A program made the translations under genes and the position numbers. From NCBI GenBank assembly GCA_964587735.1, contig CAZPMB010000003.1, positions 1 to 50,774 of the forward strand: a stretch of 50,774 nucleotides of DNA. Reading direction: 5' to 3'. Numbering within the stretch: the stretch's first letter is position 1; each line of letters starts with the position of its first letter. The notes beneath the pieces were generated by a model that saw nothing but the letters and a program-made list of their open reading frames with translations, was not told where the DNA came from and searched no databases. Shown here one piece after another: positions 1-50,774 of this stretch. This DNA is from an uncultured Candidatus Bathyarchaeia archaeon. Lineage in GTDB: Archaea > Thermoproteota > Bathyarchaeia > TCS64.

Positions 1-498
1 GTCTAGGGGCTCTAGGTATACCTGCCCTCGGTTGCCGACGTTGATCTCAACCTCCCCCCTCCGTTCCCTGGTGTAGCCGTGCAGTATCCTGACTATCTTT
101 CCCGGCGTGATCTTGCTCGCGACAACCTGGTCGGCCCTCTCGTCCCAGAAAACGGCCGTGGCGGAGCCCGTCGAGTCGCCGATGAGCATCCTAAGGACCT
201 TTCCCTCCCGCCCATCGAGCCTAGTGAAGGCGCTCGCGGGGAAGACGTGGAGGACACGGCCCGTAAGAGAAACGTCGCCCAACCCCGATGTGAGGCCCCC
301 GATCCTGAGCTTCGCCTCTATTCGCTCCCCGGCGCCGTCGAGCCCGAGGTTCGACGCGACCATGTGGGCGGCGGCCTCCTCCGTGAGGAGCCCCGCGGCC
401 TTCGCCCGCTCCTCGTCGATGAGCCTCTCGACCGCATCCCTGGTTAGATTAGGCTTCAACGCTAGGATGCGCTTTACCACGTTCTCCAAACCGGACAC
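1..498 (-). CDS. rpa: Replication protein A / OB-fold ssDNA-binding protein, N-terminal part (runs off the left edge)
   Basis: Manual minus-strand translation from GTG at 498, open to base 1: VSGLENVVKRILALKPNLTRDAVERLIDEERAKAAGLLTEEAAAHMVASNLG...GDVSLTGRVLHVFPASAFTRLDGREGKVLRMLIGDSTGSATAVFWDERA...GKIVRILHGYTRERRGEVEINVGNRG. This is a typical archaeal RPA N-terminal helical domain plus OB fold. Absent from the ORF track because it has no stop in the window. Confidence 0.88.
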   Translation of the reverse strand, partial: MSGLENVVKRILALKPNLTRDAVERLIDEERAKAAGLLTEEAAAHMVASNLGLDGAGERIEAKLRIGGLTSGLGDVSLTGRVLHVFPASAFTRLDGREGKVLRMLIGDSTGSATAVFWDERADQVVASKITPGKIVRILHGYTRERRGEVEINVGNRGQVYLEPLD

Positions 499-543
499 AG
501 CGACCCCTACTCTATTGTGCGATTCCTGATAAAAATGGCTTCT

Positions 544-657
544 CTAAGCCTCTTCTTCTCCAGATGTGAATAGGTAGAGGAACCCCATTCCGAGCGTGAT
601 GACCGCAAGGAAGATCGCCATCTGGTATGCGAGGTTGAAGAAGCTGTCGAGGCTCAT
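544..657 (-). CDS. Putative 37-aa single-TM microprotein (MSLDSFFNLAYQMAIFLAVITLGMGFLYLFTSGEEEA)
   Basis: ATG at 657, TAG at 544-546. One hydrophobic helix with an acidic tail. TATA-like TTAAATAT about 25 nt upstream. Fills an otherwise empty gap. Confidence 0.6.
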   Translation of the reverse strand: MSLDSFFNLAYQMAIFLAVITLGMGFLYLFTSGEEEA

Positions 658-682
658 GTCGGAGATGATCTGACCAAGGCGG

Positions 683-690
683 ATATTTAA
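683..690 (-). promoter_or_regulatory. TATA box for the 37-aa ORF (leaderless spacing)
   Basis: Minus strand GCTTAAATATCC, 25 nt before the ATG at 657. Confidence 0.5.
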
Positions 691-711
691 GCTGTGGCCC
701 GGGCGTCGAGT

Positions 712-1134
712 TTACTCGTAGGCCTGCTTTTTCGATAGGCTGCGCCACTCTGCCATGAGCCTGTCATAGAACCTGTCCTCCTCGTGGACCTCATCGTACG
801 CCCCCATGGCCTCGGCCAGCCTCTGGCCTATGAGGTGGTAGCAGAGACCCGCCCTGCCATCCACGACCCTGAAGTAAAAGTCGTTGCAGTCGCAGTAGCC
901 CGACAGGGGAAGAACCTGGTACTCGCTCTCCCTGCCGACGACTATCCAGACCGTGCGGCCAGACGGCTCGAAAACGTAGCGCTTCACCCTGCGCTGCTCC
1001 ACGAGCTGCCAGCCCTTGCCGAACCTATCGCCCAGGGCGGATTTGAGCCTGTCCCACTGGGCGCGGGTCAGCTCCATCGAAGAGCGGAGCTCGTCGCAAA
1101 CCCCCTCCAAGACCCTCCGCTCCTCGGTGGGCAA
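712..1134 (-). CDS. SWIM zinc-finger protein, SWS1/ZSWIM7-like
   Basis: YCDCNDF...LCYHL is the SWIM CxC...CxH motif, preceded by PSGRTVWIVVG. 140 aa stand-alone SWIM protein. Confidence 0.8.
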   Translation of the reverse strand: MPTEERRVLEGVCDELRSSMELTRAQWDRLKSALGDRFGKGWQLVEQRRVKRYVFEPSGRTVWIVVGRESEYQVLPLSGYCDCNDFYFRVVDGRAGLCYHLIGQRLAEAMGAYDEVHEEDRFYDRLMAEWRSLSKKQAYE

Positions 1135-1246
1135 AGACGTCTCCCCAGGATAACTGGGGCAACTCGGTTAAACGAGTTTCGGGGATGCCTGAATGTTCGG
1201 TGTCGGGTTTAAAAGGCGCATCGCCTGAGGATCCATTGGGTCTCAG

Positions 1247-2080
1247 TTGATCAGGCTGCTCACGCCGTGGCCGGCGATGCTCGTCGAGGGGGATGAGAGG
1301 ATCCTGCTCGCCTCTGACTTCCACCTCGGCATAGAGTACGAGCTCGCGAAGATGGGCATAAACATCCCCTACCAAACGGAGCGGTTCCTGGGGGAGCTGC
1401 TAGGCCTCGTCAGAGAGCACTGTCCGGACAGGTTACTACTGCTCGGCGACGTCAAGCACGGCGTCCCCATCACATCGTTCCAGGAGCAACGGGAGATCCC
1501 CCGGTTCTTCTCAGCGTTGCAGGAGGAGGTGGACCGCATAGACGTTGTCCGGGGCAACCACGACGGCAACCTGCAGACAATCGTGCCCGAAGGAGTCAAC
1601 ATTCACCCTTCAGGGGGCCTGTTGCTGGGCGAGAAGCTTAAAGTCGCCGCGTTCCACGGCCACGCGTGGCCTTACCCCCGCCTCATGGGGGCTGACATCA
1701 TCGTAATGGGCCACAACCACCCGACTGTACAGTTGAGTACACCTCTTGGGGTGCGCATCACGGAGAGGGCGTGGGTTCGGGGCCGGTGCGATACAGCTAG
1801 GATTGCCGCGGCCTTCCTCGGGCAGGCCGGGGTTAAGAACGAGGGCGACCCAGTTAGAGCCTTCGAGGAGCGTTTCGAGTTGAAGGTCAACGACCCTCAG
1901 ATGGTGATCATGCCGACGTTCAACGACCTCATGGGCGGGTTACCGGTCAATGCAGAGGCGCCTAAGAGCCTCCTCGGCCCCATGTTCAGGTCCGGCACAG
2001 TCGAGGTTGATGGGTTCGACGTGTACCTCCTCGACGGCACCTTCCTAGGGCAGGTGAGCTTCCTGCGCTCGCTGGCCTAA
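1247..2080 (+). CDS. Calcineurin-like metallophosphoesterase (archaeal ICC-like type)
   Basis: Motifs SDFHLG, LLGDVKH, VRGNHD, FHGH, MGHNHP. Confidence 0.88.
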   Translation: MIRLLTPWPAMLVEGDERILLASDFHLGIEYELAKMGINIPYQTERFLGELLGLVREHCPDRLLLLGDVKHGVPITSFQEQREIPRFFSALQEEVDRIDVVRGNHDGNLQTIVPEGVNIHPSGGLLLGEKLKVAAFHGHAWPYPRLMGADIIVMGHNHPTVQLSTPLGVRITERAWVRGRCDTARIAAAFLGQAGVKNEGDPVRAFEERFELKVNDPQMVIMPTFNDLMGGLPVNAEAPKSLLGPMFRSGTVEVDGFDVYLLDGTFLGQVSFLRSLA

Positions 2081-2087
2081 AAATGGT

Positions 2088-3050
2088 TTAGGGCAGTTGA
2101 AGGGGCCTAAAGGCTTGACGCAGCTCCAACTCCGACAACACTTCATAGCAGAGGTGGCACCTGTTCACGTACCCATTCCTCCTGCCTAAACCCAACTGTT
2201 TGGCCAACCCCGAGGGGCCGACTGTCGACAAGGCCTTGAACAGGGGGAGATCCTCTGCTGCCTCAATCATTTTTACCAGCCTGCTCTCCCTCGCGTTCCC
2301 GAGCGTTATGCCCTCGATTCGACTCGACGCGGAGCAACACGGGAGAACCGACCCAGATGGTGTTATCCCAATATCGCGCAGGACGTCTCTGCAGGGCCCC
2401 TCCACCGAGTTCCTGCCGATCGACCACTCCTCTCTCTGAATCGTCGCACCCCGGCCAGCCGGGACGAAGCCCGTCTCTATCGCGAGGGCCTTGACAGGTG
2501 CTCTCGGCTTGGGGTGCCCGACAACTTGGATTCCATCGTCGTTAAGCATCTCCCTGATTTTCCCGATCCACAAGGTGCTCGACCTCGACCGGGCGCACAT
2601 GATGACGACCCTGAGCCCAAGGCTCGTCGCAGCCCCGTAGCAGTTGCGGATCCTTTCAAAGGGGATGTGGCGCTGGTGGAAGTCGTCTGCGCTGACGTTG
2701 ATCACGTCCAGTCCCACGTTGATTAGCTCCCCCAGGATGGCCGCTGCAACCTCCTCCGTCTCTGCCCAGAAGCAGTTCGTGACGCACTCGGTCCTTAATC
2801 CTCTTTCGGATGCATGCCGGACGAGGCGGATAAGCATGTCTTGGAGCAGGAATGGTTCTCCTCCCGTGAGGCTCAACCACTCTATAGTCGGAATCTCGCA
2901 TGCCTGTTCGATGTAGTCAAGGGCTTCGCTCATGGCCATGGTCGCCGTCCTTTCCGGGCCTGAGGAGAACCAGCAGTGGCTGCAGGCTATGTTGCACCGC
3001 TCCGTCAGGAGCAGCCCGACTCGAAAGGTTTCCACCAAACCTCGGACCAA
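2088..3050 (-). CDS. Radical SAM protein with C-terminal Cys-rich (SPASM/twitch-like) domain
   Basis: CNIACSHC (CxxxCxxC), LTGGEP, TNCFW, SADDFH. C-terminal C..ITPSGSVLPCC...CHLC. Confidence 0.9.
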   Translation of the reverse strand: MVRGLVETFRVGLLLTERCNIACSHCWFSSGPERTATMAMSEALDYIEQACEIPTIEWLSLTGGEPFLLQDMLIRLVRHASERGLRTECVTNCFWAETEEVAAAILGELINVGLDVINVSADDFHQRHIPFERIRNCYGAATSLGLRVVIMCARSRSSTLWIGKIREMLNDDGIQVVGHPKPRAPVKALAIETGFVPAGRGATIQREEWSIGRNSVEGPCRDVLRDIGITPSGSVLPCCSASSRIEGITLGNARESRLVKMIEAAEDLPLFKALSTVGPSGLAKQLGLGRRNGYVNRCHLCYEVLSELELRQAFRPLQLP

Positions 3051-3084
3051 CGTTCACGGTACAAAAATGGGGATTTGGATGGCC

Positions 3085-4893
3085 CTAGAGCGCATGCTCC
3101 ACCTTGGCTATCGTCTCCCTGATGAGCTCGTTCGCCCTGTAGAACCCGTCCTCGATGTAGTTTCTCTGCCTCAGCAGCTTGGTCTGGAGGAACTTGAACT
3201 CTGCGGATTGGGGTAGGGGTATCTCGGCGAGCTTCAGGATTCCGTGGATGCGGGGGAAGGGCGTCGCGCCGAAGAGGTCCATGGACATCTGCTCCGTCAT
3301 CTCCGCGTCGGAGTGGGCGATGGGGTTGATGTGCCTGGAGACCCACATCAGGCAGTGGTTCAGCTTCCCGAGCACGTCGTCTCTGGCTCCGGCCTCCAGG
3401 GCCCTCTTCACGATAGCCTCGAGTTCCTCGGCCAGCCCCCTGAACTCCCTCGCCCTCTCGATGACCTGTTGTATGTTGAAGTAAGCCTTGATCTTTTCAG
3501 ATTTTTTCTGCAGGTCCTCGAGGTTCTTCAGGATCGAATCGGCGTACGGGACGAAGTACAACGGCAGCACGGGGCAGTTGGTCATCCTCAAGACGTAGTT
3601 CAGGTTTACCTTCACGTCCGTCACGAGGATGTCGGCGTCCCCCTTGTCCAGCGTCTCGTACGGGGTGTGCCACCACCAGCCGCCTCCTGAGTAGTTCACG
3701 TAGGGGTCGTACAGCTCCTTGGGCCTGGCCGAGATGACGCTACCGTGGGAGAGGCCCGTGCCCCAGAAGCTGTGGTCCCCTGCCCTCGTCGGCCAACGAT
3801 AGCTATCCACGGTTATGCCCGTGACCGCCTTTATGCACTCGACCGAGAGATCCTGGATCTCGCCAACGGGTGCCCCCCTGTACGTGGTTGCGCCTTCGGT
3901 CCCAGGCGAGTCGATGTTTAAAAAGCCGATGCAGTTGTACCGGAGGTCGTGCCAGAAGGCGTCGTTGTACCAGGTCGAGCCCGCGTAGCGCCCGATCTCG
4001 TGCCCCGTCCAGAACGCGAACCTGATGCTCCTGCCGAGCTTATCCCTGTGTCGGTTGATGACCCGAGCCAGCTCGAGCATCGCGACGTTTCCCGAGACGT
4101 TGTCGACGACCCCGGGAGAGAAAGGCGGGGTGTCGACGTGGCCGTTCAAGAGGAGGAACCTCTCCGGCTCACTCACACCCCTAATCTCAGCAACGAGCAG
4201 GGGGAGCCTCTTCCAGCCCGTCTCGACGACGGAGGTGAGCCTGGCCTTGACCCCGCCGCGCCCGACGACGCCCTTCAGCATCTCCCCGTCTCTGTTCGAG
4301 ACGTGGACGATGGCGGGGATCCTCTGGATGAGGTCGACGTTGTCCGACGTCGGGTTCCCGGAGACCGAGAAGTCGGCCCTCTGGTGCATCACTGTGGGCA
4401 TGTACCTGTCCTGCTCGACGACGATCAGCCCCATCACTCCTATCTCCTGGAGCCTGAGCAGAAGGGCGCCCTGGAGCCCCATCCAGTCGGCGGAGGTCTC
4501 CTGCTCCGCCAGCACTATCTTGCCGCGGCACTCGGCCCTCCCGATGTGCTCAGGATCGATGTAGACGACCTCCCCCTCGACGCCCTCAGGCCCCGTTGAG
4601 CCAACCTGTCTGTAGGGTGTACACTGGATCTCGAGCTTCTCCGGCGAGAGGACCTCCAGCCTCGAATACTTCGGCACGCTTATGTAGGCGTCGTATCGGA
4701 GAACCTTCACCTCGAGGCCGTACTCCTCCAGCCTAGACCTCAGGTACTCGACGTACTCCTCCTCCTGGGGGCTCCCGGAGGGGCTCGGCGTGATCTCCAT
4801 GAGGCGTCGCCAGTTCTTCTGAATGATCTGCTTTGAGATCTCTGACTCCATCCGATCTAGAATGCCCCTATCCTCTTCTTTCAGCCAGATCAT
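3085..4893 (-). CDS. M28-family peptidase with PA domain
   Basis: NGHVDT, GVVDNVSG, WTGHE, NIDSPG, WWHTPYET metal-ligand pattern, with a PA-like insert. Confidence 0.85.
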   Translation of the reverse strand: MIWLKEEDRGILDRMESEISKQIIQKNWRRLMEITPSPSGSPQEEEYVEYLRSRLEEYGLEVKVLRYDAYISVPKYSRLEVLSPEKLEIQCTPYRQVGSTGPEGVEGEVVYIDPEHIGRAECRGKIVLAEQETSADWMGLQGALLLRLQEIGVMGLIVVEQDRYMPTVMHQRADFSVSGNPTSDNVDLIQRIPAIVHVSNRDGEMLKGVVGRGGVKARLTSVVETGWKRLPLLVAEIRGVSEPERFLLLNGHVDTPPFSPGVVDNVSGNVAMLELARVINRHRDKLGRSIRFAFWTGHEIGRYAGSTWYNDAFWHDLRYNCIGFLNIDSPGTEGATTYRGAPVGEIQDLSVECIKAVTGITVDSYRWPTRAGDHSFWGTGLSHGSVISARPKELYDPYVNYSGGGWWWHTPYETLDKGDADILVTDVKVNLNYVLRMTNCPVLPLYFVPYADSILKNLEDLQKKSEKIKAYFNIQQVIERAREFRGLAEELEAIVKRALEAGARDDVLGKLNHCLMWVSRHINPIAHSDAEMTEQMSMDLFGATPFPRIHGILKLAEIPLPQSAEFKFLQTKLLRQRNYIEDGFYRANELIRETIAKVEHAL

Positions 4894-4977
4894 AAAGCCT
4901 CAAGGAGAATGTTGGGCGATAATGGTTTAACGGTTGCGGGGGCGCGCAAGGGCCCACAACAACTCGCTGGAAAGACT

Positions 4978-5056
4978 TGGTGGGGCCGCCCGGATTTGAA
5001 CCGGGGATCTCGCGGGCCCGAGCCGCGTATCTTAGACCAAGCTGGACGACGACCCC
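4978..5056 (-). tRNA. tRNA-Pro (anticodon CGG), intronless, CCA encoded
   Basis: GGGGTCG acceptor / CGGCCCC-A-CCA. Anticodon arm CGCGG-CTCGGGC-CCGCG. T-arm CCCGG-TTCAAAT-CCGGG. Confidence 0.97.
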
Positions 5057-5102
5057 TCAAGCAGATAAGAACCCGGGTGAAGCGGCTAAAAAAGCTATCC
5101 GG

Positions 5103-6155
5103 CTACTCCTCCCGGATAACGCCCTGGACGGTCATGTTCAGCACGACCTCTGCGATGTCCGCTCCATACTCCGCCGTCCTGATGATGCTCTCGAGGATCA
5201 GCCTCAGCGCCGGGACGTCCTCCGGCGATGCGTTCTTGATTATCTTCTGCACGACCCCGGCCTCCATCGCCCTGGTCTCGATGGCCCTCTCCAGCACTCC
5301 GTCCGCGTTGGAGTAGTCCTCCTCGAAGAGGGCCTCGACGGCGCCCTCGAAGACCCCGAGCGCGGACTCGCTCAGGCTCCTGAGCTCGTCCAGCACCTCG
5401 TCGTTCAGGTTAGCCATTGTAAGCGTCAGGCTGTTGGTCGCGATCTTGACCGCATGATCCGCCATCCTCTCCACGGACTTCGTGATCAGCCTGTACCCGA
5501 GGCACTCTCTCGGAGACCTCAGCCCGCTCTCCCTCAGCACAACCCCGTCGACGACGGCCACCTTCAGCAGCCTGATGATGTAGAAGCTGAAACGGTCCAC
5601 CTCGTCGTCCATCGAGATGATCTCCCGGGCCAGGCGCGCGTCGTCCGAGCCGATGGTGCCGATGGCCTCCCTGTGCATCGAGGCGGCGATCACCCCCATC
5701 CTCCTGAGCGCGTCCTTCACCGACAGATCCGAGTAGCTGAGCAGGACCTGGAGAGTGACCTCCTGAGGGAGGTCGGAGAGTATCTCGGTCCCCATGAGCT
5801 TCTTCCTGGTGAAGTCCTTGACGGCGAACCTGTGCTCGGAGCCCATCCTGCTCCCGGGTGCCCTCACGTGGATGATGTTATACCCCAGCAGGTAAGAGGA
5901 GACGACGCGGCGGATCACGCTCTCAGGGTTGTCTTCTCCCGAGACTGTGACGATGGCCCTCCTCGGCCTCTCCGCCCTCTCCGCCCCAATGGGCTGGATC
6001 TGGAGGGAAAGGTCATTCGCCCTGGTTATGCTCACCAAACTACCCCGCTCGAGCCCTAGCTGCTGCACCCAGCTCTTGGGAAGGGATACGATGTAGGTCG
6101 ACCCGCCCGTGAGCTGGATCTTCCTCATCTCCTCTCCGGGGGCACCGCCGCTCAT
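5103..6155 (-). CDS. phoU: Phosphate uptake regulator, AbrB/SpoVT N-terminal domain plus PhoU repeats
   Basis: RKIQLTGGSTYIVSLPKSWV (AbrB-like). DDEVDRF and ERMADHA, IRTAEYGADIAE (PhoU repeats). Start moved to ATG 6155 because the track start lies in the AT-rich promoter. Confidence 0.88.
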   Translation of the reverse strand: MSGGAPGEEMRKIQLTGGSTYIVSLPKSWVQQLGLERGSLVSITRANDLSLQIQPIGAERAERPRRAIVTVSGEDNPESVIRRVVSSYLLGYNIIHVRAPGSRMGSEHRFAVKDFTRKKLMGTEILSDLPQEVTLQVLLSYSDLSVKDALRRMGVIAASMHREAIGTIGSDDARLAREIISMDDEVDRFSFYIIRLLKVAVVDGVVLRESGLRSPRECLGYRLITKSVERMADHAVKIATNSLTLTMANLNDEVLDELRSLSESALGVFEGAVEALFEEDYSNADGVLERAIETRAMEAGVVQKIIKNASPEDVPALRLILESIIRTAEYGADIAEVVLNMTVQGVIREE

Positions 6156-6159
6156 AACA

Positions 6160-6310
6160 ATCGAGGTTATATAATATATGGTGATATACATATCTTTATC
6201 GAAAAGTTTTATATAAAATAGTCAATTGATAAAAACTAAATAAAATATATAATTATAAATTGTCCTAAAAATCGATTATTATTCTTTGTTTCTATTAAAA
6301 ATGTAAAATT
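6160..6310. promoter_or_regulatory. Extremely AT-rich control region with palindromic TATA (TTTTATATAAAA, 6207-6218)
   Basis: Hand count: 11/60 G+C in 6181-6240 and 8/60 in 6241-6300. Perfect 12-bp palindrome upstream of phoU. Confidence 0.6.
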
Positions 6311-6558
6311 GAGCATAAGGCATCGATGGCTATTCCTTCAATGATTATCTGGTCATGGGTTTGGCTGTAAACTTCGGTAAATTCACCTCCGAGTCGCTCA
6401 CAATAGGCACAAGCAGAGAGATCAACTGGTGGCTTCGATGACCCCAGTTATAGTTCTCAAAGTGTTAGAGGGATAGGAGAAATAGGATTTAAGGGACTGA
6501 CTCCGATCCTTCCTTGAATTTGGTCATGGTGAAAAAGCACTCCCCAGAAAGGCTGAGG

Positions 6559-6999
6559 ATGAGCTCGGAGGTGGTCTCCGACTATCTCTCCTCGGTCGTC
6601 GATGGTGCCCCGGCATTCGCAAAGCATGGGGCGTCGTACAGGCTGAAGAAGGACGCTGTTGAGGGCATCAGAAAATATGCCGACAGGGCCTTTGTCGTGG
6701 TCTTCTCCGCCGAATGGTGCCCAGACTGCCACAGGAACGTCCCCGTGCTTGGGCTCATTGCCGATGAGACGGGGTTGGAGGTCAGGGTCTTTGGGCACCT
6801 GATGAGGGATCCGAAGGGCAGCAAGGGGATTTGGAAGATACCCCCCTCGCCCCCCGAGGTCAAGGAGTTCGAGGTGACGAGGATACCGCTTATGATCGTC
6901 CTCAACAGCGCCGGGGAAAAGGTGGGGGAGGTCGTTGAGAACCCGCCCGAGGGCAAGACCCTGGAAGAGGCAATCCTCGAGATCCTCATGAAGGCTTAG
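6559..6999 (+). CDS. Thioredoxin-family protein
   Basis: FSAEWCPDC and VTRIP (cis-Pro) motifs. ATG 6559 preferred over the TTG at 6514. Confidence 0.88.
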   Translation: MSSEVVSDYLSSVVDGAPAFAKHGASYRLKKDAVEGIRKYADRAFVVVFSAEWCPDCHRNVPVLGLIADETGLEVRVFGHLMRDPKGSKGIWKIPPSPPEVKEFEVTRIPLMIVLNSAGEKVGEVVENPPEGKTLEEAILEILMKA

Positions 7000-7088
7000 A
7001 TCCCCCTAGTGGAGGGCTGGGACGCCCATTCCCGGTCGGAGCCGATGCGGGTATATCTTAAAATAGAGATGCCCTCGCGGATTCAGGG

Positions 7089-7658
7089 GTGGTTCCGTTG
7101 AGGGAGGGTGCCTTCATCAGAGGCTTCAAGGCCAAGGACGGGAGGGATGTCGTGCTCAGGGCGCCGCGCTGGTCTGACCTCGACGACATGCTCGGGTTCA
7201 TCAACTCCCTCGTCGAGGAGGGGGCGGAGATAGCCGTCGACACCAGGAAGACCCGGGAGGAGGAGGTCGACTGGCTTGCGAGGCTGCTCTCCTCGGTGGA
7301 GAAGGAAAGGCAGGTGGCGGTGGTGGCCGAGGTGGACGGAAGGTTCGTCGGCATAGTCGAGGTTGGTCCGAGGGGCGGCCGATCAAGGCACGTGGGAAAC
7401 CTTGGGATCTCGATCATGGACGGCTTCCGAGACGTCGGCATAGGGACCGAGCTGATGAGGGAGGGCGAGGCTCAGGCGAAGAAACTAGGGATAAAGGTAA
7501 TCTTCCTAGAGGTCTACGCCACGAACGAAAGGGCCCGCCACATGTACGGGAAAGTGGGGTACACGGAGGTTGGCTGCTTGCCAAAGGCGAACACACGCGA
7601 CGGTGAGTACATCGACAGCATCATGATGGCGAAGGAGATTACCCCGTTACCCAAATGA
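7089..7658 (+). CDS. GNAT-family N-acetyltransferase
   Basis: LGISIMDGFRDVGIGTELM (acetyl-CoA motif A), NERARHMYGKVGY. Confidence 0.9.
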   Translation: MVPLREGAFIRGFKAKDGRDVVLRAPRWSDLDDMLGFINSLVEEGAEIAVDTRKTREEEVDWLARLLSSVEKERQVAVVAEVDGRFVGIVEVGPRGGRSRHVGNLGISIMDGFRDVGIGTELMREGEAQAKKLGIKVIFLEVYATNERARHMYGKVGYTEVGCLPKANTRDGEYIDSIMMAKEITPLPK

Positions 7659-7888
7659 TCCAGTTTTCGGGAGGATAAGCTTTTAAAAAGGGTTTCAATC
7701 ATATCTGATACGCCTAGGAGGCATGAGTGTGTATCACTCGGACTGGAAAGAGGCATCCTCCTGACGGAGGAAAAGAACCCAGTTAGTTTTAGCAAGGAAA
7801 AGACCCGCCTCCCGGAAAGGATTTTGAGACCCTTATACGACCAAACAGAGTCAACAGGGTACGCCGGGATCCGGGGTCTGGAGAGGCG

Positions 7889-9025
7889 ATGAAAATGGCA
7901 GAACCCAAGGAGAGGCATGAGATGGTCGTGACGCCCTGGAAGGTGGAGGGCGAGGTCGACTACGAGAGGCTCGTGGAGCAGTTCGGAACCAAGCCTATAA
8001 CTCGGGAGCTCCGAGAAAGGCTCACGAAGCATGCTGGTTACATGCATGCCCAGCTGAGGAGGGGGATATTCTTCTCCCACCGGGACTTGGATTGGTGGCT
8101 GGACGCCTACGAGGGTGGAGAACCTGTGGGGTTGTACACCGGCCGAGGCCCCTCTGGCCCGGTCCACTTGGGTCACCTGCTGCCGTGGTTCTTCACGAGG
8201 TACCTTCAGGACGCCTTCGGAGCGGAGTTGTACTTCCAGATGACGGACGACGAGAAGTTCGTCCTCAACCAAGAGCTGACCCTGGAGGAGACGAACGCCT
8301 ACACCTACGAGAACGCCCTGGACCTGATAGCGGTGGGATTCGATCCCGAGAAGACCCACATCATCTCCGACGTGGACAACATCGGCCTTCTGTACAGGAC
8401 GGCGCTTCAGGTGGCTAAGAGAGTTACATACTCGACCATCAAGGCCGTCTTCGGGCTGACAGACAGCGACAACATAGGCATAATATTTTTCCCCGCCGTA
8501 CAGGCCGTTCCGTGCTTCCTGCAGTCCATAAGGGAGAACAGGAAGGTTGCCGTGCTCATACCCGCGGCCATCGACCAGGACCCCTACTGGAGGATGACCA
8601 GGGACATAGCCGAGAAGATGGGCTTCTACAAGCCCGCGCAGATGCACGCAAAGTTCCTGCCCGGCCTGGGGAAGGAGGGTAAGATGTCGGCGTCGATGCC
8701 CGAGACGGCCGTATTCACAATCGACCCGCCCAATCTGGCGGAGAAGAAGATTATGGGTGCATTCACGGGCGGCCGGCCGACAATAAAGGAGCAGAGGGAG
8801 AGGGGGGGCGACCCCTCGGTCTGCGGCATATACGCCTACTACTTCTTCCTCTTCGAGGACGACGACGGGAAGATGATCAGGCTGGAGAACGATTGCAGGT
8901 CAGGCTCCGTGATCTGCGGGGACTGTAAGGCGCGGCTGGCGAGGGTGATTAGCCGTTTCCTCGTCGACTTCCAGAAGAAGCGGGAGAGGGCACGGGACGT
9001 GCTCGAAGATTTCCTCATAAAATGA
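7889..9025 (+). CDS. trpS: Tryptophanyl-tRNA synthetase (archaeal/eukaryal type)
   Basis: VVTPW, YTGRGPSGPVHLGH (HIGH-like), AIDQDPYW, KMSAS, AFTGG. Confidence 0.97.
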   Translation: MKMAEPKERHEMVVTPWKVEGEVDYERLVEQFGTKPITRELRERLTKHAGYMHAQLRRGIFFSHRDLDWWLDAYEGGEPVGLYTGRGPSGPVHLGHLLPWFFTRYLQDAFGAELYFQMTDDEKFVLNQELTLEETNAYTYENALDLIAVGFDPEKTHIISDVDNIGLLYRTALQVAKRVTYSTIKAVFGLTDSDNIGIIFFPAVQAVPCFLQSIRENRKVAVLIPAAIDQDPYWRMTRDIAEKMGFYKPAQMHAKFLPGLGKEGKMSASMPETAVFTIDPPNLAEKKIMGAFTGGRPTIKEQRERGGDPSVCGIYAYYFFLFEDDDGKMIRLENDCRSGSVICGDCKARLARVISRFLVDFQKKRERARDVLEDFLIK

Positions 9026-9125
9026 GCCCGCGAGAAGCATCGGTAGACGGCGCCAAGGACAACCCAGGCTTGGGTCAAGGGCCTCGTAGAATCCGTTAAA
9101 TGCCGAGAGCGGGTTTTTTTCTCCG

Positions 9126-9983
9126 GTGAACTTCGTGTCAGAAAAAGGTAGGCTGAATAGATACTGGCTTCAAGAGCTCACCCGCCCAGCGTTCGAGGAC
9201 TGGCTGGACAACGAGCCGGCGCCGGTCGTCGTCATAGGCGTCGGATCCATCGAACAGCATGGTCCCCACCTGCCCCTGGGGATGGACTCGCTCGGCGCCC
9301 GGGCCTTCGTGCACGAGGTCGCGAGGCGGACCAACAGCGTCTGCGTGCACCCTTGCTGGCCCGGCTACTCGCCTCACCACATGGGCTTCAGGGGGACCAT
9401 CACCCTCAGCGAGTACACCCTCCTCGGCGTCCTAATGGACACCATAGGCAGCCTGGCTGAGCACGGCGTCAAGCGCTTCGTCCTCTCGAACCACCACGGA
9501 GGAAACAGCAACATCTTCAACCTCGCCATTCAGTTGGCGAAGAGGGAGTACGGGGTCATGGTCTCGGCACCGACGGGGCCGAGCAAGACGGAGCTGGCGA
9601 AGGTTCAGGAGGAGAGGCAGAAGCGCAACTGGGACGTCCACTCGGGGGTCAACGAGACCTCCGCCGCCCTCCACCTCTTCCCAGAGCTCGTGGAGATGTG
9701 GCGTATACCCGACGGATGGAGGCCATCGCTGAGCATCGACCCGAGGCTGATGGAGTTCATGGACCCCGACAGGGAGGACTTCGAGCTGGTCAGCCAGGTG
9801 AGGGGGGCATGCGGCGAGCCGGATACCGACGACTTCTCCACGGACGGTATCTACGGAACGAACGACCCCAGAGACGCGGACCCGGAGGAGTACAGTAAAA
9901 GGTTCGAGGAGAGGGTCAACTTCTTCGTCGACTTCATCAACCTCTGGAAGACAATCCCCATACCGCCGGCGTTCAGGGACTGA
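9126..9983 (+). CDS. Creatininase/creatinine amidohydrolase family protein
   Basis: GSIEQHGPHLPLGMD, SPHH, NHHGGN, HSGVNETS. Confidence 0.9.
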   Translation: MNFVSEKGRLNRYWLQELTRPAFEDWLDNEPAPVVVIGVGSIEQHGPHLPLGMDSLGARAFVHEVARRTNSVCVHPCWPGYSPHHMGFRGTITLSEYTLLGVLMDTIGSLAEHGVKRFVLSNHHGGNSNIFNLAIQLAKREYGVMVSAPTGPSKTELAKVQEERQKRNWDVHSGVNETSAALHLFPELVEMWRIPDGWRPSLSIDPRLMEFMDPDREDFELVSQVRGACGEPDTDDFSTDGIYGTNDPRDADPEEYSKRFEERVNFFVDFINLWKTIPIPPAFRD

Positions 9984-9987
9984 CCCC

Positions 9988-10008
9988 TTTTTTTATGCTC
10001 ATTTTTTT
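9988..10008 (+). terminator. Oligo-T archaeal terminator
   Basis: Two T7 runs immediately after the creatininase stop. Confidence 0.55.
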
Positions 10009-10216
10009 ACTTGCCCCATTTGCACAGACGATGTAGTAGAAGGCCAAGAGCCATTCTTCAAACTAGGATTCTGCATCTTCGTACCGACATTAATTTGCGC
10101 CTCCTCCGGACATCATGGACTTGGTCTGAGAGGCAGACGAGCCCCTTGCCTCAGGACGTGATTGCGACCCTCGAGGGTCCTCACGTTTTTATTTTCTCGA
10201 TTTGCTCTGATAGACG

Positions 10217-11305
10217 ATGAAATCTCGGGTCTCCGTCGTTCGGGCGAGAAGGAATGTCCCCTCAGCCGTTTGGGAGGCCGTTGGCCTCCTCGGGGGGATG
10301 GAGAGGTTCGCCGAGCCGGGCGGCACCTACCTCCTGAAGCCGAACCTCTTCACGACGAGGACCGCAGAGCAGGGGGCGACCACGGACCCGCTTGTCTTCA
10401 TCACCCTCGCCGAGATGCTCAAGGAGGTGGGAGCCACGCCCGTGGTTGGTGAGTGCCCAGCGACGGGCTCTTACACGAGGCCCGACATCGTCTTCGACGG
10501 CCCGGGGATCAGGAAGATGTGCAAGGAGGCGGGTGTGGAGATTAAGGCCCTCGACAGGGAGGCCCCCGTCGGCGTCCTGAACCCGAACGCGGAGGTCGTC
10601 AGGGAACTCTGGTTCCCCGAGTTCGCCATGAGGTGCGACGGTATCTTCAACGTACCTAAGCTCAAGACCCACAACCTCACGAAGCTCACGTGCGCCGTGA
10701 AGAACCTCTTCGGCCTCCAGCAGGGGGGTACCAAGGCAAACCACCACGTCCGGACAGCCAATGACCCGGAGAGGTTCAGCAGGCTCCTCGTGGACATTTA
10801 CGAGAACATCAGGGGACGTGTTATGCTGAACGTCGTCGACGCCGTAGTAGCCATGGAGGGGGAGGGGCCGACCACCGGCGATCCTGTGGACCTTGGGTTG
10901 ATAATAGCCGGCGAGGACGCCGTCTCCGTCGACCTCGTGGCATCAGCCATAATGGGATGGGATCCGATGGAGGTTGGGACCAGCTTCATAGCCGCGGAGC
11001 GGGGCCTCGGACCGAAGTCGATCGACGATATCGAGGTGGTTGGCCTGCCCCTGGACGAGGCGGTCCACCCCATGAAGAGGCCCCTGACCCACTCAGATGG
11101 CCAGATGTTTATAGACATCAGGATGCCGATCGAATGGTACGAGGATAGGTGCACGGGCTGCGGCGTTTGCGCGGAGGTGTGCCCCGGGCACGCAATAACC
11201 ATGCTGGATGCTCCGGTAATCAACGACGAGCTCTGCATACAGTGCTTCTGCTGCATGGAGCTCTGCCCGAGAGGTGCCATCAGGGCCATAAGGCCAGACG
11301 AGTGA
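10217..11305 (+). CDS. DUF362 domain protein with 2x[4Fe-4S] ferredoxin domain
   Basis: LLKPN, VPKLKTH, TCAVKNLFG, MEGEGP. C-terminal CTGCGVCAEVCP and CIQCFCCMELCP. Confidence 0.9.
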   Translation: MKSRVSVVRARRNVPSAVWEAVGLLGGMERFAEPGGTYLLKPNLFTTRTAEQGATTDPLVFITLAEMLKEVGATPVVGECPATGSYTRPDIVFDGPGIRKMCKEAGVEIKALDREAPVGVLNPNAEVVRELWFPEFAMRCDGIFNVPKLKTHNLTKLTCAVKNLFGLQQGGTKANHHVRTANDPERFSRLLVDIYENIRGRVMLNVVDAVVAMEGEGPTTGDPVDLGLIIAGEDAVSVDLVASAIMGWDPMEVGTSFIAAERGLGPKSIDDIEVVGLPLDEAVHPMKRPLTHSDGQMFIDIRMPIEWYEDRCTGCGVCAEVCPGHAITMLDAPVINDELCIQCFCCMELCPRGAIRAIRPDE

Positions 11306-11364
11306 AGCGGGGGCAGATAACCCTTTGAAAGGGTGAGGACGACTCCTATTTGAGGCTAAACGCA

Positions 11365-11811
11365 ATGTCGGAGAGATGCATCTTCTGCAGGATAACCAGG
11401 GGCGACGCCCCGGCCCATATGGTCTATAGGGACGGGAGGGCCCTCGCCTTCCTCGACATCCACCCGTCCGCCCCTGGCCACACCATCATCATCCCCAGGG
11501 CCCACGCTGCGAGGGTGGAGGACCTGTCTCAGGAGGACGCGGCGGCGCTGTTCAGGGCCCTCCACCTCCTCGTGGGCCGGATACAGGCTGCTGTCGACGC
11601 CCCAGCCAGCACAATCGGCATTAACAACGGCCATGAGAGCGGGCAGGAGATACCCCACGTCCATATTCATGTCATACCAAGAGCCTTAGGAGATAGGGGA
11701 GGGATCATACAGGGCATCGCCCGCCCACCTCGACGCCTTAACGAAGAAGAAATGATGGAAATAGCCGATAAGATACGACAATCGGCGTCCAACATAGCGC
11801 TGGACAGATAG
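11365..11811 (+). CDS. HIT family protein
   Basis: CIFCRI, AFLDIHP..PGHT, GQEIPHVHIHVIPR. Confidence 0.93.
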   Translation: MSERCIFCRITRGDAPAHMVYRDGRALAFLDIHPSAPGHTIIIPRAHAARVEDLSQEDAAALFRALHLLVGRIQAAVDAPASTIGINNGHESGQEIPHVHIHVIPRALGDRGGIIQGIARPPRRLNEEEMMEIADKIRQSASNIALDR

Positions 11812-11922
11812 AATTGGGAACAGCGCAGCGTTTCCGGATCAATCACTTCTCTTGGGGAAAAAGACCACCCAGAAACGGGCCTGCTGTGATTAGACACGGT
11901 AATATATTCATTTCCAGTACAC

Positions 11923-12759
11923 ATGCTTGACCAGAGACGAGGTCTGAAAATGGCCGGTCAGAGAAGCAAGATCGAGGCCCTGAGCAGGTACCTGAAATTG
12001 TCCACGCCCCCGGTGGCGGTCAAGTATTTCACGTCCTTCGACGAGGAGCTAGAGTGGAAGATGGCGAACGCGGGGTTCTACAGGCCCAAGAACCCGATAA
12101 ACGTCTGCCAGTGCGTCGGCCTCGCGAGGCATCACTCCAGGAGTGTCTTGGCTACCGCAGAGGACATGGCCTGCAACATAGGCGCAATGGCAATTGGGTT
12201 GGGACCTTTCGATGAAAAGATGGGGTCCGGTGAAATAGGAATACTCGACGGCATTAGGGGCAGCCCCGAGCTCTGTAGGGAACTCTTCGAGACGCTGCCA
12301 AGGATTGACTACGGAGAGGTCAAAGCCGTTGCCTGCGCTCCCCTCGACGATATGGATATCGACTTCGATCAGGTCGTCTTCTACGGGACGCCCCTGGAGG
12401 TCCTGAAGATCGTGCAGGCCTGCCTCTGGGGCAGAGGGGCTCGTCTAGCCTTCTCCACAAGCGCCAAATACGGCGTCTGCTCGGAGGGGATGGCGAACTG
12501 CTACAAGACGAAGGAGCCCTCGCCGGGGTTTCCGTGCCGGGGCGAGAGGGTGAGCTCCATAATCCAGGAGCATGAGATGTTCGTCTGCGTCCCAGCAGAG
12601 CACCTGGGAGACCTCATCGTGGGATTGGAGAAGACGAAGCACCTGCTCCCAACCCCCATGCCCTTCAGCGGGGTCGACCAAGAGCCGACCTTCCTCCCCG
12701 ACTACTACCTGACCGAAAACGCAAAGGCAAGGCGGGATAGGTCGAGGGCCGCCCCCTGA
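11923..12759 (+). CDS. DUF169 family protein
   Basis: PVAVK, NVCQ..GLAR, CNIG, GVCS, GFPCRGER Cys pattern. Alternative start ATG 11950. Confidence 0.8.
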   Translation: MLDQRRGLKMAGQRSKIEALSRYLKLSTPPVAVKYFTSFDEELEWKMANAGFYRPKNPINVCQCVGLARHHSRSVLATAEDMACNIGAMAIGLGPFDEKMGSGEIGILDGIRGSPELCRELFETLPRIDYGEVKAVACAPLDDMDIDFDQVVFYGTPLEVLKIVQACLWGRGARLAFSTSAKYGVCSEGMANCYKTKEPSPGFPCRGERVSSIIQEHEMFVCVPAEHLGDLIVGLEKTKHLLPTPMPFSGVDQEPTFLPDYYLTENAKARRDRSRAAP

Positions 12760-12823
12760 CACCAATTCGCTCTCCGAATGGTTATTAAAACCCCTCACGC
12801 CATGTTCCCCGAAGGTCAGACCC

Positions 12824-13900
12824 GTGTCCAAACTCTTCAGACCCTACAGGATAGGTTCGATGGAGATCCGGAATCGCTTCATGCGGTCCGCCACAACCTC
12901 CGCTTGGTCAGACGAGCGTGGCATAATACGCCCTGAGATCGTCGACCTTTATCGAGGGCTCGCCGAGGGCGGCGTGGGCCTGATAGTCAAGGGCCACCTA
13001 TACGTCACAGACTCCGGAAAAGCCCACGCTGGCATGGCTGGCATCAGCGGTGACCATCATGTCCCTGGGCTCAGGAAAATCACCGACATTGTCCACGAAA
13101 ACGGCGGAAAGATTGTGGCCCAGGTCAACCACGCCGGTTATAATAGCATCGTTGAGAGGGTGGGCCCCTCCGAGTACGATGGGGGAGATTGGAGGGCGAG
13201 GGCCCTCTCATCGAGGGAGATCGAGGAGATCGTGAGGGCCTTCGGCGACGCGGCGGACAGGACGATGGAGGCGGGATTCGACGGCGTCCAGATCCACGGC
13301 GCCCACGGTTACCTGATATCGCAGTTCCTCTCTAGGCTCTCGAACAGGCGGACCGACGAGTGGGGAGGCAGCCTCGAGAAGAGGACGCGCCTCCTCGACG
13401 AGGTCTACGAAGAGGTCCGATCGAGGGTCGGCGGCTCCGTTCCCGTGCTTCTCAAGATGAACTGCGACGATTTCTCCCCCGGGGGATTCACCGTAGAGGA
13501 CAGCGCCAAGGTCGCAGAGGCCATCTGCAAAAGAGGCATCGACCTCTTGGAGCTGAGCGGAGGCGGCATCGGGCAGCAGAGGAGGCTCCGGGAGAGGGCG
13601 AGGCACCGTGACCCGGTATTGGCCGAGGCCAGCTTCGCGGGACATGCCGAGAGAATCAGGGCCTCTATTAAGCCTAGGCCTTTAGCGCTGGTGAACGGCG
13701 TCAGGAGCAGACGCTGTATGGACGCCATAATCGAGAGGGGCATCGCCGACGTGGTCTCCATGAGCAGGCCTTTTATCAGGGAGCCGGATCTGGTGAGGAG
13801 GCTTGAGGCCGGCGAGCCCATAGCCATGTGCACATCGTGCGATGCCTGCGAGGCGGAAGGCGTCTTCACGAAGACGATGCTGCGCTGCCAGATAGAATGA
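12824..13900 (+). CDS. NADH:flavin oxidoreductase (Old Yellow Enzyme family)
   Basis: NRFMRSAT, QVNHAG, GFDGVQIHGAHGYLISQFLS, NRRTDEWGGS, SRPFIREPDL. Confidence 0.93.
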   Translation: MSKLFRPYRIGSMEIRNRFMRSATTSAWSDERGIIRPEIVDLYRGLAEGGVGLIVKGHLYVTDSGKAHAGMAGISGDHHVPGLRKITDIVHENGGKIVAQVNHAGYNSIVERVGPSEYDGGDWRARALSSREIEEIVRAFGDAADRTMEAGFDGVQIHGAHGYLISQFLSRLSNRRTDEWGGSLEKRTRLLDEVYEEVRSRVGGSVPVLLKMNCDDFSPGGFTVEDSAKVAEAICKRGIDLLELSGGGIGQQRRLRERARHRDPVLAEASFAGHAERIRASIKPRPLALVNGVRSRRCMDAIIERGIADVVSMSRPFIREPDLVRRLEAGEPIAMCTSCDACEAEGVFTKTMLRCQIE

Positions 13901-13958
13901 AGCAGGATGCAGCCATAAAATCAACTCCCAAGTAGAGACCGTTAAAGGTGGTATTACA

Positions 13959-14693
13959 TTGGCTGGGGGGAGGACACACGACAGGCGCCCCTCATCGGCG
14001 CCTCTCTTCGCAGAGGACTGCTACCTCAGAGAGTTTGACGCAGAGGTCATCATCGCCGGGCCGAGGTTTGCCGTGCTTGACCGAACGGCGTTCTATCCGG
14101 AGTCCGGGGGCCAGCCCTGCGACACCGGTTACCTGAAGGCCGGCGATCGAGAGATAAGGGTTAATAGGGTCATTAGGAGGGGCTGGGATATCTTCCACTA
14201 CCTCGACGGGGATGTGATCCTCCACACAGAGGTCCACGGCGTGATAGACTGGGAACCCAGGTTCTTCAACATGAGGAGGCACAGCGCCGAGCACCTCCTC
14301 ACGGGGCTGTTCGAGGAGGCCAACGCCGGGCCGAAGGTCTACTCGGACTTAGGGAGACTGGAGTTCCAGCCCTCGAGCCTCACAGATGAAGTCGTTAGAC
14401 GAGTCGGAGACAGGTTCAACGAGGTCGTGGACAACGACGTTCCGGTGAGGATTTTTTACATGGATCGGGGGGAGCTGGAAGTCGGCGGGGACGAGAGGAA
14501 GGCGTCTTTCCTTGAGAAGATACCAAGAGACGTCCAGAGGCTCAGGATGGTCGAGATACTCGGCTTCGCGCTGACATTCTGCTTCGGAACCCATGTCTCG
14601 AGAACCGGCGAGATTGGGAGGCTCTCCTCTCTCACGCTGGAGGAGGGAAGAAAGGGAAAGAAGACTGTGCGCTTCAATCTATCAAAGACATAA
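13959..14693 (+). CDS. alaX: Alanyl-tRNA editing protein (AlaX, medium type)
   Basis: LDRTAFYPESGGQPCDTG, RRHSAEHLL (HxxxH), FCFGTHV (CxxxH). Confidence 0.88.
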   Translation: MAGGRTHDRRPSSAPLFAEDCYLREFDAEVIIAGPRFAVLDRTAFYPESGGQPCDTGYLKAGDREIRVNRVIRRGWDIFHYLDGDVILHTEVHGVIDWEPRFFNMRRHSAEHLLTGLFEEANAGPKVYSDLGRLEFQPSSLTDEVVRRVGDRFNEVVDNDVPVRIFYMDRGELEVGGDERKASFLEKIPRDVQRLRMVEILGFALTFCFGTHVSRTGEIGRLSSLTLEEGRKGKKTVRFNLSKT

Positions 14694-14844
14694 AAGGGCT
14701 CAGCCCGTAATCAACGATGGCCGGTGCTTTCTGAGAGGGATGCACGTTGTCGCTAAATGTGTTACGGATGATTTCTTATCCTGTTAGCTATGCTTAAATT
14801 TAAGGAAGCTCCGAGATACGAGACATCGAAACGAAGGATGTGGA

Positions 14845-16065
14845 ATGGCCAAGCGCTCGCTGATGCTGGACGTATTCTCCATCTACGTGCCCTCCTTCTT
14901 CATCTTCCTCGGGATGAGCATAATCTCGCCGATACTTCCCATCTACGCGGAGTCCTTCAAAGTCAACTACACCCTCGTGAGCCTGGCCATCTCCATGTAC
15001 GCCTTCGGAAGGTTCCTGGCGGACGTCCCCGTGGGGCTCCTCGCCGACAGGGTCGGGAGGAGGCTGATGATGATCCTCGGGACGATCATCCTCACCGTTT
15101 GCTCCTTCCTCAACGCCACAGCACCGACGTTCGCCCTCTTCCTCGCCTACAGGCTCCTCGAGGGGGTCGGCTCCTCTATGTGGATGACGAGCCGTACTAC
15201 ACTCCTCGCGGACATCCTCAGGCCTGAGGAGAGGGGGAGGATAATGAGCTACTTCCAGTCCTTTATGCTGCTGGGCTCGTCTGCTGGCCCTACCGTCGGG
15301 GGCTTCATCGCGATGGCATATGGCCTCAGTGCGCCTTTCTACACTTACTCCGTCGTGGGCATCATAAGCCTCGTCCTCACCTTCTTCCTGATAAAGGATC
15401 CCGAAGGCATCGCCAAGAGCCACGGTGAGGGTAGTGGCTTCTCTCTGCCGACTGTTAGGAGGCTCCTTGCGAACAGCAGCTTCAGCATGGCCTGCCTGGC
15501 CACATTCACAATCTTCTTCATGAGGACGGGCATCAGGAGCACGATGGTGCCCCTCTTCGCGGAGAGCGTCCTCCACCTCGAGGCGGACGCCATAGGAATC
15601 GTTATCAGCTGCGCGACGATCACCAACCTCATAGTCACGATCCCCATAGGCCACGCCATAGACTACTACGGCAGGAAGCCGGTGATCGTGATAAACCTGA
15701 TCGTCACGGCGATAGCGGCCCTGAGCTTCCCGTTCACAACCAGCTTCGTCGCCATGTGCGCGGTGGCCGTCATTCTGGGCATAGGAACGGGTGGAGCCGG
15801 CCAGGCGCCCCTTGCCCTGGCAAGCGACGCGACGCAGTCTGAGCCCCATGGCCTGTCTATGGGCGTCTACCGCCTCTTCGGTGACATAGGGTTCGTGGTT
15901 GGCCCGATCCTCTTGGGTGTGATAGCGGACAACTCCGATCTACGCATGCCCTTCTACTTTACGACGGCGATAATAATCGTCAACGCGGTGCTGGTCCAGG
16001 CCTTCGCCAAGGAGACGTACTCGAGGAAGAGGGAGGAACAAGGCGCAGCAACGCGATTGGAGTAA
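14845..16065 (+). CDS. MFS transporter
   Basis: About 12 TM helices. Motif A GLLADRVGRR, second-half DYYGRK. Confidence 0.92.
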   Translation: MAKRSLMLDVFSIYVPSFFIFLGMSIISPILPIYAESFKVNYTLVSLAISMYAFGRFLADVPVGLLADRVGRRLMMILGTIILTVCSFLNATAPTFALFLAYRLLEGVGSSMWMTSRTTLLADILRPEERGRIMSYFQSFMLLGSSAGPTVGGFIAMAYGLSAPFYTYSVVGIISLVLTFFLIKDPEGIAKSHGEGSGFSLPTVRRLLANSSFSMACLATFTIFFMRTGIRSTMVPLFAESVLHLEADAIGIVISCATITNLIVTIPIGHAIDYYGRKPVIVINLIVTAIAALSFPFTTSFVAMCAVAVILGIGTGGAGQAPLALASDATQSEPHGLSMGVYRLFGDIGFVVGPILLGVIADNSDLRMPFYFTTAIIIVNAVLVQAFAKETYSRKREEQGAATRLE

Positions 16066-16223
16066 ACTGGTAAATACCGAAATTACAAGCTACTTCATAA
16101 TTCCAGCTTTTCGGTGGGGTTCAGGATGGAGCGTATCTAAATTGGTCGAGGAATTTGATAGATAGGTATATGCGCTCTTGTCGAGGGTGCGCACATCATT
16201 CTATCTAGGTGAAATCTCTCTCA

Positions 16224-16712
16224 TCATCTTGTGAACACACGGACTTGTTTTTCATACGTCGTCAATTGTTCCATGCCTATCCTAGCTGTGAATACGAGCG
16301 TGCCATTTACCTGAGGAGCAACGATTATCGGAAACAGCCAGACCTTTGAACCGGGTGGCATTAAGTATATAGGCCCGGTGGGGCTCAGATGAGCTGAGTA
16401 GCCGGCGTCAAGCGGCTTACCGTTAAGGGTGCATCCGAACTCTAATCGAGTTAACGCTTCCTGTGGGACCGGGAAGGGAAGATTATTAAAGTGAATGATG
16501 GAAGCCGTGACGTTCTCTCCGATAAAACAGGTGTCCCGGTCCGTCTCGATTCTGAATCCCACCATCTGCTTCGTGATGGCAACAAAGACAACGAGCAACA
16601 GGCAGGCAATTATGGGTAGATGAGTAGATATTCTTCTAAAATCGTTCATAGGCCTACCCAGATAGCTGCATATCAGCCAGGATGCGCATCCAAATAAAAG
16701 CACTATAGTCAA
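16224..16712 (-). CDS. Hypothetical membrane-anchored protein with beta-rich extracellular domain
   Basis: Hydrophobic anchor (LPIIACLLLVVFVAI) followed by a beta-strand-rich region. Visibly lower GC than its neighbours. The only long ORF in this gap. Confidence 0.55.
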   Translation of the reverse strand: MTIVLLFGCASWLICSYLGRPMNDFRRISTHLPIIACLLLVVFVAITKQMVGFRIETDRDTCFIGENVTASIIHFNNLPFPVPQEALTRLEFGCTLNGKPLDAGYSAHLSPTGPIYLMPPGSKVWLFPIIVAPQVNGTLVFTARIGMEQLTTYEKQVRVFTR

Positions 16713-17068
16713 CTAATAAAAAAGGAGAGCTCGCAGATCATTAAAGACAACCAGCGTTGAGAAGGGCGAGGCTTAACCGGCGAAACCCGCTATTACTGCA
16801 GCAGTAATAAGGAGTTTTCATCGTGAGAGCAAGGTTCCTCAGAGAGGGATAGTAGGCTTCTGGAGAGATGGCCGGAGGGCGGGAAGGGGGCCGGGAAGAC
16901 GAGGAAGCTGTTCAAACGGATCAGGTGGACGATGCGTTGTCGGGAGTTTCCCTGACGACGTACATCCTCCAATTCACGCTCTCGCCTCATTTATCTTCCC
17001 GGGTCCGCGCGAAGTCAATACGTTTTTAAGGTTCGGATCTTCTCAAGTGTGCTAGGTGAAAGATAAAA

Positions 17069-17623
17069 ATGGATGGTTTATTCTTGATCGGCGGCATAGT
17101 GGTCGTCGCTGCCCTCATAGTGCTCGTCTTCGTCTACTACTACAACCGCATAAGGGTCCTCGGGAACCGCATCGAGGAGGCCTGGGCCCAGATAGACGTC
17201 CAGCTGAAGAAGAGGTACGACCTCGTCCCCAACCTCGTCGAGACCGTAAAGGGCTACGCGTCCCACGAGAGGGCGATCTTCGAGAAGATCGCGGCCTCCA
17301 GGGAGAGGATGGTCTCAGGCGGAAGCAGGGAGGAGAGGATGGAGGCCTCCAACGCCCTAACGGGCGCCCTCCGAAGCCTCTTCGCCGTCGCCGAGGCCTA
17401 CCCGAACCTGAAGGCCTCAGAGAACTTCAAGCTCCTCCAGGAGCAGCTCGAGGGGATCGAGAACAAGATCGCCTACGCGCGGCAGTTCTACAACAGCTCA
17501 GTCCTCGACTACAACAACTTGATCACGACGATCCCCGGCACCTGGTTCGCTGGCGGCAGGCAGAAGCACGCCTTCCTTGAGGTGCCCGAGGCCGAGAGAG
17601 CGCCGGTCAAAGTGGCGTTCTGA
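17069..17623 (+). CDS. lemA: LemA family protein
   Basis: N-terminal TM. AWAQIDVQLKKRYDLVPNLVETVKGYA, EAYPNLKASENF, ARQFYN. Confidence 0.96.
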   Translation: MDGLFLIGGIVVVAALIVLVFVYYYNRIRVLGNRIEEAWAQIDVQLKKRYDLVPNLVETVKGYASHERAIFEKIAASRERMVSGGSREERMEASNALTGALRSLFAVAEAYPNLKASENFKLLQEQLEGIENKIAYARQFYNSSVLDYNNLITTIPGTWFAGGRQKHAFLEVPEAERAPVKVAF

Positions 17624-18537
17624 TGGGGCGCCTAGACGTCCGGGACGAGATGGCGAAGAACAGGAGGGCCTCTGTCCTCCTGATAGCGGTCGTCGCCGCC
17701 ATAATCCTCGTCCTCGCCTATACCATCGCTTTTCTGTTCGCACCGGAGTACCTGATCGTCGTCCTACCATTCTCCCTTATTTTCATCGCAATCTACACCT
17801 ACAGCTCGTACATGTACGGGGACCAGGTCGTTCTCTCGGCGACCGGCGCGGTTCCGGCTGAGGGCAGGGATTACATCTATCTCAGGGACACCGTAGAGGG
17901 CCTAAGCATCGCCGCTGGCATAGCTCTACCCAAACCCTACGTCATCCACAGCAGCGAGATGAACGCCTTCGCGACTGGCAGGGATCCGGAGCACGCGAGC
18001 GTCGCCGTCACCTCTGGCCTGATCCAGGAGCTGAACAGGCAGGAGCTGGAGGGGGTCATCAGCCACGAGATCTCCCACATCCGTAACCGGGACATCCAGT
18101 TCATGACCCTGGTCGCCGTTCTCGTCGGCCTCGCCGCCATCCTCAGCCACGTCATCCTCAGGACCTTCAGGTACGGAGGGCTGATCGGGGGCCGGAGGGA
18201 ACGGAGGGGGAGGAGGGGCGGCGGGATCGAGATCATAATCCTCGTCGTGGGCGTCATCCTCGCAATATTCGCCCCCATCCTGACCCGCCTGGTCCAGTTC
18301 GCCGTGTCCAGGAGGCGTGAGTTCCTTGCGGACGCGTCGGGCGCGGAGCTGAGCCGGTACCCGGAGGGGCTCGCCTCGGCCCTTGAGAAGATCATGAGGC
18401 ACAACCAGGGGAAGATGGACGTGAGCGAGGCTGTAAGCCACCTGTTCTTCGTGGATCCGAACAGGAGCGCCCTCGACGCCCTGTACGCGACCCATCCGCC
18501 GATTCAGGAGAGGATCAGGCGGCTCAGAGCGATGTAG
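17623..18537 (+). CDS. htpX: M48 zinc metalloprotease HtpX
   Basis: NAFATG, HEISH (HExxH), RRREFLAD, THPPIQERI. Coupled to lemA. Confidence 0.95.
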   Translation: MGRLDVRDEMAKNRRASVLLIAVVAAIILVLAYTIAFLFAPEYLIVVLPFSLIFIAIYTYSSYMYGDQVVLSATGAVPAEGRDYIYLRDTVEGLSIAAGIALPKPYVIHSSEMNAFATGRDPEHASVAVTSGLIQELNRQELEGVISHEISHIRNRDIQFMTLVAVLVGLAAILSHVILRTFRYGGLIGGRRERRGRRGGGIEIIILVVGVILAIFAPILTRLVQFAVSRRREFLADASGAELSRYPEGLASALEKIMRHNQGKMDVSEAVSHLFFVDPNRSALDALYATHPPIQERIRRLRAM

Positions 18538-18567
18538 GCCCCAGCAGGGTCCGGCCGCTCATCGCGC

Positions 18568-18574
18568 TTTTTTT
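18568..18574 (+). terminator. Oligo-T terminator after htpX
   Basis: T7 run about 30 nt after the stop. Confidence 0.45.
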
Positions 18575-18695
18575 CTAATACCCAGTGGCTGGGTATAGTG
18601 GATTTCCACGCCGAATACGTAGGTTGAGAGTGCGTTTCTCGACTTCTATCGTCGAATGGTTTGTCTTTTACCGTTTCTCTAACCCTTATTCTAGG

Positions 18696-19967
18696 TCAGG
18701 CGTTGGCGGCGACCCCTCTTTTCAGGGTCTCAGGCACCTTGAAGGCTATCAGGGGGATCCTGAGGCCGAGATCGATGGCGAGTGGGACCAGGAATATCAG
18801 GCCCGGGCTCCCCCCCTTGTAGAGGAGCCCGCCTATGATCGGGGCCGGTATCCTGAAGACGCTGCCGAAGGTGCTGGTGATCCCCAGCCACCTCCCCCTA
18901 TGGCCGGCGGGCACAAGCTCTAAGCCCAGGGTTTCGAAGGCGTGGCTGCTGTCGCTTATGCCCCTGAATACCCAGGCGACAATCAGCCAAGACGGGCCCG
19001 GCGCGAGGACGACGAGGAGCATCCAGAGGTAGAGGGCGGGCCTAATGAGGAATATGGCCGCCTTCCTGCCCCTCCTGTCAGCGATCCTGTTGAGGGGAAC
19101 GGAGAAGAGGATGGAGGTGACGGTCGAGACCGTTACGAGGGCCCCGAGGGTGACGGCGTCCGCCCCCTTAACCTCGGCTGCGTAGAGGAAGGCGAAGGGG
19201 TCGATCATCCCCCAGACGACGGATCCGAGGCAGCCGACCCCGATCCACGCCTTAAGGCCCCTTCCGCCCCTCATCACATCCCTGAGGTCTCGGAGGAAGG
19301 AGGCGCTCTCCGATCTGGGCCTAGGAGGCACGTCGTTGAGCCTCAGGTACGTGTAGAGATAGAGAGTCATCATGCCCGCCAGGCGCAAGAAGTAGAGGGG
19401 CCTTAAGCCCTTGACCGTTAGGCCACCGAAGCGCTGGACTAGGAGCGCGGCGGGTATCGGGACAGCGAGCCCTATCGCCTGGGCGAGGACGAGGCGGAGG
19501 CCCATCCCGGACGCCCTGTCCTCGTCCCTGAGGCCGTCGGATATCATCACCATCTGGCTCCTGAACATGAGGGCGTCGGTGAGGGGGGAGATCATCATCG
19601 CGAGGAGGATCCACCACCAGTCCCCGGCGAAGGCGTAGAGGGCTATCGTCAGGATCTGGACGGCCATGCCGACGCCCATCACGTGCTTGAGGTTGTAAAC
19701 GTCGGAAACCCAGCCGGAGGGAAGGGAGATAAGCATGTTCACGAAGCTGCCTGCGCTGCTCATGGAGCCGAGGGTCACTGGGTCCGCCCCCAGCCCGCTA
19801 GTATATATGGAGTCGTAATTCGTCGTCAGGTTCATCAGCGAGTGGGCACCGGCCGTCCGAACGAGCATCATCCTGTAGTTGTGGCTCTGCCTGTCGAGGA
19901 ACACTTGGAGACGCCTTAGGCCGATCACCCAAAACCACGACCAGATACCCGCGTGTTCGAGACTCAC
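18696..19967 (-). CDS. MFS transporter
   Basis: Multi-TM. GWVSDVYNLK and RIADRRGRK loop motifs. Confidence 0.85.
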   Translation of the reverse strand: MSLEHAGIWSWFWVIGLRRLQVFLDRQSHNYRMMLVRTAGAHSLMNLTTNYDSIYTSGLGADPVTLGSMSSAGSFVNMLISLPSGWVSDVYNLKHVMGVGMAVQILTIALYAFAGDWWWILLAMMISPLTDALMFRSQMVMISDGLRDEDRASGMGLRLVLAQAIGLAVPIPAALLVQRFGGLTVKGLRPLYFLRLAGMMTLYLYTYLRLNDVPPRPRSESASFLRDLRDVMRGGRGLKAWIGVGCLGSVVWGMIDPFAFLYAAEVKGADAVTLGALVTVSTVTSILFSVPLNRIADRRGRKAAIFLIRPALYLWMLLVVLAPGPSWLIVAWVFRGISDSSHAFETLGLELVPAGHRGRWLGITSTFGSVFRIPAPIIGGLLYKGGSPGLIFLVPLAIDLGLRIPLIAFKVPETLKRGVAANA

Positions 19968-20054
19968 CTAACGTGACATGGGTCGTAATAAAAGATTCCG
20001 CTGAGAGGCCCCTGCCGCTCGGTAACCCTTAATTCCAGCTGCTCTACACGGATT

Positions 20055-21167
20055 GTGGTTAGAGCCTTGAAGGTGGATATCTACGAGGTCCTGAGGGACC
20101 TGATGGAGGCCCCGGCCGTAACGGGCTTCGAGGAGCAGCGCAGGCGGAGGATCGTAGAGCAGTACTCGAGGTACTGCGACAGCGTGTCCGTGGACGTCAT
20201 CGGCAACGTGGTGGGAACCCTCGGAGAGGGCGAGAAATCCGTGATGCTCGCGGGCCACTACGACCAGCTCGGCTTCATGGTGGCCCACATCGACGAGAAG
20301 GGCTATGCCAGCTTCAAGAGCGTTGGCGGCTGGGACCAGAGGGTCGCCTACGGCGTGAGGGTGAGGATCTGGGTCGGAGACGAGCCCGATTCCTACGTGA
20401 CGGGCGTCATCGGCCCTAAGCCCGCGCACCTGACGGAGCAGGCGGAGAGGGAGAAGGCCGTCCCCTTGAAGGACATGCGCATCGACTTCGGAGCGAGTGA
20501 CGGGAAGGAGGCCGAGGGCATGGGCGTGAGGGTCGGTTGTCCCGTCACCCCGGACTCCTCACTCACAAGGATGGGGAGGGGGGACGGGGGCCTGGTCATG
20601 GGCCCGGCCTTCGACGACGTGTGCGCCGTCGCCGCCTTCATTAAGGCCCTAGACGAGTTGCACGGTGATCCGCCGAAGGGTTTTAAGCTCCAGGCCGTGG
20701 CGACCGTCCAGGAGGAGATCGGCTACAGGGGCGCAATGGTCTCTGGATACAACCTGAACCCGTGGTGCGCCATAGCCGTCGATGTGACCCACGCCGTCGC
20801 GCCCGGCGTGGAGGCGCCACAGGTGGCGGGCATACAGCTCGGTAAGGGTCCGGCGATCGGCGTCGGCGCCAACTTCACGAAGGCCATGTGGGAGATGATG
20901 GAGAGGGAGGCGAGGGAGAACGGCATCCCCTATCAGCTAGAGGCGGTCCCGTCCGAGAGCGGCACGGATGCCTGGGCCCTGCAGGTCCTGAAGGGCGGAA
21001 CCATCAGCGGCCTGGTCTCCATACCCAACAGGTACATGCACTCCCCCAACGAGGTCGTGTCCCTGAGCGACCTGAGCAACGTCGGGCTCCTTCTGGCCGC
21101 CACGATCAGAGCCCTAGATAAGAGCGACATAAGGCACAGCGTCGAGGTCTTCAGGAGAGGCTCCTAG
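20055..21167 (+). CDS. M42-family (TET-like) aminopeptidase
   Basis: AGHYDQLG, AFDDVCAV, VQEEIGYRGA, AVDVT, SGTDA, RYMHSPNE. Confidence 0.92.
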   Translation: MVRALKVDIYEVLRDLMEAPAVTGFEEQRRRRIVEQYSRYCDSVSVDVIGNVVGTLGEGEKSVMLAGHYDQLGFMVAHIDEKGYASFKSVGGWDQRVAYGVRVRIWVGDEPDSYVTGVIGPKPAHLTEQAEREKAVPLKDMRIDFGASDGKEAEGMGVRVGCPVTPDSSLTRMGRGDGGLVMGPAFDDVCAVAAFIKALDELHGDPPKGFKLQAVATVQEEIGYRGAMVSGYNLNPWCAIAVDVTHAVAPGVEAPQVAGIQLGKGPAIGVGANFTKAMWEMMEREARENGIPYQLEAVPSESGTDAWALQVLKGGTISGLVSIPNRYMHSPNEVVSLSDLSNVGLLLAATIRALDKSDIRHSVEVFRRGS

Positions 21168-21343
21168 CTAAACTCCCCTTTTTATGTGCCCACCATGATG
21201 TCCCATTAAAGGATGGCTCCTTGGGCGGCACTGTATCGCTTGTAGACACTTACCTAGATTTAACGACTTGCCCGTGGGCATGTGGTCTCAGGATTCTGCC
21301 CCGGAAAGTCTTATCTTGAGTTTGACCGAGTAGGGATATTCCA

Positions 21344-22615
21344 TTGGCGAAGAGGCAGAGCATCTATACGGGCCCCATACTCATTCTTGGGGCGAACCAG
21401 CTAATTGAAACCATAGCGTTCGGCATTCCCTACTCATATTTTCCCCTTTACGCGGTCTCACTGGGCTCCTCGATCGCCTTGATCGGCCTTTTCACGTCGA
21501 TGTTCATGATGATGTCCATGCTGCTGTCACCCTTCCTTGGAACTTACTCCGACAGGTTCGGCAGGAAAAGGCTCATAATAATAGGGCTGGTCGGCGACGT
21601 AATTTTAGGCGCAGTGACGGGCCTCGTCCCCTCCTGGGAATGGCTGCTTCTGGTGAGGCTGCTGAACGGCGCAATGACCGCGGCGGCAATGGTCCCGGCG
21701 GAGGCGCTTCTCATCGATCTATCTTCCCCCGACAGGGTCGGCGAGGCGGTGGGCTTCGTCATGGCGTGCGGGATGGTTGGAAGGAACATCGGCCCGCTGT
21801 TCGGGGGGGTCCTCCAGTGGTTTGCGGTCTCCATCGGCTTCAGCCTGTTGGATAGCTACAGGATCCCGTATTTCGTGGACGCAGGCTTCGCCGCGATCTC
21901 GGTCGGGCTGATCGCATTTGGGATCAAGGAGAGAAGAGTTACCCCGACGGAGAAGGAGGAAAAGGAGAACAAGCGGCGCATCAAGATTCCCAGAGTATAT
22001 AAGATCCTACTGGCATGCGCCTTTGTTACGGGCATCGGGGAAGGCTTCCACCGCCCGATCATTTCGCTCTTTTTCAACGACATCTTTGGTGCCAAGCCGG
22101 TAGAGATAGGGCTCATAATGACCATAACGGGCTTCATCGCCCTGGTCGCCAGTTGGATAGCGGGAAGGGCATCGGACAAGTACGGAAGGCGGATGGTGAT
22201 AGCGATAGGCGGAATTCCTTCTCGGATTTTCGGAGCGATAATTCCCCTGAGCCCAAACTTCAACCTGGCGTCGATCTTCTACTCCCTCAGGGGCTTCATG
22301 TGGAGCGTCTATGGCGTCGGGCTGCGGGCCCTCAGGGCGGATTTGGCTCCTACGGAGATAAGGGGCAGGCTGTTCGGCCTCTACAGGACATGCTTCGACG
22401 CCGGCGACATAATCGGGCCGCTGGCTGCGACCTACCTGTACGATCTCTACCGGTTCGATGTCTTCAAAATCGGGGGCTTGACGGTACCCGGATACGGCGT
22501 CCCGTTTTACATAAACTCGATAGTGGGGCTGGCCGTCCTGACGGTCTTACTGCTATTCGTTAGGCACAGGCGTGAAGACACGAGTTCGGCAACAAACATC
22601 CAAAACCAGTTGTAA
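21344..22615 (+). CDS. MFS transporter
   Basis: GTYSDRFGRK and GRASDKYGRR motifs, about 12 TM. Confidence 0.92.
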   Translation: MAKRQSIYTGPILILGANQLIETIAFGIPYSYFPLYAVSLGSSIALIGLFTSMFMMMSMLLSPFLGTYSDRFGRKRLIIIGLVGDVILGAVTGLVPSWEWLLLVRLLNGAMTAAAMVPAEALLIDLSSPDRVGEAVGFVMACGMVGRNIGPLFGGVLQWFAVSIGFSLLDSYRIPYFVDAGFAAISVGLIAFGIKERRVTPTEKEEKENKRRIKIPRVYKILLACAFVTGIGEGFHRPIISLFFNDIFGAKPVEIGLIMTITGFIALVASWIAGRASDKYGRRMVIAIGGIPSRIFGAIIPLSPNFNLASIFYSLRGFMWSVYGVGLRALRADLAPTEIRGRLFGLYRTCFDAGDIIGPLAATYLYDLYRFDVFKIGGLTVPGYGVPFYINSIVGLAVLTVLLLFVRHRREDTSSATNIQNQL

Positions 22616-22761
22616 AGATCGTATAAAACCCCAGAAGAGGGAAACTCCATCACACAGCCTGAACTTGGGAAAACGTTGTAACAGTTTGAGCAACGTCCTC
22701 AAGGGTTTAAGTCTGAATGATTCAAAGGATACTCTCATATTTTCTTTTATTACCTGCATTT

Positions 22762-22830
22762 ATTATGTTCATAATGTAAGATAAGTATGTAACATACTTT
22801 CATGCTAACTTATATTTCATATATGAGTTA
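22762..22830. promoter_or_regulatory. Cluster of palindromic operator candidates
   Basis: ATTATG-TT-CATAAT (22762-22775). AAGTATGT-A-ACATACTT (22783-22799, perfect 8-bp arms). Imperfect TAACTTATAT...ATATGAGTTA (22806-22830). Confidence 0.55.
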
Positions 22831-22852
22831 TGTCTATTCAGAGGTGGAAAGG

Positions 22853-23479
22853 ATGGAAACAAGAACACTCAACAGGCTCAAAAAGGAGTTGATGAGCCTC
22901 TACGCCCTGATCGTCATAAACATTGTGGGGGCCGGGCTCGCCATGAGCTTCGGTGTCGCCACAGTGGTCAACAACCTGTTCCCCATGATCGCCGAGCTGA
23001 GAATCCAGCCTCTCCAGGCCGCCTTGACCGGGCTGGGGCTGCTCGGGTTCGGGTTCGCCATATCGTGGCTCGTGTCTAGCGCTGAGGTGTTCAGCGACCT
23101 AGACGACATCAGGGACGGGATCAGGGAACAGCCGGGTGAGGCTGACGAAGAGGCGACGACGCAGCTCATAGTCCAGAACATGGCCTTCTACAGGGACAAC
23201 AGGCCGACCATAGACAGGCTGATGCTGGGGAGCAGGGCCGCGGGGCTCTTCTTCCTGCTGTCGGGGGCGATTGGGGTCTTCAACATGCTGACCAACGCCC
23301 CAGCGGGACCTTTTGGTCTTGTGATGTCGGTGATTGGGGTCCTCATCTGCGTCGTCATCGGCTCGGTGGGCTTTTACTGCCCCTCTCTTTTTGAGAGGTA
23401 CGCCAGGGCCTGGGAGCAGCGGCTGAAAGACTCCGTCGAGGCCGAGGAGAAGCTGAACAGGATTCTCGAGGGTGGCTAG
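22853..23479 (+). CDS. Hypothetical 4-TM membrane protein
   Basis: Two TM hairpins separated by a charged helical linker. GAGGTG SD-like sequence before ATG 22853. Stop overlaps the wHTH gene. Confidence 0.7.
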   Translation: METRTLNRLKKELMSLYALIVINIVGAGLAMSFGVATVVNNLFPMIAELRIQPLQAALTGLGLLGFGFAISWLVSSAEVFSDLDDIRDGIREQPGEADEEATTQLIVQNMAFYRDNRPTIDRLMLGSRAAGLFFLLSGAIGVFNMLTNAPAGPFGLVMSVIGVLICVVIGSVGFYCPSLFERYARAWEQRLKDSVEAEEKLNRILEGG

Positions 23480-23756
23480 GATGAATGGGAAGAGGACCCT
23501 CTACGAGATCTACTGGGAGATCCTGAGCTTCTGCAGGAGCCCCAAGACCTTCACGAGCATAATCAACAGGTGCAGCCTCAACTCCAAGATAGCGCAGGAG
23601 CACATCGGGGTCCTTCTGTCCAAGGGGTACCTGAATAACTTCGAGGACGGTGAGAAGAGCCTCTACAGGACGACGGAGAGGGCCAGTGTCTTCCTCGAGG
23701 CTTTCAAGGAGATGTACATGGAGCTGTACAACAGGGGTCCGGAGTTCAAGCTCTGA
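23472..23756 (+). CDS. Small archaeal winged-helix regulator (HTH_45-like)
   Basis: KRTLYEIYWEIL..C..PKTFTSIINRCSLN....L..KGYL...YRTTERA pattern. Confidence 0.82.
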   Translation: MARMNGKRTLYEIYWEILSFCRSPKTFTSIINRCSLNSKIAQEHIGVLLSKGYLNNFEDGEKSLYRTTERASVFLEAFKEMYMELYNRGPEFKL

Positions 23757-23795
23757 CAGAATCACGAATCGGAGACCATCGCATCTGGGTGAGCG

Positions 23796-24263
23796 CTAGG
23801 GGCGTTCGTCTCTCTCATCCCAGTAGTGGTGTCGCTTGCCCTTAGTAGCCCAATTCTCGAGCCCCATCTCCCTAACGGCCCTCAGGTTCTTGAGGCAGGA
23901 ATCGGCGTGGAGCCCCCCGTGCGCAGACCTAAGCTTATCGCAGGCCTCGAGGTCGTTGCATTCGAAACAAGCGTAGAACCCCCTACCCTTGCAGCATCTC
24001 CTCACCTCGCAGGAGACGTCGGTGTCACCCCTCTCCCGGCAGATCCAGGGACACCTCAGGTTTGTCATGAACCCGAGCACCTCAGAAAACATCTCGTAGT
24101 TCTTCAGCTCTTTGGGGAAAATGCTCTCCGCGGTCAGATCGAACCTGTACCCCTCCAGCACTTCCTTGAATTCCTTCGCCGCATCGGCGATCACGCCGGT
24201 TTGGCCCAGGCAGTCGCCGCAGTAGATGCCACAATATGCTAGCAAGCGCTTTCTTCTCTCCAA
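23796..24263 (-). CDS. DUF3795-like Cys-rich protein
   Basis: AYCGIYCGDC, CPWICR, CEVRRCC, ACFECNDLEAC. Confidence 0.82.
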   Translation of the reverse strand: MERRKRLLAYCGIYCGDCLGQTGVIADAAKEFKEVLEGYRFDLTAESIFPKELKNYEMFSEVLGFMTNLRCPWICRERGDTDVSCEVRRCCKGRGFYACFECNDLEACDKLRSAHGGLHADSCLKNLRAVREMGLENWATKGKRHHYWDERDERP

Positions 24264-24630
24264 GATCTGGCCTCCTTCATTCTAAAAACAAGGAGCGAAT
24301 TCAAAAATCTGATCCAAAGCCCTGTGTGAAGTTTAACTCGCATTAAATCGGGTGGCGTCGGACGCGACTTAGTCTTGCATCCTTGTGGATGAAGGCCCCA
24401 TTGCTCGCTGGCTGAGTCAAGATGCATGCCCTCAGGCCTTCGAAAACATAGGGGATCAGACACATCATTCGAAGGGCTTACAGAATACCGGGTTGACCCC
24501 AAATGGAGGAAATCAGATAGGCGCGTTCGAGGGCTGAGTGGACGCTTCGAGACTATACATCTGCTGAAAGGTCTGATAAAGACCAACTCCTTCGTCTACG
24601 GTGATTGGATGAGGCTTAGAGCCGCTAATT

Positions 24631-25920
24631 TCATTGTTTCTCCAGTTCTTCCTCGATCCTGGTCTGAGAGCCCTTCAGCTCCACTTCGGTGAACCTACGC
24701 GTCGCCAACCACTTGGCCACGAGGTCTGTTCCCCTCTCCATGCCCTCCGGGAGCTCAAGGAACCTAAATAACTCCCTCTTGCAGGCGGCCGCCACGAGGA
24801 GGGCCCCTTTTCTTAGCCTCGTCTCCACGTGCCTGACCTTCCTCCTGTTGTAGCCGTAGATAACGCCGTCGAGGAAGGCCTCCGTATATTCCTCCCGCCG
24901 CGTCATCGGCGAGAAGAACCTGTTTCCGAGCTGCCCCGTGATGATGGAGTCCGCTTCAAACTGCATCTCGTAGATGAGCGGCTTCCACGGCGTGAGCCCC
25001 CTCGCCGCGGCCTCAGTCGCCCCGGGCAGGGGATTCATCAGGCTTGCGAGGAAGTAGACCTCCGTCTCCCTCAGCGACCTGTCGCCGCTCCTGTAGACCA
25101 TGTGGTAGTCCGTCGTGTAGGTGCCCCCCTCGTCGACGAGGTGGTTGGCGGTGTGGGAGTTCGTCATGTAGCCTCCCCCCTTCTGGACCGTACCATGAAT
25201 TAGGCCGGCGTCGTGGTGAATCCTCAAATTGGAGCCACAGCTCGATCCGAGCCAGCGGAGGAAGTCCTCGCAGTCCCCGTGAGGGAGAAAATCCTCAACG
25301 GAAGGGTGTAGGAACCCGTAGAGCACCTCGTCGACCCTCACGTCGGTTGGCTGAGCCATGAAGACGCAGGCGGCTTCCACCATCCTCCCTGAGATCTTGA
25401 ACCTGTCCAGAAGCGCATCCCTTTGCGTCGATGCCAGCATCTGGAAGAGCTCCACCCTGTCCTTGACGTCGATCACGGTGACGCCGCCGTATAGGCCGAT
25501 CCCGACCGGCCTGGGCGCAGGGCAACCCGCCTCCGCGGCCTCGGCCGTCCTCCTAAGCTCGTTCTCCGCCTCATCGAGCGTCGAGAGACCCCAGATGAGG
25601 CGGCCGCTCCCGATGTTCACGTCGCCGAGCCAGTACGTGCAAATCCTCTCCCCAACCAAGAAGGGCCTCGAGCTTCCCGTGGCGATGCCCACGCCCTTTG
25701 CCTTGAGCCAACCGTCCCTCGTCGGAAGGACGGCAGACCTGAATCCGCTGGCGTAGGCCTCCACGCCGATTGTATCCGCCCGCCCGATGTTGCACATGAG
25801 GGGGACCTCATCGGTCTTGAAGGGGTAGAGCGTTGGCTCCGACAGCCTAGTGGTTCCAGGAAAAAGGTGAAGGGAGGCTTTCCACCTCAGGAGACCGAGG
25901 AGCCTCTCGACGCTCATCAT
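24631..25920 (-). CDS. Hypothetical protein with SelO-like / atypical protein-kinase-fold motifs
   Basis: LKAKGVG, helix-C-like EAENEL, AGCPAPRPVG, DVRV, HDAGLIHG...N..TDY. Start moved to ATG 25920 to remove the overlap with the M20 gene. Confidence 0.6.
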   Translation of the reverse strand: MMSVERLLGLLRWKASLHLFPGTTRLSEPTLYPFKTDEVPLMCNIGRADTIGVEAYASGFRSAVLPTRDGWLKAKGVGIATGSSRPFLVGERICTYWLGDVNIGSGRLIWGLSTLDEAENELRRTAEAAEAGCPAPRPVGIGLYGGVTVIDVKDRVELFQMLASTQRDALLDRFKISGRMVEAACVFMAQPTDVRVDEVLYGFLHPSVEDFLPHGDCEDFLRWLGSSCGSNLRIHHDAGLIHGTVQKGGGYMTNSHTANHLVDEGGTYTTDYHMVYRSGDRSLRETEVYFLASLMNPLPGATEAAARGLTPWKPLIYEMQFEADSIITGQLGNRFFSPMTRREEYTEAFLDGVIYGYNRRKVRHVETRLRKGALLVAAACKRELFRFLELPEGMERGTDLVAKWLATRRFTEVELKGSQTRIEEELEKQ

Positions 25921-26023
25921 TACAGCCTCCGGCTGACCGGCTAAATACCTTCCGCGGCCACGCGAATCACACTCCCGCAGCTCTTTTACCCTCAACCCAC
26001 ACAATTCTCCACAGTGAAGTACG

Positions 26024-27184
26024 TTGAAGACACATGTGGACGAAGGCGCCGCCCTCAGGCTTCTCGAGGAGCTTGTCAAGATCAACTCCGTGAACCCGAG
26101 CCTGGTCCTCGGTGCCCCCGGGGAGGTCGAGATAGCCGAGTTTCTCGCCGGGCACATGAGCTCGCTTGGGCTCGAGGTCAGGGTCGACGAGGTCAGGCCT
26201 GGGAGGCTCAATGCCATCGGCGTCCTGAAGGGCTCGGGCCGTGGAAAAAGCCTGATGCTGAACGGCCACACGGACACGGTCGGCATCGACTACATGGAGA
26301 TGGACCCGCTTGACCCGGTTGTGAAGGAAGGAAGGATGTACGGCCGGGGCACCTTCGACATGAAAGGGGGGTTAGCATCGCTCCTCGCCGCGACGAAGGC
26401 CGTGGTGGACTCAGGCGCTGAGCTAAGGGGAGACGTGGTTGTCGCCGCGGTCTGCGACGAGGAGTACGCCAGCATCGGCACGGAGAGGGTCGTCGAGCAG
26501 GTGAGGGCCGACGCCGCGGTCGTCGGGGAGCCCACCGACCTGCAGATCCAGGTCGCCCACAAGGGGTTCGCCTGGGTCGACATAGAGACCCACGGCGTTG
26601 CGGCCCACGGGAGCGCATGGCAGCTCGGCGTCGACGCGATAGCCAAGATGGGGAAGGTCCAGGTGGGCCTTGAGCGCCTCCAGGAGGAGGTGCTGCCGAA
26701 GAAGAAACACCGGCTCGTCGGCCTCGCCTCGGTTCATGCATCCATCATAAGCGGAGGGAGGGAGCTGAGCACCTACCCCGACCGCTGCAGGCTCCAGGTC
26801 GAGAGGAGGCTGATCCCCGGGGAGACAAGGAGGGACGTGGACGAGGAGATGAAGGCCCTCCTTGCATCGATAGCCGACATCGACCCGAAGTTCAGGGGCG
26901 AGTACGAGATCGCCTTCTTCAGGGGCCCCATGGAGGTCCCGCAGGACGAGGAGATATGCAATGTCCTCCGTCGCAGTTCCCATGAGGTGACCGGCTCCGA
27001 GCCCCACTTCGTCGGTGGAAGCGGGTGGCTCGACACGCAGATAATCTGGGAGAGGGGCACGCCCGCCGTGGCGTTCGGGCCCGGTGGAGGGGGGGCCCAC
27101 GCGGCCGAGGAGTACGTCTACGTCGACTCGGTGATAGACGCGGCGAGGATCCTAGAGCGGGCAATCCTGCTCTACTGCGGCTGA
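26024..27184 (+). CDS. ArgE/DapE-family (M20) deacylase
   Basis: LNGHTDTV, GRGTFDMKGG, VCDEEY, VGEPT, AAHG, GAHAAEEYV. Confidence 0.92.
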   Translation: MKTHVDEGAALRLLEELVKINSVNPSLVLGAPGEVEIAEFLAGHMSSLGLEVRVDEVRPGRLNAIGVLKGSGRGKSLMLNGHTDTVGIDYMEMDPLDPVVKEGRMYGRGTFDMKGGLASLLAATKAVVDSGAELRGDVVVAAVCDEEYASIGTERVVEQVRADAAVVGEPTDLQIQVAHKGFAWVDIETHGVAAHGSAWQLGVDAIAKMGKVQVGLERLQEEVLPKKKHRLVGLASVHASIISGGRELSTYPDRCRLQVERRLIPGETRRDVDEEMKALLASIADIDPKFRGEYEIAFFRGPMEVPQDEEICNVLRRSSHEVTGSEPHFVGGSGWLDTQIIWERGTPAVAFGPGGGGAHAAEEYVYVDSVIDAARILERAILLYCG

Positions 27185-27258
27185 AGGAACGGGGCTCCCC
27201 AAAATCCTATAGCATGTTTTTTCTTCACCGAGCCTCTACTCTAACCGAGGACTCGATC

Positions 27259-28905
27259 TTGAAGGTGGAGGCGGCGAACGGGCTCGTCAGGGCCCTGAAG
27301 GAGGAGGGCGTCGGGTGGGTCAGCACCTTCCCGACAAACATATTCAACAACGCCTGCGGCGAGGAGGGCGTCCGCAACCTCATGGTCAGGGACGAGCGCT
27401 ACGCTGTGGCCGTTGCCGACGGCTTCTCAAGGGTCTCCAACGGCAGGCGCTTCGGCGTCTGCTCCGTCATGGGGGCGCTCAACGCCGCGGGGGCCCAGAT
27501 GGCCTACGGCGCCCTAGCCCAGGCGTACGAGGACTCGACCCCGCTCCTCTGCCTGACCGACGGTGTCCCCCTGGACATGATCGGAGTCGAGCGGTTCAAC
27601 ATCGAGGACGCGTTCGGGAGCGTCACGAAGTGGAGCGGCTACATCAACAGGGCCGAGAGGGTTCCGGAGTTCATGAGGAGGGCTTTCACCCACCTCCGAT
27701 CCGGGAGGCCCTCCCCCGTCCTCCTCCAGCTGCCCCGGGGCCTGGGCAAGTACGAGGAGGACGAGTTCCCATACGCCGCGGTGAAGGGCTGGAGGTCCCA
27801 GGGGGACCCAAGGGACGTTGAGGTCGCCGCCAGGGGCATCACGTCGGCCAGGAAGCCCCTAATATACGCCGGGCAGGGGGTCTTCTACGCCGACGCCTGC
27901 GAGGACCTCCTCAGGTTCGCGGAGCTCGTCCAAGCTCCGGTGCTCACGACCCTGAAGGGCAAGAGCTGCTTCCCCGAGGATCACCCCCTCTCACTGGGGG
28001 TCAGGGGTGCCCCGGCCGAGAAGCTCCTCAAGGAGTCCGACCTCGTCTTCGCCGTCGGCTGCAGCCTCTCGCCCACCAACTTCGGCCACAGGATCCCGAA
28101 CCCAAGGGGGAAGACCATAATCCACTGCACGGTCGACGTCTCGGACGTCAACAGGGTTTACCGGGCCGATCACGCCATCGTAGGCGACGCAAAGCTGGTC
28201 CTGCAGCAGCTAATCACGGAGGTCGAAGGGAAAGGGTCTCCGAGGAGAAGGGGGGTCGCCGAGGAGATCGGAGCGGCCAAGAAGGAGGAGAAGGCGAAGT
28301 ACCTGCCCCTTCTGAATTCCGAGGAGAGGCCCATAAACCCTTACCGGGTCTATAAGGAGATCATGGACGCCCTGGACAGGCGCAACTCTTCTGTCACCCA
28401 CGAGTCGGGGAATACGAGGGACCAGTTGACGACCATGTACGAGGCCATAGTCCCCCACGGGTACGTCGGCTGGGGGAACGTCAGTACCCTCGGCTTCGGC
28501 CTCGGCGCCGCGATGGGGGCGAAGCTCGCCTTCCCTGAGAGGCAGGTCGTGAGCGTCACCGGGGACGCCGGGTTCGCCTACCAGGTCGGGAACTACGAGG
28601 CCCTAGTCAGGAACAAGATCGGCGTAACCACAGTCCACATCAACAACTCGGCCTTCGGGGGCTACGGCCCCGGATTCTGGGGACCCGGCCACTCGCCGTA
28701 CACCTACGGCGTTACCCCATCCGAGGTCTTCAACACCGCCAAAACGGTTGAAGGCCTGGGGATGAGGGCCGAGAGGATAGAGGACCCGGATGAGATCGCC
28801 CCCGCGTTGAAGCGAGCGCTCGCGGAGAACGAATCGGAACGGCCCGCTTTCGTCGAGGTCATCTGCTGCCAGCACCCCGTCTACGGCCCATGGGTGAGAG
28901 GCTGA
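27259..28905 (+). CDS. Thiamine-diphosphate-dependent enzyme (acetolactate synthase-like superfamily)
   Basis: LKEEGV, RDERYAVAVADG (catalytic Glu), TLGFGLGAAMGAK, TGDAGF...NNS ThDP motif. Start placed at TTG 27259 after GAGGA. Confidence 0.9.
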   Translation: MKVEAANGLVRALKEEGVGWVSTFPTNIFNNACGEEGVRNLMVRDERYAVAVADGFSRVSNGRRFGVCSVMGALNAAGAQMAYGALAQAYEDSTPLLCLTDGVPLDMIGVERFNIEDAFGSVTKWSGYINRAERVPEFMRRAFTHLRSGRPSPVLLQLPRGLGKYEEDEFPYAAVKGWRSQGDPRDVEVAARGITSARKPLIYAGQGVFYADACEDLLRFAELVQAPVLTTLKGKSCFPEDHPLSLGVRGAPAEKLLKESDLVFAVGCSLSPTNFGHRIPNPRGKTIIHCTVDVSDVNRVYRADHAIVGDAKLVLQQLITEVEGKGSPRRRGVAEEIGAAKKEEKAKYLPLLNSEERPINPYRVYKEIMDALDRRNSSVTHESGNTRDQLTTMYEAIVPHGYVGWGNVSTLGFGLGAAMGAKLAFPERQVVSVTGDAGFAYQVGNYEALVRNKIGVTTVHINNSAFGGYGPGFWGPGHSPYTYGVTPSEVFNTAKTVEGLGMRAERIEDPDEIAPALKRALAENESERPAFVEVICCQHPVYGPWVRG

Positions 28906-28910
28906 AAACG

Positions 28911-29054
28911 CAGGGCTACTCTCTCCACGAGCTGAAGAGGCTGGTCGAGGGGAGCGGCTGGTCCTAAAAGGTTTGCGACGGGGGATACGCTTCTGAACCC
29001 TTCACCACGGACTCCAGCAGGATGATTCTCGTGGCCAAGAAGGAGGGGCCCTAA
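28911..29054 (+). pseudogene. Remnant C-terminus of a class I SAM-dependent methyltransferase
   Basis: QGYSLHELKRLVEGSGWS*KVCDGGYASEPFTTDSSRMILVAKKEGP*. No start, internal TAA at 28965-28967. Matches the YS..EL..L...G....V.GGY...PF...S.RMI.VA.K tail pattern. Confidence 0.65.
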
Positions 29055-30487
29055 CCAACCCCGGGGGCGCGGGAGAGGATCTCGCCCACGTTGAGGATCT
29101 CCAGCGTGCTCGTCCTCCCCGGGGCCTCTAGGCCCGATCCCGAGACGACCATTATCACGTCCCCCTTCTCGATCAGCCCCTGCTCAAGGCTCCTGCTCAC
29201 CGCCCCGACGATAAGCTCGTCCCTTTCGTCGCTCCAGGCCACGTCGAGGGGCTCGACGCCCCAGTAGAGGCGTATCCTCCTGCCCACCTTAGGGCTCTCA
29301 GTGACCGCCAGTATCCGGGTCATCGGCCTGTGCTTGGAGACCATTCGGGCGGTGAAACCGCTGCGGGTGACCACGATGATGGCCGCCGGATCGACGGCCC
29401 CGACGGCCCTGGAGGCGAGGTTTCCTATGACGTCGGCGATGGAGCCCCCGACGCTCTGAGAGGCCTCTGCCAAGGGCTGAGGGCTCCGCTCAATTGTCCG
29501 GCTGATGCTGTTCATCGCCCTCACCGCCTCTACGGGGAAGAGGCCGACGGCCGTCTCCTCCGAGAGCATCACCGCGTCGGCCCCGTCGAGGATCGCGTTT
29601 GCGACATCGCTCGCCTCAGCCCTTGTGGGCCTCGGGCTCGCCACCATCGACTCCAGCATCTGGGTGGCGACTATGACAGGCTTCCCGGCGGCCCTGCACT
29701 TCCCTATGATACTCTTCTGGAGCAGGGGTACCTCCCACGGGGGCACCTCTACCCCCAGGTCCCCCCTGGCAACCATGACTCCGTCGCTGGCGTCGACGAT
29801 CTCGTCGATGTTCTCGACGGCCGCACGGTGCTCCACCTTTGAAATGACGGGGTGGTCGCCGCCCGCCCGCTCGATCGCCCTCCTCGTGTTCTCGACGTCC
29901 CGCCCGTCCCTGACGAAGGAGACAGCGAACCAGTCGCAGGACCCGACCCCGAACTCGATCCCCCTCACGTCCTCGTCGGTCGGCGGCCTCACAGAGAGAT
30001 CGGCGCCGGGCGCGTTCACCCCCTTCCGGCTCGTCACCTCGCCCCCGGAGACCACCCTCCCGGTGAAGCCCTTGAGGTCCTCGTCCACGGATGCGACCAT
30101 CACCTCGATCGCGCCGTCATCGATGAAGATGCTCCCGCCGACGCCGACCTCGCGCGGGAGGTTCTCGTAGCTGACGGAGAGCTCCCTGCCGTCGCCCAGC
30201 ACCGGCCTGGTCGTGAAGTGCACTTGGTCCCCTGGCCTGAGGTTGACCCTCCCGTCCACCTCTCCTACCCGGATCTTCGGCCCAGGCAGATCTATCAGGG
30301 TCGAGACCCCCTCCACCCCGGAGAGGGCGTCGATCACCCGCCTGCTGTAGTCGAGGCCCCCGTGGGAGAGGTTGACGCGCGCCACGTCCATGCCGGCCTC
30401 CGCCATCGCCCTCATCGTCTCAGGCCTGTCGGAGGAGGGCCCGATAGTGCAGACGATCTTCGCCCTCACGAACTGCGGGGCCGCCAT
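29051..30487 (-). CDS. pyk: Pyruvate kinase
   Basis: KIVCTIGPSS, ARVNLSHG, DLPGPKIR, ISKVEH, VARGDLGVE, ATQMLESM, DAVMLSEETA. Confidence 0.97.
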   Translation of the reverse strand: MAAPQFVRAKIVCTIGPSSDRPETMRAMAEAGMDVARVNLSHGGLDYSRRVIDALSGVEGVSTLIDLPGPKIRVGEVDGRVNLRPGDQVHFTTRPVLGDGRELSVSYENLPREVGVGGSIFIDDGAIEVMVASVDEDLKGFTGRVVSGGEVTSRKGVNAPGADLSVRPPTDEDVRGIEFGVGSCDWFAVSFVRDGRDVENTRRAIERAGGDHPVISKVEHRAAVENIDEIVDASDGVMVARGDLGVEVPPWEVPLLQKSIIGKCRAAGKPVIVATQMLESMVASPRPTRAEASDVANAILDGADAVMLSEETAVGLFPVEAVRAMNSISRTIERSPQPLAEASQSVGGSIADVIGNLASRAVGAVDPAAIIVVTRSGFTARMVSKHRPMTRILAVTESPKVGRRIRLYWGVEPLDVAWSDERDELIVGAVSRSLEQGLIEKGDVIMVVSGSGLEAPGRTSTLEILNVGEILSRAPGVG

Positions 30488-30623
30488 CGCCGCTCGAAGT
30501 AACTCTTCTCAACCGCCTTTTTAAGCGCCTCGAAATCGGGGGCATAGACCCCAGGTGCATAATGACCACTGCTTCTGCGATCTGGTTCAGCCTTGGCGAG
30601 CGCCGCGCCTAAAGGAAAGTGGG

Positions 30624-30872
30624 ATGACATGCCTCCATCTACATCCCGGAGGCCTGAGGATACCGGACTGGGAGCAGCTCCAGGACGTAGTCGTGGTGGT
30701 CTGCCGGGGCTGCGGAAAGGTGCTGGAGATCGGATTTGGGTCCAGGTCTAGCGAAGCCGGAACGGCAAGCCAGGGACGGAACAAGAGGTTAGACTGGAAA
30801 CGGTTTATTAACCCCCCACGATCATTCTCAATTCCAGTGGTCGGATTTGGTTTACTGTACAGAATGTGGTGA
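30624..30872 (+). CDS. Possible small metal-binding protein (CxHxH...CxxCG)
   Basis: MTCLHLHP...VVVVCRGCGKVLEIG with coding-like codons. The C-terminal half runs through the next gene's promoter. Confidence 0.3.
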   Translation: MTCLHLHPGGLRIPDWEQLQDVVVVVCRGCGKVLEIGFGSRSSEAGTASQGRNKRLDWKRFINPPRSFSIPVVGFGLLYRMW

Positions 30873-31140
30873 GCAGAACGAGGAGGGCATCAGGTTCTGC
30901 AAGAAGTGCGGCGCGCCCCTCGACAGCCGTTTGGGCCGCCGGAGATACGGACACGAGAGGGACATGTGCTTCGGGGTGCCGATTGCGGGCTATACCTGGG
31001 GCCTGCTGTTCGGCCTGGTGATCATCCTCTGGGGCGCATCCCAGCTCTTCGGCCTCGACTTCAACTTCTGGGCCATCTTCGCCGTCGCCTTCGGCCTCAT
31101 CATACTGTGGGGCGCACTGCAGAGAACCAGCCGAACATAG
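30847..31140 (+). CDS. Zinc-ribbon domain membrane protein
   Basis: YCTECG....FCKKCG followed by two TM helices. Confidence 0.85.
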   Translation: MVYCTECGEQNEEGIRFCKKCGAPLDSRLGRRRYGHERDMCFGVPIAGYTWGLLFGLVIILWGASQLFGLDFNFWAIFAVAFGLIILWGALQRTSRT

Positions 31141-31159
31141 TTGGATCCAGGCAGGCCGC

Positions 31160-32788
31160 CTATCTCTTTTTGAGGACCCGCCCGGACAGGGCGCCGGTGT
31201 GTTCGCCGCGCCTCAGAGTCACGACGCCGTTCACCACGAGGTGCTCTATCCCCTCGGGGTAACGCATCGTCGCCTCAGGGGGCACGAAGTCCGACCTGTC
31301 GATGACGGTTTTGGGGTCGAAGACAGCGATGTCCGCCCACATCCCCGGCAAGACCAGCCCACGGTCGTTTAGCCCCAGGATCCTGGCGGGAAGGGAGGTC
31401 ATCTTCCTAACGGCCTCCTCCATCACTATCACCCCCTTCTCCCTGGCGTAGACGCCCAAAACCCTGGGGAAGGTGCCGTAGAACCTGGGGTGGGGGGCCG
31501 TAATGTGCTTGGCCAGCACCCCGTATGGGGCGTGGGCCTCTCCGTCTGAGCCGACAGCGACCCACGGCCGGGCCATTATCGCGTCCACGTTCTCGTCCGT
31601 CTGGTTGAAGTTGACGAAGCTGAAACCGCCCTTCAGCTCCTGGGATGCGAGCTTTGCGACGTGGGCCCTGAAGAGGTCGAAGACGGTGTCCTCCCCGCTC
31701 TTACCCCTCGACTCGGCCACCTCAGCTATGGTCTTACCTACGATCGAAGGGTCAAGGGGGTAAGTCGAGATGAGGGCAGCCTCCGAACCTCCCCTGTCGT
31801 CCATGGCCCTCGCAAGCCCTTCCTTGATCTTGGGCGACACCTCGGGGTCCTCGAGCCTCTCCGCCAGGGCCTCCAGGCCCCCCTCGTTGGCCCAGGCCGG
31901 GATCCATGCTCCCGGACCCGTTCCGCTGGCCCTGTAGGGATACTGGTCTGCGGTCACGTCGACGCCCCTCGCCCTCGCGTCCTCCACCATCCCGATGAGC
32001 CTCGGGCAGACGCCCCAGAGCCGCCTGGAGAGGACCTTGAAGTGGGAGATGTTCACCGGGAGCCCGGCCCCCTCGCCGATTCCTATGATCTCCGCCACCG
32101 CCCCGACGGGGTCGCCCCTATCCCCCTCGTCCCTGATGTGGCTCGCGTAGTAGCCGTCGTATCGGGCGACGACCTTCGCCAGCTCTATCACCTCCCCGGT
32201 CTCTGCGTAGCTCTGGGGGTCGTACCTTAGCCCCGCGGAGATGCCGAAGCATCCGGCCTCCATCGCCTTCGCGACCTCAGCCCTCATCGCCTTCAGCTCC
32301 CTCTCTGTCGGCGCCCTCATCTCCATCCCCATGACGTACTGGCGGACCGTTCCGAAGCCTACCTGGGGTGCGACGTTCACCGAGATGCCGCCCTCCTCGA
32401 GCTTATCGAGGTACTCCCCGACGGTGGACCAGTCGACTTCGACACCAGCCTCACCCAGGTAGGGGTTCTCCCGCTCCACCTCCTCCCTCATCTCGTCGTT
32501 GAGGGGCGCCGCTCCCCCTCCGCAGCTCGGGAAGACGACGGTCGATACCCCCATGTGGACCTTGCTCTCGGCCCTCCTGTTCACGAGCAGGGCGAAGTCG
32601 GAGTGGTCGTGGAGGTCGATGAAGCCGGGGCACACGATCTTTCCGGAGGCGTCCAACTCCTCCGTCGCCCCCCCGGAGACCCTCCCCACGGCCGCGATCC
32701 GCCCGTTCTCGACTGCCACGTCCGCCCTGAACCAGGGGTTGCCTGCCCCGGTGACCACCCTCCCGCCCTTTATCAGCAGATCGAACAT
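31160..32788 (-). CDS. N-acyl-D-amino-acid deacylase (D-aminoacylase family amidohydrolase)
   Basis: PGFIDLHDHSD, SHIRDEG, ISHFK, VGSDG, HPRFYGTFPRVLG, ADIAVFDP. ATG at 32788. Confidence 0.93.
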   Translation of the reverse strand: MFDLLIKGGRVVTGAGNPWFRADVAVENGRIAAVGRVSGGATEELDASGKIVCPGFIDLHDHSDFALLVNRRAESKVHMGVSTVVFPSCGGGAAPLNDEMREEVERENPYLGEAGVEVDWSTVGEYLDKLEEGGISVNVAPQVGFGTVRQYVMGMEMRAPTERELKAMRAEVAKAMEAGCFGISAGLRYDPQSYAETGEVIELAKVVARYDGYYASHIRDEGDRGDPVGAVAEIIGIGEGAGLPVNISHFKVLSRRLWGVCPRLIGMVEDARARGVDVTADQYPYRASGTGPGAWIPAWANEGGLEALAERLEDPEVSPKIKEGLARAMDDRGGSEAALISTYPLDPSIVGKTIAEVAESRGKSGEDTVFDLFRAHVAKLASQELKGGFSFVNFNQTDENVDAIMARPWVAVGSDGEAHAPYGVLAKHITAPHPRFYGTFPRVLGVYAREKGVIVMEEAVRKMTSLPARILGLNDRGLVLPGMWADIAVFDPKTVIDRSDFVPPEATMRYPEGIEHLVVNGVVTLRRGEHTGALSGRVLKKR

Positions 32789-33027
32789 ACGGATCAAGGA
32801 AGCCACCCAGGGACTGATATATCTTTTAGCCGAGCCCGGTGTTGAATGGTGGCTTATTTGTCATTTGCAACGAAAGGTCTGAAGCGCAGTAAAGCTATTA
32901 CTGGTCGTTCCCAGGATTTTCTCAGTTGTTCCAGTTCGATGTTCAAGGGCTTGGATGGGGATGACGCAGCTTTATCTACTGTGCCTGTTAAATATGGAAT
33001 GCGTCAGTGAATGTTGGTGAACGATGT

Positions 33028-33597
33028 ATGTTGATCCCACCGATGGTAGGCCAGGAGGGGGGAGGGTTCGACATCATATGGTTACTCCTCCCACTTCTGT
33101 GCTGCGTTATGGCGATGTCCCAGCGGGGAGAGAGGCCACAGGCGCATGAAGCGACAACGGAGTCGTGGTACACGACCCAGGGCATAGGGGCCGCCTACTC
33201 GGCGATAGAGGCCGAGATCGGCGAGTGGAGGGAGGAGGCGGCCGCGAGGCAGAAGGAGAGGGCTGGGTCCATGACCTCCAGGTTAAGGGGCGTCCTCGGC
33301 GGGGGGAGGGAGCAGGAGAGGTACGTGGTGAGGGAGACTAGCCCTCCGAAGCTCTACAAGATGGACGACGCCTCGGGCCCGATTTACTTCGAGCTAACCG
33401 AGGTGGAGGGAGGGGGGACGGTCGTCAAGGCGACCTACAACTCGGCCATTAAGAGCAAGATGGCAAAATTCAAGGCCAAACTGCCACTGAAGATCCCTGC
33501 AACCCCAATAGGCAACAGGTGCCCGTCCTGCGGGAAGCCCGTGCTCAGGGAGTTCAAGCTGTGCCCGTACTGCGGCGAGCAGCTGATAACGGAGTAG
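33028..33597 (+). CDS. Membrane-anchored protein with C-terminal double zinc ribbon
   Basis: N-terminal TM (IIWLLLPLLCCVMAM). CPSCG...CPYCG at the C-terminus. Confidence 0.78.
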   Translation: MLIPPMVGQEGGGFDIIWLLLPLLCCVMAMSQRGERPQAHEATTESWYTTQGIGAAYSAIEAEIGEWREEAAARQKERAGSMTSRLRGVLGGGREQERYVVRETSPPKLYKMDDASGPIYFELTEVEGGGTVVKATYNSAIKSKMAKFKAKLPLKIPATPIGNRCPSCGKPVLREFKLCPYCGEQLITE

Positions 33598-33606
33598 GCC
33601 TGCGGT

Positions 33607-34038
33607 ATGGAGTACTGGCGGCTCCTCGCCCATAGCCACTGGCTCACCCTCAGCGTGCTCGGGAGGGAGGTTAGGCTGTGCGCCCGTTGCTCAGGGTACG
33701 CGTTGGGCCTCCTTTCCTCAGCTGCTCTCCAATACCTCTTCGGGCTCGGTCCCTTCACCTCGCTTAGCGTCGGTCTTCAATTCCTAGTCTGCTTGCTGTT
33801 AATCCTGCCCCTGGCCTTCGACTGGGTCACCCAGTCATGGGGGTTGAGGGAAAGCAACAACCGCCTGAGGCTCATCACCGGCACCATGCTGGGCGTAGGC
33901 ACATTCCTCTTCTTGCTGATCGGGGCCCTTCCCCCCCTGAAGAACTCGTACTACCTCTCGGCCGCGATTGTCGTAGTCATTCTGGGTTCGATGGGGGAGC
34001 TGGTAGACAAACGCCTCTCACGCCCTAAACTTGTCTGA
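33607..34038 (+). CDS. DUF2085-like membrane protein
   Basis: LCARCSG, PLAFDWVTQ..GLRESNNRLRLITG, 4 TM. Confidence 0.8.
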   Translation: MEYWRLLAHSHWLTLSVLGREVRLCARCSGYALGLLSSAALQYLFGLGPFTSLSVGLQFLVCLLLILPLAFDWVTQSWGLRESNNRLRLITGTMLGVGTFLFLLIGALPPLKNSYYLSAAIVVVILGSMGELVDKRLSRPKLV

Positions 34039-34255
34039 GAAGCACTGCTCCCGACTTTTTATAGGTCACTATGTGATCGAGCCATCGATTTGGAAGTGTG
34101 CAGGAGCTTCCCTCTGGTCCCAACATCCCTGTCTAAGAAGTCTAGAAGTTACCTCTTCATCAATTAAAAAATTTCTCCAACAAATGCGTGCAATCACGGT
34201 TGTTCGGGATAGCCGTGCATGTGTTGGCTGGTCTAAGCTAGGGCTGTTGGTTTTG

Positions 34256-34263
34256 AAAAAAAA
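34256..34263 (-). terminator. Oligo-T terminator of cassette B
   Basis: T8 on the minus strand 20 nt after the stop at 34284. Confidence 0.55.
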
Positions 34264-34283
34264 TGGATTGGATTTTTCAGCCT

Positions 34284-34919
34284 TTACATCGGTATTATCT
34301 TCAGTACCTGAAGGAAGAACTGAGCCCTTCCCGCGAGCATCGACATCCTGAAGAGGACGGTGTTGGCGAAGTATACGCCCAGGCCGATCATGATAATCCA
34401 TCGGCCGATCCGGGTTGGGTAACTCAAGGCGCCGGTGTGCTCGTAGGTCAGCAGGAAGTAGGTTATGGCGCAGATGGTGCCAATGGCGACGTAAACGAAA
34501 GTGAACCAATCGATCGGCGCGTTGCCTGTTGGCGGCCTGATTGTTGAGATCACCTGGCTCAACAGGTTTGGTATTAGAACCCCCCTCATCCCTAGGCCGA
34601 ACCCTGCGCCCACGAGGATGGCGATGGGGTACCTGCTCACCCATCGATATTCGGAGATTAGGAGAGCGTACATGGCGAATCCTAGGATTAATGGTATAAC
34701 GTAAATGACTTCCCCTGCCATGAGCGGTCTTATGGCTATCCTGGTGACGTTCCCTATAGCCACCATCAACGATATTGCCATGGTTATCCCTATGTAGAGG
34801 TGCTCTGCGAACCTGTAGGCAGGAGTCTCCTTATAGAGGACGTAGCTGTAGACCATCAGTAACAGGAGCCATTGAAACCAGAGTCCAGATAATCCAAATA
34901 GATCAGTCGGATAAGCCAT
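34284..34919 (-). CDS. Cassette B subunit 4: multi-TM hypothetical protein
   Basis: FAEH, SRYPIAILVG.G.GL.MR and FANTVL.R motifs shared with 43378-44097. Confidence 0.85.
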   Translation of the reverse strand: MAYPTDLFGLSGLWFQWLLLLMVYSYVLYKETPAYRFAEHLYIGITMAISLMVAIGNVTRIAIRPLMAGEVIYVIPLILGFAMYALLISEYRWVSRYPIAILVGAGFGLGMRGVLIPNLLSQVISTIRPPTGNAPIDWFTFVYVAIGTICAITYFLLTYEHTGALSYPTRIGRWIIMIGLGVYFANTVLFRMSMLAGRAQFFLQVLKIIPM

Positions 34920-34920
34920 C

Positions 34921-35754
34921 TCATTTACCTCCTTTTCCTCTGGCAGAGAGCATGCCGATATTGGCCAATATCACGGCAGCGATAACTAAGAGATGGGAGA
35001 CATTTATCGAATCCATGGTGACTGTAGCAGATCCGGGCTCGCCTATCAACTTCTCCATCTCCGCGCCACCCCTGGAGCCCACGCTCATGCCGAAGAGGAC
35101 CCCAGCCCTATAATGGGGCATGTAGCTCGACCCCAGCATGGCGATACCTATCTCGCCTACAGGCGTGCCGTAATTGGTGTGCCACTGCCTTATGTAGTAG
35201 TCGCACCAGTCGCCTGTGTCGCCCGACAGAACAAGTCGGATGTCGCGAGCCGAATTCACGTTCTTCATCATCTCAATCTGATCGAGTGGTGTCCCATAGG
35301 CATCCGTTGGGAATACGGTTCTGATGTTAGCGCCCAATTGAGCAACCGCGGCCTCCAAGCCCGCGTAGAATCCGAGGAAGACGTAATCCTTACCATATTC
35401 CTTTTGGGCGAAGTCCGGGACGAGCTCTTGAAGTCTTGCCCATAAGATTTGGTAATCGACATAAGGACTTACAAAGATCAACTTCGCACCTTGCCTCAGA
35501 ATAATCTTCGTGCTGGCTGCCGTTGCGGGCATGCATTCGGGTATCCCGCCTACGCCGAAGGCTTCGTTGAGGAGGACGACGTCGCCTGGTTGTAAGGTTT
35601 TTAGCTCATTATAGAGACTTAGGGTGCTCGGCGTTACGGCGATGGGTAAACCTATGGGTCGGATAAAGGGGATCGCTAGGCCTATGAAGAGTATCCAGTA
35701 TAGGTATCTTCTGTCGATTTTCTGCAGCTTTACGAGGATCGACTCTCCGCTCAT
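34921..35754 (-). CDS. Cassette B subunit 3: TM-anchored alpha/beta domain protein
   Basis: N-terminal TM + RPIGLPI, soluble domain (YGKDYVFLGF, IRQWH), C-terminal TM. Paralog of 44102-44950. Confidence 0.85.
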   Translation of the reverse strand: MSGESILVKLQKIDRRYLYWILFIGLAIPFIRPIGLPIAVTPSTLSLYNELKTLQPGDVVLLNEAFGVGGIPECMPATAASTKIILRQGAKLIFVSPYVDYQILWARLQELVPDFAQKEYGKDYVFLGFYAGLEAAVAQLGANIRTVFPTDAYGTPLDQIEMMKNVNSARDIRLVLSGDTGDWCDYYIRQWHTNYGTPVGEIGIAMLGSSYMPHYRAGVLFGMSVGSRGGAEMEKLIGEPGSATVTMDSINVSHLLVIAAVILANIGMLSARGKGGK

Positions 35755-36407
35755 TTCCCTCCAGCCACCTCTCCATAGTAGCCCTTCTCCCTTCCAAGGA
35801 GAGCCCTTAGGCCGTAGGCGAGCAATCCGAAGGCACCAACCATCATAAACGTCCTCATAGCCGGAACTTGACCGTAGTCAAGGAACCATCTACCGACTAT
35901 AGGGATCTGGTTCCAGATCACCTCACCGATTGGTGCGTTAGTCAGCAGCACTATGCAGCCAGCCATAAGGAGTAATGCGGCATCTATGTTTCTGGCCCTG
36001 AATGCCCTGTAGGCAGCTGAGAAGATGTAGAAACCTGTCATTGCATAGAAAGTAGCATCGAGGCTTACGTATGGGTTCGAGAATATCCAGTCGTATAAGC
36101 TGTTGCTTTGTGGGTCACCTGTCGACGCATAGCCTACGAGACCAGTAATAAGAGTTAGCGCGAACAATCCAACGAGCATACCGCTGTATTGCCAATTGGT
36201 GCTCCTCCTCTGTATGACCTTACCATGTGACATCATCATCCTTATGGCGCCGAGTCCCATGGCTATGTTGTAGATGACCATGCCCCATGTCTGGACCTGC
36301 TCACCTATCCACGTGGATGTCTCGAAGAAGAAGAAGTCTATGAACATTATAGCGACGATTATAGCAGTTACAAGATATACGACCTGTCTTTGGAATATCG
36401 ACGACAT
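35751..36407 (-). CDS. Cassette B subunit 2: multi-TM hypothetical protein
   Basis: GFY..S..YRAFRARN, NAP, GRE.G shared with 44953-45633. 4-nt overlap with the next gene. Confidence 0.85.
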   Translation of the reverse strand: MSSIFQRQVVYLVTAIIVAIMFIDFFFFETSTWIGEQVQTWGMVIYNIAMGLGAIRMMMSHGKVIQRRSTNWQYSGMLVGLFALTLITGLVGYASTGDPQSNSLYDWIFSNPYVSLDATFYAMTGFYIFSAAYRAFRARNIDAALLLMAGCIVLLTNAPIGEVIWNQIPIVGRWFLDYGQVPAMRTFMMVGAFGLLAYGLRALLGREKGYYGEVAGGK

Positions 36408-36411
36408 CTTC

Positions 36412-37197
36412 TCACATCCTTAGTATGTCTATTAGAGAGGTGATCCTGCCAAGCCCGAGTAAAAAGCCAACGGCGATCAGCGCAAGGAATGCGAACTTGA
36501 TGATATCTTCGCCTTTGATGCTGCCCAACATGTGAGGGTCCTCGCTGATGGTTGCGCCCGCGGCGTACAGCTCCTCGCTGAGGAGCATGTAGTCGCATGT
36601 TGCAACCATGAAAGGCATCTGGTGGGTATTGGCGGTGCCCCCGATCTGGAAAGCCCCAATTGCGTTGCCGGCCTCGCCCATGATAACCGACTCGTAATAG
36701 AAGCCGCCGATCAGTATGTTCGAAGCCGGTCGCTGCCTCTGGAAGTAGCCGAGGGTCGCCGACAAGTACGGGGACTGCTCAGATTGGAAGTGGATCATGT
36801 CCAGATCAAACTCGTCCGGCTTCCCCTCGGCGAGGAAGGCCATTCTCATCGTTTCCTCGACCAGAGGAAGTGCGTCCTGAATAGGGACGAAGGCGTCCAA
36901 CCTGACACCCGATTTTATGCACTCCCTTAAGATGTATCCCATGATGCTTATCGATGCCAGCACCTGCGGTCCCTGAGTCGGATCGTTCAAGTTTCCAGCA
37001 ATGCCGGGAGTATAGTAGATGGGCTTACCCATCTCAGCAGCCCTTCCAACGGCCTCTGGTATGGCTGCCATAGCCGGTAGCGTCCTGACCTTTATCTTCA
37101 TTCCTCCCTTCCCCAGGTACATGAACAAGTAGAAGAGCGCGAAAGCGACAACCATGAGAACAAAAGCCATCAATCGTCCTGCAACTATTACTGCCAC
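36412..37197 (-). CDS. Cassette B subunit 1: DUF6754-like protein
   Basis: IPEAVGRAAEMGKP, CDYMLLSEELYAAGA. TM at both ends. Paralog of 45644-46429. Family name from recall. Confidence 0.82.
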   Translation of the reverse strand: MAVIVAGRLMAFVLMVVAFALFYLFMYLGKGGMKIKVRTLPAMAAIPEAVGRAAEMGKPIYYTPGIAGNLNDPTQGPQVLASISIMGYILRECIKSGVRLDAFVPIQDALPLVEETMRMAFLAEGKPDEFDLDMIHFQSEQSPYLSATLGYFQRQRPASNILIGGFYYESVIMGEAGNAIGAFQIGGTANTHQMPFMVATCDYMLLSEELYAAGATISEDPHMLGSIKGEDIIKFAFLALIAVGFLLGLGRITSLIDILRM

Positions 37198-37408
37198 TGT
37201 TTTTCCCTTCCTTTTTCCCGTCTATCACGCGGGCAAGCTCAATCCAAGCAGCAGCTCGAATCGTGGCTTCTTAGCCCGTCGATGAATAGACTAATTTCTC
37301 CTTTTTATTCTCTTCATTATATAACATTTCTCTGGAAAACACGCCAAAATCATTATAAAATGGCATTTTGCGGAAAGAATTAATCAATCATCTTTAATGT
37401 ATATGAGC

Positions 37409-37822
37409 TTATTCCCGTTCCTCTGAAGCGGGTCCCACTGCTTCCTTCTTACCGAACTTTGACTTGAGGGCGAGGTAAGCGCCGGCGACGCCACCGACCG
37501 CGAAGATGACCAGAACGACGACGGCGAAGCCGATTACGTTCTCGATGTTTGATGACAGCACGAAGAAGAGATTGAGCGCGCTGGCCGCGGCCGCAACCTT
37601 CAGGCCCACCGACAGGTGTTTGGACGACGCCCTCCTGCAGACGAGATAGGACGAGATTATTGCCCCCAGGAGGAAAGAGATGTACTCTGCGTCGGCAAGG
37701 ATCGCCGCCGGTGCCCAGGAGAGATAAGGCAGGGCCTGGTACCATATCCAGACGAATCCATTTGCGAGCATCGCCCCCGCCGCATAGTCGAACAGCGTGG
37801 GAACCCCGTCTTCCCTGCCCAA
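37409..37822 (-). CDS. 4-TM membrane protein, paralog 3
   Basis: DY.AGA.LAN..VW.W, VCRRASS.HL.VGLKVA, GG..GAYL. Confidence 0.8.
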   Translation of the reverse strand: MGREDGVPTLFDYAAGAMLANGFVWIWYQALPYLSWAPAAILADAEYISFLLGAIISSYLVCRRASSKHLSVGLKVAAAASALNLFFVLSSNIENVIGFAVVVLVIFAVGGVAGAYLALKSKFGKKEAVGPASEERE

Positions 37823-37994
37823 AGGATTTAGACCGGTCTCTATCTCATCGACTCTGTATAAGAACCTTACACGATTTCGCCTGCGCCCTCGTCAGGCAGA
37901 TGGCGAAGTCACTCAGCTTTTACAAGCCTTCACAGGCGGCTAATAGGCATTAACCTATTTCAACTACCATTGTTTTAATTTCCCTAACAGGCGT

Positions 37995-38042
37995 ATTTTG
38001 ATTGATCATCTATCAAAATTCCGCCGTTCTAATCCTTAGAAC
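37995..38042. promoter_or_regulatory. Two palindromes in a divergent promoter region
   Basis: ATTTTGATTGAT-C-ATCTATCAAAAT (37995-38019, one mismatch). GTTCTAA-TCC-TTAGAAC (38026-38042). Confidence 0.45.
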
Positions 38043-38119
38043 GATTCCATGGCTCAGTTGGACGCTTGTTCTAAAGCATGGTATAATTACCCGGGACCCA
38101 CACCCTTACTCAGACAAAA

Positions 38120-38926
38120 ATGAACTCGAAACAGCAGTACATCTCTGTGTTCGCGATCTGTGCGACCATCATCATAGCAACGGCGATGATAACATACAAA
38201 CCTCTGATACCACTTGAAGAAGAAGGAGACCTGTTCAAGTTCCCCGCAGGCATACCGCCCTCATTGAGCACGACGTCATCCGCGACAAGCGTCGGCGAAG
38301 ACCAGGTAAAGGCGATACACGTCTCGGGCTCGGGTAGCGCATCGGCGAAAGCCAACCAGGCGACGGTAACCCTTGGCGTCACCACCGAGGATCCCTCGGC
38401 ATCAGAGGCCGTCGAGGACAACGCGGCGCTGATGAGTTCGGTGATCCAGGCCATCAAGGCTCTCGGCATCTCCGAGGAGGACATCAAAACCGTCCAGTAC
38501 AGCGTGTACCCGAACTACAACTGGGAGCTTAGGCAGACAGTCGGCTACAGCGTCACCAACATGGTCGAGGTGAAGATTGTAAACCTCGACATTGTGGGCG
38601 ACGTCATAGACGCCGCGGCTGAGGCCGGTGCGAACAACATCCAGGGCATAGCATTCGGCCTGTCCGACGAGGTCGCTGAAGGGCTGAAGACCGAGGCGTA
38701 CGTGAAGGCCCTCACGGATGCGAGGGGCAAGGCGGACCTCATCGCCGAAACTCTGGGGCTTGAGATCACAGGCGTCCTATCGGTCAGCGAGAGCGTATAC
38801 TACCCCTACACGCCATACACGTCCTACAAGGGATACGCGGAATCGGTCTCAGCCGCGCCCACGCCGATCATCGAGGGCACCCTGAGCGTCTCTGTCAGCG
38901 TCCAAGTGTCCTTCACCTTCCAGTAG
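38120..38926 (+). CDS. SIMPL/DUF541 (BP26-like) domain protein with N-terminal anchor
   Basis: IHVSGSGSASAKAN.ATV.LGV, IKTVQYSVYP.Y, GYSVTNMVEV, GANNIQGI.F, A..DARGKA..IA. Confidence 0.9.
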   Translation: MNSKQQYISVFAICATIIIATAMITYKPLIPLEEEGDLFKFPAGIPPSLSTTSSATSVGEDQVKAIHVSGSGSASAKANQATVTLGVTTEDPSASEAVEDNAALMSSVIQAIKALGISEEDIKTVQYSVYPNYNWELRQTVGYSVTNMVEVKIVNLDIVGDVIDAAAEAGANNIQGIAFGLSDEVAEGLKTEAYVKALTDARGKADLIAETLGLEITGVLSVSESVYYPYTPYTSYKGYAESVSAAPTPIIEGTLSVSVSVQVSFTFQ

Positions 38927-39066
38927 ATCGCGACCACAACAACTCTCTTTTTTCTATCTGACTCGAAATCTAGGCAGAACTGGGTTAACCAGTGTAACAC
39001 TCGCTTCATGGGTATCAAAAAGGAGAATTCGCACGACGATGAAAAATAGGGGATTTGAGGAGAGAG

Positions 39067-40224
39067 TTACTCCTCAATTATCTCCACATTGGCCCTAGGC
39101 ACCGTAACCACGGTGCCGTCCTCGAGCTCCACGTCGAGGACCCTGACGAAGGACTCCGACTCGAGCTGCTGGAGCTCAACCGGAAGGCTGGCCACTTTGC
39201 CTATTGCCCCGAAGTAGGGCTTCCTGATGATGCGGACCGGCGTGCCGGCGACCATGCCCCCGGCAAGTTCCTCCTCGGAGCCCTTCGGTGAGGCCTCCTG
39301 GTGGGGGATGATTATCTCGGGCCTGAGGACGCCCGCCCTGATCTGCGTTGCACCGTTGACCGAGGCGTAGTACCCGTCGAAGCTCTTGAGGAGGCTGAAC
39401 GTCGTCTCGGACATCTTCATCTTGCCGAAGCCCTCCGTGATGATGATGGTGATCCCCACCTCCTCCTCTCCAGTAATTGCGACCCCTATCTCAGTGCCTA
39501 TGAAGGAGGTCAGGTCGCTGTGGCGTATGCCCCCGGCTACGATGCACGAGACGCCGACCTCTACGGCCCTCCTCAGGGCCTCCATTGTGACCATCGATCC
39601 GCCCACGAGCACGGCTCCTTTGTCGTCGGGTTTGATTTGGTCCACCGTTAGCTCGTCGTCGGGGGACGCGACGGCCACCCTAATCTTGCCGTAGCTCTCG
39701 CCGCCGATGCCGAAGATGCCCTGGACGAAAGCGGCGTTTGTCCCGACGATGGCGCCTTCCCTGGGCATCACTTCGACGACCTTGCCGGGGATGTACGAGT
39801 CTATCTCCACGGGCACGGGCTTGCCCCTGACGATGAGCTGCCCCGTTATGTCCGATATGGCCTCGATGGTTCCGGCCACGGGGGATGTCACCTGCTTCTT
39901 TATGAGGCCGAAGAGGGCCGTGAAGTAGGCTATCATCTCGCCCTCATCGACGGGATCCCCCACCTTCTTCTTCATGTAGCGGTAAAGGTCATCCGGCTCG
40001 ACGCCGAGGAGCATGGCTGCCTTCACGATCTCCGGGTCTCCGCTTATCTCGGTCCTGGCCGTGACGGTTTCGTGCTCGACGACTTCGCCGACCTTTACAA
40101 GCACCTCTCCGAGGATCGGTAGCCTACGCGTTTTCAAGACCGACATGACACGCTTAACCTTCAGGCCCGGGGTGTATGCGTGTGCCTCGGTTGAGGATTT
40201 CTTGTCCCCTTTCTTCTTGCTCAT
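39067..40224 (-). CDS. GlmL-associated hypothetical protein with barrel-sandwich-hybrid-like repeats
   Basis: AYTPG; GEVLVKVGEVV; KKVGDPVDEGEMIA...SPVAGTI; QGIFGIGGE; GGSMVTMEAL...IVAGG; C-terminal VRIIRKPYFGAIGKV..LP...VPRANVE. ATG 40224 starts 2 nt after the glmL-like stop. Confidence 0.85.
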   Translation of the reverse strand: MSKKKGDKKSSTEAHAYTPGLKVKRVMSVLKTRRLPILGEVLVKVGEVVEHETVTARTEISGDPEIVKAAMLLGVEPDDLYRYMKKKVGDPVDEGEMIAYFTALFGLIKKQVTSPVAGTIEAISDITGQLIVRGKPVPVEIDSYIPGKVVEVMPREGAIVGTNAAFVQGIFGIGGESYGKIRVAVASPDDELTVDQIKPDDKGAVLVGGSMVTMEALRRAVEVGVSCIVAGGIRHSDLTSFIGTEIGVAITGEEEVGITIIITEGFGKMKMSETTFSLLKSFDGYYASVNGATQIRAGVLRPEIIIPHQEASPKGSEEELAGGMVAGTPVRIIRKPYFGAIGKVASLPVELQQLESESFVRVLDVELEDGTVVTVPRANVEIIEE

Positions 40225-40225
40225 C

Positions 40226-42061
40226 TCATACAAGCTCCTTCAGTTTGTCTATTGGGTAAAGGTCCAGGCTCTTGAACCAGTTAAACAACAGCTCCTTCCG
40301 CTGGCTCAGTTCCTCAGGCATTCTAAGTGGGCGACCCCTTCCGTCCAGCAGTACTCCCGCCACTCCGCCCATGATTTTTGCCTTGGTGGCTTTTCCGGGC
40401 CCCTCACCCACGTCGAAGTTCTTGGCAGGCGTGATCAGTGCCTCGGCGTCAACCCTCTCGGCCAGTGGTATGCGCTTGATCTCGCCGAAGTTGATCTTCT
40501 CCTCAATCGTCTTCCCGTCCGGCATATCGAGCTTTACTGTCATCGCGGGCTCTCCTGGGTTCGTTGTCCCAGCGGCCGCTATGCATGTACCCATCCTGAC
40601 TAGGCAGTCCTTGTCGAATATGTTCCACGCCGCATCCCTGTAGACCGTCGAGAGGACTCCGAGGTGGGGCATCATGAAGACGCTGTCCTGGAACATCTTG
40701 GTCACCCCCTCGGGCTGCCAGGCATCGGTCAGGATGAACATCGGCTGGACCCGCCTCGGCGCGTGGCTGAGGAGCCCCCCAGTCCCGGCGATGATGTCTA
40801 TGGCCATCATCTTTATGTAGGTTTCCTCGATGGCCTGGTCGAACATGTCGGCGATAGTCCTCTGCACCTGGATCCCCTTCAGCCTCGTCGCGATGGTCTT
40901 ATGGTGCTCCAACCCCAGCCTGAGGGCCTCCCGCGCCACGGAGTGCTCTACTATCAGGTCCTCGAGGGTCTGGGGGATGGTCGTCGGCCTGATCATCTTG
41001 TTCATCAGCCTGCTAGAAACCTCCTCCTCGTCGACGTCGAAGGGTATCCACCTCATTATGTTCCTGATACCCGCCTCCTTCATCACGTTGGTCACGCTGT
41101 AGCTCATCCCGAGGTTCGCGCTGACGCTCCTGACGAACCGGCCATCCACAACCGAGTAGACGTTCGTCGTAGCGCCGCCCAGGCCCACTCCCATGACGTT
41201 CTCCTTGTAGGTGCTGGCGATCAGCTGCATCGCCATTCCCTCCCCCGCCGGAGTGGGCATGATGGGCGTGTCGGTCCATTTCATCAGCTTCGTGTAGCCG
41301 GGCGCGTGGCTCATGACGTGCTCCATGAAGAGCTCGTGGACCGCCCGGCGGGCCGGCTCCGTGTTCTCGATCTCAAGCACCGGTCGTAGGTTATCGACTA
41401 TGTCCAGGGCGAACTCCCCGCCTATCAGTTTCTCGACCTGGGGCCTCAGTGACTTGTTCCCGGCGTAGACGATGGGGAGCTTGTACGCAGCCCCGAGCCG
41501 TGGCCTTGGCTCCGCGGCCTTGAGTAGCTCCACGAGCTCGATTACGTGCTCCGTCGCGCCCCCATCGGTCCCCCCCGCCAGGAGGATCATATCCGGCCTG
41601 AGGCTCCGGATCCTCTTTATCTTCTGGTAGGTCTGGCGCCCGTCGTCGCGCGCGATGACGTCCATGACGATGGCGCCCGCCCCGAGGGCGGCCCTGTTCG
41701 CGCTCTCGGCGGTCATAGCCTTGATGAGGCCCGCCACCATCATCTGGAGTCCACCTCCCGCGCTGCTCGTCGTGCAGTACAGGTCAACACCCATCTTCCC
41801 GTCGTAGGGGACGACGATCCCGCCACCGTCCGGGGAGAGGATCTTGTGACCCGTCAGCTCCTCGACCTCCCTGACGGCGTTCTGGACCCCCATGGTCACG
41901 TCCTCGTAGGGCGCCTCAACGGTAGTCGGTGATTCTCCAGCCACGAGGAAGCGCCACTCGCCTTCCCTCTTGTGGAAGAAACGGGCCTTCGTCGTCGTGC
42001 TCCCGACGTCGGTCGCCAGTATGTACTGCATCTCCTCAGTTGGCTTCCTGAGAGCGGCCAA
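40226..42061 (-). CDS. GlmL/MutL (glutamate mutase L)-family ASKHA-fold protein, C-terminally extended
   Basis: Phosphate-1 ATDVGSTTTKA; CTTSSAGGGLQM; PDMILLAGGTDGG; MPTP; phosphate-2 GVGLGGATTNV; RSVSANLGMSYS; adenosine-like AGTGGLLSHAP. Confidence 0.88.
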   Translation of the reverse strand: MAALRKPTEEMQYILATDVGSTTTKARFFHKREGEWRFLVAGESPTTVEAPYEDVTMGVQNAVREVEELTGHKILSPDGGGIVVPYDGKMGVDLYCTTSSAGGGLQMMVAGLIKAMTAESANRAALGAGAIVMDVIARDDGRQTYQKIKRIRSLRPDMILLAGGTDGGATEHVIELVELLKAAEPRPRLGAAYKLPIVYAGNKSLRPQVEKLIGGEFALDIVDNLRPVLEIENTEPARRAVHELFMEHVMSHAPGYTKLMKWTDTPIMPTPAGEGMAMQLIASTYKENVMGVGLGGATTNVYSVVDGRFVRSVSANLGMSYSVTNVMKEAGIRNIMRWIPFDVDEEEVSSRLMNKMIRPTTIPQTLEDLIVEHSVAREALRLGLEHHKTIATRLKGIQVQRTIADMFDQAIEETYIKMMAIDIIAGTGGLLSHAPRRVQPMFILTDAWQPEGVTKMFQDSVFMMPHLGVLSTVYRDAAWNIFDKDCLVRMGTCIAAAGTTNPGEPAMTVKLDMPDGKTIEEKINFGEIKRIPLAERVDAEALITPAKNFDVGEGPGKATKAKIMGGVAGVLLDGRGRPLRMPEELSQRKELLFNWFKSLDLYPIDKLKELV

Positions 42062-42169
42062 TTCGATTCCCTAAAGGTTTTACATAGATCAGTCTTAAAG
42101 TTTTCCTAAAGCTTCCGACGAGTTTTCTCTGAAACTTTCAGGGGTCTCGGTTATGGGCTAAACCTCTAA

Positions 42170-42568
42170 TCAAAAGGGGAGGAACCGCCTCCAACCCCTC
42201 TTCGCTGGCGCTACCTCGCCCCCCTCTGGCCCTGCCCCCTTTGTGGGCTGCTCTGTCTTCTTCTCTTTCTCCCTCTTCTTGTCTTCCTCTGTCATCTTTT
42301 CCAGCATTGATATGAGCTTCTCGACGTTGTCGTGCTTCTCGAATACCTGAAGCAACTTCTCGCCCCCCATCTCGATCTTCTCCCCTAGGGCCGGAAGGAA
42401 CGGGGCGAGGAAGAAGCGGCCCATCTGCGTCCCTATGAAGCTCAGGGGCTTGACGGTCTCTAGGAACAGGATGCCGACGACGTCCATCCCCGTCTTATGG
42501 ATCGTCTCGGCCACCTTCCTGATGTACGCCTCCTCCTCTTCGGGGGTGAGATTTATCTCCCTGAACAA
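42170..42568 (-). CDS. Small hypothetical protein upstream of the glmL-like gene
   Basis: ILFLETVKPLSFIGTQMGRFFLAPF amphipathic core, charged tail, coding-like composition. Confidence 0.78.
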   Translation of the reverse strand: MFREINLTPEEEEAYIRKVAETIHKTGMDVVGILFLETVKPLSFIGTQMGRFFLAPFLPALGEKIEMGGEKLLQVFEKHDNVEKLISMLEKMTEEDKKREKEKKTEQPTKGAGPEGGEVAPAKRGWRRFLPF

Positions 42569-42604
42569 ACTGGGCCCCTTGCCTACACCGAAAGCTGAGT
42601 AACC

Positions 42605-43054
42605 TTAAGGGCCCCCGGATTTAAAATCTTCCTCGCCCTCATTCGGTTTTCCCTTCGCAGAGGTTCTCCCCTTGAGCATGGCCCTTATCGTCAGATAGGC
42701 CCCGCAAAATCCCCCCGCCGGGAAGCACACGAGCAGGATGATGACCAGGCCCAAGGAGAACTCCTCGAGGATGGGGAGAACGATGAAGGGCGAGACGACC
42801 AAGGCCAGGGCGGCGACCTTGAGTCCAACAACCAGGTGATCCGACGATGCCCTCCTGCACACCTGATAGGAAGCCAAAGTCCCGCTTAGGAAGCACACGA
42901 TGCTCGTCGCCAGAGAGAGGAGGCCGGGAGGCAAACCGGAAAGGACGTCGCTGAAATAGCCCATCGCCTGCAGCCAAACCCACACGAGGCAATTCGCCAG
43001 TACCGCCCCGGCCATGTAGTCCGTCTTGCTGGGCTTCCTGTCCTTATCCGCCAA
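42605..43054 (-). CDS. 4-TM membrane protein, paralog 2
   Basis: DYMAGAVLAN..VW.W, VCRRASSDHLVVGLKVA, GGFCGAYL. Confidence 0.8.
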   Translation of the reverse strand: MADKDRKPSKTDYMAGAVLANCLVWVWLQAMGYFSDVLSGLPPGLLSLATSIVCFLSGTLASYQVCRRASSDHLVVGLKVAALALVVSPFIVLPILEEFSLGLVIILLVCFPAGGFCGAYLTIRAMLKGRTSAKGKPNEGEEDFKSGGP

Positions 43055-43377
43055 GGCTCAATCAACCTCCGAAACTTATAATCTAGGGAATACGACTTTT
43101 ACATCTCTTAATCACTCGTCCTTATTTATCTCATGCGGATAGTGTCGAGAATCGTCTCTGAGCGGTTTTCATGGCAGAGAAATCAAGTAGATCTCGAGCC
43201 GAAAGCCTTGCCCACGTCTTGAAGCGTCCCAAACTAAACTCGATAAACATTAGCTCTTATGCCCCATTTGTTGCACTGATCGGTAATGGCCCTCTCCTCA
43301 TGTCTTTGCCTCGGCCATTTGGCAAACTGTCTGGTTTTTGAGGATGTAAAAAAGGGGATTAGAATTTATTTCGGTAT

Positions 43378-44097
43378 TTATCCTGGTTGTATTGGTTTAG
43401 GCCAGGGTCGTTTCTCGGCCGGAATCATAGCGTATACTAGCAGTATCAGGACGACCGGGAATGTGATCATTGCCCCTGGGAGGGGCAGCCATTGGCTCAT
43501 GATGAAGTCGAGTCTTCCGAAGATCATGTTGAACCTGGAGAGGATCGTGTTGGCGAAGGAGTAGCCGAATGCGGCCATCATCCCGTACCTGGCGAATCTT
43601 GATATTATCCCGAGGTTTCCGCCGTGCATGCCCGGGAAAGTGAATATGAAGAAGTACACGACCGTCAGCACCAGTACTATGAAGAGTATATTGCTGAAGC
43701 CGGTCCAGGCGTCGACCCCAAGCACCTTGATCTTGGCCGTTGAGCTGATTTGAGCAATGAACTCGGCCGTCACGGCGGCTCTCATCGAGAGGCCGATGCC
43801 GATGCCGACCATTATCGCTATGGGGTACCTGCTCATCCAGAAGTATTTGGAATATCTGGTGTAGAGGAGGAATCCGAGCAGGAAAACAACGGCGTAGACG
43901 AAAGCCCCCCTTGCGAAGGGCGTCCAGCCACATCGTATCACGTTGTCGACGCCCATAACGATCTCGTGACCTGCGGCGGCTCCGACGAACGTGTGTTCCG
44001 CGAACTTGAAAAAGGGATTGTCTCTGAAGGCTATACTGTATACCCAGATTGTGAACAGGGCCGCGGCCCATATCTGGAAGACCGTGTTAAAGTCCAT
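43378..44097 (-). CDS. Cassette A subunit 4: multi-TM hypothetical protein
   Basis: FAEH, SRYPIAIMVG, FANTIL.R. Start at ATG 44097 (MDFNTVFQIW), just after the preceding stop at 44102. Confidence 0.85.
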   Translation of the reverse strand: MDFNTVFQIWAAALFTIWVYSIAFRDNPFFKFAEHTFVGAAAGHEIVMGVDNVIRCGWTPFARGAFVYAVVFLLGFLLYTRYSKYFWMSRYPIAIMVGIGIGLSMRAAVTAEFIAQISSTAKIKVLGVDAWTGFSNILFIVLVLTVVYFFIFTFPGMHGGNLGIISRFARYGMMAAFGYSFANTILSRFNMIFGRLDFIMSQWLPLPGAMITFPVVLILLVYAMIPAEKRPWPKPIQPG

Positions 44098-44101
44098 CCA
44101 C

Positions 44102-44950
44102 TCATCCCTTCCTCGAGGCCTTGCTCGCATAGTAGGCGATGTTACCGAGCACGACGTAGGCGAGCACCAGGATGTGCGTGGTCGTTATGACGTCGGCCGA
44201 TTTTATTCCCCGTGCCGGCTTCCCGACGAGTGATTCCATCTGGCCCGAAGTGGCCCCCGCCAACAACGCGACGATCTGCCCCGCGTTTCGATACGGAAGC
44301 ATCGTGGGCACCATCATGGCTAAAGTGGAGCAGAGGTAGGGCACCTGATAGGGCGTGTACCACTGCCTCACCCACCCCTCCGACTGGTCGCCGCCCGTCG
44401 TGTAAACGATCAGCGTATCGAAGCTTGAGGCGTCCGTGATCCCCTCCATAATGGGGAACTGATCGAGCGAGACCCCCTTGTAGTCGGTGGACGTCGTCGC
44501 CCTCAGGTCCTTTCCAACGGCCGCCATCGCCGTCTCTGTACCGGTTATGAAGCCGATGTGAATGTAATCCACACCGTACTGTGCACCATACTGCCCAGGG
44601 TTAACCTCCGCCATGGCCTTCTCCCAGAGAAGCGGGCCCTCTGTCGACGTCGACATCGCTATCGCCTTGAGCCCGCCCCTCCTGAACATGTGATGGTACA
44701 CAGCCACAGCCATCGGCCCGAGCTCGGGCTCCCCGCCGCCCGAGTATCCGAAGTCTATCATGATCACCGATCCATCTGGAAGGTTCTCTATCCAGTTGTA
44801 CCACCTCTTCGACTCGTCCGATATTGGTATGGGGAAGCCTATCGGCCTCACCATGGGTATGATGAACGCTATCAGCAGTAGGCCGTACAGTATCTCCCTT
44901 GGGACGTTCTCGAGCCTGCTCCAGATCCCCTTCTGCTCACTGCCGCCCAT
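44102..44950 (-). CDS. Cassette A subunit 3: TM-anchored alpha/beta domain protein
   Basis: RPIGFPI, IDFGYS, YGVDYIHIGF, VRQWY, C-terminal TM. Confidence 0.85.
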   Translation of the reverse strand: MGGSEQKGIWSRLENVPREILYGLLLIAFIIPMVRPIGFPIPISDESKRWYNWIENLPDGSVIMIDFGYSGGGEPELGPMAVAVYHHMFRRGGLKAIAMSTSTEGPLLWEKAMAEVNPGQYGAQYGVDYIHIGFITGTETAMAAVGKDLRATTSTDYKGVSLDQFPIMEGITDASSFDTLIVYTTGGDQSEGWVRQWYTPYQVPYLCSTLAMMVPTMLPYRNAGQIVALLAGATSGQMESLVGKPARGIKSADVITTTHILVLAYVVLGNIAYYASKASRKG

Positions 44951-44952
44951 CT

Positions 44953-45633
44953 TCAGCCCCCCTTCTCGGCCTCGGTCAACCTGCCGAGGAACCCTGTCTC
45001 CCTACCGATCATCGTGCGTATGCCAAGGGCGATTGCCCCCAGGGCCGCGCCGATCATGATCCCCCTCTGCGCCGAGGTCGTCGGTATTGCGCTGATCCAT
45101 GCCTCCATGTTTATGACGATCGGCGCAGCAACGGCTATCGCGGGGGCGTTTCTCATGATGGCTATCGCCCCGACTATTAGAAGAAGCATCGATTCGAGAT
45201 TTCTCGCCCTCAAGGCACGATATATGCCAGATGTCATATAGAATCCCAAGGATGAGTAGACGGTTGCGCTGAGCGCGAAGTACGAGGAATTGTAAAGCCA
45301 CGAGTAGGTACTTGAAGTTGCCCCGTATCTGATGCCGGTAACGGCGAAGATAATGATAATGAGGAGAAGCCAGATGCTGAACGGCCATTGTCCCTTGGTG
45401 CGCCGGGAGATGTGCCGTGTGTGAAGGTAGGAGAGGTTTACGGCGCCGAATCCGAGAGCGAACGCAGCTAGTACGATCCCCCAGTTCTGTATGTCCGTGA
45501 CGAGAGAGCTCGTCCAGCTCTTTTTCGTCACCGCGTCGATCGGCGGTAGCTGAAGGAAATAGTCGGCCATTATGATCAGCGCCGTGACGAAGACGATGAG
45601 AATCGGGATCTGCCTTCTGACCATTAGAGACAT
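44953..45633 (-). CDS. Cassette A subunit 2: multi-TM hypothetical protein
   Basis: GFYMTSGIYRALRARN, NAP, IGRETG. Confidence 0.85.
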   Translation of the reverse strand: MSLMVRRQIPILIVFVTALIIMADYFLQLPPIDAVTKKSWTSSLVTDIQNWGIVLAAFALGFGAVNLSYLHTRHISRRTKGQWPFSIWLLLIIIIFAVTGIRYGATSSTYSWLYNSSYFALSATVYSSLGFYMTSGIYRALRARNLESMLLLIVGAIAIMRNAPAIAVAAPIVINMEAWISAIPTTSAQRGIMIGAALGAIALGIRTMIGRETGFLGRLTEAEKGG

Positions 45634-45643
45634 ATTCTTTCAC

Positions 45644-46429
45644 CTACATCTTCAACAGGTCGATGAGTGCGTTACTGCCGAATGCGTAGATGACGACCCC
45701 GACGAACATCAGTATCAGCGCGACGATTTTGCCCAGATCCTGCCCCCTGATGCTGCCCGCCTGCAGCGGGTCCTTTGACAGATAGGCGCCCGCGGCGTAG
45801 ATCTCCTCCGCTATGAGGAGGTAGTCGCAAACGACGGCAAAGAATGGGATCTGGTACCCCCTCGCCGTCCCGGCCAGCTGTATCGCCCCGATCCTGAAGA
45901 AGGTCTCCGAGAACAGCATGGACTCCGCGTAGAATGGACCGATCATTATGTTCGCCGCCGGGCGCTCCCTCTCGGCGATTCCCTGCACGGCTGATGCGTA
46001 CGCGAATTGTTCGCCCGAAAGGTACCTGATCTGGTCCTCCGCGTTGAACTCCTCAATCTTGCCGGCCCTGATATAAGCATCCCTCATCAGCTCCGTCGCG
46101 ATCGGCATCACCTGGGCCGCATAGACAGAGTAGATGATCTTTACACCGTACTTGGCGGCCATCTCAGAGGCGTATCCCAGCACGGCCAAGCCGGCAACGA
46201 GCTGCGGCGCGACGGATTCAGTCAGGCTGCCCAGGCCCGTTGTGAAGTGCACGGGCCTGTTCATCTCCGTTGCCCTCCCCATCATCTCGGGCAACGCGTC
46301 GAGGCCTGGGAGCCTGCGGAAGGTTGGTAGCTTCTTCTTGGCCAGCTCCATACCGCCGATTATGAATATCCATAGAACTGCCAGCATTCCGAGCGCGAAG
46401 ATTCTTCCTGTGACTAACACAGAATTCAC
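45644..46429 (-). CDS. Cassette A subunit 1: DUF6754-like protein
   Basis: RRLPGLDALPEMMGRATEMNRP, CDYLLIAEEIYAAGA, terminal TMs. Confidence 0.82.
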   Translation of the reverse strand: MNSVLVTGRIFALGMLAVLWIFIIGGMELAKKKLPTFRRLPGLDALPEMMGRATEMNRPVHFTTGLGSLTESVAPQLVAGLAVLGYASEMAAKYGVKIIYSVYAAQVMPIATELMRDAYIRAGKIEEFNAEDQIRYLSGEQFAYASAVQGIAERERPAANIMIGPFYAESMLFSETFFRIGAIQLAGTARGYQIPFFAVVCDYLLIAEEIYAAGAYLSKDPLQAGSIRGQDLGKIVALILMFVGVVIYAFGSNALIDLLKM

Positions 46430-46598
46430 CTTTCTTTTCAGTTAAATATAATCTATTTACCCGTTATAACACTTTTCAGGATACATGGACAAATTGGAAA
46501 TTTAATCACGCAGCGTGGTTAACTTCCGATGGAATTGTGGATACCATTTTAATTTAACCTGTCTGAGATGAACTTACATTAATCACTCGAAGATCATC

Positions 46599-47003
46599 TT
46601 ACTCCTTAACTAGATTCTTCCTAATCTCAGATCCATGAAACGTTTTAGCTAGGAAACCGCCAATCACTCCTCCCACAGTAAAGCTTGCGAAATACACAAT
46701 CACCCCCCAGAGAGCCTCATGATATTCAAAGACAATCAATCTGAATACTGTGTTCAACAGAAATGCCCCGAACCCGGCTCTCAACCCAACATGCACCTGC
46801 TTCGACGGCATCCTGCGCGTTAAGCCAAAGGCGCCAAGCAACGCCGCCTCAATATACACAAAGACTGACAGTATCGTATAGTTCAAAGCCGTTTGACCCG
46901 GGAAGTACAGCGAGGCGATGTATTCCCACAGCCACGAGATCCCACATGCGATCAGCGCCGCGCCAAAGTAGCTCTCAAAACCCGGGAAGGTATCTTCATT
47001 CAT
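46599..47003 (-). CDS. 4-TM membrane protein, paralog 1 (more divergent)
   Basis: SYFGAALIA..SW.W, TRRMPSKQVHVGLRA, GGVIGGFL. Confidence 0.72.
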   Translation of the reverse strand: MNEDTFPGFESYFGAALIACGISWLWEYIASLYFPGQTALNYTILSVFVYIEAALLGAFGLTRRMPSKQVHVGLRAGFGAFLLNTVFRLIVFEYHEALWGVIVYFASFTVGGVIGGFLAKTFHGSEIRKNLVKE

Positions 47004-47274
47004 TTTCTTGTCCTCAAGCCTTTTACCCGATGATTAGTCACACATTGTTTCTGTATATGCTAGAGGCTGTGAAATTAAGAGTTGTGAGTTAATCTGATGA
47101 ATTTAATTGAGATACGTTTATAGCATCTGGTGTGCCCAAGAGACGCTAATTATGCTCGTTTAGACCCAATCGACCGAAGGCAGATCGATCACAATCGACC
47201 TCCTATCACTCGGGTTATCTTCGTCTGTTGTTGGTATACGACCATCTACCCTTTAAGAGAAGATTTTATGTTAC

Positions 47275-48273
47275 ATGGCGTGTTATTTACTTGAAATGTC
47301 AACCCCGGATATCCAGAAGGTCGTCGAGGAACTGAAGAAGCAGCAGGAGATGCTCATGCACGCGTTCGACTTAGTCGAGAAGTCGGTCGACGACATCCTC
47401 TGGTTTCACCGTGTAGGGGACATTGCATCGGTCGACAAGTTCAGGATGACCGGGCCGCCCCCGAGGGTCATCCCGAATCCCACGGCCCAGGGAGCCAGAA
47501 ACCCGGTGGTCTTCTGGTCCTACACGTTCGTCCCCAAGGACATCGAATCGGGCGAGAAGCACCCGCTTCTCGTCTTCCCCCACGGGGGCGTCCACGCGAA
47601 CATGGGCTCCTCCGCCTTCCACATAGTCAGGGAGCTCATCCAGCAGGGCTACCTGATCATCGCCCCTGAGTATCGAGGGAGCACGGGGTACGGCGAGGGG
47701 TTCTACAAGCTCATCGACTACGGCGGGCTCGAGGTTGAGGACACCTACGCGGCCAGGAACTGGATGGTGGAGAACTGCGATCTCGTGGACCCGAAGCGCG
47801 TCGGCATCATCGGGTGGAGCCACGGGGGCCTCCACGTGCTGATGAACATCTTCGAGCACCCGGAGGCATACAAGGCGGCCTTCGCGGGCGTCCCCGTGAG
47901 CGACCTCGTCGCCAGGATGGGGTACAAGACCCAGCAGTACAGGGACATCTATTCGGCACCCTATCATATCGGGAAGACCGCGTACGAGGACGTTGGCGAG
48001 TACAGACGCCGATCACCTGCGTGGAACGTCGAGAAGCTCAGAACGCCCCTGCTCATCCACACGAACACGATCGACGAGGACGTCAACGTGCTCGAGGTCG
48101 AGCACCTCATCAAATCCCTGAAGGCGGCCGGAAAGGAGTTCGAGTACAGGGTCTATGAGAAAATACCCGGTGGACACGTCTTCGACAGGATTGACACAAA
48201 GTTCGCGAAGGAAGTCCGAGCCGAGATATATAGGTTCCTGGCAAAATACCTTCACCCCCCAAACCCAATGTAA
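47275..48273 (+). CDS. S9-family (prolyl oligopeptidase-like) serine peptidase
   Basis: HGG, EYRGSTGYG, GWSHGG (nucleophile Ser), DEDV, GGHVF. Alternative ATG 47296. Confidence 0.92.
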   Translation: MACYLLEMSTPDIQKVVEELKKQQEMLMHAFDLVEKSVDDILWFHRVGDIASVDKFRMTGPPPRVIPNPTAQGARNPVVFWSYTFVPKDIESGEKHPLLVFPHGGVHANMGSSAFHIVRELIQQGYLIIAPEYRGSTGYGEGFYKLIDYGGLEVEDTYAARNWMVENCDLVDPKRVGIIGWSHGGLHVLMNIFEHPEAYKAAFAGVPVSDLVARMGYKTQQYRDIYSAPYHIGKTAYEDVGEYRRRSPAWNVEKLRTPLLIHTNTIDEDVNVLEVEHLIKSLKAAGKEFEYRVYEKIPGGHVFDRIDTKFAKEVRAEIYRFLAKYLHPPNPM

Positions 48274-48323
48274 ATTCCCCTGAACGCCCTAAATCTTCAG
48301 CTTTTCACTCTTTTTTCTTCAAC

Positions 48324-49040
48324 TCAGGTTAAGATCTGTCTGATCTTCCTGAAGACGTCCATCCACATCTCCCATGTTAGCCTGCCTGTCTGTGTATTCT
48401 GCCTACTAGGATGGTATGAAGTGAAAAGGGAGGGTAAATCCTTGAACGTGTAGAGCCCTCCATGCCTGAAACGCGGTCTCTGAACTGTTTTTGGCAGTAC
48501 GTACCTGACGTAGGCGTCGAAGGCTATCCTGCCGAGGGTGAGCACAGCTTCGACTTCTGTCAGAATCCGCGCCTCCTCTCCCAGATACTCGGAGCAGTTC
48601 ATAATTTCCTCGGCTAGGGGCTTGTTCCCTGGCGGAGTGCACCTGACGGCAGCAGTGATGTAGGCGGACCTTAACCTGAGCCCATCGCCCGCGCTCACGC
48701 TCTCGGGTTGGTTCGCGAAACCGGATTCGTGCAGGGCCCTGGTCAGCCAGTCCCCGGAGCTGTCCCCAGTGAACATCCTCCCAGTCCTGTTACCGCCATG
48801 CGCCGCAGGCGCTAGGCCGATCACCAAGAGCCTCGCCTCCGGATCGCCGAAGCCGGGAAGGGGACGTCCCCAGTAGCTCCACTCACTGTACCTTCGAGCT
48901 CTCTCCCTCGAGACCTTCGAAACGTAATCTATTAGCCTTGGGCACCTACGACAAGAGATTACCCTGTTCCTAAGAGCCTCAAGAGCCCTTTTTCTTCCCA
49001 CAGCCAACTCCGTCAAGGCCCACGAAGGTATCTGCGGCAC
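48324..49040 (-). CDS. Uracil-DNA glycosylase, family 5 (UdgB type)
   Basis: CRRCPRL, GLAPAAHGGNRTGRMFTGD, RCTPPGNKP, YHPSRQNTQTG. Confidence 0.93.
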   Translation of the reverse strand: MPQIPSWALTELAVGRKRALEALRNRVISCRRCPRLIDYVSKVSRERARRYSEWSYWGRPLPGFGDPEARLLVIGLAPAAHGGNRTGRMFTGDSSGDWLTRALHESGFANQPESVSAGDGLRLRSAYITAAVRCTPPGNKPLAEEIMNCSEYLGEEARILTEVEAVLTLGRIAFDAYVRYVLPKTVQRPRFRHGGLYTFKDLPSLFTSYHPSRQNTQTGRLTWEMWMDVFRKIRQILT

Positions 49041-49082
49041 TATTAAATTAACTGGGTTCGCGCCCGGAAAAGGCGCTAATCG

Positions 49083-50774
49083 CTAACGCTGCGAATTCTC
49101 GCTGCGAGCCCACACGATCATGGGTCCTGGTTCTCGGTTTGCCCATGCATAGTACGGGATGGCCGTGAACCCAACTCGACGCCTCTTCGAAGATGTTTCA
49201 GGCATCGGCCGATACAGCTTCCCATCGAATTCGGCGTCGACTGCATAGGCGACGCCTCTAAGGGTCACCACGCCGTCCAGCATGTCGGAATTGTACCTCG
49301 CCTCTATCGGCTCACTCGTGGAGATAGCCATGTCCCAGACATCCGCGTCGGGGTTATCCGCTTGCTCCAAACAGTAGACGATGGGGCCACGCATCAGCGC
49401 CACCCGATCGGCGTTCTCCAGGACAGAGGGGTTCGACTGGATCCTCTCGACCGGCATGGGCAGATCGAGTTGAACCTCGTCCCCCTTCTCCCATGCCCGT
49501 TCCAGCCTCGCATAGGATCCTGGCTCCACTGCCACCCCGGTGGTCTCATCGTTAACGAGCAGTCCTGGCCTGCGGCACCAGCCCGGAATTCGAAGGTGCA
49601 ATGCGAAGGCCCCCCTGTTTTCAGGCTCGATAGTCAGGTTGACTTCGCCTTCCCAAGGGTAATCCGTCTCCTGCGCGACCCTAACTGTCCTTTTTCCCGG
49701 CTTGACCTGGGATGTACTGCGGGCGTAGAGGTGGATCCAGAGACCGTCTTTCGAGGAGCTGTAGAAGTAGCCGGGGAGGGAGGCAAGCATCCTCGCTATG
49801 TTCGGAGGGCAGCAAGCGCAGGTGAACCAGGCCTGCCTCCTGTGGCCGCCTCGGTCGGCGAGGGGGTTGACGTAGAAGTATTTGTCTCCGTCCAGGGATA
49901 TCCCCGACAACACCCCGTTGTACAGCGCCAGCTCCAACGCGTCTGTGTACTTCGCCTCGCCGCTCGCCTGAAGCATTCGCCAGTTCCACATAACGCTCGC
50001 GATGGCCGCGCAGGTCTCTGCGTATGCGTGGCGGCTCGGGAGCTCGTAATCTTCGCCGAAGGCCTCGCCGTCGTGCCTGGCCCCCGCGCCCCCGGTCACG
50101 TACATCCTCCGCTCGGTCATGTTAAGCCAGAGGCGCTCCAGGGCATCCCAGAGGGCCCTCTCTCCGGTCTCCATATAGATGTCAGTGGCACCGCAGTTCA
50201 GGTAGAGTGATCTAACGGCGTGGCCCGTCACCTCTTTGAGCTCCCTGAAGGGCTCGTGGTCTATGTGGTAGGCCCTGCCGCCTATGACCCCGTGTCCGCG
50301 CTGGTCGAGGAAGAAGCGGGCCAGGTCGAGGTAGGCTTCGTTCCCCGTCGTTCTGTAGAGTTCGACGAGGGCCACCTCGATCTCCGGATGTCCCGGTGTC
50401 CCCTGCTGCTTGTTAGAGCCAAAAATACTGGCAATATTGTCTGCGAAGGAGGTGGCCACGTTGAGGAGTTCTCGGTCTCCCGTGGCTCGGTGGTATGCGA
50501 TGGCGGCCTGGATGAGGTGTCCTGCGCAGTACAGTTCGTGCAGGTCCCTCAGGTTTCTCCATCGCTCGGCCTTCCTCTCGAGGGCGAAGTAGGTGTCGAG
50601 GTAGCCGTCCGCGTCTTGTGCGGCGGATACCTCTTTTATGACGCCTTGGGCCGTATTACGCAGGCCCTCGTCTGGGGAGTACGTCAGGGCGAACCCAACC
50701 GCCTCCAGCCACTTGTAGACGTCCGTGTCGTTAAAGTAGAAGCCGATAAACTCTCCTCCAACCCTTCCCGAGGC
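49083..50774 (-). CDS. Glycoside hydrolase family 127 (beta-L-arabinofuranosidase-like), 5' end beyond the right edge
   Basis: The frame stays open from the window end: FNDTDVYKWLEA, HELYCAGH, GHAVR, YAETCA, CACCPPN, YPWEG, RGPIVYCLE. Confidence 0.93.
   Translation of the reverse strand, partial: ASGRVGGEFIGFYFNDTDVYKWLEAVGFALTYSPDEGLRNTAQGVIKEVSAAQDADGYLDTYFALERKAERWRNLRDLHELYCAGHLIQAAIAYHRATGDRELLNVATSFADNIASIFGSNKQQGTPGHPEIEVALVELYRTTGNEAYLDLARFFLDQRGHGVIGGRAYHIDHEPFRELKEVTGHAVRSLYLNCGATDIYMETGERALWDALERLWLNMTERRMYVTGGAGARHDGEAFGEDYELPSRHAYAETCAAIASVMWNWRMLQASGEAKYTDALELALYNGVLSGISLDGDKYFYVNPLADRGGHRRQAWFTCACCPPNIARMLASLPGYFYSSSKDGLWIHLYARSTSQVKPGKRTVRVAQETDYPWEGEVNLTIEPENRGAFALHLRIPGWCRRPGLLVNDETTGVAVEPGSYARLERAWEKGDEVQLDLPMPVERIQSNPSVLENADRVALMRGPIVYCLEQADNPDADVWDMAISTSEPIEARYNSDMLDGVVTLRGVAYAVDAEFDGKLYRPMPETSSKRRRVGFTAIPYYAWANREPGPMIVWARSENSQR

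Follow-up and report, generated by a model that had tools for sequence, protein, structure and literature searches.

Proteins of the GlmL/MutL family are accessory proteins of methylaspartate/glutamate mutase, and the GlmL-related protein Or-4 belongs to ornithine degradation; soluble enzymes are the presumed targets of GlmL relatives. The diol/glycerol dehydratase reactivase DdrAB has two subunits, an actin-fold ATPase of the ASKHA type as large subunit and a dedicated smaller partner, and the complex acts through binding the Rossmann-like domain of its client. In MsmK/MsiK-type ABC importers, one ATPase serves several sets of permeases and binding proteins. The Pfam family DUF6754 (PF20539) is a domain of unknown function with neither a function nor a context attached to its entry, and a search of 8.3 million papers found no mention of it.

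In the window analyzed here, a stretch of 50,774 nucleotides from an uncultured Candidatus Bathyarchaeia archaeon, a strictly conserved four-gene cassette is present in duplicate, with an ATPase module of the GlmL family between the copies. The cassette probably encodes a never-studied membrane complex, and this locus type recurs in archaea and bacteria. For DUF6754, a fixed partnership with three more families, a membrane topology and a link to a GlmL-like module are described here.

Organization of the locus

The 15 open reading frames that the first-pass annotation had placed between 34284 and 47003 are all present at the claimed positions and strands. The minus strand encodes, in this order, T1 (46599..47003), cassette A with A1 (45644..46429), A2 (44953..45633), A3 (44102..44950) and A4 (43378..44097), then T2 (42605..43054), S (42170..42568), G (40226..42061) and P (39067..40233), and finally T3 (37409..37822) and cassette B with B1 (36412..37197), B2 (35751..36407), B3 (34921..35754) and B4 (34284..34919). 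A SIMPL-family gene (38120..38926) lies on the plus strand between P and T3. Successive genes of cassette A are separated by 10, 2 and 4 nt, those of cassette B by 4 nt, a 4-nt overlap and 1 nt, and G and P overlap by 8 nt; such short gaps and overlaps indicate translational coupling. The reading frame of A4 could reach 44130, and its most likely start is the second ATG at 44097, because the starts of homologues agree with it and a 4-nt gap then replaces a 29-nt overlap.

The two cassettes are paralogous, as had been proposed. In BLASTP comparisons A1 and B1 are 40% identical (E 5e-59), A2 and B2 31% (E 5e-34), A3 and B3 32% (E 1e-48) and A4 and B4 31% (E 2e-31), and these pairs define the families F1 to F4. 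In A1, B1, A3 and B3 a soluble domain of about 200 residues lies between transmembrane (TM) segments; A2, B2, A4 and B4 are polytopic proteins that cross the membrane about 6 times each. The T proteins, of which T1 has about 4 TM segments, are small membrane proteins upstream of cassette A (T1), S-G-P (T2) and cassette B (T3); T3 is 44% identical to T2 and 29% to T1 (BLASTP). T1 weakly matches DUF3792/TIGR04086 (27.5 bits, below the cutoff of 31.3), T2 weakly matches DUF3792, and all T matches to these models stay under the curated cutoffs. T-like genes are also found upstream of cassettes or of S-G-P in further Bathyarchaeial loci.

Membrane subunits F1 to F4

All four genes stand in the order F1-F2-F3-F4 at 73 of 79 related species-level loci and the other six are interrupted by contig ends, which bears out the reading of the four genes as one conserved unit. 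We infer that their products assemble into a single hetero-oligomeric membrane complex of a so far uncharacterized kind. The loci belong to Bathyarchaeia, Methanomethylicia/Culexarchaeia, Bacillota, Latescibacteria and Cloacimonadota, the F1 family comprises 5192 clusters at 90% identity and 1919 representatives at 50% identity, and genomes can hold multiple paralogous cassettes, including tandem arrays of two to three. DUF6754 is the only Pfam family known for any of the four subunits; neither a solved structure nor a curated family nor a publication was found to explain any of F1-F4, and the subunits have no resemblance to known transporters by sequence or fold.

A1 and B1 are clear members of DUF6754 (249 bits, E 4e-74, and 218 bits, E 2e-64, against a cutoff of 27). 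In the AF2 model of A1 (pLDDT 79), which has 5 parallel strands followed by a C-terminal TM hairpin, the soluble domain is Rossmann-like alpha/beta, and a conserved G-x-G follows strand 1. This model has no fold match in the PDB at E<=0.001; the best Foldseek matches are weak and are to NAD(P)-binding folds. Many F1 homologues carry a signal peptide and FN3 ectodomains ahead of the first TM segment, so the N-terminus of F1 is placed outside, and since strongly basic residues directly follow this segment, the DUF6754 domain is assigned to the cytoplasm. In many bacteria F1 is fused to large arrays of FN3 domains and to other beta-rich ectodomains, which vary among homologues; the F1 proteins of archaea and Bacillota are devoid of any ectodomain.

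The alpha/beta domain of F3, of about 215 residues, is predicted to be external, the single basis being the positive-inside rule, which gives an N-in/C-in topology across 76 homologues. The earlier idea that two anchored subunits form an external binding heterodimer is thus not supported, as only F3 looks external. A3 has no match in Pfam, NCBIfam or the PDB, and F3 is probably a distant paralogue of F1, with which it aligns in hhalign at E 0.001 across 218 colinear columns. The F2 proteins, which are probably N-in, have a conserved YRAFRAR motif, and 10 of 40 family members match TMD0_ABC, all below threshold. No Pfam family was found for A4, which has 6 TM segments. Both F2 and F4 keep conserved polar residues.

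S, G and P proteins

G matches the MutL family (PF13941) over profile positions 1-450 of 450 (E 6e-118) and stays below the cutoffs of the three curated GlmL models NF040745, NF040744 and TIGR01319, with 215, 219 and 146 bits against 475, 600 and 204. It has an additional conserved C-terminal domain of about 125 residues. The phosphate-2 motif, VDIGGATTDV in bacteria, is VGLGGATTNV in Bathyarchaeial G; the loss of both aspartates puts robust ATP hydrolysis by this particular G in question. P, in its AF2 model (pLDDT 73), belongs to a beta-barrel/KOW fold class, with a barrel-sandwich/beta-barrel N-terminal half, a small alpha/beta domain and a KOW/SH3-like C-terminus. Its Foldseek matches are to the KOW domain and, weakly, to NqrA, and its matches to Biotin_lipoyl and RnfC_N are sub-threshold. 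The view of P as a fixed partner of the GlmL-like protein holds: among 33 P loci flanked by 3 kb or more on either side, 27 also contain a G gene.

S, a small acidic protein encoded upstream of G-P, shows a conserved hydrophobic hairpin, a K/E-rich linker and a C-terminal GWRRFLPF motif in an alignment of 26 archaeal and bacterial homologues. It adjoins cassettes without G-P in seven loci (L002-L004, L008, L010, L014 and L016), and S and T are each found with either module. A small protein with two TM segments is kept upstream of bacterial G-P (cluster c0, 11 loci).

Linkage and genomic neighbors

A G-P pair lies within 10 kb of the cassette in 16 of the 79 cassette loci, in Bathyarchaeia, Bacillota and Latescibacteria, and is absent from this range in the other 63. 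Among 19 well-flanked P loci, a cassette occurs at 8 and is missing at 11, and 4 of 6 distinct Bathyarchaeial contigs obtained in look-ups carry one. Beside G-P no other conserved neighbor comes close to the cassette in frequency: other families reach at most three occurrences among 90 neighbors. The linkage is therefore real but facultative, and G-P cannot be an obligatory motor, since a G-P pair is missing from the surroundings of most cassettes, as is a cassette from those of many G-P pairs. The layout with S-G-P between two cassettes is also found in L001, L075 and L132. One S-G-P accompanies several paralogous cassettes in other Bathyarchaeia (L001, L075, L080) and two to three in a distant bacterial lineage (L118, L129, L132, L144, L147); this recurrence makes functional coupling likely. 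Of the first-pass proposal that one ASKHA protein and its partner serve two complexes, the arrangement stands, along with the co-occurrence of GlmL-like gene and cassette, which recurs in three phyla; obligate coupling does not. No observation points specifically to transport energized by G or to a PilM-like scaffold, both of which had also been put forward.

The most frequent conserved neighbor of the cassette is an Amidohydro_3-type amidohydrolase, with the same cluster in 14 of 79 loci. In the window this context gene, identified by its Pfam match, lies at 31160..32806 on the minus strand; its best NCBIfam match is PRK09061, below cutoff, and it is 35% identical to a gene adjoining a Bacillota cassette. 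Among 126 nearest neighbors there are 11 Amidohydro_3, 5 M81/MlrC, 4 M20, 2 S9 and 2 beta-lactamase-fold genes, and S58, C26 and M14 hydrolases also occur near cassettes, so the peptidases noticed around this locus are recurrent company. Housekeeping genes flank cassettes in Methanomethylicia and many Bacillota, and in a complete Bathyarchaeial genome an MFS transporter occupies the cassette position of a syntenic relative. The SIMPL gene (PF04402, E 3.5e-53), whose product has an N-terminal TM or signal segment, had been called an insert; opposite-strand homologues recur in 10 related loci, so it is no chance insertion.

Possible function of the cassettes

The cassette may be an uptake system of a new kind, equipped with an accessory ATPase module and specific for peptide-like substrates, a reading to which we give a probability of about 0.4; solute uptake of peptide-like or acyl-amino-acid substrates is the most likely role that we infer. 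The transport-like character is suggested by two polytopic subunits with polar residues, paralogous cassettes, variable F1 ectodomains, hydrolase neighbors and the MFS transporter at the syntenic site. The external, membrane-anchored F3 domain would meet the substrate, possibly together with the F1 ectodomains in many bacteria, F2 and F4 would form the route across the membrane, the DUF6754 domain of F1 would be the inner face, and paralogous copies would differ in specificity. In Bathyarchaeia, T accompanies the complex. S-G-P would be an accessory cytoplasmic module, with G as nucleotide-binding protein, P as its beta-barrel/KOW partner and S as an adaptor, as S can adjoin a cassette in the absence of G-P, and G-P in the absence of a cassette. 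The module might dock on the complex and gate, energize or mature it, and could serve several cassettes.

The linkage might instead be metabolic only, with F1-F4 a stand-alone transporter, probably ion-driven, or another membrane complex, and S-G-P a co-regulated but separate cytoplasmic ATP-dependent enzyme or chaperone that matures or reactivates another protein or processes an imported compound, without docking. This is rather unlikely, although it fits the many loci with one module only, a Culexarchaeial population with the modules apparently on separate contigs (L125 and L022, same metagenome, tetranucleotide correlation 0.98) and the soluble enzymes presumed to be the targets of GlmL relatives. 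G is also far more conserved than the membrane subunits, with 51-58% identity between the archaeal protein and its aligned bacterial homologues against about 27-32% for F3, as fits an enzyme or chaperone under its own constraints. However, no other client recurs near G-P, S and T accompany either module, and the two-TM protein of bacterial G-P loci hints that S-G-P works at the membrane. A cell-surface or envelope machine in place of an importer is improbable. Its task would be to hold, process or export polymers outside the cell or structures at its surface; the F1 ectodomains would bind these, and G-P would act in the cytoplasm as a scaffold or motor with a loose likeness to PilM, FtsA or MreB. 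Such a machine would account for the FN3 arrays and beta-rich ectodomains of many bacteria, for the secreted or periplasmic SIMPL neighbor and for the actin fold of the ATPase core of G, but archaeal and Bacillota F1 proteins lack ectodomains, no secretion, pilus, glycosyltransferase or cell-wall gene recurs beside the cassette in the neighbor census, and polymerization is not known for GlmL-family proteins.

An ion-translocating or redox complex of Rnf/Nqr design, with P as an NqrA/RnfC-like peripheral subunit, is very unlikely. The sub-threshold RnfC_N match of P (E 0.0034), its weak Foldseek match to NqrA (8acy_A, E 0.015, probability 0.54) and the Rossmann-like F1 domain with its G-x-G and NAD(P)-binding look-alikes point that way; against this, the NqrA match has a TM-score of 0.15, none of 76 F2/F4 proteins matches the Rnf-Nqr family even at E 0.1, neither clusters of conserved Cys or His nor motifs for flavin attachment are present in F1-F4, and an RnfD/NqrB equivalent is absent. 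Still more remote is the reading that G reactivates a B12-dependent mutase encoded elsewhere in the genome, as a common GlmL would, and sits between the cassettes by coincidence. Membership of G in Pfam MutL/GlmL and the label 'glutamate mutase L' of its homologues in public records speak for it. Yet G falls far below all three curated GlmL/Or-4 models, has P and S as companions, both missing from classical GlmL, and adjoins cassettes in three phyla far beyond chance. As first reported, the window encodes no mutase: no open reading frame of 90 residues or more has the signature DxHxxG...SxL...GG, and none of 38 scanned reading frames matches a Pfam mutase or B12-binding domain. Mutases are also absent from the 25 most frequent families among 216 nearest neighbors of related loci.

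Comparison with known systems

Like GlmL/MutL, whose Pfam model it matches end to end, G has retained ATDxGSTTTKA as the phosphate-1 motif of the ASKHA fold and GTGGLLSHAP as the adenosine-type motif. Unlike these proteins, it is about 150 residues longer with its conserved C-terminal domain, comes with P in every case and with S in most, has no mutase neighbor but the membrane cassette as its most common conserved one, and in Bathyarchaeia lacks both phosphate-2 aspartates. The pairing of G with P can be compared with DdrAB as a lead only: a similar docking logic is conceivable because the cytoplasmic F1 domain is Rossmann-like, while nothing was found in sequence or fold that connects P with DdrB, nor was any B12 enzyme. 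The cassettes share with Rnf/Nqr two polytopic subunits of about 200 residues, TM-anchored domains on either side of the membrane and the weak similarity of P to the RnfC N-terminus and NqrA, but differ in family matches, cofactor motifs, the RnfD/NqrB equivalent and gene order. Unlike ABC importers, none of the 15 locus proteins has an ABC_tran domain, G has an ASKHA fold and is no P-loop protein, and ABC permeases have no relatives among the membrane subunits, the TMD0_ABC signal of F2 being sub-threshold. Like the MsmK/MsiK-type importers, the locus type sets a single cytoplasmic nucleotide-binding module beside two to three paralogous membrane cassettes, with catabolic hydrolases near.

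Gene organisation of the region

The region 34284-47003 contains 15 ORFs, all on the minus strand except the SIMPL gene (38120-38926, plus strand). The small membrane protein T1 (46599-47003) precedes cassette A, which is formed by A1 (45644-46429), A2 (44953-45633), A3 (44102-44950) and A4 (43378-44097, with a revised start). Cassette A is followed by a second small membrane protein, T2 (42605-43054), by the small acidic protein S (42170-42568), by the GlmL/MutL-like ASKHA protein G (40226-42061) and by its partner P (39067-40233). Beyond the SIMPL gene are a third small membrane protein, T3 (37409-37822), and cassette B, with B1 (36412-37197), B2 (35751-36407), B3 (34921-35754) and B4 (34284-34919). 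A1 and B1 belong to DUF6754 and G matches PF13941 (MutL/GlmL, E 6e-118); A2, A3, A4, B2, B3, B4, S and P match no Pfam or NCBIfam family. Genes inside each cassette are spaced by 1-10 nt or overlap by 4 nt, and G and P overlap by 8 nt. Judged from pairwise identity, the two cassettes are true paralogues (A1/B1 40%, A2/B2 31%, A3/B3 32%, A4/B4 31%; E about 1e-31 to 1e-59). The layout and the paralogy described in the first-pass annotation are borne out. Homologues with named hosts place the window in a Bathyarchaeial archaeon.

T2 and T3 are 44% identical. T1 scores 27.5 and 26.8 bits with DUF3792 and TIGR04086, below their curated cutoffs of 31.3 and 30, as does T2 (21.9 and 23.4 bits), and T3 matches neither model. 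The exact 11-mer CGAGTGATTAA is found at 43108-43118 and 46579-46589 (minus strand), in intergenic sequence upstream of T2 and A1, and copies with two mismatches are present upstream of A1 and B1. It was dropped as a candidate signal because its 7 matches in the window are not above chance (8.2 expected) and it is not conserved in related loci.

Distribution of the four-gene cassette

The families of the cassette genes are named F1 (DUF6754) to F4. The DUF6754 alignment was scanned against one genome per GTDB species, giving 79 loci, and the six-frame ORFs of these loci were searched with HMMs made from the window proteins. A complete and ordered F1-F2-F3-F4 run is found in 73 of the 79 loci, and the remaining six end at a contig end. 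This strict co-occurrence and gene order suggest that F1-F4 physically assemble as a four-subunit complex. The hosts belong to Bathyarchaeia, Methanomethylicia/Culexarchaeia, Bacillota (Fermentithermobacillaceae and Symbiobacterium), Cloacimonadota, Latescibacteria and Armatimonadaceae, and include Symbiobacterium thermophilum, which is a cultured species. Several genomes have two or three cassettes; three cassette loci are on a single 410-kb Bacillota contig and two are in the complete Ca. Fermentithermobacillus genome. Clustering of the F1 family yields 5192 clusters at 90% identity and, at 50%, 1919 representatives.

Three contigs from bacterial MAGs (L011, Krumholzibacteriaceae; L015, Desulfaltia; P0294, Patescibacteria; L numbers designate related loci and P numbers homologous proteins) have cassette and G proteins that share 78-82% identity with the Bathyarchaeial ones, in identical synteny, and are probably binning errors and not cases of recent transfer.

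Folds and topology of the cassette subunits

A1 and B1 match PF20539 (DUF6754) with 249.4 and 217.6 bits (gathering cutoff 27), A1 over profile positions 10-253 of 257. AF2 models were built from shallow MSAs of 38 and 42 sequences. The model of A1 (pLDDT 79, pTM 0.76) has a long N-terminal TM helix followed by a five-stranded parallel Rossmann/flavodoxin-like domain and by a C-terminal helical hairpin, with a conserved loop of low confidence at residues 187-204. A Foldseek search of this model against the PDB gave nothing at E<=0.001, the best matches being generic Rossmann folds (E 0.03, TM <= 0.31), and PDB sequence and profile searches with G, P, F1 and F3 gave nothing significant.

The mean number of K+R residues in 67 F1 homologues is 0.9 before TM1 and 4.25 after it, and in many bacteria F1 has a signal peptide and FN3 repeats (titin and IL-6R-beta FN3 matches, E 7e-20) or other beta-rich domains ahead of TM1. 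Two independent lines, the charge and the ectodomains, place the N-terminus of F1 outside and its DUF6754 domain inside, and with this placement the external heterodimer of two anchored alpha/beta subunits that had been proposed fails for F1. The charge pattern of F3 is the opposite (2.9 before TM1, 1.2 after TM1 and 3.4 on the C-terminal tail), from which its alpha/beta domain is predicted to be external. F1 and F3 align weakly in hhalign (E 0.001, probability 21%), in 218 colinear columns from TM1 to the last TM, and are possibly ancient paralogues whose topology is inverted. F2 and F4 have about six TM segments each; F2 is probably N-in and F4 N-out.

Homology between F2 and F4 is unsupported, with an hhalign E of 0.035 and an alignment that is non-colinear when larger profiles are used. 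F1 and F3 could not be told apart by sequon and Cys density. Lengths of 400-1012 aa are common among bacterial DUF6754 proteins (e.g. P0365, P0371, P0380, P0401, P0470 and P0431; loci L045, L078, L118, L121, L129, L132, L138, L144 and L147), of which some have the signal peptide and ectodomains described above and others have long coiled-coil and Ig/PKD-like tails past the last TM; the PKD-like look, judged by eye, was unconfirmed by PDB sequence search. Proteins of 800-1012 aa, examined as possible Rosetta-stone fusions with F2-F4, are no such fusions; their extensions are ectodomain or coiled-coil. T or S domains fused in the long bacterial N-terminal extensions of F1 were ruled out on checking.

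The G, P and S proteins

G covers the whole PF13941 profile (positions 1-450 of 450; 394.9 bits, gathering cutoff 27) and stays below the cutoffs of NF040745, the equivalog of the methylaspartate mutase accessory protein GlmL (214.8 bits, cutoff 475), of NF040744, the GlmL-related ornithine degradation protein Or-4 (218.7 bits, cutoff 600), and of the TIGR01319 glmL_fam subfamily (146.4 bits, cutoff 204). Over ~600 aa the window protein shares 51-58% identity with the aligned bacterial homologues, and G has an additional conserved C-terminal domain. The phosphate-1 motif ATDVGSTTTKA and the adenosine motif are conserved. The phosphate-2 motif (residues ~291-301) is VDIGGATTDV in bacteria and VGLGGATTNV in the window, Bathyarchaeial and Culex-type homologues; with both Asp residues lost, the ATPase chemistry of G may differ in the Bathyarchaeial and Culex-type proteins.

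A GlmL-type mutase accessory gene is expected beside the subunits of a B12-dependent mutase (glmS/glmE, oraSE, kamDE). No mutase or B12-binding Pfam family is found in the 38 window ORFs scanned and no DxHxxG...SxL...GG signature in the window ORFs, in agreement with the earlier observation that a mutase is absent, and mutases are missing from the 25 most frequent families of two nearest-neighbour censuses of related loci (126 and 90 proteins). Public records name G homologues 'glutamate mutase L' or 'methylaspartate mutase' (P0277, P0293, P0294, P0297, P0306 and P0309) and P homologues 'NusG' or 'biotin carboxyl carrier protein' (P0133, P0138 and P0205). These names are probably misleading, those of G because no mutase gene is nearby. 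G represents a new branch, and for the family to which it belongs a function is only presumed.

The AF2 model of P (pLDDT 73) starts with a beta-rich half that includes a biotinyl/lipoyl-like barrel-sandwich domain, continues with a small alpha/beta domain and is KOW/SH3-like at the C-terminus; Foldseek matches it only to a KOW domain and, weakly, to NqrA. S is a small acidic protein in which a conserved hydrophobic hairpin and a K/E-rich linker are accompanied by a motif of the GWRRFLPF type at the C-terminus.

A P-like subgroup without G adjoins an outer-membrane beta-barrel-like gene and accA (L093, L124, L136, L141, L156 and L159), so the P family is broader than the G-P pair. Two diverged G-P pairs stand in a row, as G-P-S-G-P, in Symbiobacterium-type Bacillota (L032, L037, L039, L054 and L070) and in L084-L088 and L091, and the first P of these loci has an inserted second barrel domain of ~75 aa.

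Linkage of S-G-P with the cassette

G and P are found within 10 kb of the cassette in 16 of the 79 cassette loci, in Bathyarchaeia, Symbiobacterium-type Bacillota and Latescibacteria. In the reverse survey, a metagenome scan with the P alignment gave 80 loci, and among the 19 that are flanked by 6 kb or more on each side the cassette is present in 8, G in 16 and S in 11. Look-ups of Bathyarchaeial G or P homologues gave six distinct contigs (L080, L081, L082, L164, L165 and L166; the L082 locus was assembled a second time as L083), and the cassette is present on four of these six. One S-G-P module accompanies two or three cassettes in Bathyarchaeia (L001, L075 and L080) and in a bacterial lineage in which F1 has FN3 domains (L118, L129, L132, L144 and L147), and L075 and L132 have the same flanking layout as the window.

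The association of S-G-P with the cassette is far beyond chance and evolutionarily persistent, and at the gene-neighbourhood level it is facultative. From the first-pass interpretation, the coupling and the multi-cassette logic are retained, supported by the recurrent multi-cassette layouts; the external heterodimer is not, nor is an obligatory ATPase, given the 16 of 79 cassette loci and the 8 of 19 well-flanked P loci.

Cassette-less G-P loci have no other recurrent Pfam family (the top one is seen three times among 90 neighbours), with the exceptions of a 2-TM protein (11 loci) and DUF483 (9 loci). The G-P-only contig L125 and the Culexarchaeial cassette contig L022, from the same metagenome, have a tetranucleotide correlation of 0.98, which suggests that some genomes hold both modules at separate places. 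S and T are found beside cassettes without G-P (L002-L004, L008, L010, L014 and L016) and also beside G-P without cassettes, so they are the best candidates for a physical bridge between the modules.

Neighbour genes

Among the 126 proteins encoded closest to the module in the 79 cassette loci are Amidohydro_3/1 (11), DUF483 (8), ThiN (7), M81/MlrC (5), PALP (5), M20 (4), Peptidase S9 (2) and beta-lactamase fold (2) proteins, and S58, C26 and M14 peptidases are further recurrent neighbours of related loci. Housekeeping genes, uninformative either way, flank the cassette in Methanomethylicia and in many Bacillota. The window amidohydrolase (31160-32806), 1.5 kb past B4, is of the same type as those of related loci; an S9 peptidase adjoins T1, and M28, M42 and M48 peptidases and a creatininase-family protein are farther off.

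Elsewhere in the window, genes for the breakdown of peptides and amides and for transport are abundant, with M28, creatininase-family, LemA+M48, M42 and S9 proteins and three MFS transporters (3085-4893, 9126-9983, 14845-16065, 17069-18537, 18696-19967, 20055-21167, 21344-22615 and 47275-48273). A DUF362-4Fe4S protein is encoded at 10217-11305, and its family also recurs near G-P. A pair of a zinc-ribbon protein and a DUF2085 membrane protein just past B4 (33007-33597 and 33607-34038, both plus strand) is also found just upstream of S-G-P in L080 (6529-7518). A SIMPL homologue on the opposite strand is near the cassette or G-P in 10 related loci (L043, L062, L064, L071, L073, L079, L082, L083, L092 and L154), so the window SIMPL gene is no random insert.

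The Cys-rich DUF483 protein (GYPxCC...FxPCxPxC) directly follows F4 in L043, L062, L064, L067, L071, L073, L074 and L079, and directly follows P in L084, L085, L088, L090, L152, L154 and L164, and therefore links both modules. It is also found after B-type cassettes without G-P, and the window has none. L164 (CP070640.1, a complete Bathyarchaeial genome) has the order T-S-G-P-DUF483-MFS-SIMPL, without a cassette, and its syntenic relative L166 has T-S-G-P-F1-F4-DUF483-(MFS fragment, 158 aa)-SIMPL-amidohydrolase, with the cassette lying after P and before DUF483. The pair may record an exchange in situ, a hint from one case that an MFS transporter can stand in for the cassette and vice versa.

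Proposed function

The preferred reading, with a probability of roughly 0.4, is that the cassette encodes a four-subunit membrane complex of a new kind, which most likely takes up peptide-like compounds or acyl-amino acids, and that S-G-P is an accessory cytoplasmic module which would be able to serve several cassettes. Uptake is proposed because of the two polytopic subunits, the paralogue expansion and tandem arrays, the variable ectodomains, the catabolic hydrolase neighbours and the MFS case; assembly, transport, cargo and S-G-P docking are properties that we infer. The cassette is abundant (~1900 clusters at 50% identity) in sediment archaea and several bacterial phyla, and an uptake system of this kind would define a new transporter class and supply a missing piece in the acquisition of detrital peptides or acyl-amino acids by major sediment heterotrophs. 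In the 'glutamate mutase L' family a large branch, whose records name mutase components with no mutase gene nearby, is redefined, and the GlmL fold could have a role outside B12 enzymology.

In the main rival, S-G-P works apart from the cassette as a soluble ATP-dependent enzyme or chaperone and is merely co-regulated with it. We consider this possible and rather doubtful; loci with only one of the modules are consistent with it. A stronger form of coupling is unlikely, namely a transport machine powered or gated by the GlmL-family ATPase. The adaptor S would dock S-G-P on the DUF6754 domain, Rossmann-like and cytoplasmic, of four-subunit cassettes that are interchangeable and share one such module, each cassette being built on F1 (domain inside) and F3 (domain outside) as an ancient inverted-topology pair.

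An envelope or surface machine would suit the FN3-bearing F1 proteins, and we regard it as quite improbable. An ion or redox complex of the Rnf/Nqr type is very improbable: P weakly resembles NqrA in Foldseek (E 0.015, TM-score 0.15) and RnfC_N at 17.8 bits, below the cutoff of 25.6, and no Rnf-Nqr family match at E<=0.1 is found among 76 F2/F4 proteins. That G is an ordinary mutase reactivase placed there by coincidence would fit its PF13941 match and, with no mutase found in the window, is hardly credible.

Comparison with known systems

No ABC_tran or BPD_transp match is found in any of the 15 proteins, and 10 of 40 F2 proteins give a sub-threshold TMD0_ABC signal. PilM/FtsA-type scaffolds differ from G, which matches MutL alone among Pfam families, and no PilN/O-like genes are found in the window or in the neighbour censuses. 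None of the cassette subunits has a characterised relative; three of the four, as well as P and S, match no curated family, and no solved relative of the cassette, G, P or S proteins is detectable by sequence. The literature searched, archaeal dark-matter surveys included, has no mention of DUF6754, of PF13941 or of a GlmL-like membrane system, and no description of the cassette and S-G-P ensemble. Transport driven by the ASKHA protein would reuse the logic of B12-enzyme reactivases, which take hold of a Rossmann domain and use ATP to reshape it, and, if true, it would be the first transport machine run by an actin-fold (ASKHA) ATPase and not by a P-loop ATPase or an ion gradient.

Follow-up and report, generated by a model that had tools for sequence, protein, structure and literature searches.

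The window, by which the whole analysed stretch of 50,774 nucleotides from an uncultured Candidatus Bathyarchaeia archaeon is meant, carries on its minus strand two four-gene cassettes of identical gene order, A (43378-46429) and B (34284-37197), the genes of which are denoted s1 to s4 (Table 1). The span 34284-46429 holds five further genes, some of which encode cytoplasmic proteins that are conserved partners of the cassettes. Cassette A s1 probably starts at the second GTG (46420), because its homologues are 258 aa long, and A s4 probably starts at M12 (44097), which would yield a protein of 239 aa, the same as its orthologues. The start of s3 and the end of s2 of cassette B overlap by 4 nt, and the tight or overlapping gene junctions in the cassettes suggest translational coupling. 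Three paralogous small four-TM proteins are encoded in the window; a gene at the position of the second of these is also present in the surveyed loci L002, L003, L006, L007, and L086.

Table 1 Features of the window discussed in the text
Feature	Position	Strand	Remarks
Cassette A s1 (DUF6754)	45644-46429	-	Pfam PF20539, 249.4 bits, E 4e-74
Cassette A s2	44953-45633	-	Six-TM protein; motifs F..SA.YRAFRAR (cytoplasmic) and G.ER.YLGG (C-terminal)
Cassette A s3	44102-44950	-	TM helix, alpha/beta domain predicted outside the cell, TM helix
Cassette A s4	43378-44130	-	Polytopic membrane protein
Cassette B s1 (DUF6754)	36412-37197	-	Pfam 217.6 bits; GC3 0.69
Cassette B s2	35751-36407	-	GC3 0.589, z -2.5
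Cassette B s3	34921-35754	-	GC3 0.629, z -2.0
Cassette B s4	34284-34919	-	GC3 0.684
Small four-TM protein	46599-47003	-	Upstream of cassette A; weak likeness to DUF3792/TIGR04086; GC3 0.585
Small four-TM protein, second paralogue	42605-43054	-	Separates cassette A from the cytoplasmic genes
Small four-TM protein, third paralogue	37409-37822	-	Upstream of cassette B
p132, ~130 aa	42170-42568	-	Single hydrophobic hairpin, charged tail; the conserved gene that opens the cytoplasmic trio
GlmL/MutL-family ASKHA (actin-fold) ATPase, 611 aa	40226-42061	-	Pfam PF13941, 394.9 bits
Barrel-sandwich protein (BSH), 388 aa	39067-40233	-	Lipoyl-like barrel-sandwich-hybrid N-terminal domain, KOW-like C-terminus
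Amidohydro_3 (D-aminoacylase-like) hydrolase	31160-32806	-	Pfam match; context, unproven as part of the system

Only s1 among the cassette subunits has a Pfam entry. Both copies are clear members of DUF6754, scoring far above its threshold of 27 bits (model positions 10-253 of 257 for A and 8-251 for B), but the entry is that of a domain of unknown function and is silent on the three partner subunits, the operon, and the ATPase partners; no paper mentioning DUF6754 was found in a literature search. In s1, a cytoplasmic Rossmann-like alpha/beta domain with some 190 strongly conserved residues is predicted to be framed by one TM helix at the N-terminus and one at the C-terminus. In s3, the domain between the two TM helices is also Rossmann-like, and the N- and C-terminal tails are rich in K and R; positive-inside counts are consistent with the proposed topology. 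A signal peptide and, at the N-terminus, an fn3 or BamB-like propeller domain are present in the s1 proteins of bacteria, one of which has a C-terminal PKD domain. Such domains on the outside are unusual for small-molecule importers, and none of the subunits resembles a known transporter; both observations speak against an import function.

The AlphaFold2 (AF2) models of A s1 and A s3 are confident (pLDDT 90.9 and 84.7, respectively). Foldseek searches with the s1 and s3 models returned generic Rossmann-type matches only (best E values of 3e-3 and 5e-3; TM scores of at most 0.35 relative to the query). Neither s3 nor s4 matched a Pfam family, nor did s2 when 35 diverse members were searched, and s2 and s4 have no detectable homology to each other. 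Nothing significant was found in the PDB for s2, s3, s4, the MutL-type ATPase, or the BSH protein in profile searches, or for s1, s3, the ATPase, or the BSH protein in single-sequence searches. The PADLOC defence models gave no match in the module proteins except for AbiEi at chance level (E 0.009).

The first-pass annotation had described A and B as paralogous cassettes with the same gene order, and this is borne out: in pairwise BLASTP the copies of s1 are 40 % identical (E 3e-60), those of s2 31 % (E 3e-35), those of s3 32 % (E 1e-49), and those of s4 31 % (E 1e-32), which as sequence similarity is far above chance expectation. All ten motifs quoted as being shared by the two cassettes occur once in each copy, at homologous positions. 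Most of them are kept across more than 10 phyla, namely GRAxE and CDY..EE..AA in s1, F..SA.YRAFRAR and G.ER in s2, YG.DY..G in s3, and the E of FAEH, W.SR, and F..T...R in s4; RQW and RPIG are not family-wide. The invariant polar residues of s1 are R52, E55, Q76, E113, R154, N160, E169, C201, D202, E208, and E209. As the Arg-rich motif of s2 is predicted to face the cytoplasm, in the loop that joins TM4 to TM5, the earlier proposal that it docks a cytoplasmic module is plausible. The E of the FAEH motif in s4 appears to be located at the membrane boundary rather than mid-membrane.

The cassettes belong to a system that is widespread in more than 10 bacterial and archaeal phyla. In a survey of 86 cassette loci, numbered L001 onwards, all 86 sources had the s1 and s2 families, 83 had s3, and 82 had s4, with the genes in the fixed order s1-s2-s3-s4. 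What the first-pass annotation had missed is that genes between the two cassettes encode conserved partners of the system: p132, an ATPase of the MutL type, and the BSH protein, a trio that is present in single copy in the window. MutL and BSH genes are located within 10 kb of a cassette in 39 of the 86 loci (~45 %), and linkage to the trio spans Nitrospira, Eisenbacteria, Zixibacteria, Ignavibacteria, Bacillota, and Bathyarchaeia. The two genes are always adjacent in the surveyed loci and overlap by 8 nt in the window, while the BSH stop codon is frequently 0-6 nt from the start of s1. The p132 gene, for which a family profile search gave no match, was found in 34 of the 86 loci and always adjoins that of MutL. 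The genes immediately flanking the module are not conserved between phyla. No MutL-BSH pair was present within 10 kb in the remaining 47 loci, which include L026 and all those of the Cloacimonadota; coupling to the ATPase in cis is, therefore, not obligatory.

The number of cassettes per pair varies as well. Two or three cassettes accompany a single MutL-BSH pair in L017, L021, L044, L045, and L051, and triple arrays without such a pair inside the surveyed stretch are present in L046, L053, L064, and L070. Cassettes at second loci within the same MAG were seen twice (L009/L013 and L061/L065), and in the Bacillota loci L018, L023, L024, and L035 one cassette adjoins two MutL-BSH pairs.

The 611-aa ATPase matches PF13941 over the entire model (1-450 of 450, E 6e-118, above the gathering threshold), and its phosphate-binding motifs DVGSTTTK and GLGGATTN are intact. 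It thus shares the family, the ASKHA fold, and the nucleotide-binding motifs with GlmL/MutL, the accessory protein of B12-dependent glutamate mutase, and with Or-4 of ornithine degradation, but it differs from these in a C-terminal extension of ~125 aa and in scores far below the NCBIfam cut-offs (214.8 versus 475 for GlmL, 218.7 versus 600 for Or-4, and 146.4 versus 204 for TIGR01319); the Nitrospira homologue also stays below all three. Moreover, its partners are a barrel-sandwich protein and membrane cassettes rather than mutase subunits, and no mutase or B12-binding families were found among the window genes scanned or those called in L001-L005 and L086-L089. Between archaea and bacteria the ATPase is 49-79 % identical and the BSH protein 42-70 %. 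The latter gave weak Pfam matches to Biotin_lipoyl and RnfC_N (17.8 bits versus a cut-off of 25.6 for RnfC_N).

That the duplication is not recent, as had been proposed, agrees with the finding that A and B each have their own orthologues in Bathyarchaeia (60-96 % identity); the nearest relatives of A s1 are Bathyarchaeota proteins with 82-96 % identity, and the orthologues of B s1 are 60-86 % identical to it. Nearest neighbours are congruent in all four subunits, so the genes of a cassette evolve together. The layout of A, small four-TM gene, p132-like gene, MutL, BSH, and B recurs in L003 and L086, and in L087, L088, and L089 the MutL-BSH pair is followed by B, either directly or within ~4 kb; both copies are thus kept in conserved synteny. 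A concatenated neighbour-joining tree based on simple distances gave bootstrap values of 100 for the A clade and 100 for the B clade, and only 70 for the key node uniting them in one archaeal clade. Taken together, the recurrent arrays, the B-type cassette at the same place in at least five other Bathyarchaeia, and the archaeal A+B clade indicate that the duplication is old and took place within the archaeal lineage.

The alternative, also put forward in the first-pass annotation, that B was acquired horizontally and represents a specificity variant, draws on its base composition. The underlying counts of 30 and 45 G+C per 60 nucleotides are right, but the second line, 41641-41700, lies in the gene of the MutL-like ATPase and not in cassette A. 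Overall GC is 0.569 for A and 0.522 for B against 0.586 for the full window, and GC at third codon positions (GC3) is 0.71-0.80 in A and 0.59-0.69 in B. With an otherwise uniform window background of 0.792 ± 0.080 (n = 40 ORFs), all four B genes are low (z -1.3 to -2.5), an effect that is real and so far without explanation. A transfer would also fit the long stem branch of the B clade (0.48), the distance of B to A, which is about equal to that of B to its Bacillota homologues, and the absence here of the DUF483 gene that follows B in seven other loci, so that the locus has been rearranged. It is nevertheless improbable, since at least five further Bathyarchaeia genomes carry a B-type cassette in the same position after MutL-BSH (s1 identity 60-77 %) and B groups with A in the archaeal clade. 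In addition, both cassettes of L003 have the GC3 of their neighbouring genes, whereas cassette genes are lower in GC3 than their neighbours in L002, which is of the A type, and in L005; the effect is, therefore, partly a property of these genes. The B cassette in the window may be a replacement by an orthologue from a Bathyarchaeon of lower GC.

Clues to function come from bacterial relatives. Full-length lysine riboswitches (Rfam RF00168, gathering cut-off 30) are located 170-200 nt upstream of s1 and on the same strand in L026 (75.7 bits) and L096 (85.3 bits), the s1 proteins of which are only 48 % identical. In L096, the order is promoter, aptamer, terminator hairpin, and s1. These were the only two among 169 loci scanned; none was found in the window or in any archaeal locus scanned, nor within 1.2 kb upstream of s1 in L090, although its s1 and that of L026 share 77 % identity. 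The riboswitches thus support a function of the family and not a regulation of the copies in the window. Lysine riboswitches control genes for lysine biosynthesis and transport and, in some species, catabolism (PMC5584792). The arrangement, one of the two being a terminator-type platform, is the same as that of the riboswitch-controlled transporters LysP/GabP, LysW/NhaC, YvsH, and LysXY (PMC5584792). The cassettes differ from these in comprising four subunits, where the known systems are single permeases or of the ABC type, in lacking sequence kinship, and, for the archaeal copies in the window, in lacking the riboswitch. In L026, an Amidohydro_3 enzyme precedes the cassette and an MlrC-like metallopeptidase directly follows it. 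Genes for Amidohydro_3, MlrC, M14, M20, and class-III aminotransferase proteins recur beside cassettes, also in the window, and Amidohydro_3 homologues were found near cassettes in both archaea and Bacillota (L001, L086, L087, L022, L026, L056, and L009). Lysine riboswitches at two independent bacterial cassettes together with these recurrent amidohydrolases and peptidases point to the uptake of amino acids or peptides.

Both cassettes are membrane modules, paralogous to each other, that belong to a widespread gene system as yet uncharacterised and unnamed, and their anatomy and evolutionary history as described above can be regarded as well founded. Somewhat favoured as an overall explanation is that they are old paralogous modules of a new amino-acid or peptide importer sharing one ATPase trio. 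Subunits s1 to s4 would form one membrane complex, in which s3 would present the substrate outside the cell, s2 and s4 would make up the pathway, and coupling to the trio would fall to the cytoplasmic domain of s1 and the conserved loops that s2 exposes on the same side. A and B would be two versions of the membrane part that differ in specificity. Judging from the genes alone, uptake of amino acids or small peptide derivatives is a serious though not quite an even possibility, while energisation by the ASKHA ATPase is suggestive and rather doubtful. By functional analogy only, binding-protein-dependent ABC importers and group II ECF transporters are comparable in having two polytopic subunits, a tethered alpha/beta domain predicted outside, and a cytoplasmic ATPase module, and the encoding of a single ATPase module beside several alternative membrane modules recalls the shared-module ECF systems. 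In contrast to these, the cassettes have neither an ABC ATPase nor an ABC or ECF membrane family, and the candidate motor has an actin fold: ABC_tran (PF00005) is absent from all module proteins, and TMD0_ABC reached only sub-threshold scores in 3 of 35 s2 proteins (23.9 bits versus 27).

The cassettes could instead be self-sufficient, ion-coupled secondary transporters, with MutL, BSH, and p132 not supplying the energy but having a separate function, for instance a metabolic or regulatory one in which the ATPase acts on the compound taken up. The many loci without a nearby MutL-BSH pair, including the riboswitch-controlled L026, would fit this, as would the Bacillota cassettes next to two pairs and the conserved acidic residue (E of FAEH) and arginines in the membrane subunits. 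It is unlikely, however, in view of the BSH gene adjoining s1 in distant phyla, often with overlapping start and stop codons, the strong conservation of MutL and BSH (42-79 % identity between archaea and bacteria) while non-cassette neighbours vary, and the ~190 conserved cytoplasmic residues of s1, which have no obvious role in a simple carrier. The many invariant polar residues of s1, as are typical of catalytic or tight-interface sites, would suit a membrane-anchored enzyme or cell-envelope machine, in which the ATPase acts via the cytoplasmic domain of s1 (with its invariant Cys-Asp-Tyr and Glu-Glu) on a cell-surface target touched by s3 and the fn3, PKD, or propeller domains of bacterial s1; protein- or glycan-binding extracellular domains are indeed fused at either end of s1. 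Other ASKHA ATPases also pair with bitopic membrane proteins, as PilM does with PilN, and FtsA is a further example. Yet no glycosyltransferase, peptidoglycan, or secretion family was detected in any subunit, and the two independent riboswitches and the amidohydrolase and peptidase surroundings are better explained by uptake of a small nitrogen compound, which makes such a machine quite unlikely. An ion-translocating redox complex of the Rnf/Nqr type with a docking cytoplasmic module is superficially similar, with several polytopic subunits of ~200 aa and membrane-anchored soluble domains, and the 388-aa protein has the RnfC_N barrel-sandwich match below the cut-off (E 0.0034). It is effectively ruled out by the family searches with Pfam and NCBIfam, in which Rnf-Nqr, FMN_bind, Fer4, and Complex1_51K were found neither in the window subunits nor in up to 35 diverse homologues of each, and the partner ATPase has an actin fold and is not a redox protein.

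In conclusion, the importer reading leads to a bolder proposal, which is tentative and on present evidence somewhat unlikely: the MutL-type ASKHA ATPase, BSH, and p132 may constitute, with the DUF6754 cassettes, an unrecognised class of primary active transporter, in which interchangeable four-subunit modules such as A and B set the specificity for amino acids or peptide derivatives. If true, its motor would be an ATPase of the actin fold and not one of the ABC, P-type, or rotary kind.

Cassettes A and B are two tightly packed runs of four genes each, encoding the subunits s1 to s4. The two copies share 40 % (s1), 31 % (s2), 32 % (s3), and 31 % (s4) identity, with E values from 3e-60 to 1e-32, and each of the motifs listed in the first-pass annotation was found once per copy, at homologous positions in A and B. 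The genes between the cassettes are no mere filler. They include those of a GlmL/MutL-family ATPase (MutL), a barrel-sandwich protein (BSH), and a small protein (p132), together referred to as the trio. The three small four-TM proteins are paralogues (17-25 % mutual identity) with weak matches to DUF3792/TIGR04086; their family also occurs beside cassettes in other archaeal loci and was not found in bacterial loci.

Coordinates of the cassettes and neighboring genes in the window, and of the lysine riboswitches in two other loci
Feature	Position	Strand	Remarks
Cassette A s1	45644-46429	-	
Cassette A s2	44953-45633	-	
Cassette A s3	44102-44950	-	
Cassette A s4	43378-44130	-	
Cassette B s1	36412-37197	-	
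Cassette B s2	35751-36407	-	
Cassette B s3	34921-35754	-	
Cassette B s4	34284-34919	-	
Small four-TM protein	46599-47003	-	precedes cassette A
Small four-TM protein	42605-43054	-	first downstream of cassette A, precedes ATPase trio
p132, 132 aa	42170-42568	-	one hydrophobic hairpin
MutL, GlmL/MutL-family ASKHA ATPase, 611 aa	40226-42061	-	Pfam PF13941, 395 bits
BSH, 388 aa	39067-40233	-	barrel-sandwich (lipoyl-like) domain; 8-nt overlap with ATPase gene
SIMPL/DUF541 gene	38120-38926	+	between 388-aa gene and cassette B
Small four-TM protein	37409-37822	-	precedes cassette B
Lysine riboswitch	L026:9620-9804		75.7 bits (Rfam); Bacillota MAG
Lysine riboswitch	L096:804-989		85.3 bits (Rfam); metagenome contig

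The suggestion that B is more AT-rich than A is borne out by both overall GC (A, 0.569; B, 0.522; window, 0.586) and third-position GC (GC3; A, 0.71-0.80; B, 0.59-0.69; background, 0.792 ± 0.080). The deficit of B is real, as four adjacent genes have z ≤ -1.26. The two GC counts on which the suggestion had been based were correct, but the line presented as GC-rich (41641-41700) lies in the ATPase gene and not in cassette A. Markedly low GC3 was also seen in the ORFs at 16224-16712 (minus strand, z -3.2), 784-1212 (plus strand, z -2.5), and 46599-47003 (minus strand, z -2.6), and the 1-kb bins 6001-7000, 16001-17000, and 22001-23000 are GC-poor (~0.50).

It had been suggested that B may be a horizontally acquired specificity variant. 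Many Bathyarchaeial orthologues of each s1 exist, however, with identities of 68-96 % for A-type and 60-86 % for B-type proteins, and a check of A/B congruence per subunit gave identical nearest neighbors for all four. The layout of the window (A, small proteins, MutL, BSH, B) is repeated in L003 and L086, and in L087, L088, and L089 a B cassette comes after MutL-BSH, either directly or within ~4 kb; SIMPL, Amidohydro_3, and M14 peptidase genes are also common to these Bathyarchaeial neighborhoods. In a concatenated neighbor-joining tree the A and B clades each received 100 % support and the archaeal A+B clade 70 %, with a long stem for B. A recent import of B is thus contradicted by separate orthologues, shared synteny, and the tree, which make B an old resident of the locus. 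Its GC3 deficit, which is not seen in L003, could reflect low expression or replacement by the orthologue of a lower-GC relative. The window locus itself appears to have been rearranged, since its SIMPL gene is located between BSH and B, whereas SIMPL genes lie a few kilobases downstream of B in L086-L089. A DUF483 gene directly follows the B-type s4 in all seven other Bathyarchaeial loci (L003, L004, L005, L086-L089) and is also present in L014, a triple-cassette locus of Bacillota; the window lacks this gene and has DUF2085 and zinc-ribbon genes, located on the opposite strand, downstream of B.

A scan of species-representative genomes yielded 80 loci from Bathyarchaeia, Methanomethylicia, Bacillota, Zixibacteria, Ignavibacteria, Cloacimonadota, Nitrospira, Eisenbacteria, Armatimonadota, and others, and the s1 family comprises 2,375 representatives (50 % clustering, E ≤ 1e-3). 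In a survey with purpose-built HMMs, counted over 86 loci, the s1-s4 families were present in virtually all loci, and every complete cassette had the order s1-s2-s3-s4. A MutL-type ATPase and the 388-aa protein were encoded within 10 kb in 39 loci, 34 of which also had the ~130-aa protein. The commonest bacterial order is p132-MutL-BSH-s1-s2-s3-s4, the stop codon of BSH frequently abutting the start of s1. Two or three cassettes often stand in tandem, either with a single ATPase pair (L017, L021, L044, L045, L051) or, in L046, L053, L064, and L070, as three cassettes without an ATPase pair inside the surveyed stretch; in some MAGs a second locus holds another cassette. In Bacillota (L018, L023, L024, L035; Symbiobacterium) the ratio of many cassettes to one ATPase is inverted, two consecutive MutL-BSH pairs following a single cassette; the first of the two BSH proteins has an insertion of ~60 residues (L024:15003-16361). 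In L001, a complete cassette is preceded, at a distance of ~1.2 kb, by a lone additional A-type DUF6754 gene without s2-s4 (L001:7963-8754). No immediate neighbor conserved across all phyla was found, Memo-like genes being present in Nitrospira only.

Confident AlphaFold (AF2) models were obtained for s1 (pLDDT 90.9) and s3 (84.7). Both consist of an N- and a C-terminal TM helix flanking a parallel alpha/beta domain of ~190-200 residues, for which a Foldseek search of the PDB yielded no more than generic matches of the Rossmann and flavodoxin types. Bacterial s1 proteins start with a signal peptide followed by an fn3 or BamB-like propeller domain, and one ends in a PKD domain; none of these additions was found in archaeal DUF6754 proteins. 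They place both termini of s1 outside and the alpha/beta domain in the cytoplasm, in agreement with the charge of its flanks (6.5 K+R versus 1.7 D+E). Such extras are carried by the s1 homologues P0454, P0388, P0389, and P0500 and by L053, L060, and L068; the fn3 domain bears a PNDxGG...W motif and the BamB/PQQ-like beta-propellers measure ~500 aa. As the N- and C-terminal tails of s3 are K/R-rich, the domain of this subunit should face outward. For s2, six TM helices are predicted, the N and C termini being cytoplasmic; its YRAxRARN motif, put forward earlier as a candidate docking site for the cytoplasmic module, is conserved family-wide in the predicted cytoplasmic TM4-TM5 loop.

The cassette proteins belong to DUF6754, by way of s1 only, and to no other described family, and the partner ATPase is a member of the GlmL/MutL family. 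Searches of Pfam, NCBIfam, and PADLOC with the module proteins of the window, and of Pfam also with homologues, gave DUF6754 and MutL only. The s2, s3, and s4 proteins of the window had no match in these databases or in the PDB, nor did their homologues (>30, up to 35 diverse ones per subunit) in Pfam or the PDB, and PDB sequence and profile searches gave no relative of MutL or the 388-aa protein either. Both are unusually conserved between archaea and bacteria (49-79 and 42-70 % identity, respectively). The ATPase scores below the curated GlmL and Or-4 thresholds, and the mutase gene context typical of these two is absent around it. Among 149 s1 representatives no fusion to s2-s4, MutL, or BSH was found, the only additions being extracytoplasmic fn3, propeller, PKD, or coiled-coil domains. 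Homology between s2 and s4, as internal pseudo-symmetry, was indicated by hhalign on rough ORF-based alignments (84.7 % probability) but fell to 3 % on clean ones, the first signal being attributed to ORFs that overlapped or had been extended too far; s1 and s3 gave no signal. DUF6754, PF13941, and PF20539 are not mentioned in the searchable literature, outside which other reports may exist, and for GlmL-like ATPases that literature yielded nothing useful. On the basis of these family, threshold, mutase-context, and literature comparisons, the system was rated as lying outside every characterized kind, with a function that we infer.

Clues to this function come from regulation and gene neighborhood. 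In Rfam scans of the window and ~95 loci, two cassettes, those of L026 and L096, had a full-length lysine riboswitch 170-200 nt before s1 and in the same orientation; a core-motif search showed these to be the only ones among 169 loci. The two bacterial contigs are unrelated and their s1 proteins only 48 % identical. In L096, a promoter-like site, the aptamer, a terminator-like hairpin (1017-1041) with a T-run, and s1 follow each other. Known targets of lysine riboswitches are genes for the biosynthesis and transport of lysine, joined in a few species by catabolic ones; the DUF6754 cassette is not among the transporter classes reported to be under such control (PMC5584792). A four-protein membrane complex behind a lysine riboswitch is most simply a lysine-related transporter. 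A T-box in L107 was ruled out as a cassette control because it is on the opposite strand. The L026 cassette is preceded by a D-aminoacylase-like amidohydrolase gene and directly followed by one for an MlrC-like metallopeptidase. Homologues of the amidohydrolase are encoded near cassettes in the window (31160-32806), L001, L086, and L087, as well as near four bacterial cassettes (three of Bacillota and L009), and MlrC, M14, M20, S9, creatininase, and class-III aminotransferase genes are also recurrent.

The window Bathyarchaeon inhabits freshwater or other sediment. Positions 17623-32806 and 47275-50459 of the window are rich in peptide/amide hydrolases and carriers (M48, M42, M20, and S9 peptidases, Amidohydro_3, two MFS transporters) and also encode pyruvate kinase, a TPP enzyme, GH127, and a UDG-family protein; ORFs of 551 aa (24631-26286, minus strand) and 225 aa (22802-23479, plus strand) had no Pfam match. 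A tRNA-Pro (CGG; 4978-5056, minus strand) was the sole RNA gene detected in the window.

Beyond the anatomy, distribution, and evolutionary history of the cassettes, which are established, we infer complex formation, transport, and ATPase coupling. The s1-s4 proteins would form one membrane complex importing amino acids or small peptide/acyl-amino-acid derivatives, with the s3 domain facing outward, s2 and s4 forming the pathway, and the cytoplasmic domain of s1 acting as coupling element. The MutL-BSH-p132 trio would be a shared cytoplasmic module powering or regulating one to three alternative cassettes, A and B being specificity variants served by the single trio encoded between them. Such a system would resemble ABC and ECF importers in logic only. 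Several observations count against this importer: riboswitches are scarce in the family, ATPase genes are missing near many cassettes, including that of L026, there is no likeness to known transporter folds, and bacterial s1 proteins carry domains of the surface-protein type. Less probable alternatives are that the cassette works by itself as a secondary carrier, or that it is an enzyme of the membrane or a machine of the envelope; horizontal acquisition of B is a further, unlikely rival, and an Rnf-like complex is very unlikely.

If the importer model holds, the cassettes, which occur in thousands of lineages (clustering at 50 % identity gives 2,375 clusters), represent a new membrane-transport architecture or, at the very least, a membrane machine of a new kind. 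We know of no solved structure or demonstrated function for the large non-mutase branch of GlmL/MutL ATPases, which would thereby obtain its first cellular role. With the bacterial copies that are under riboswitch control, ordinary laboratory hosts would allow a direct test of the hypothesis. Bathyarchaeia play a major part in breaking down detrital protein in sediments, and the model would identify uptake systems located amid their peptidase and amidohydrolase genes.
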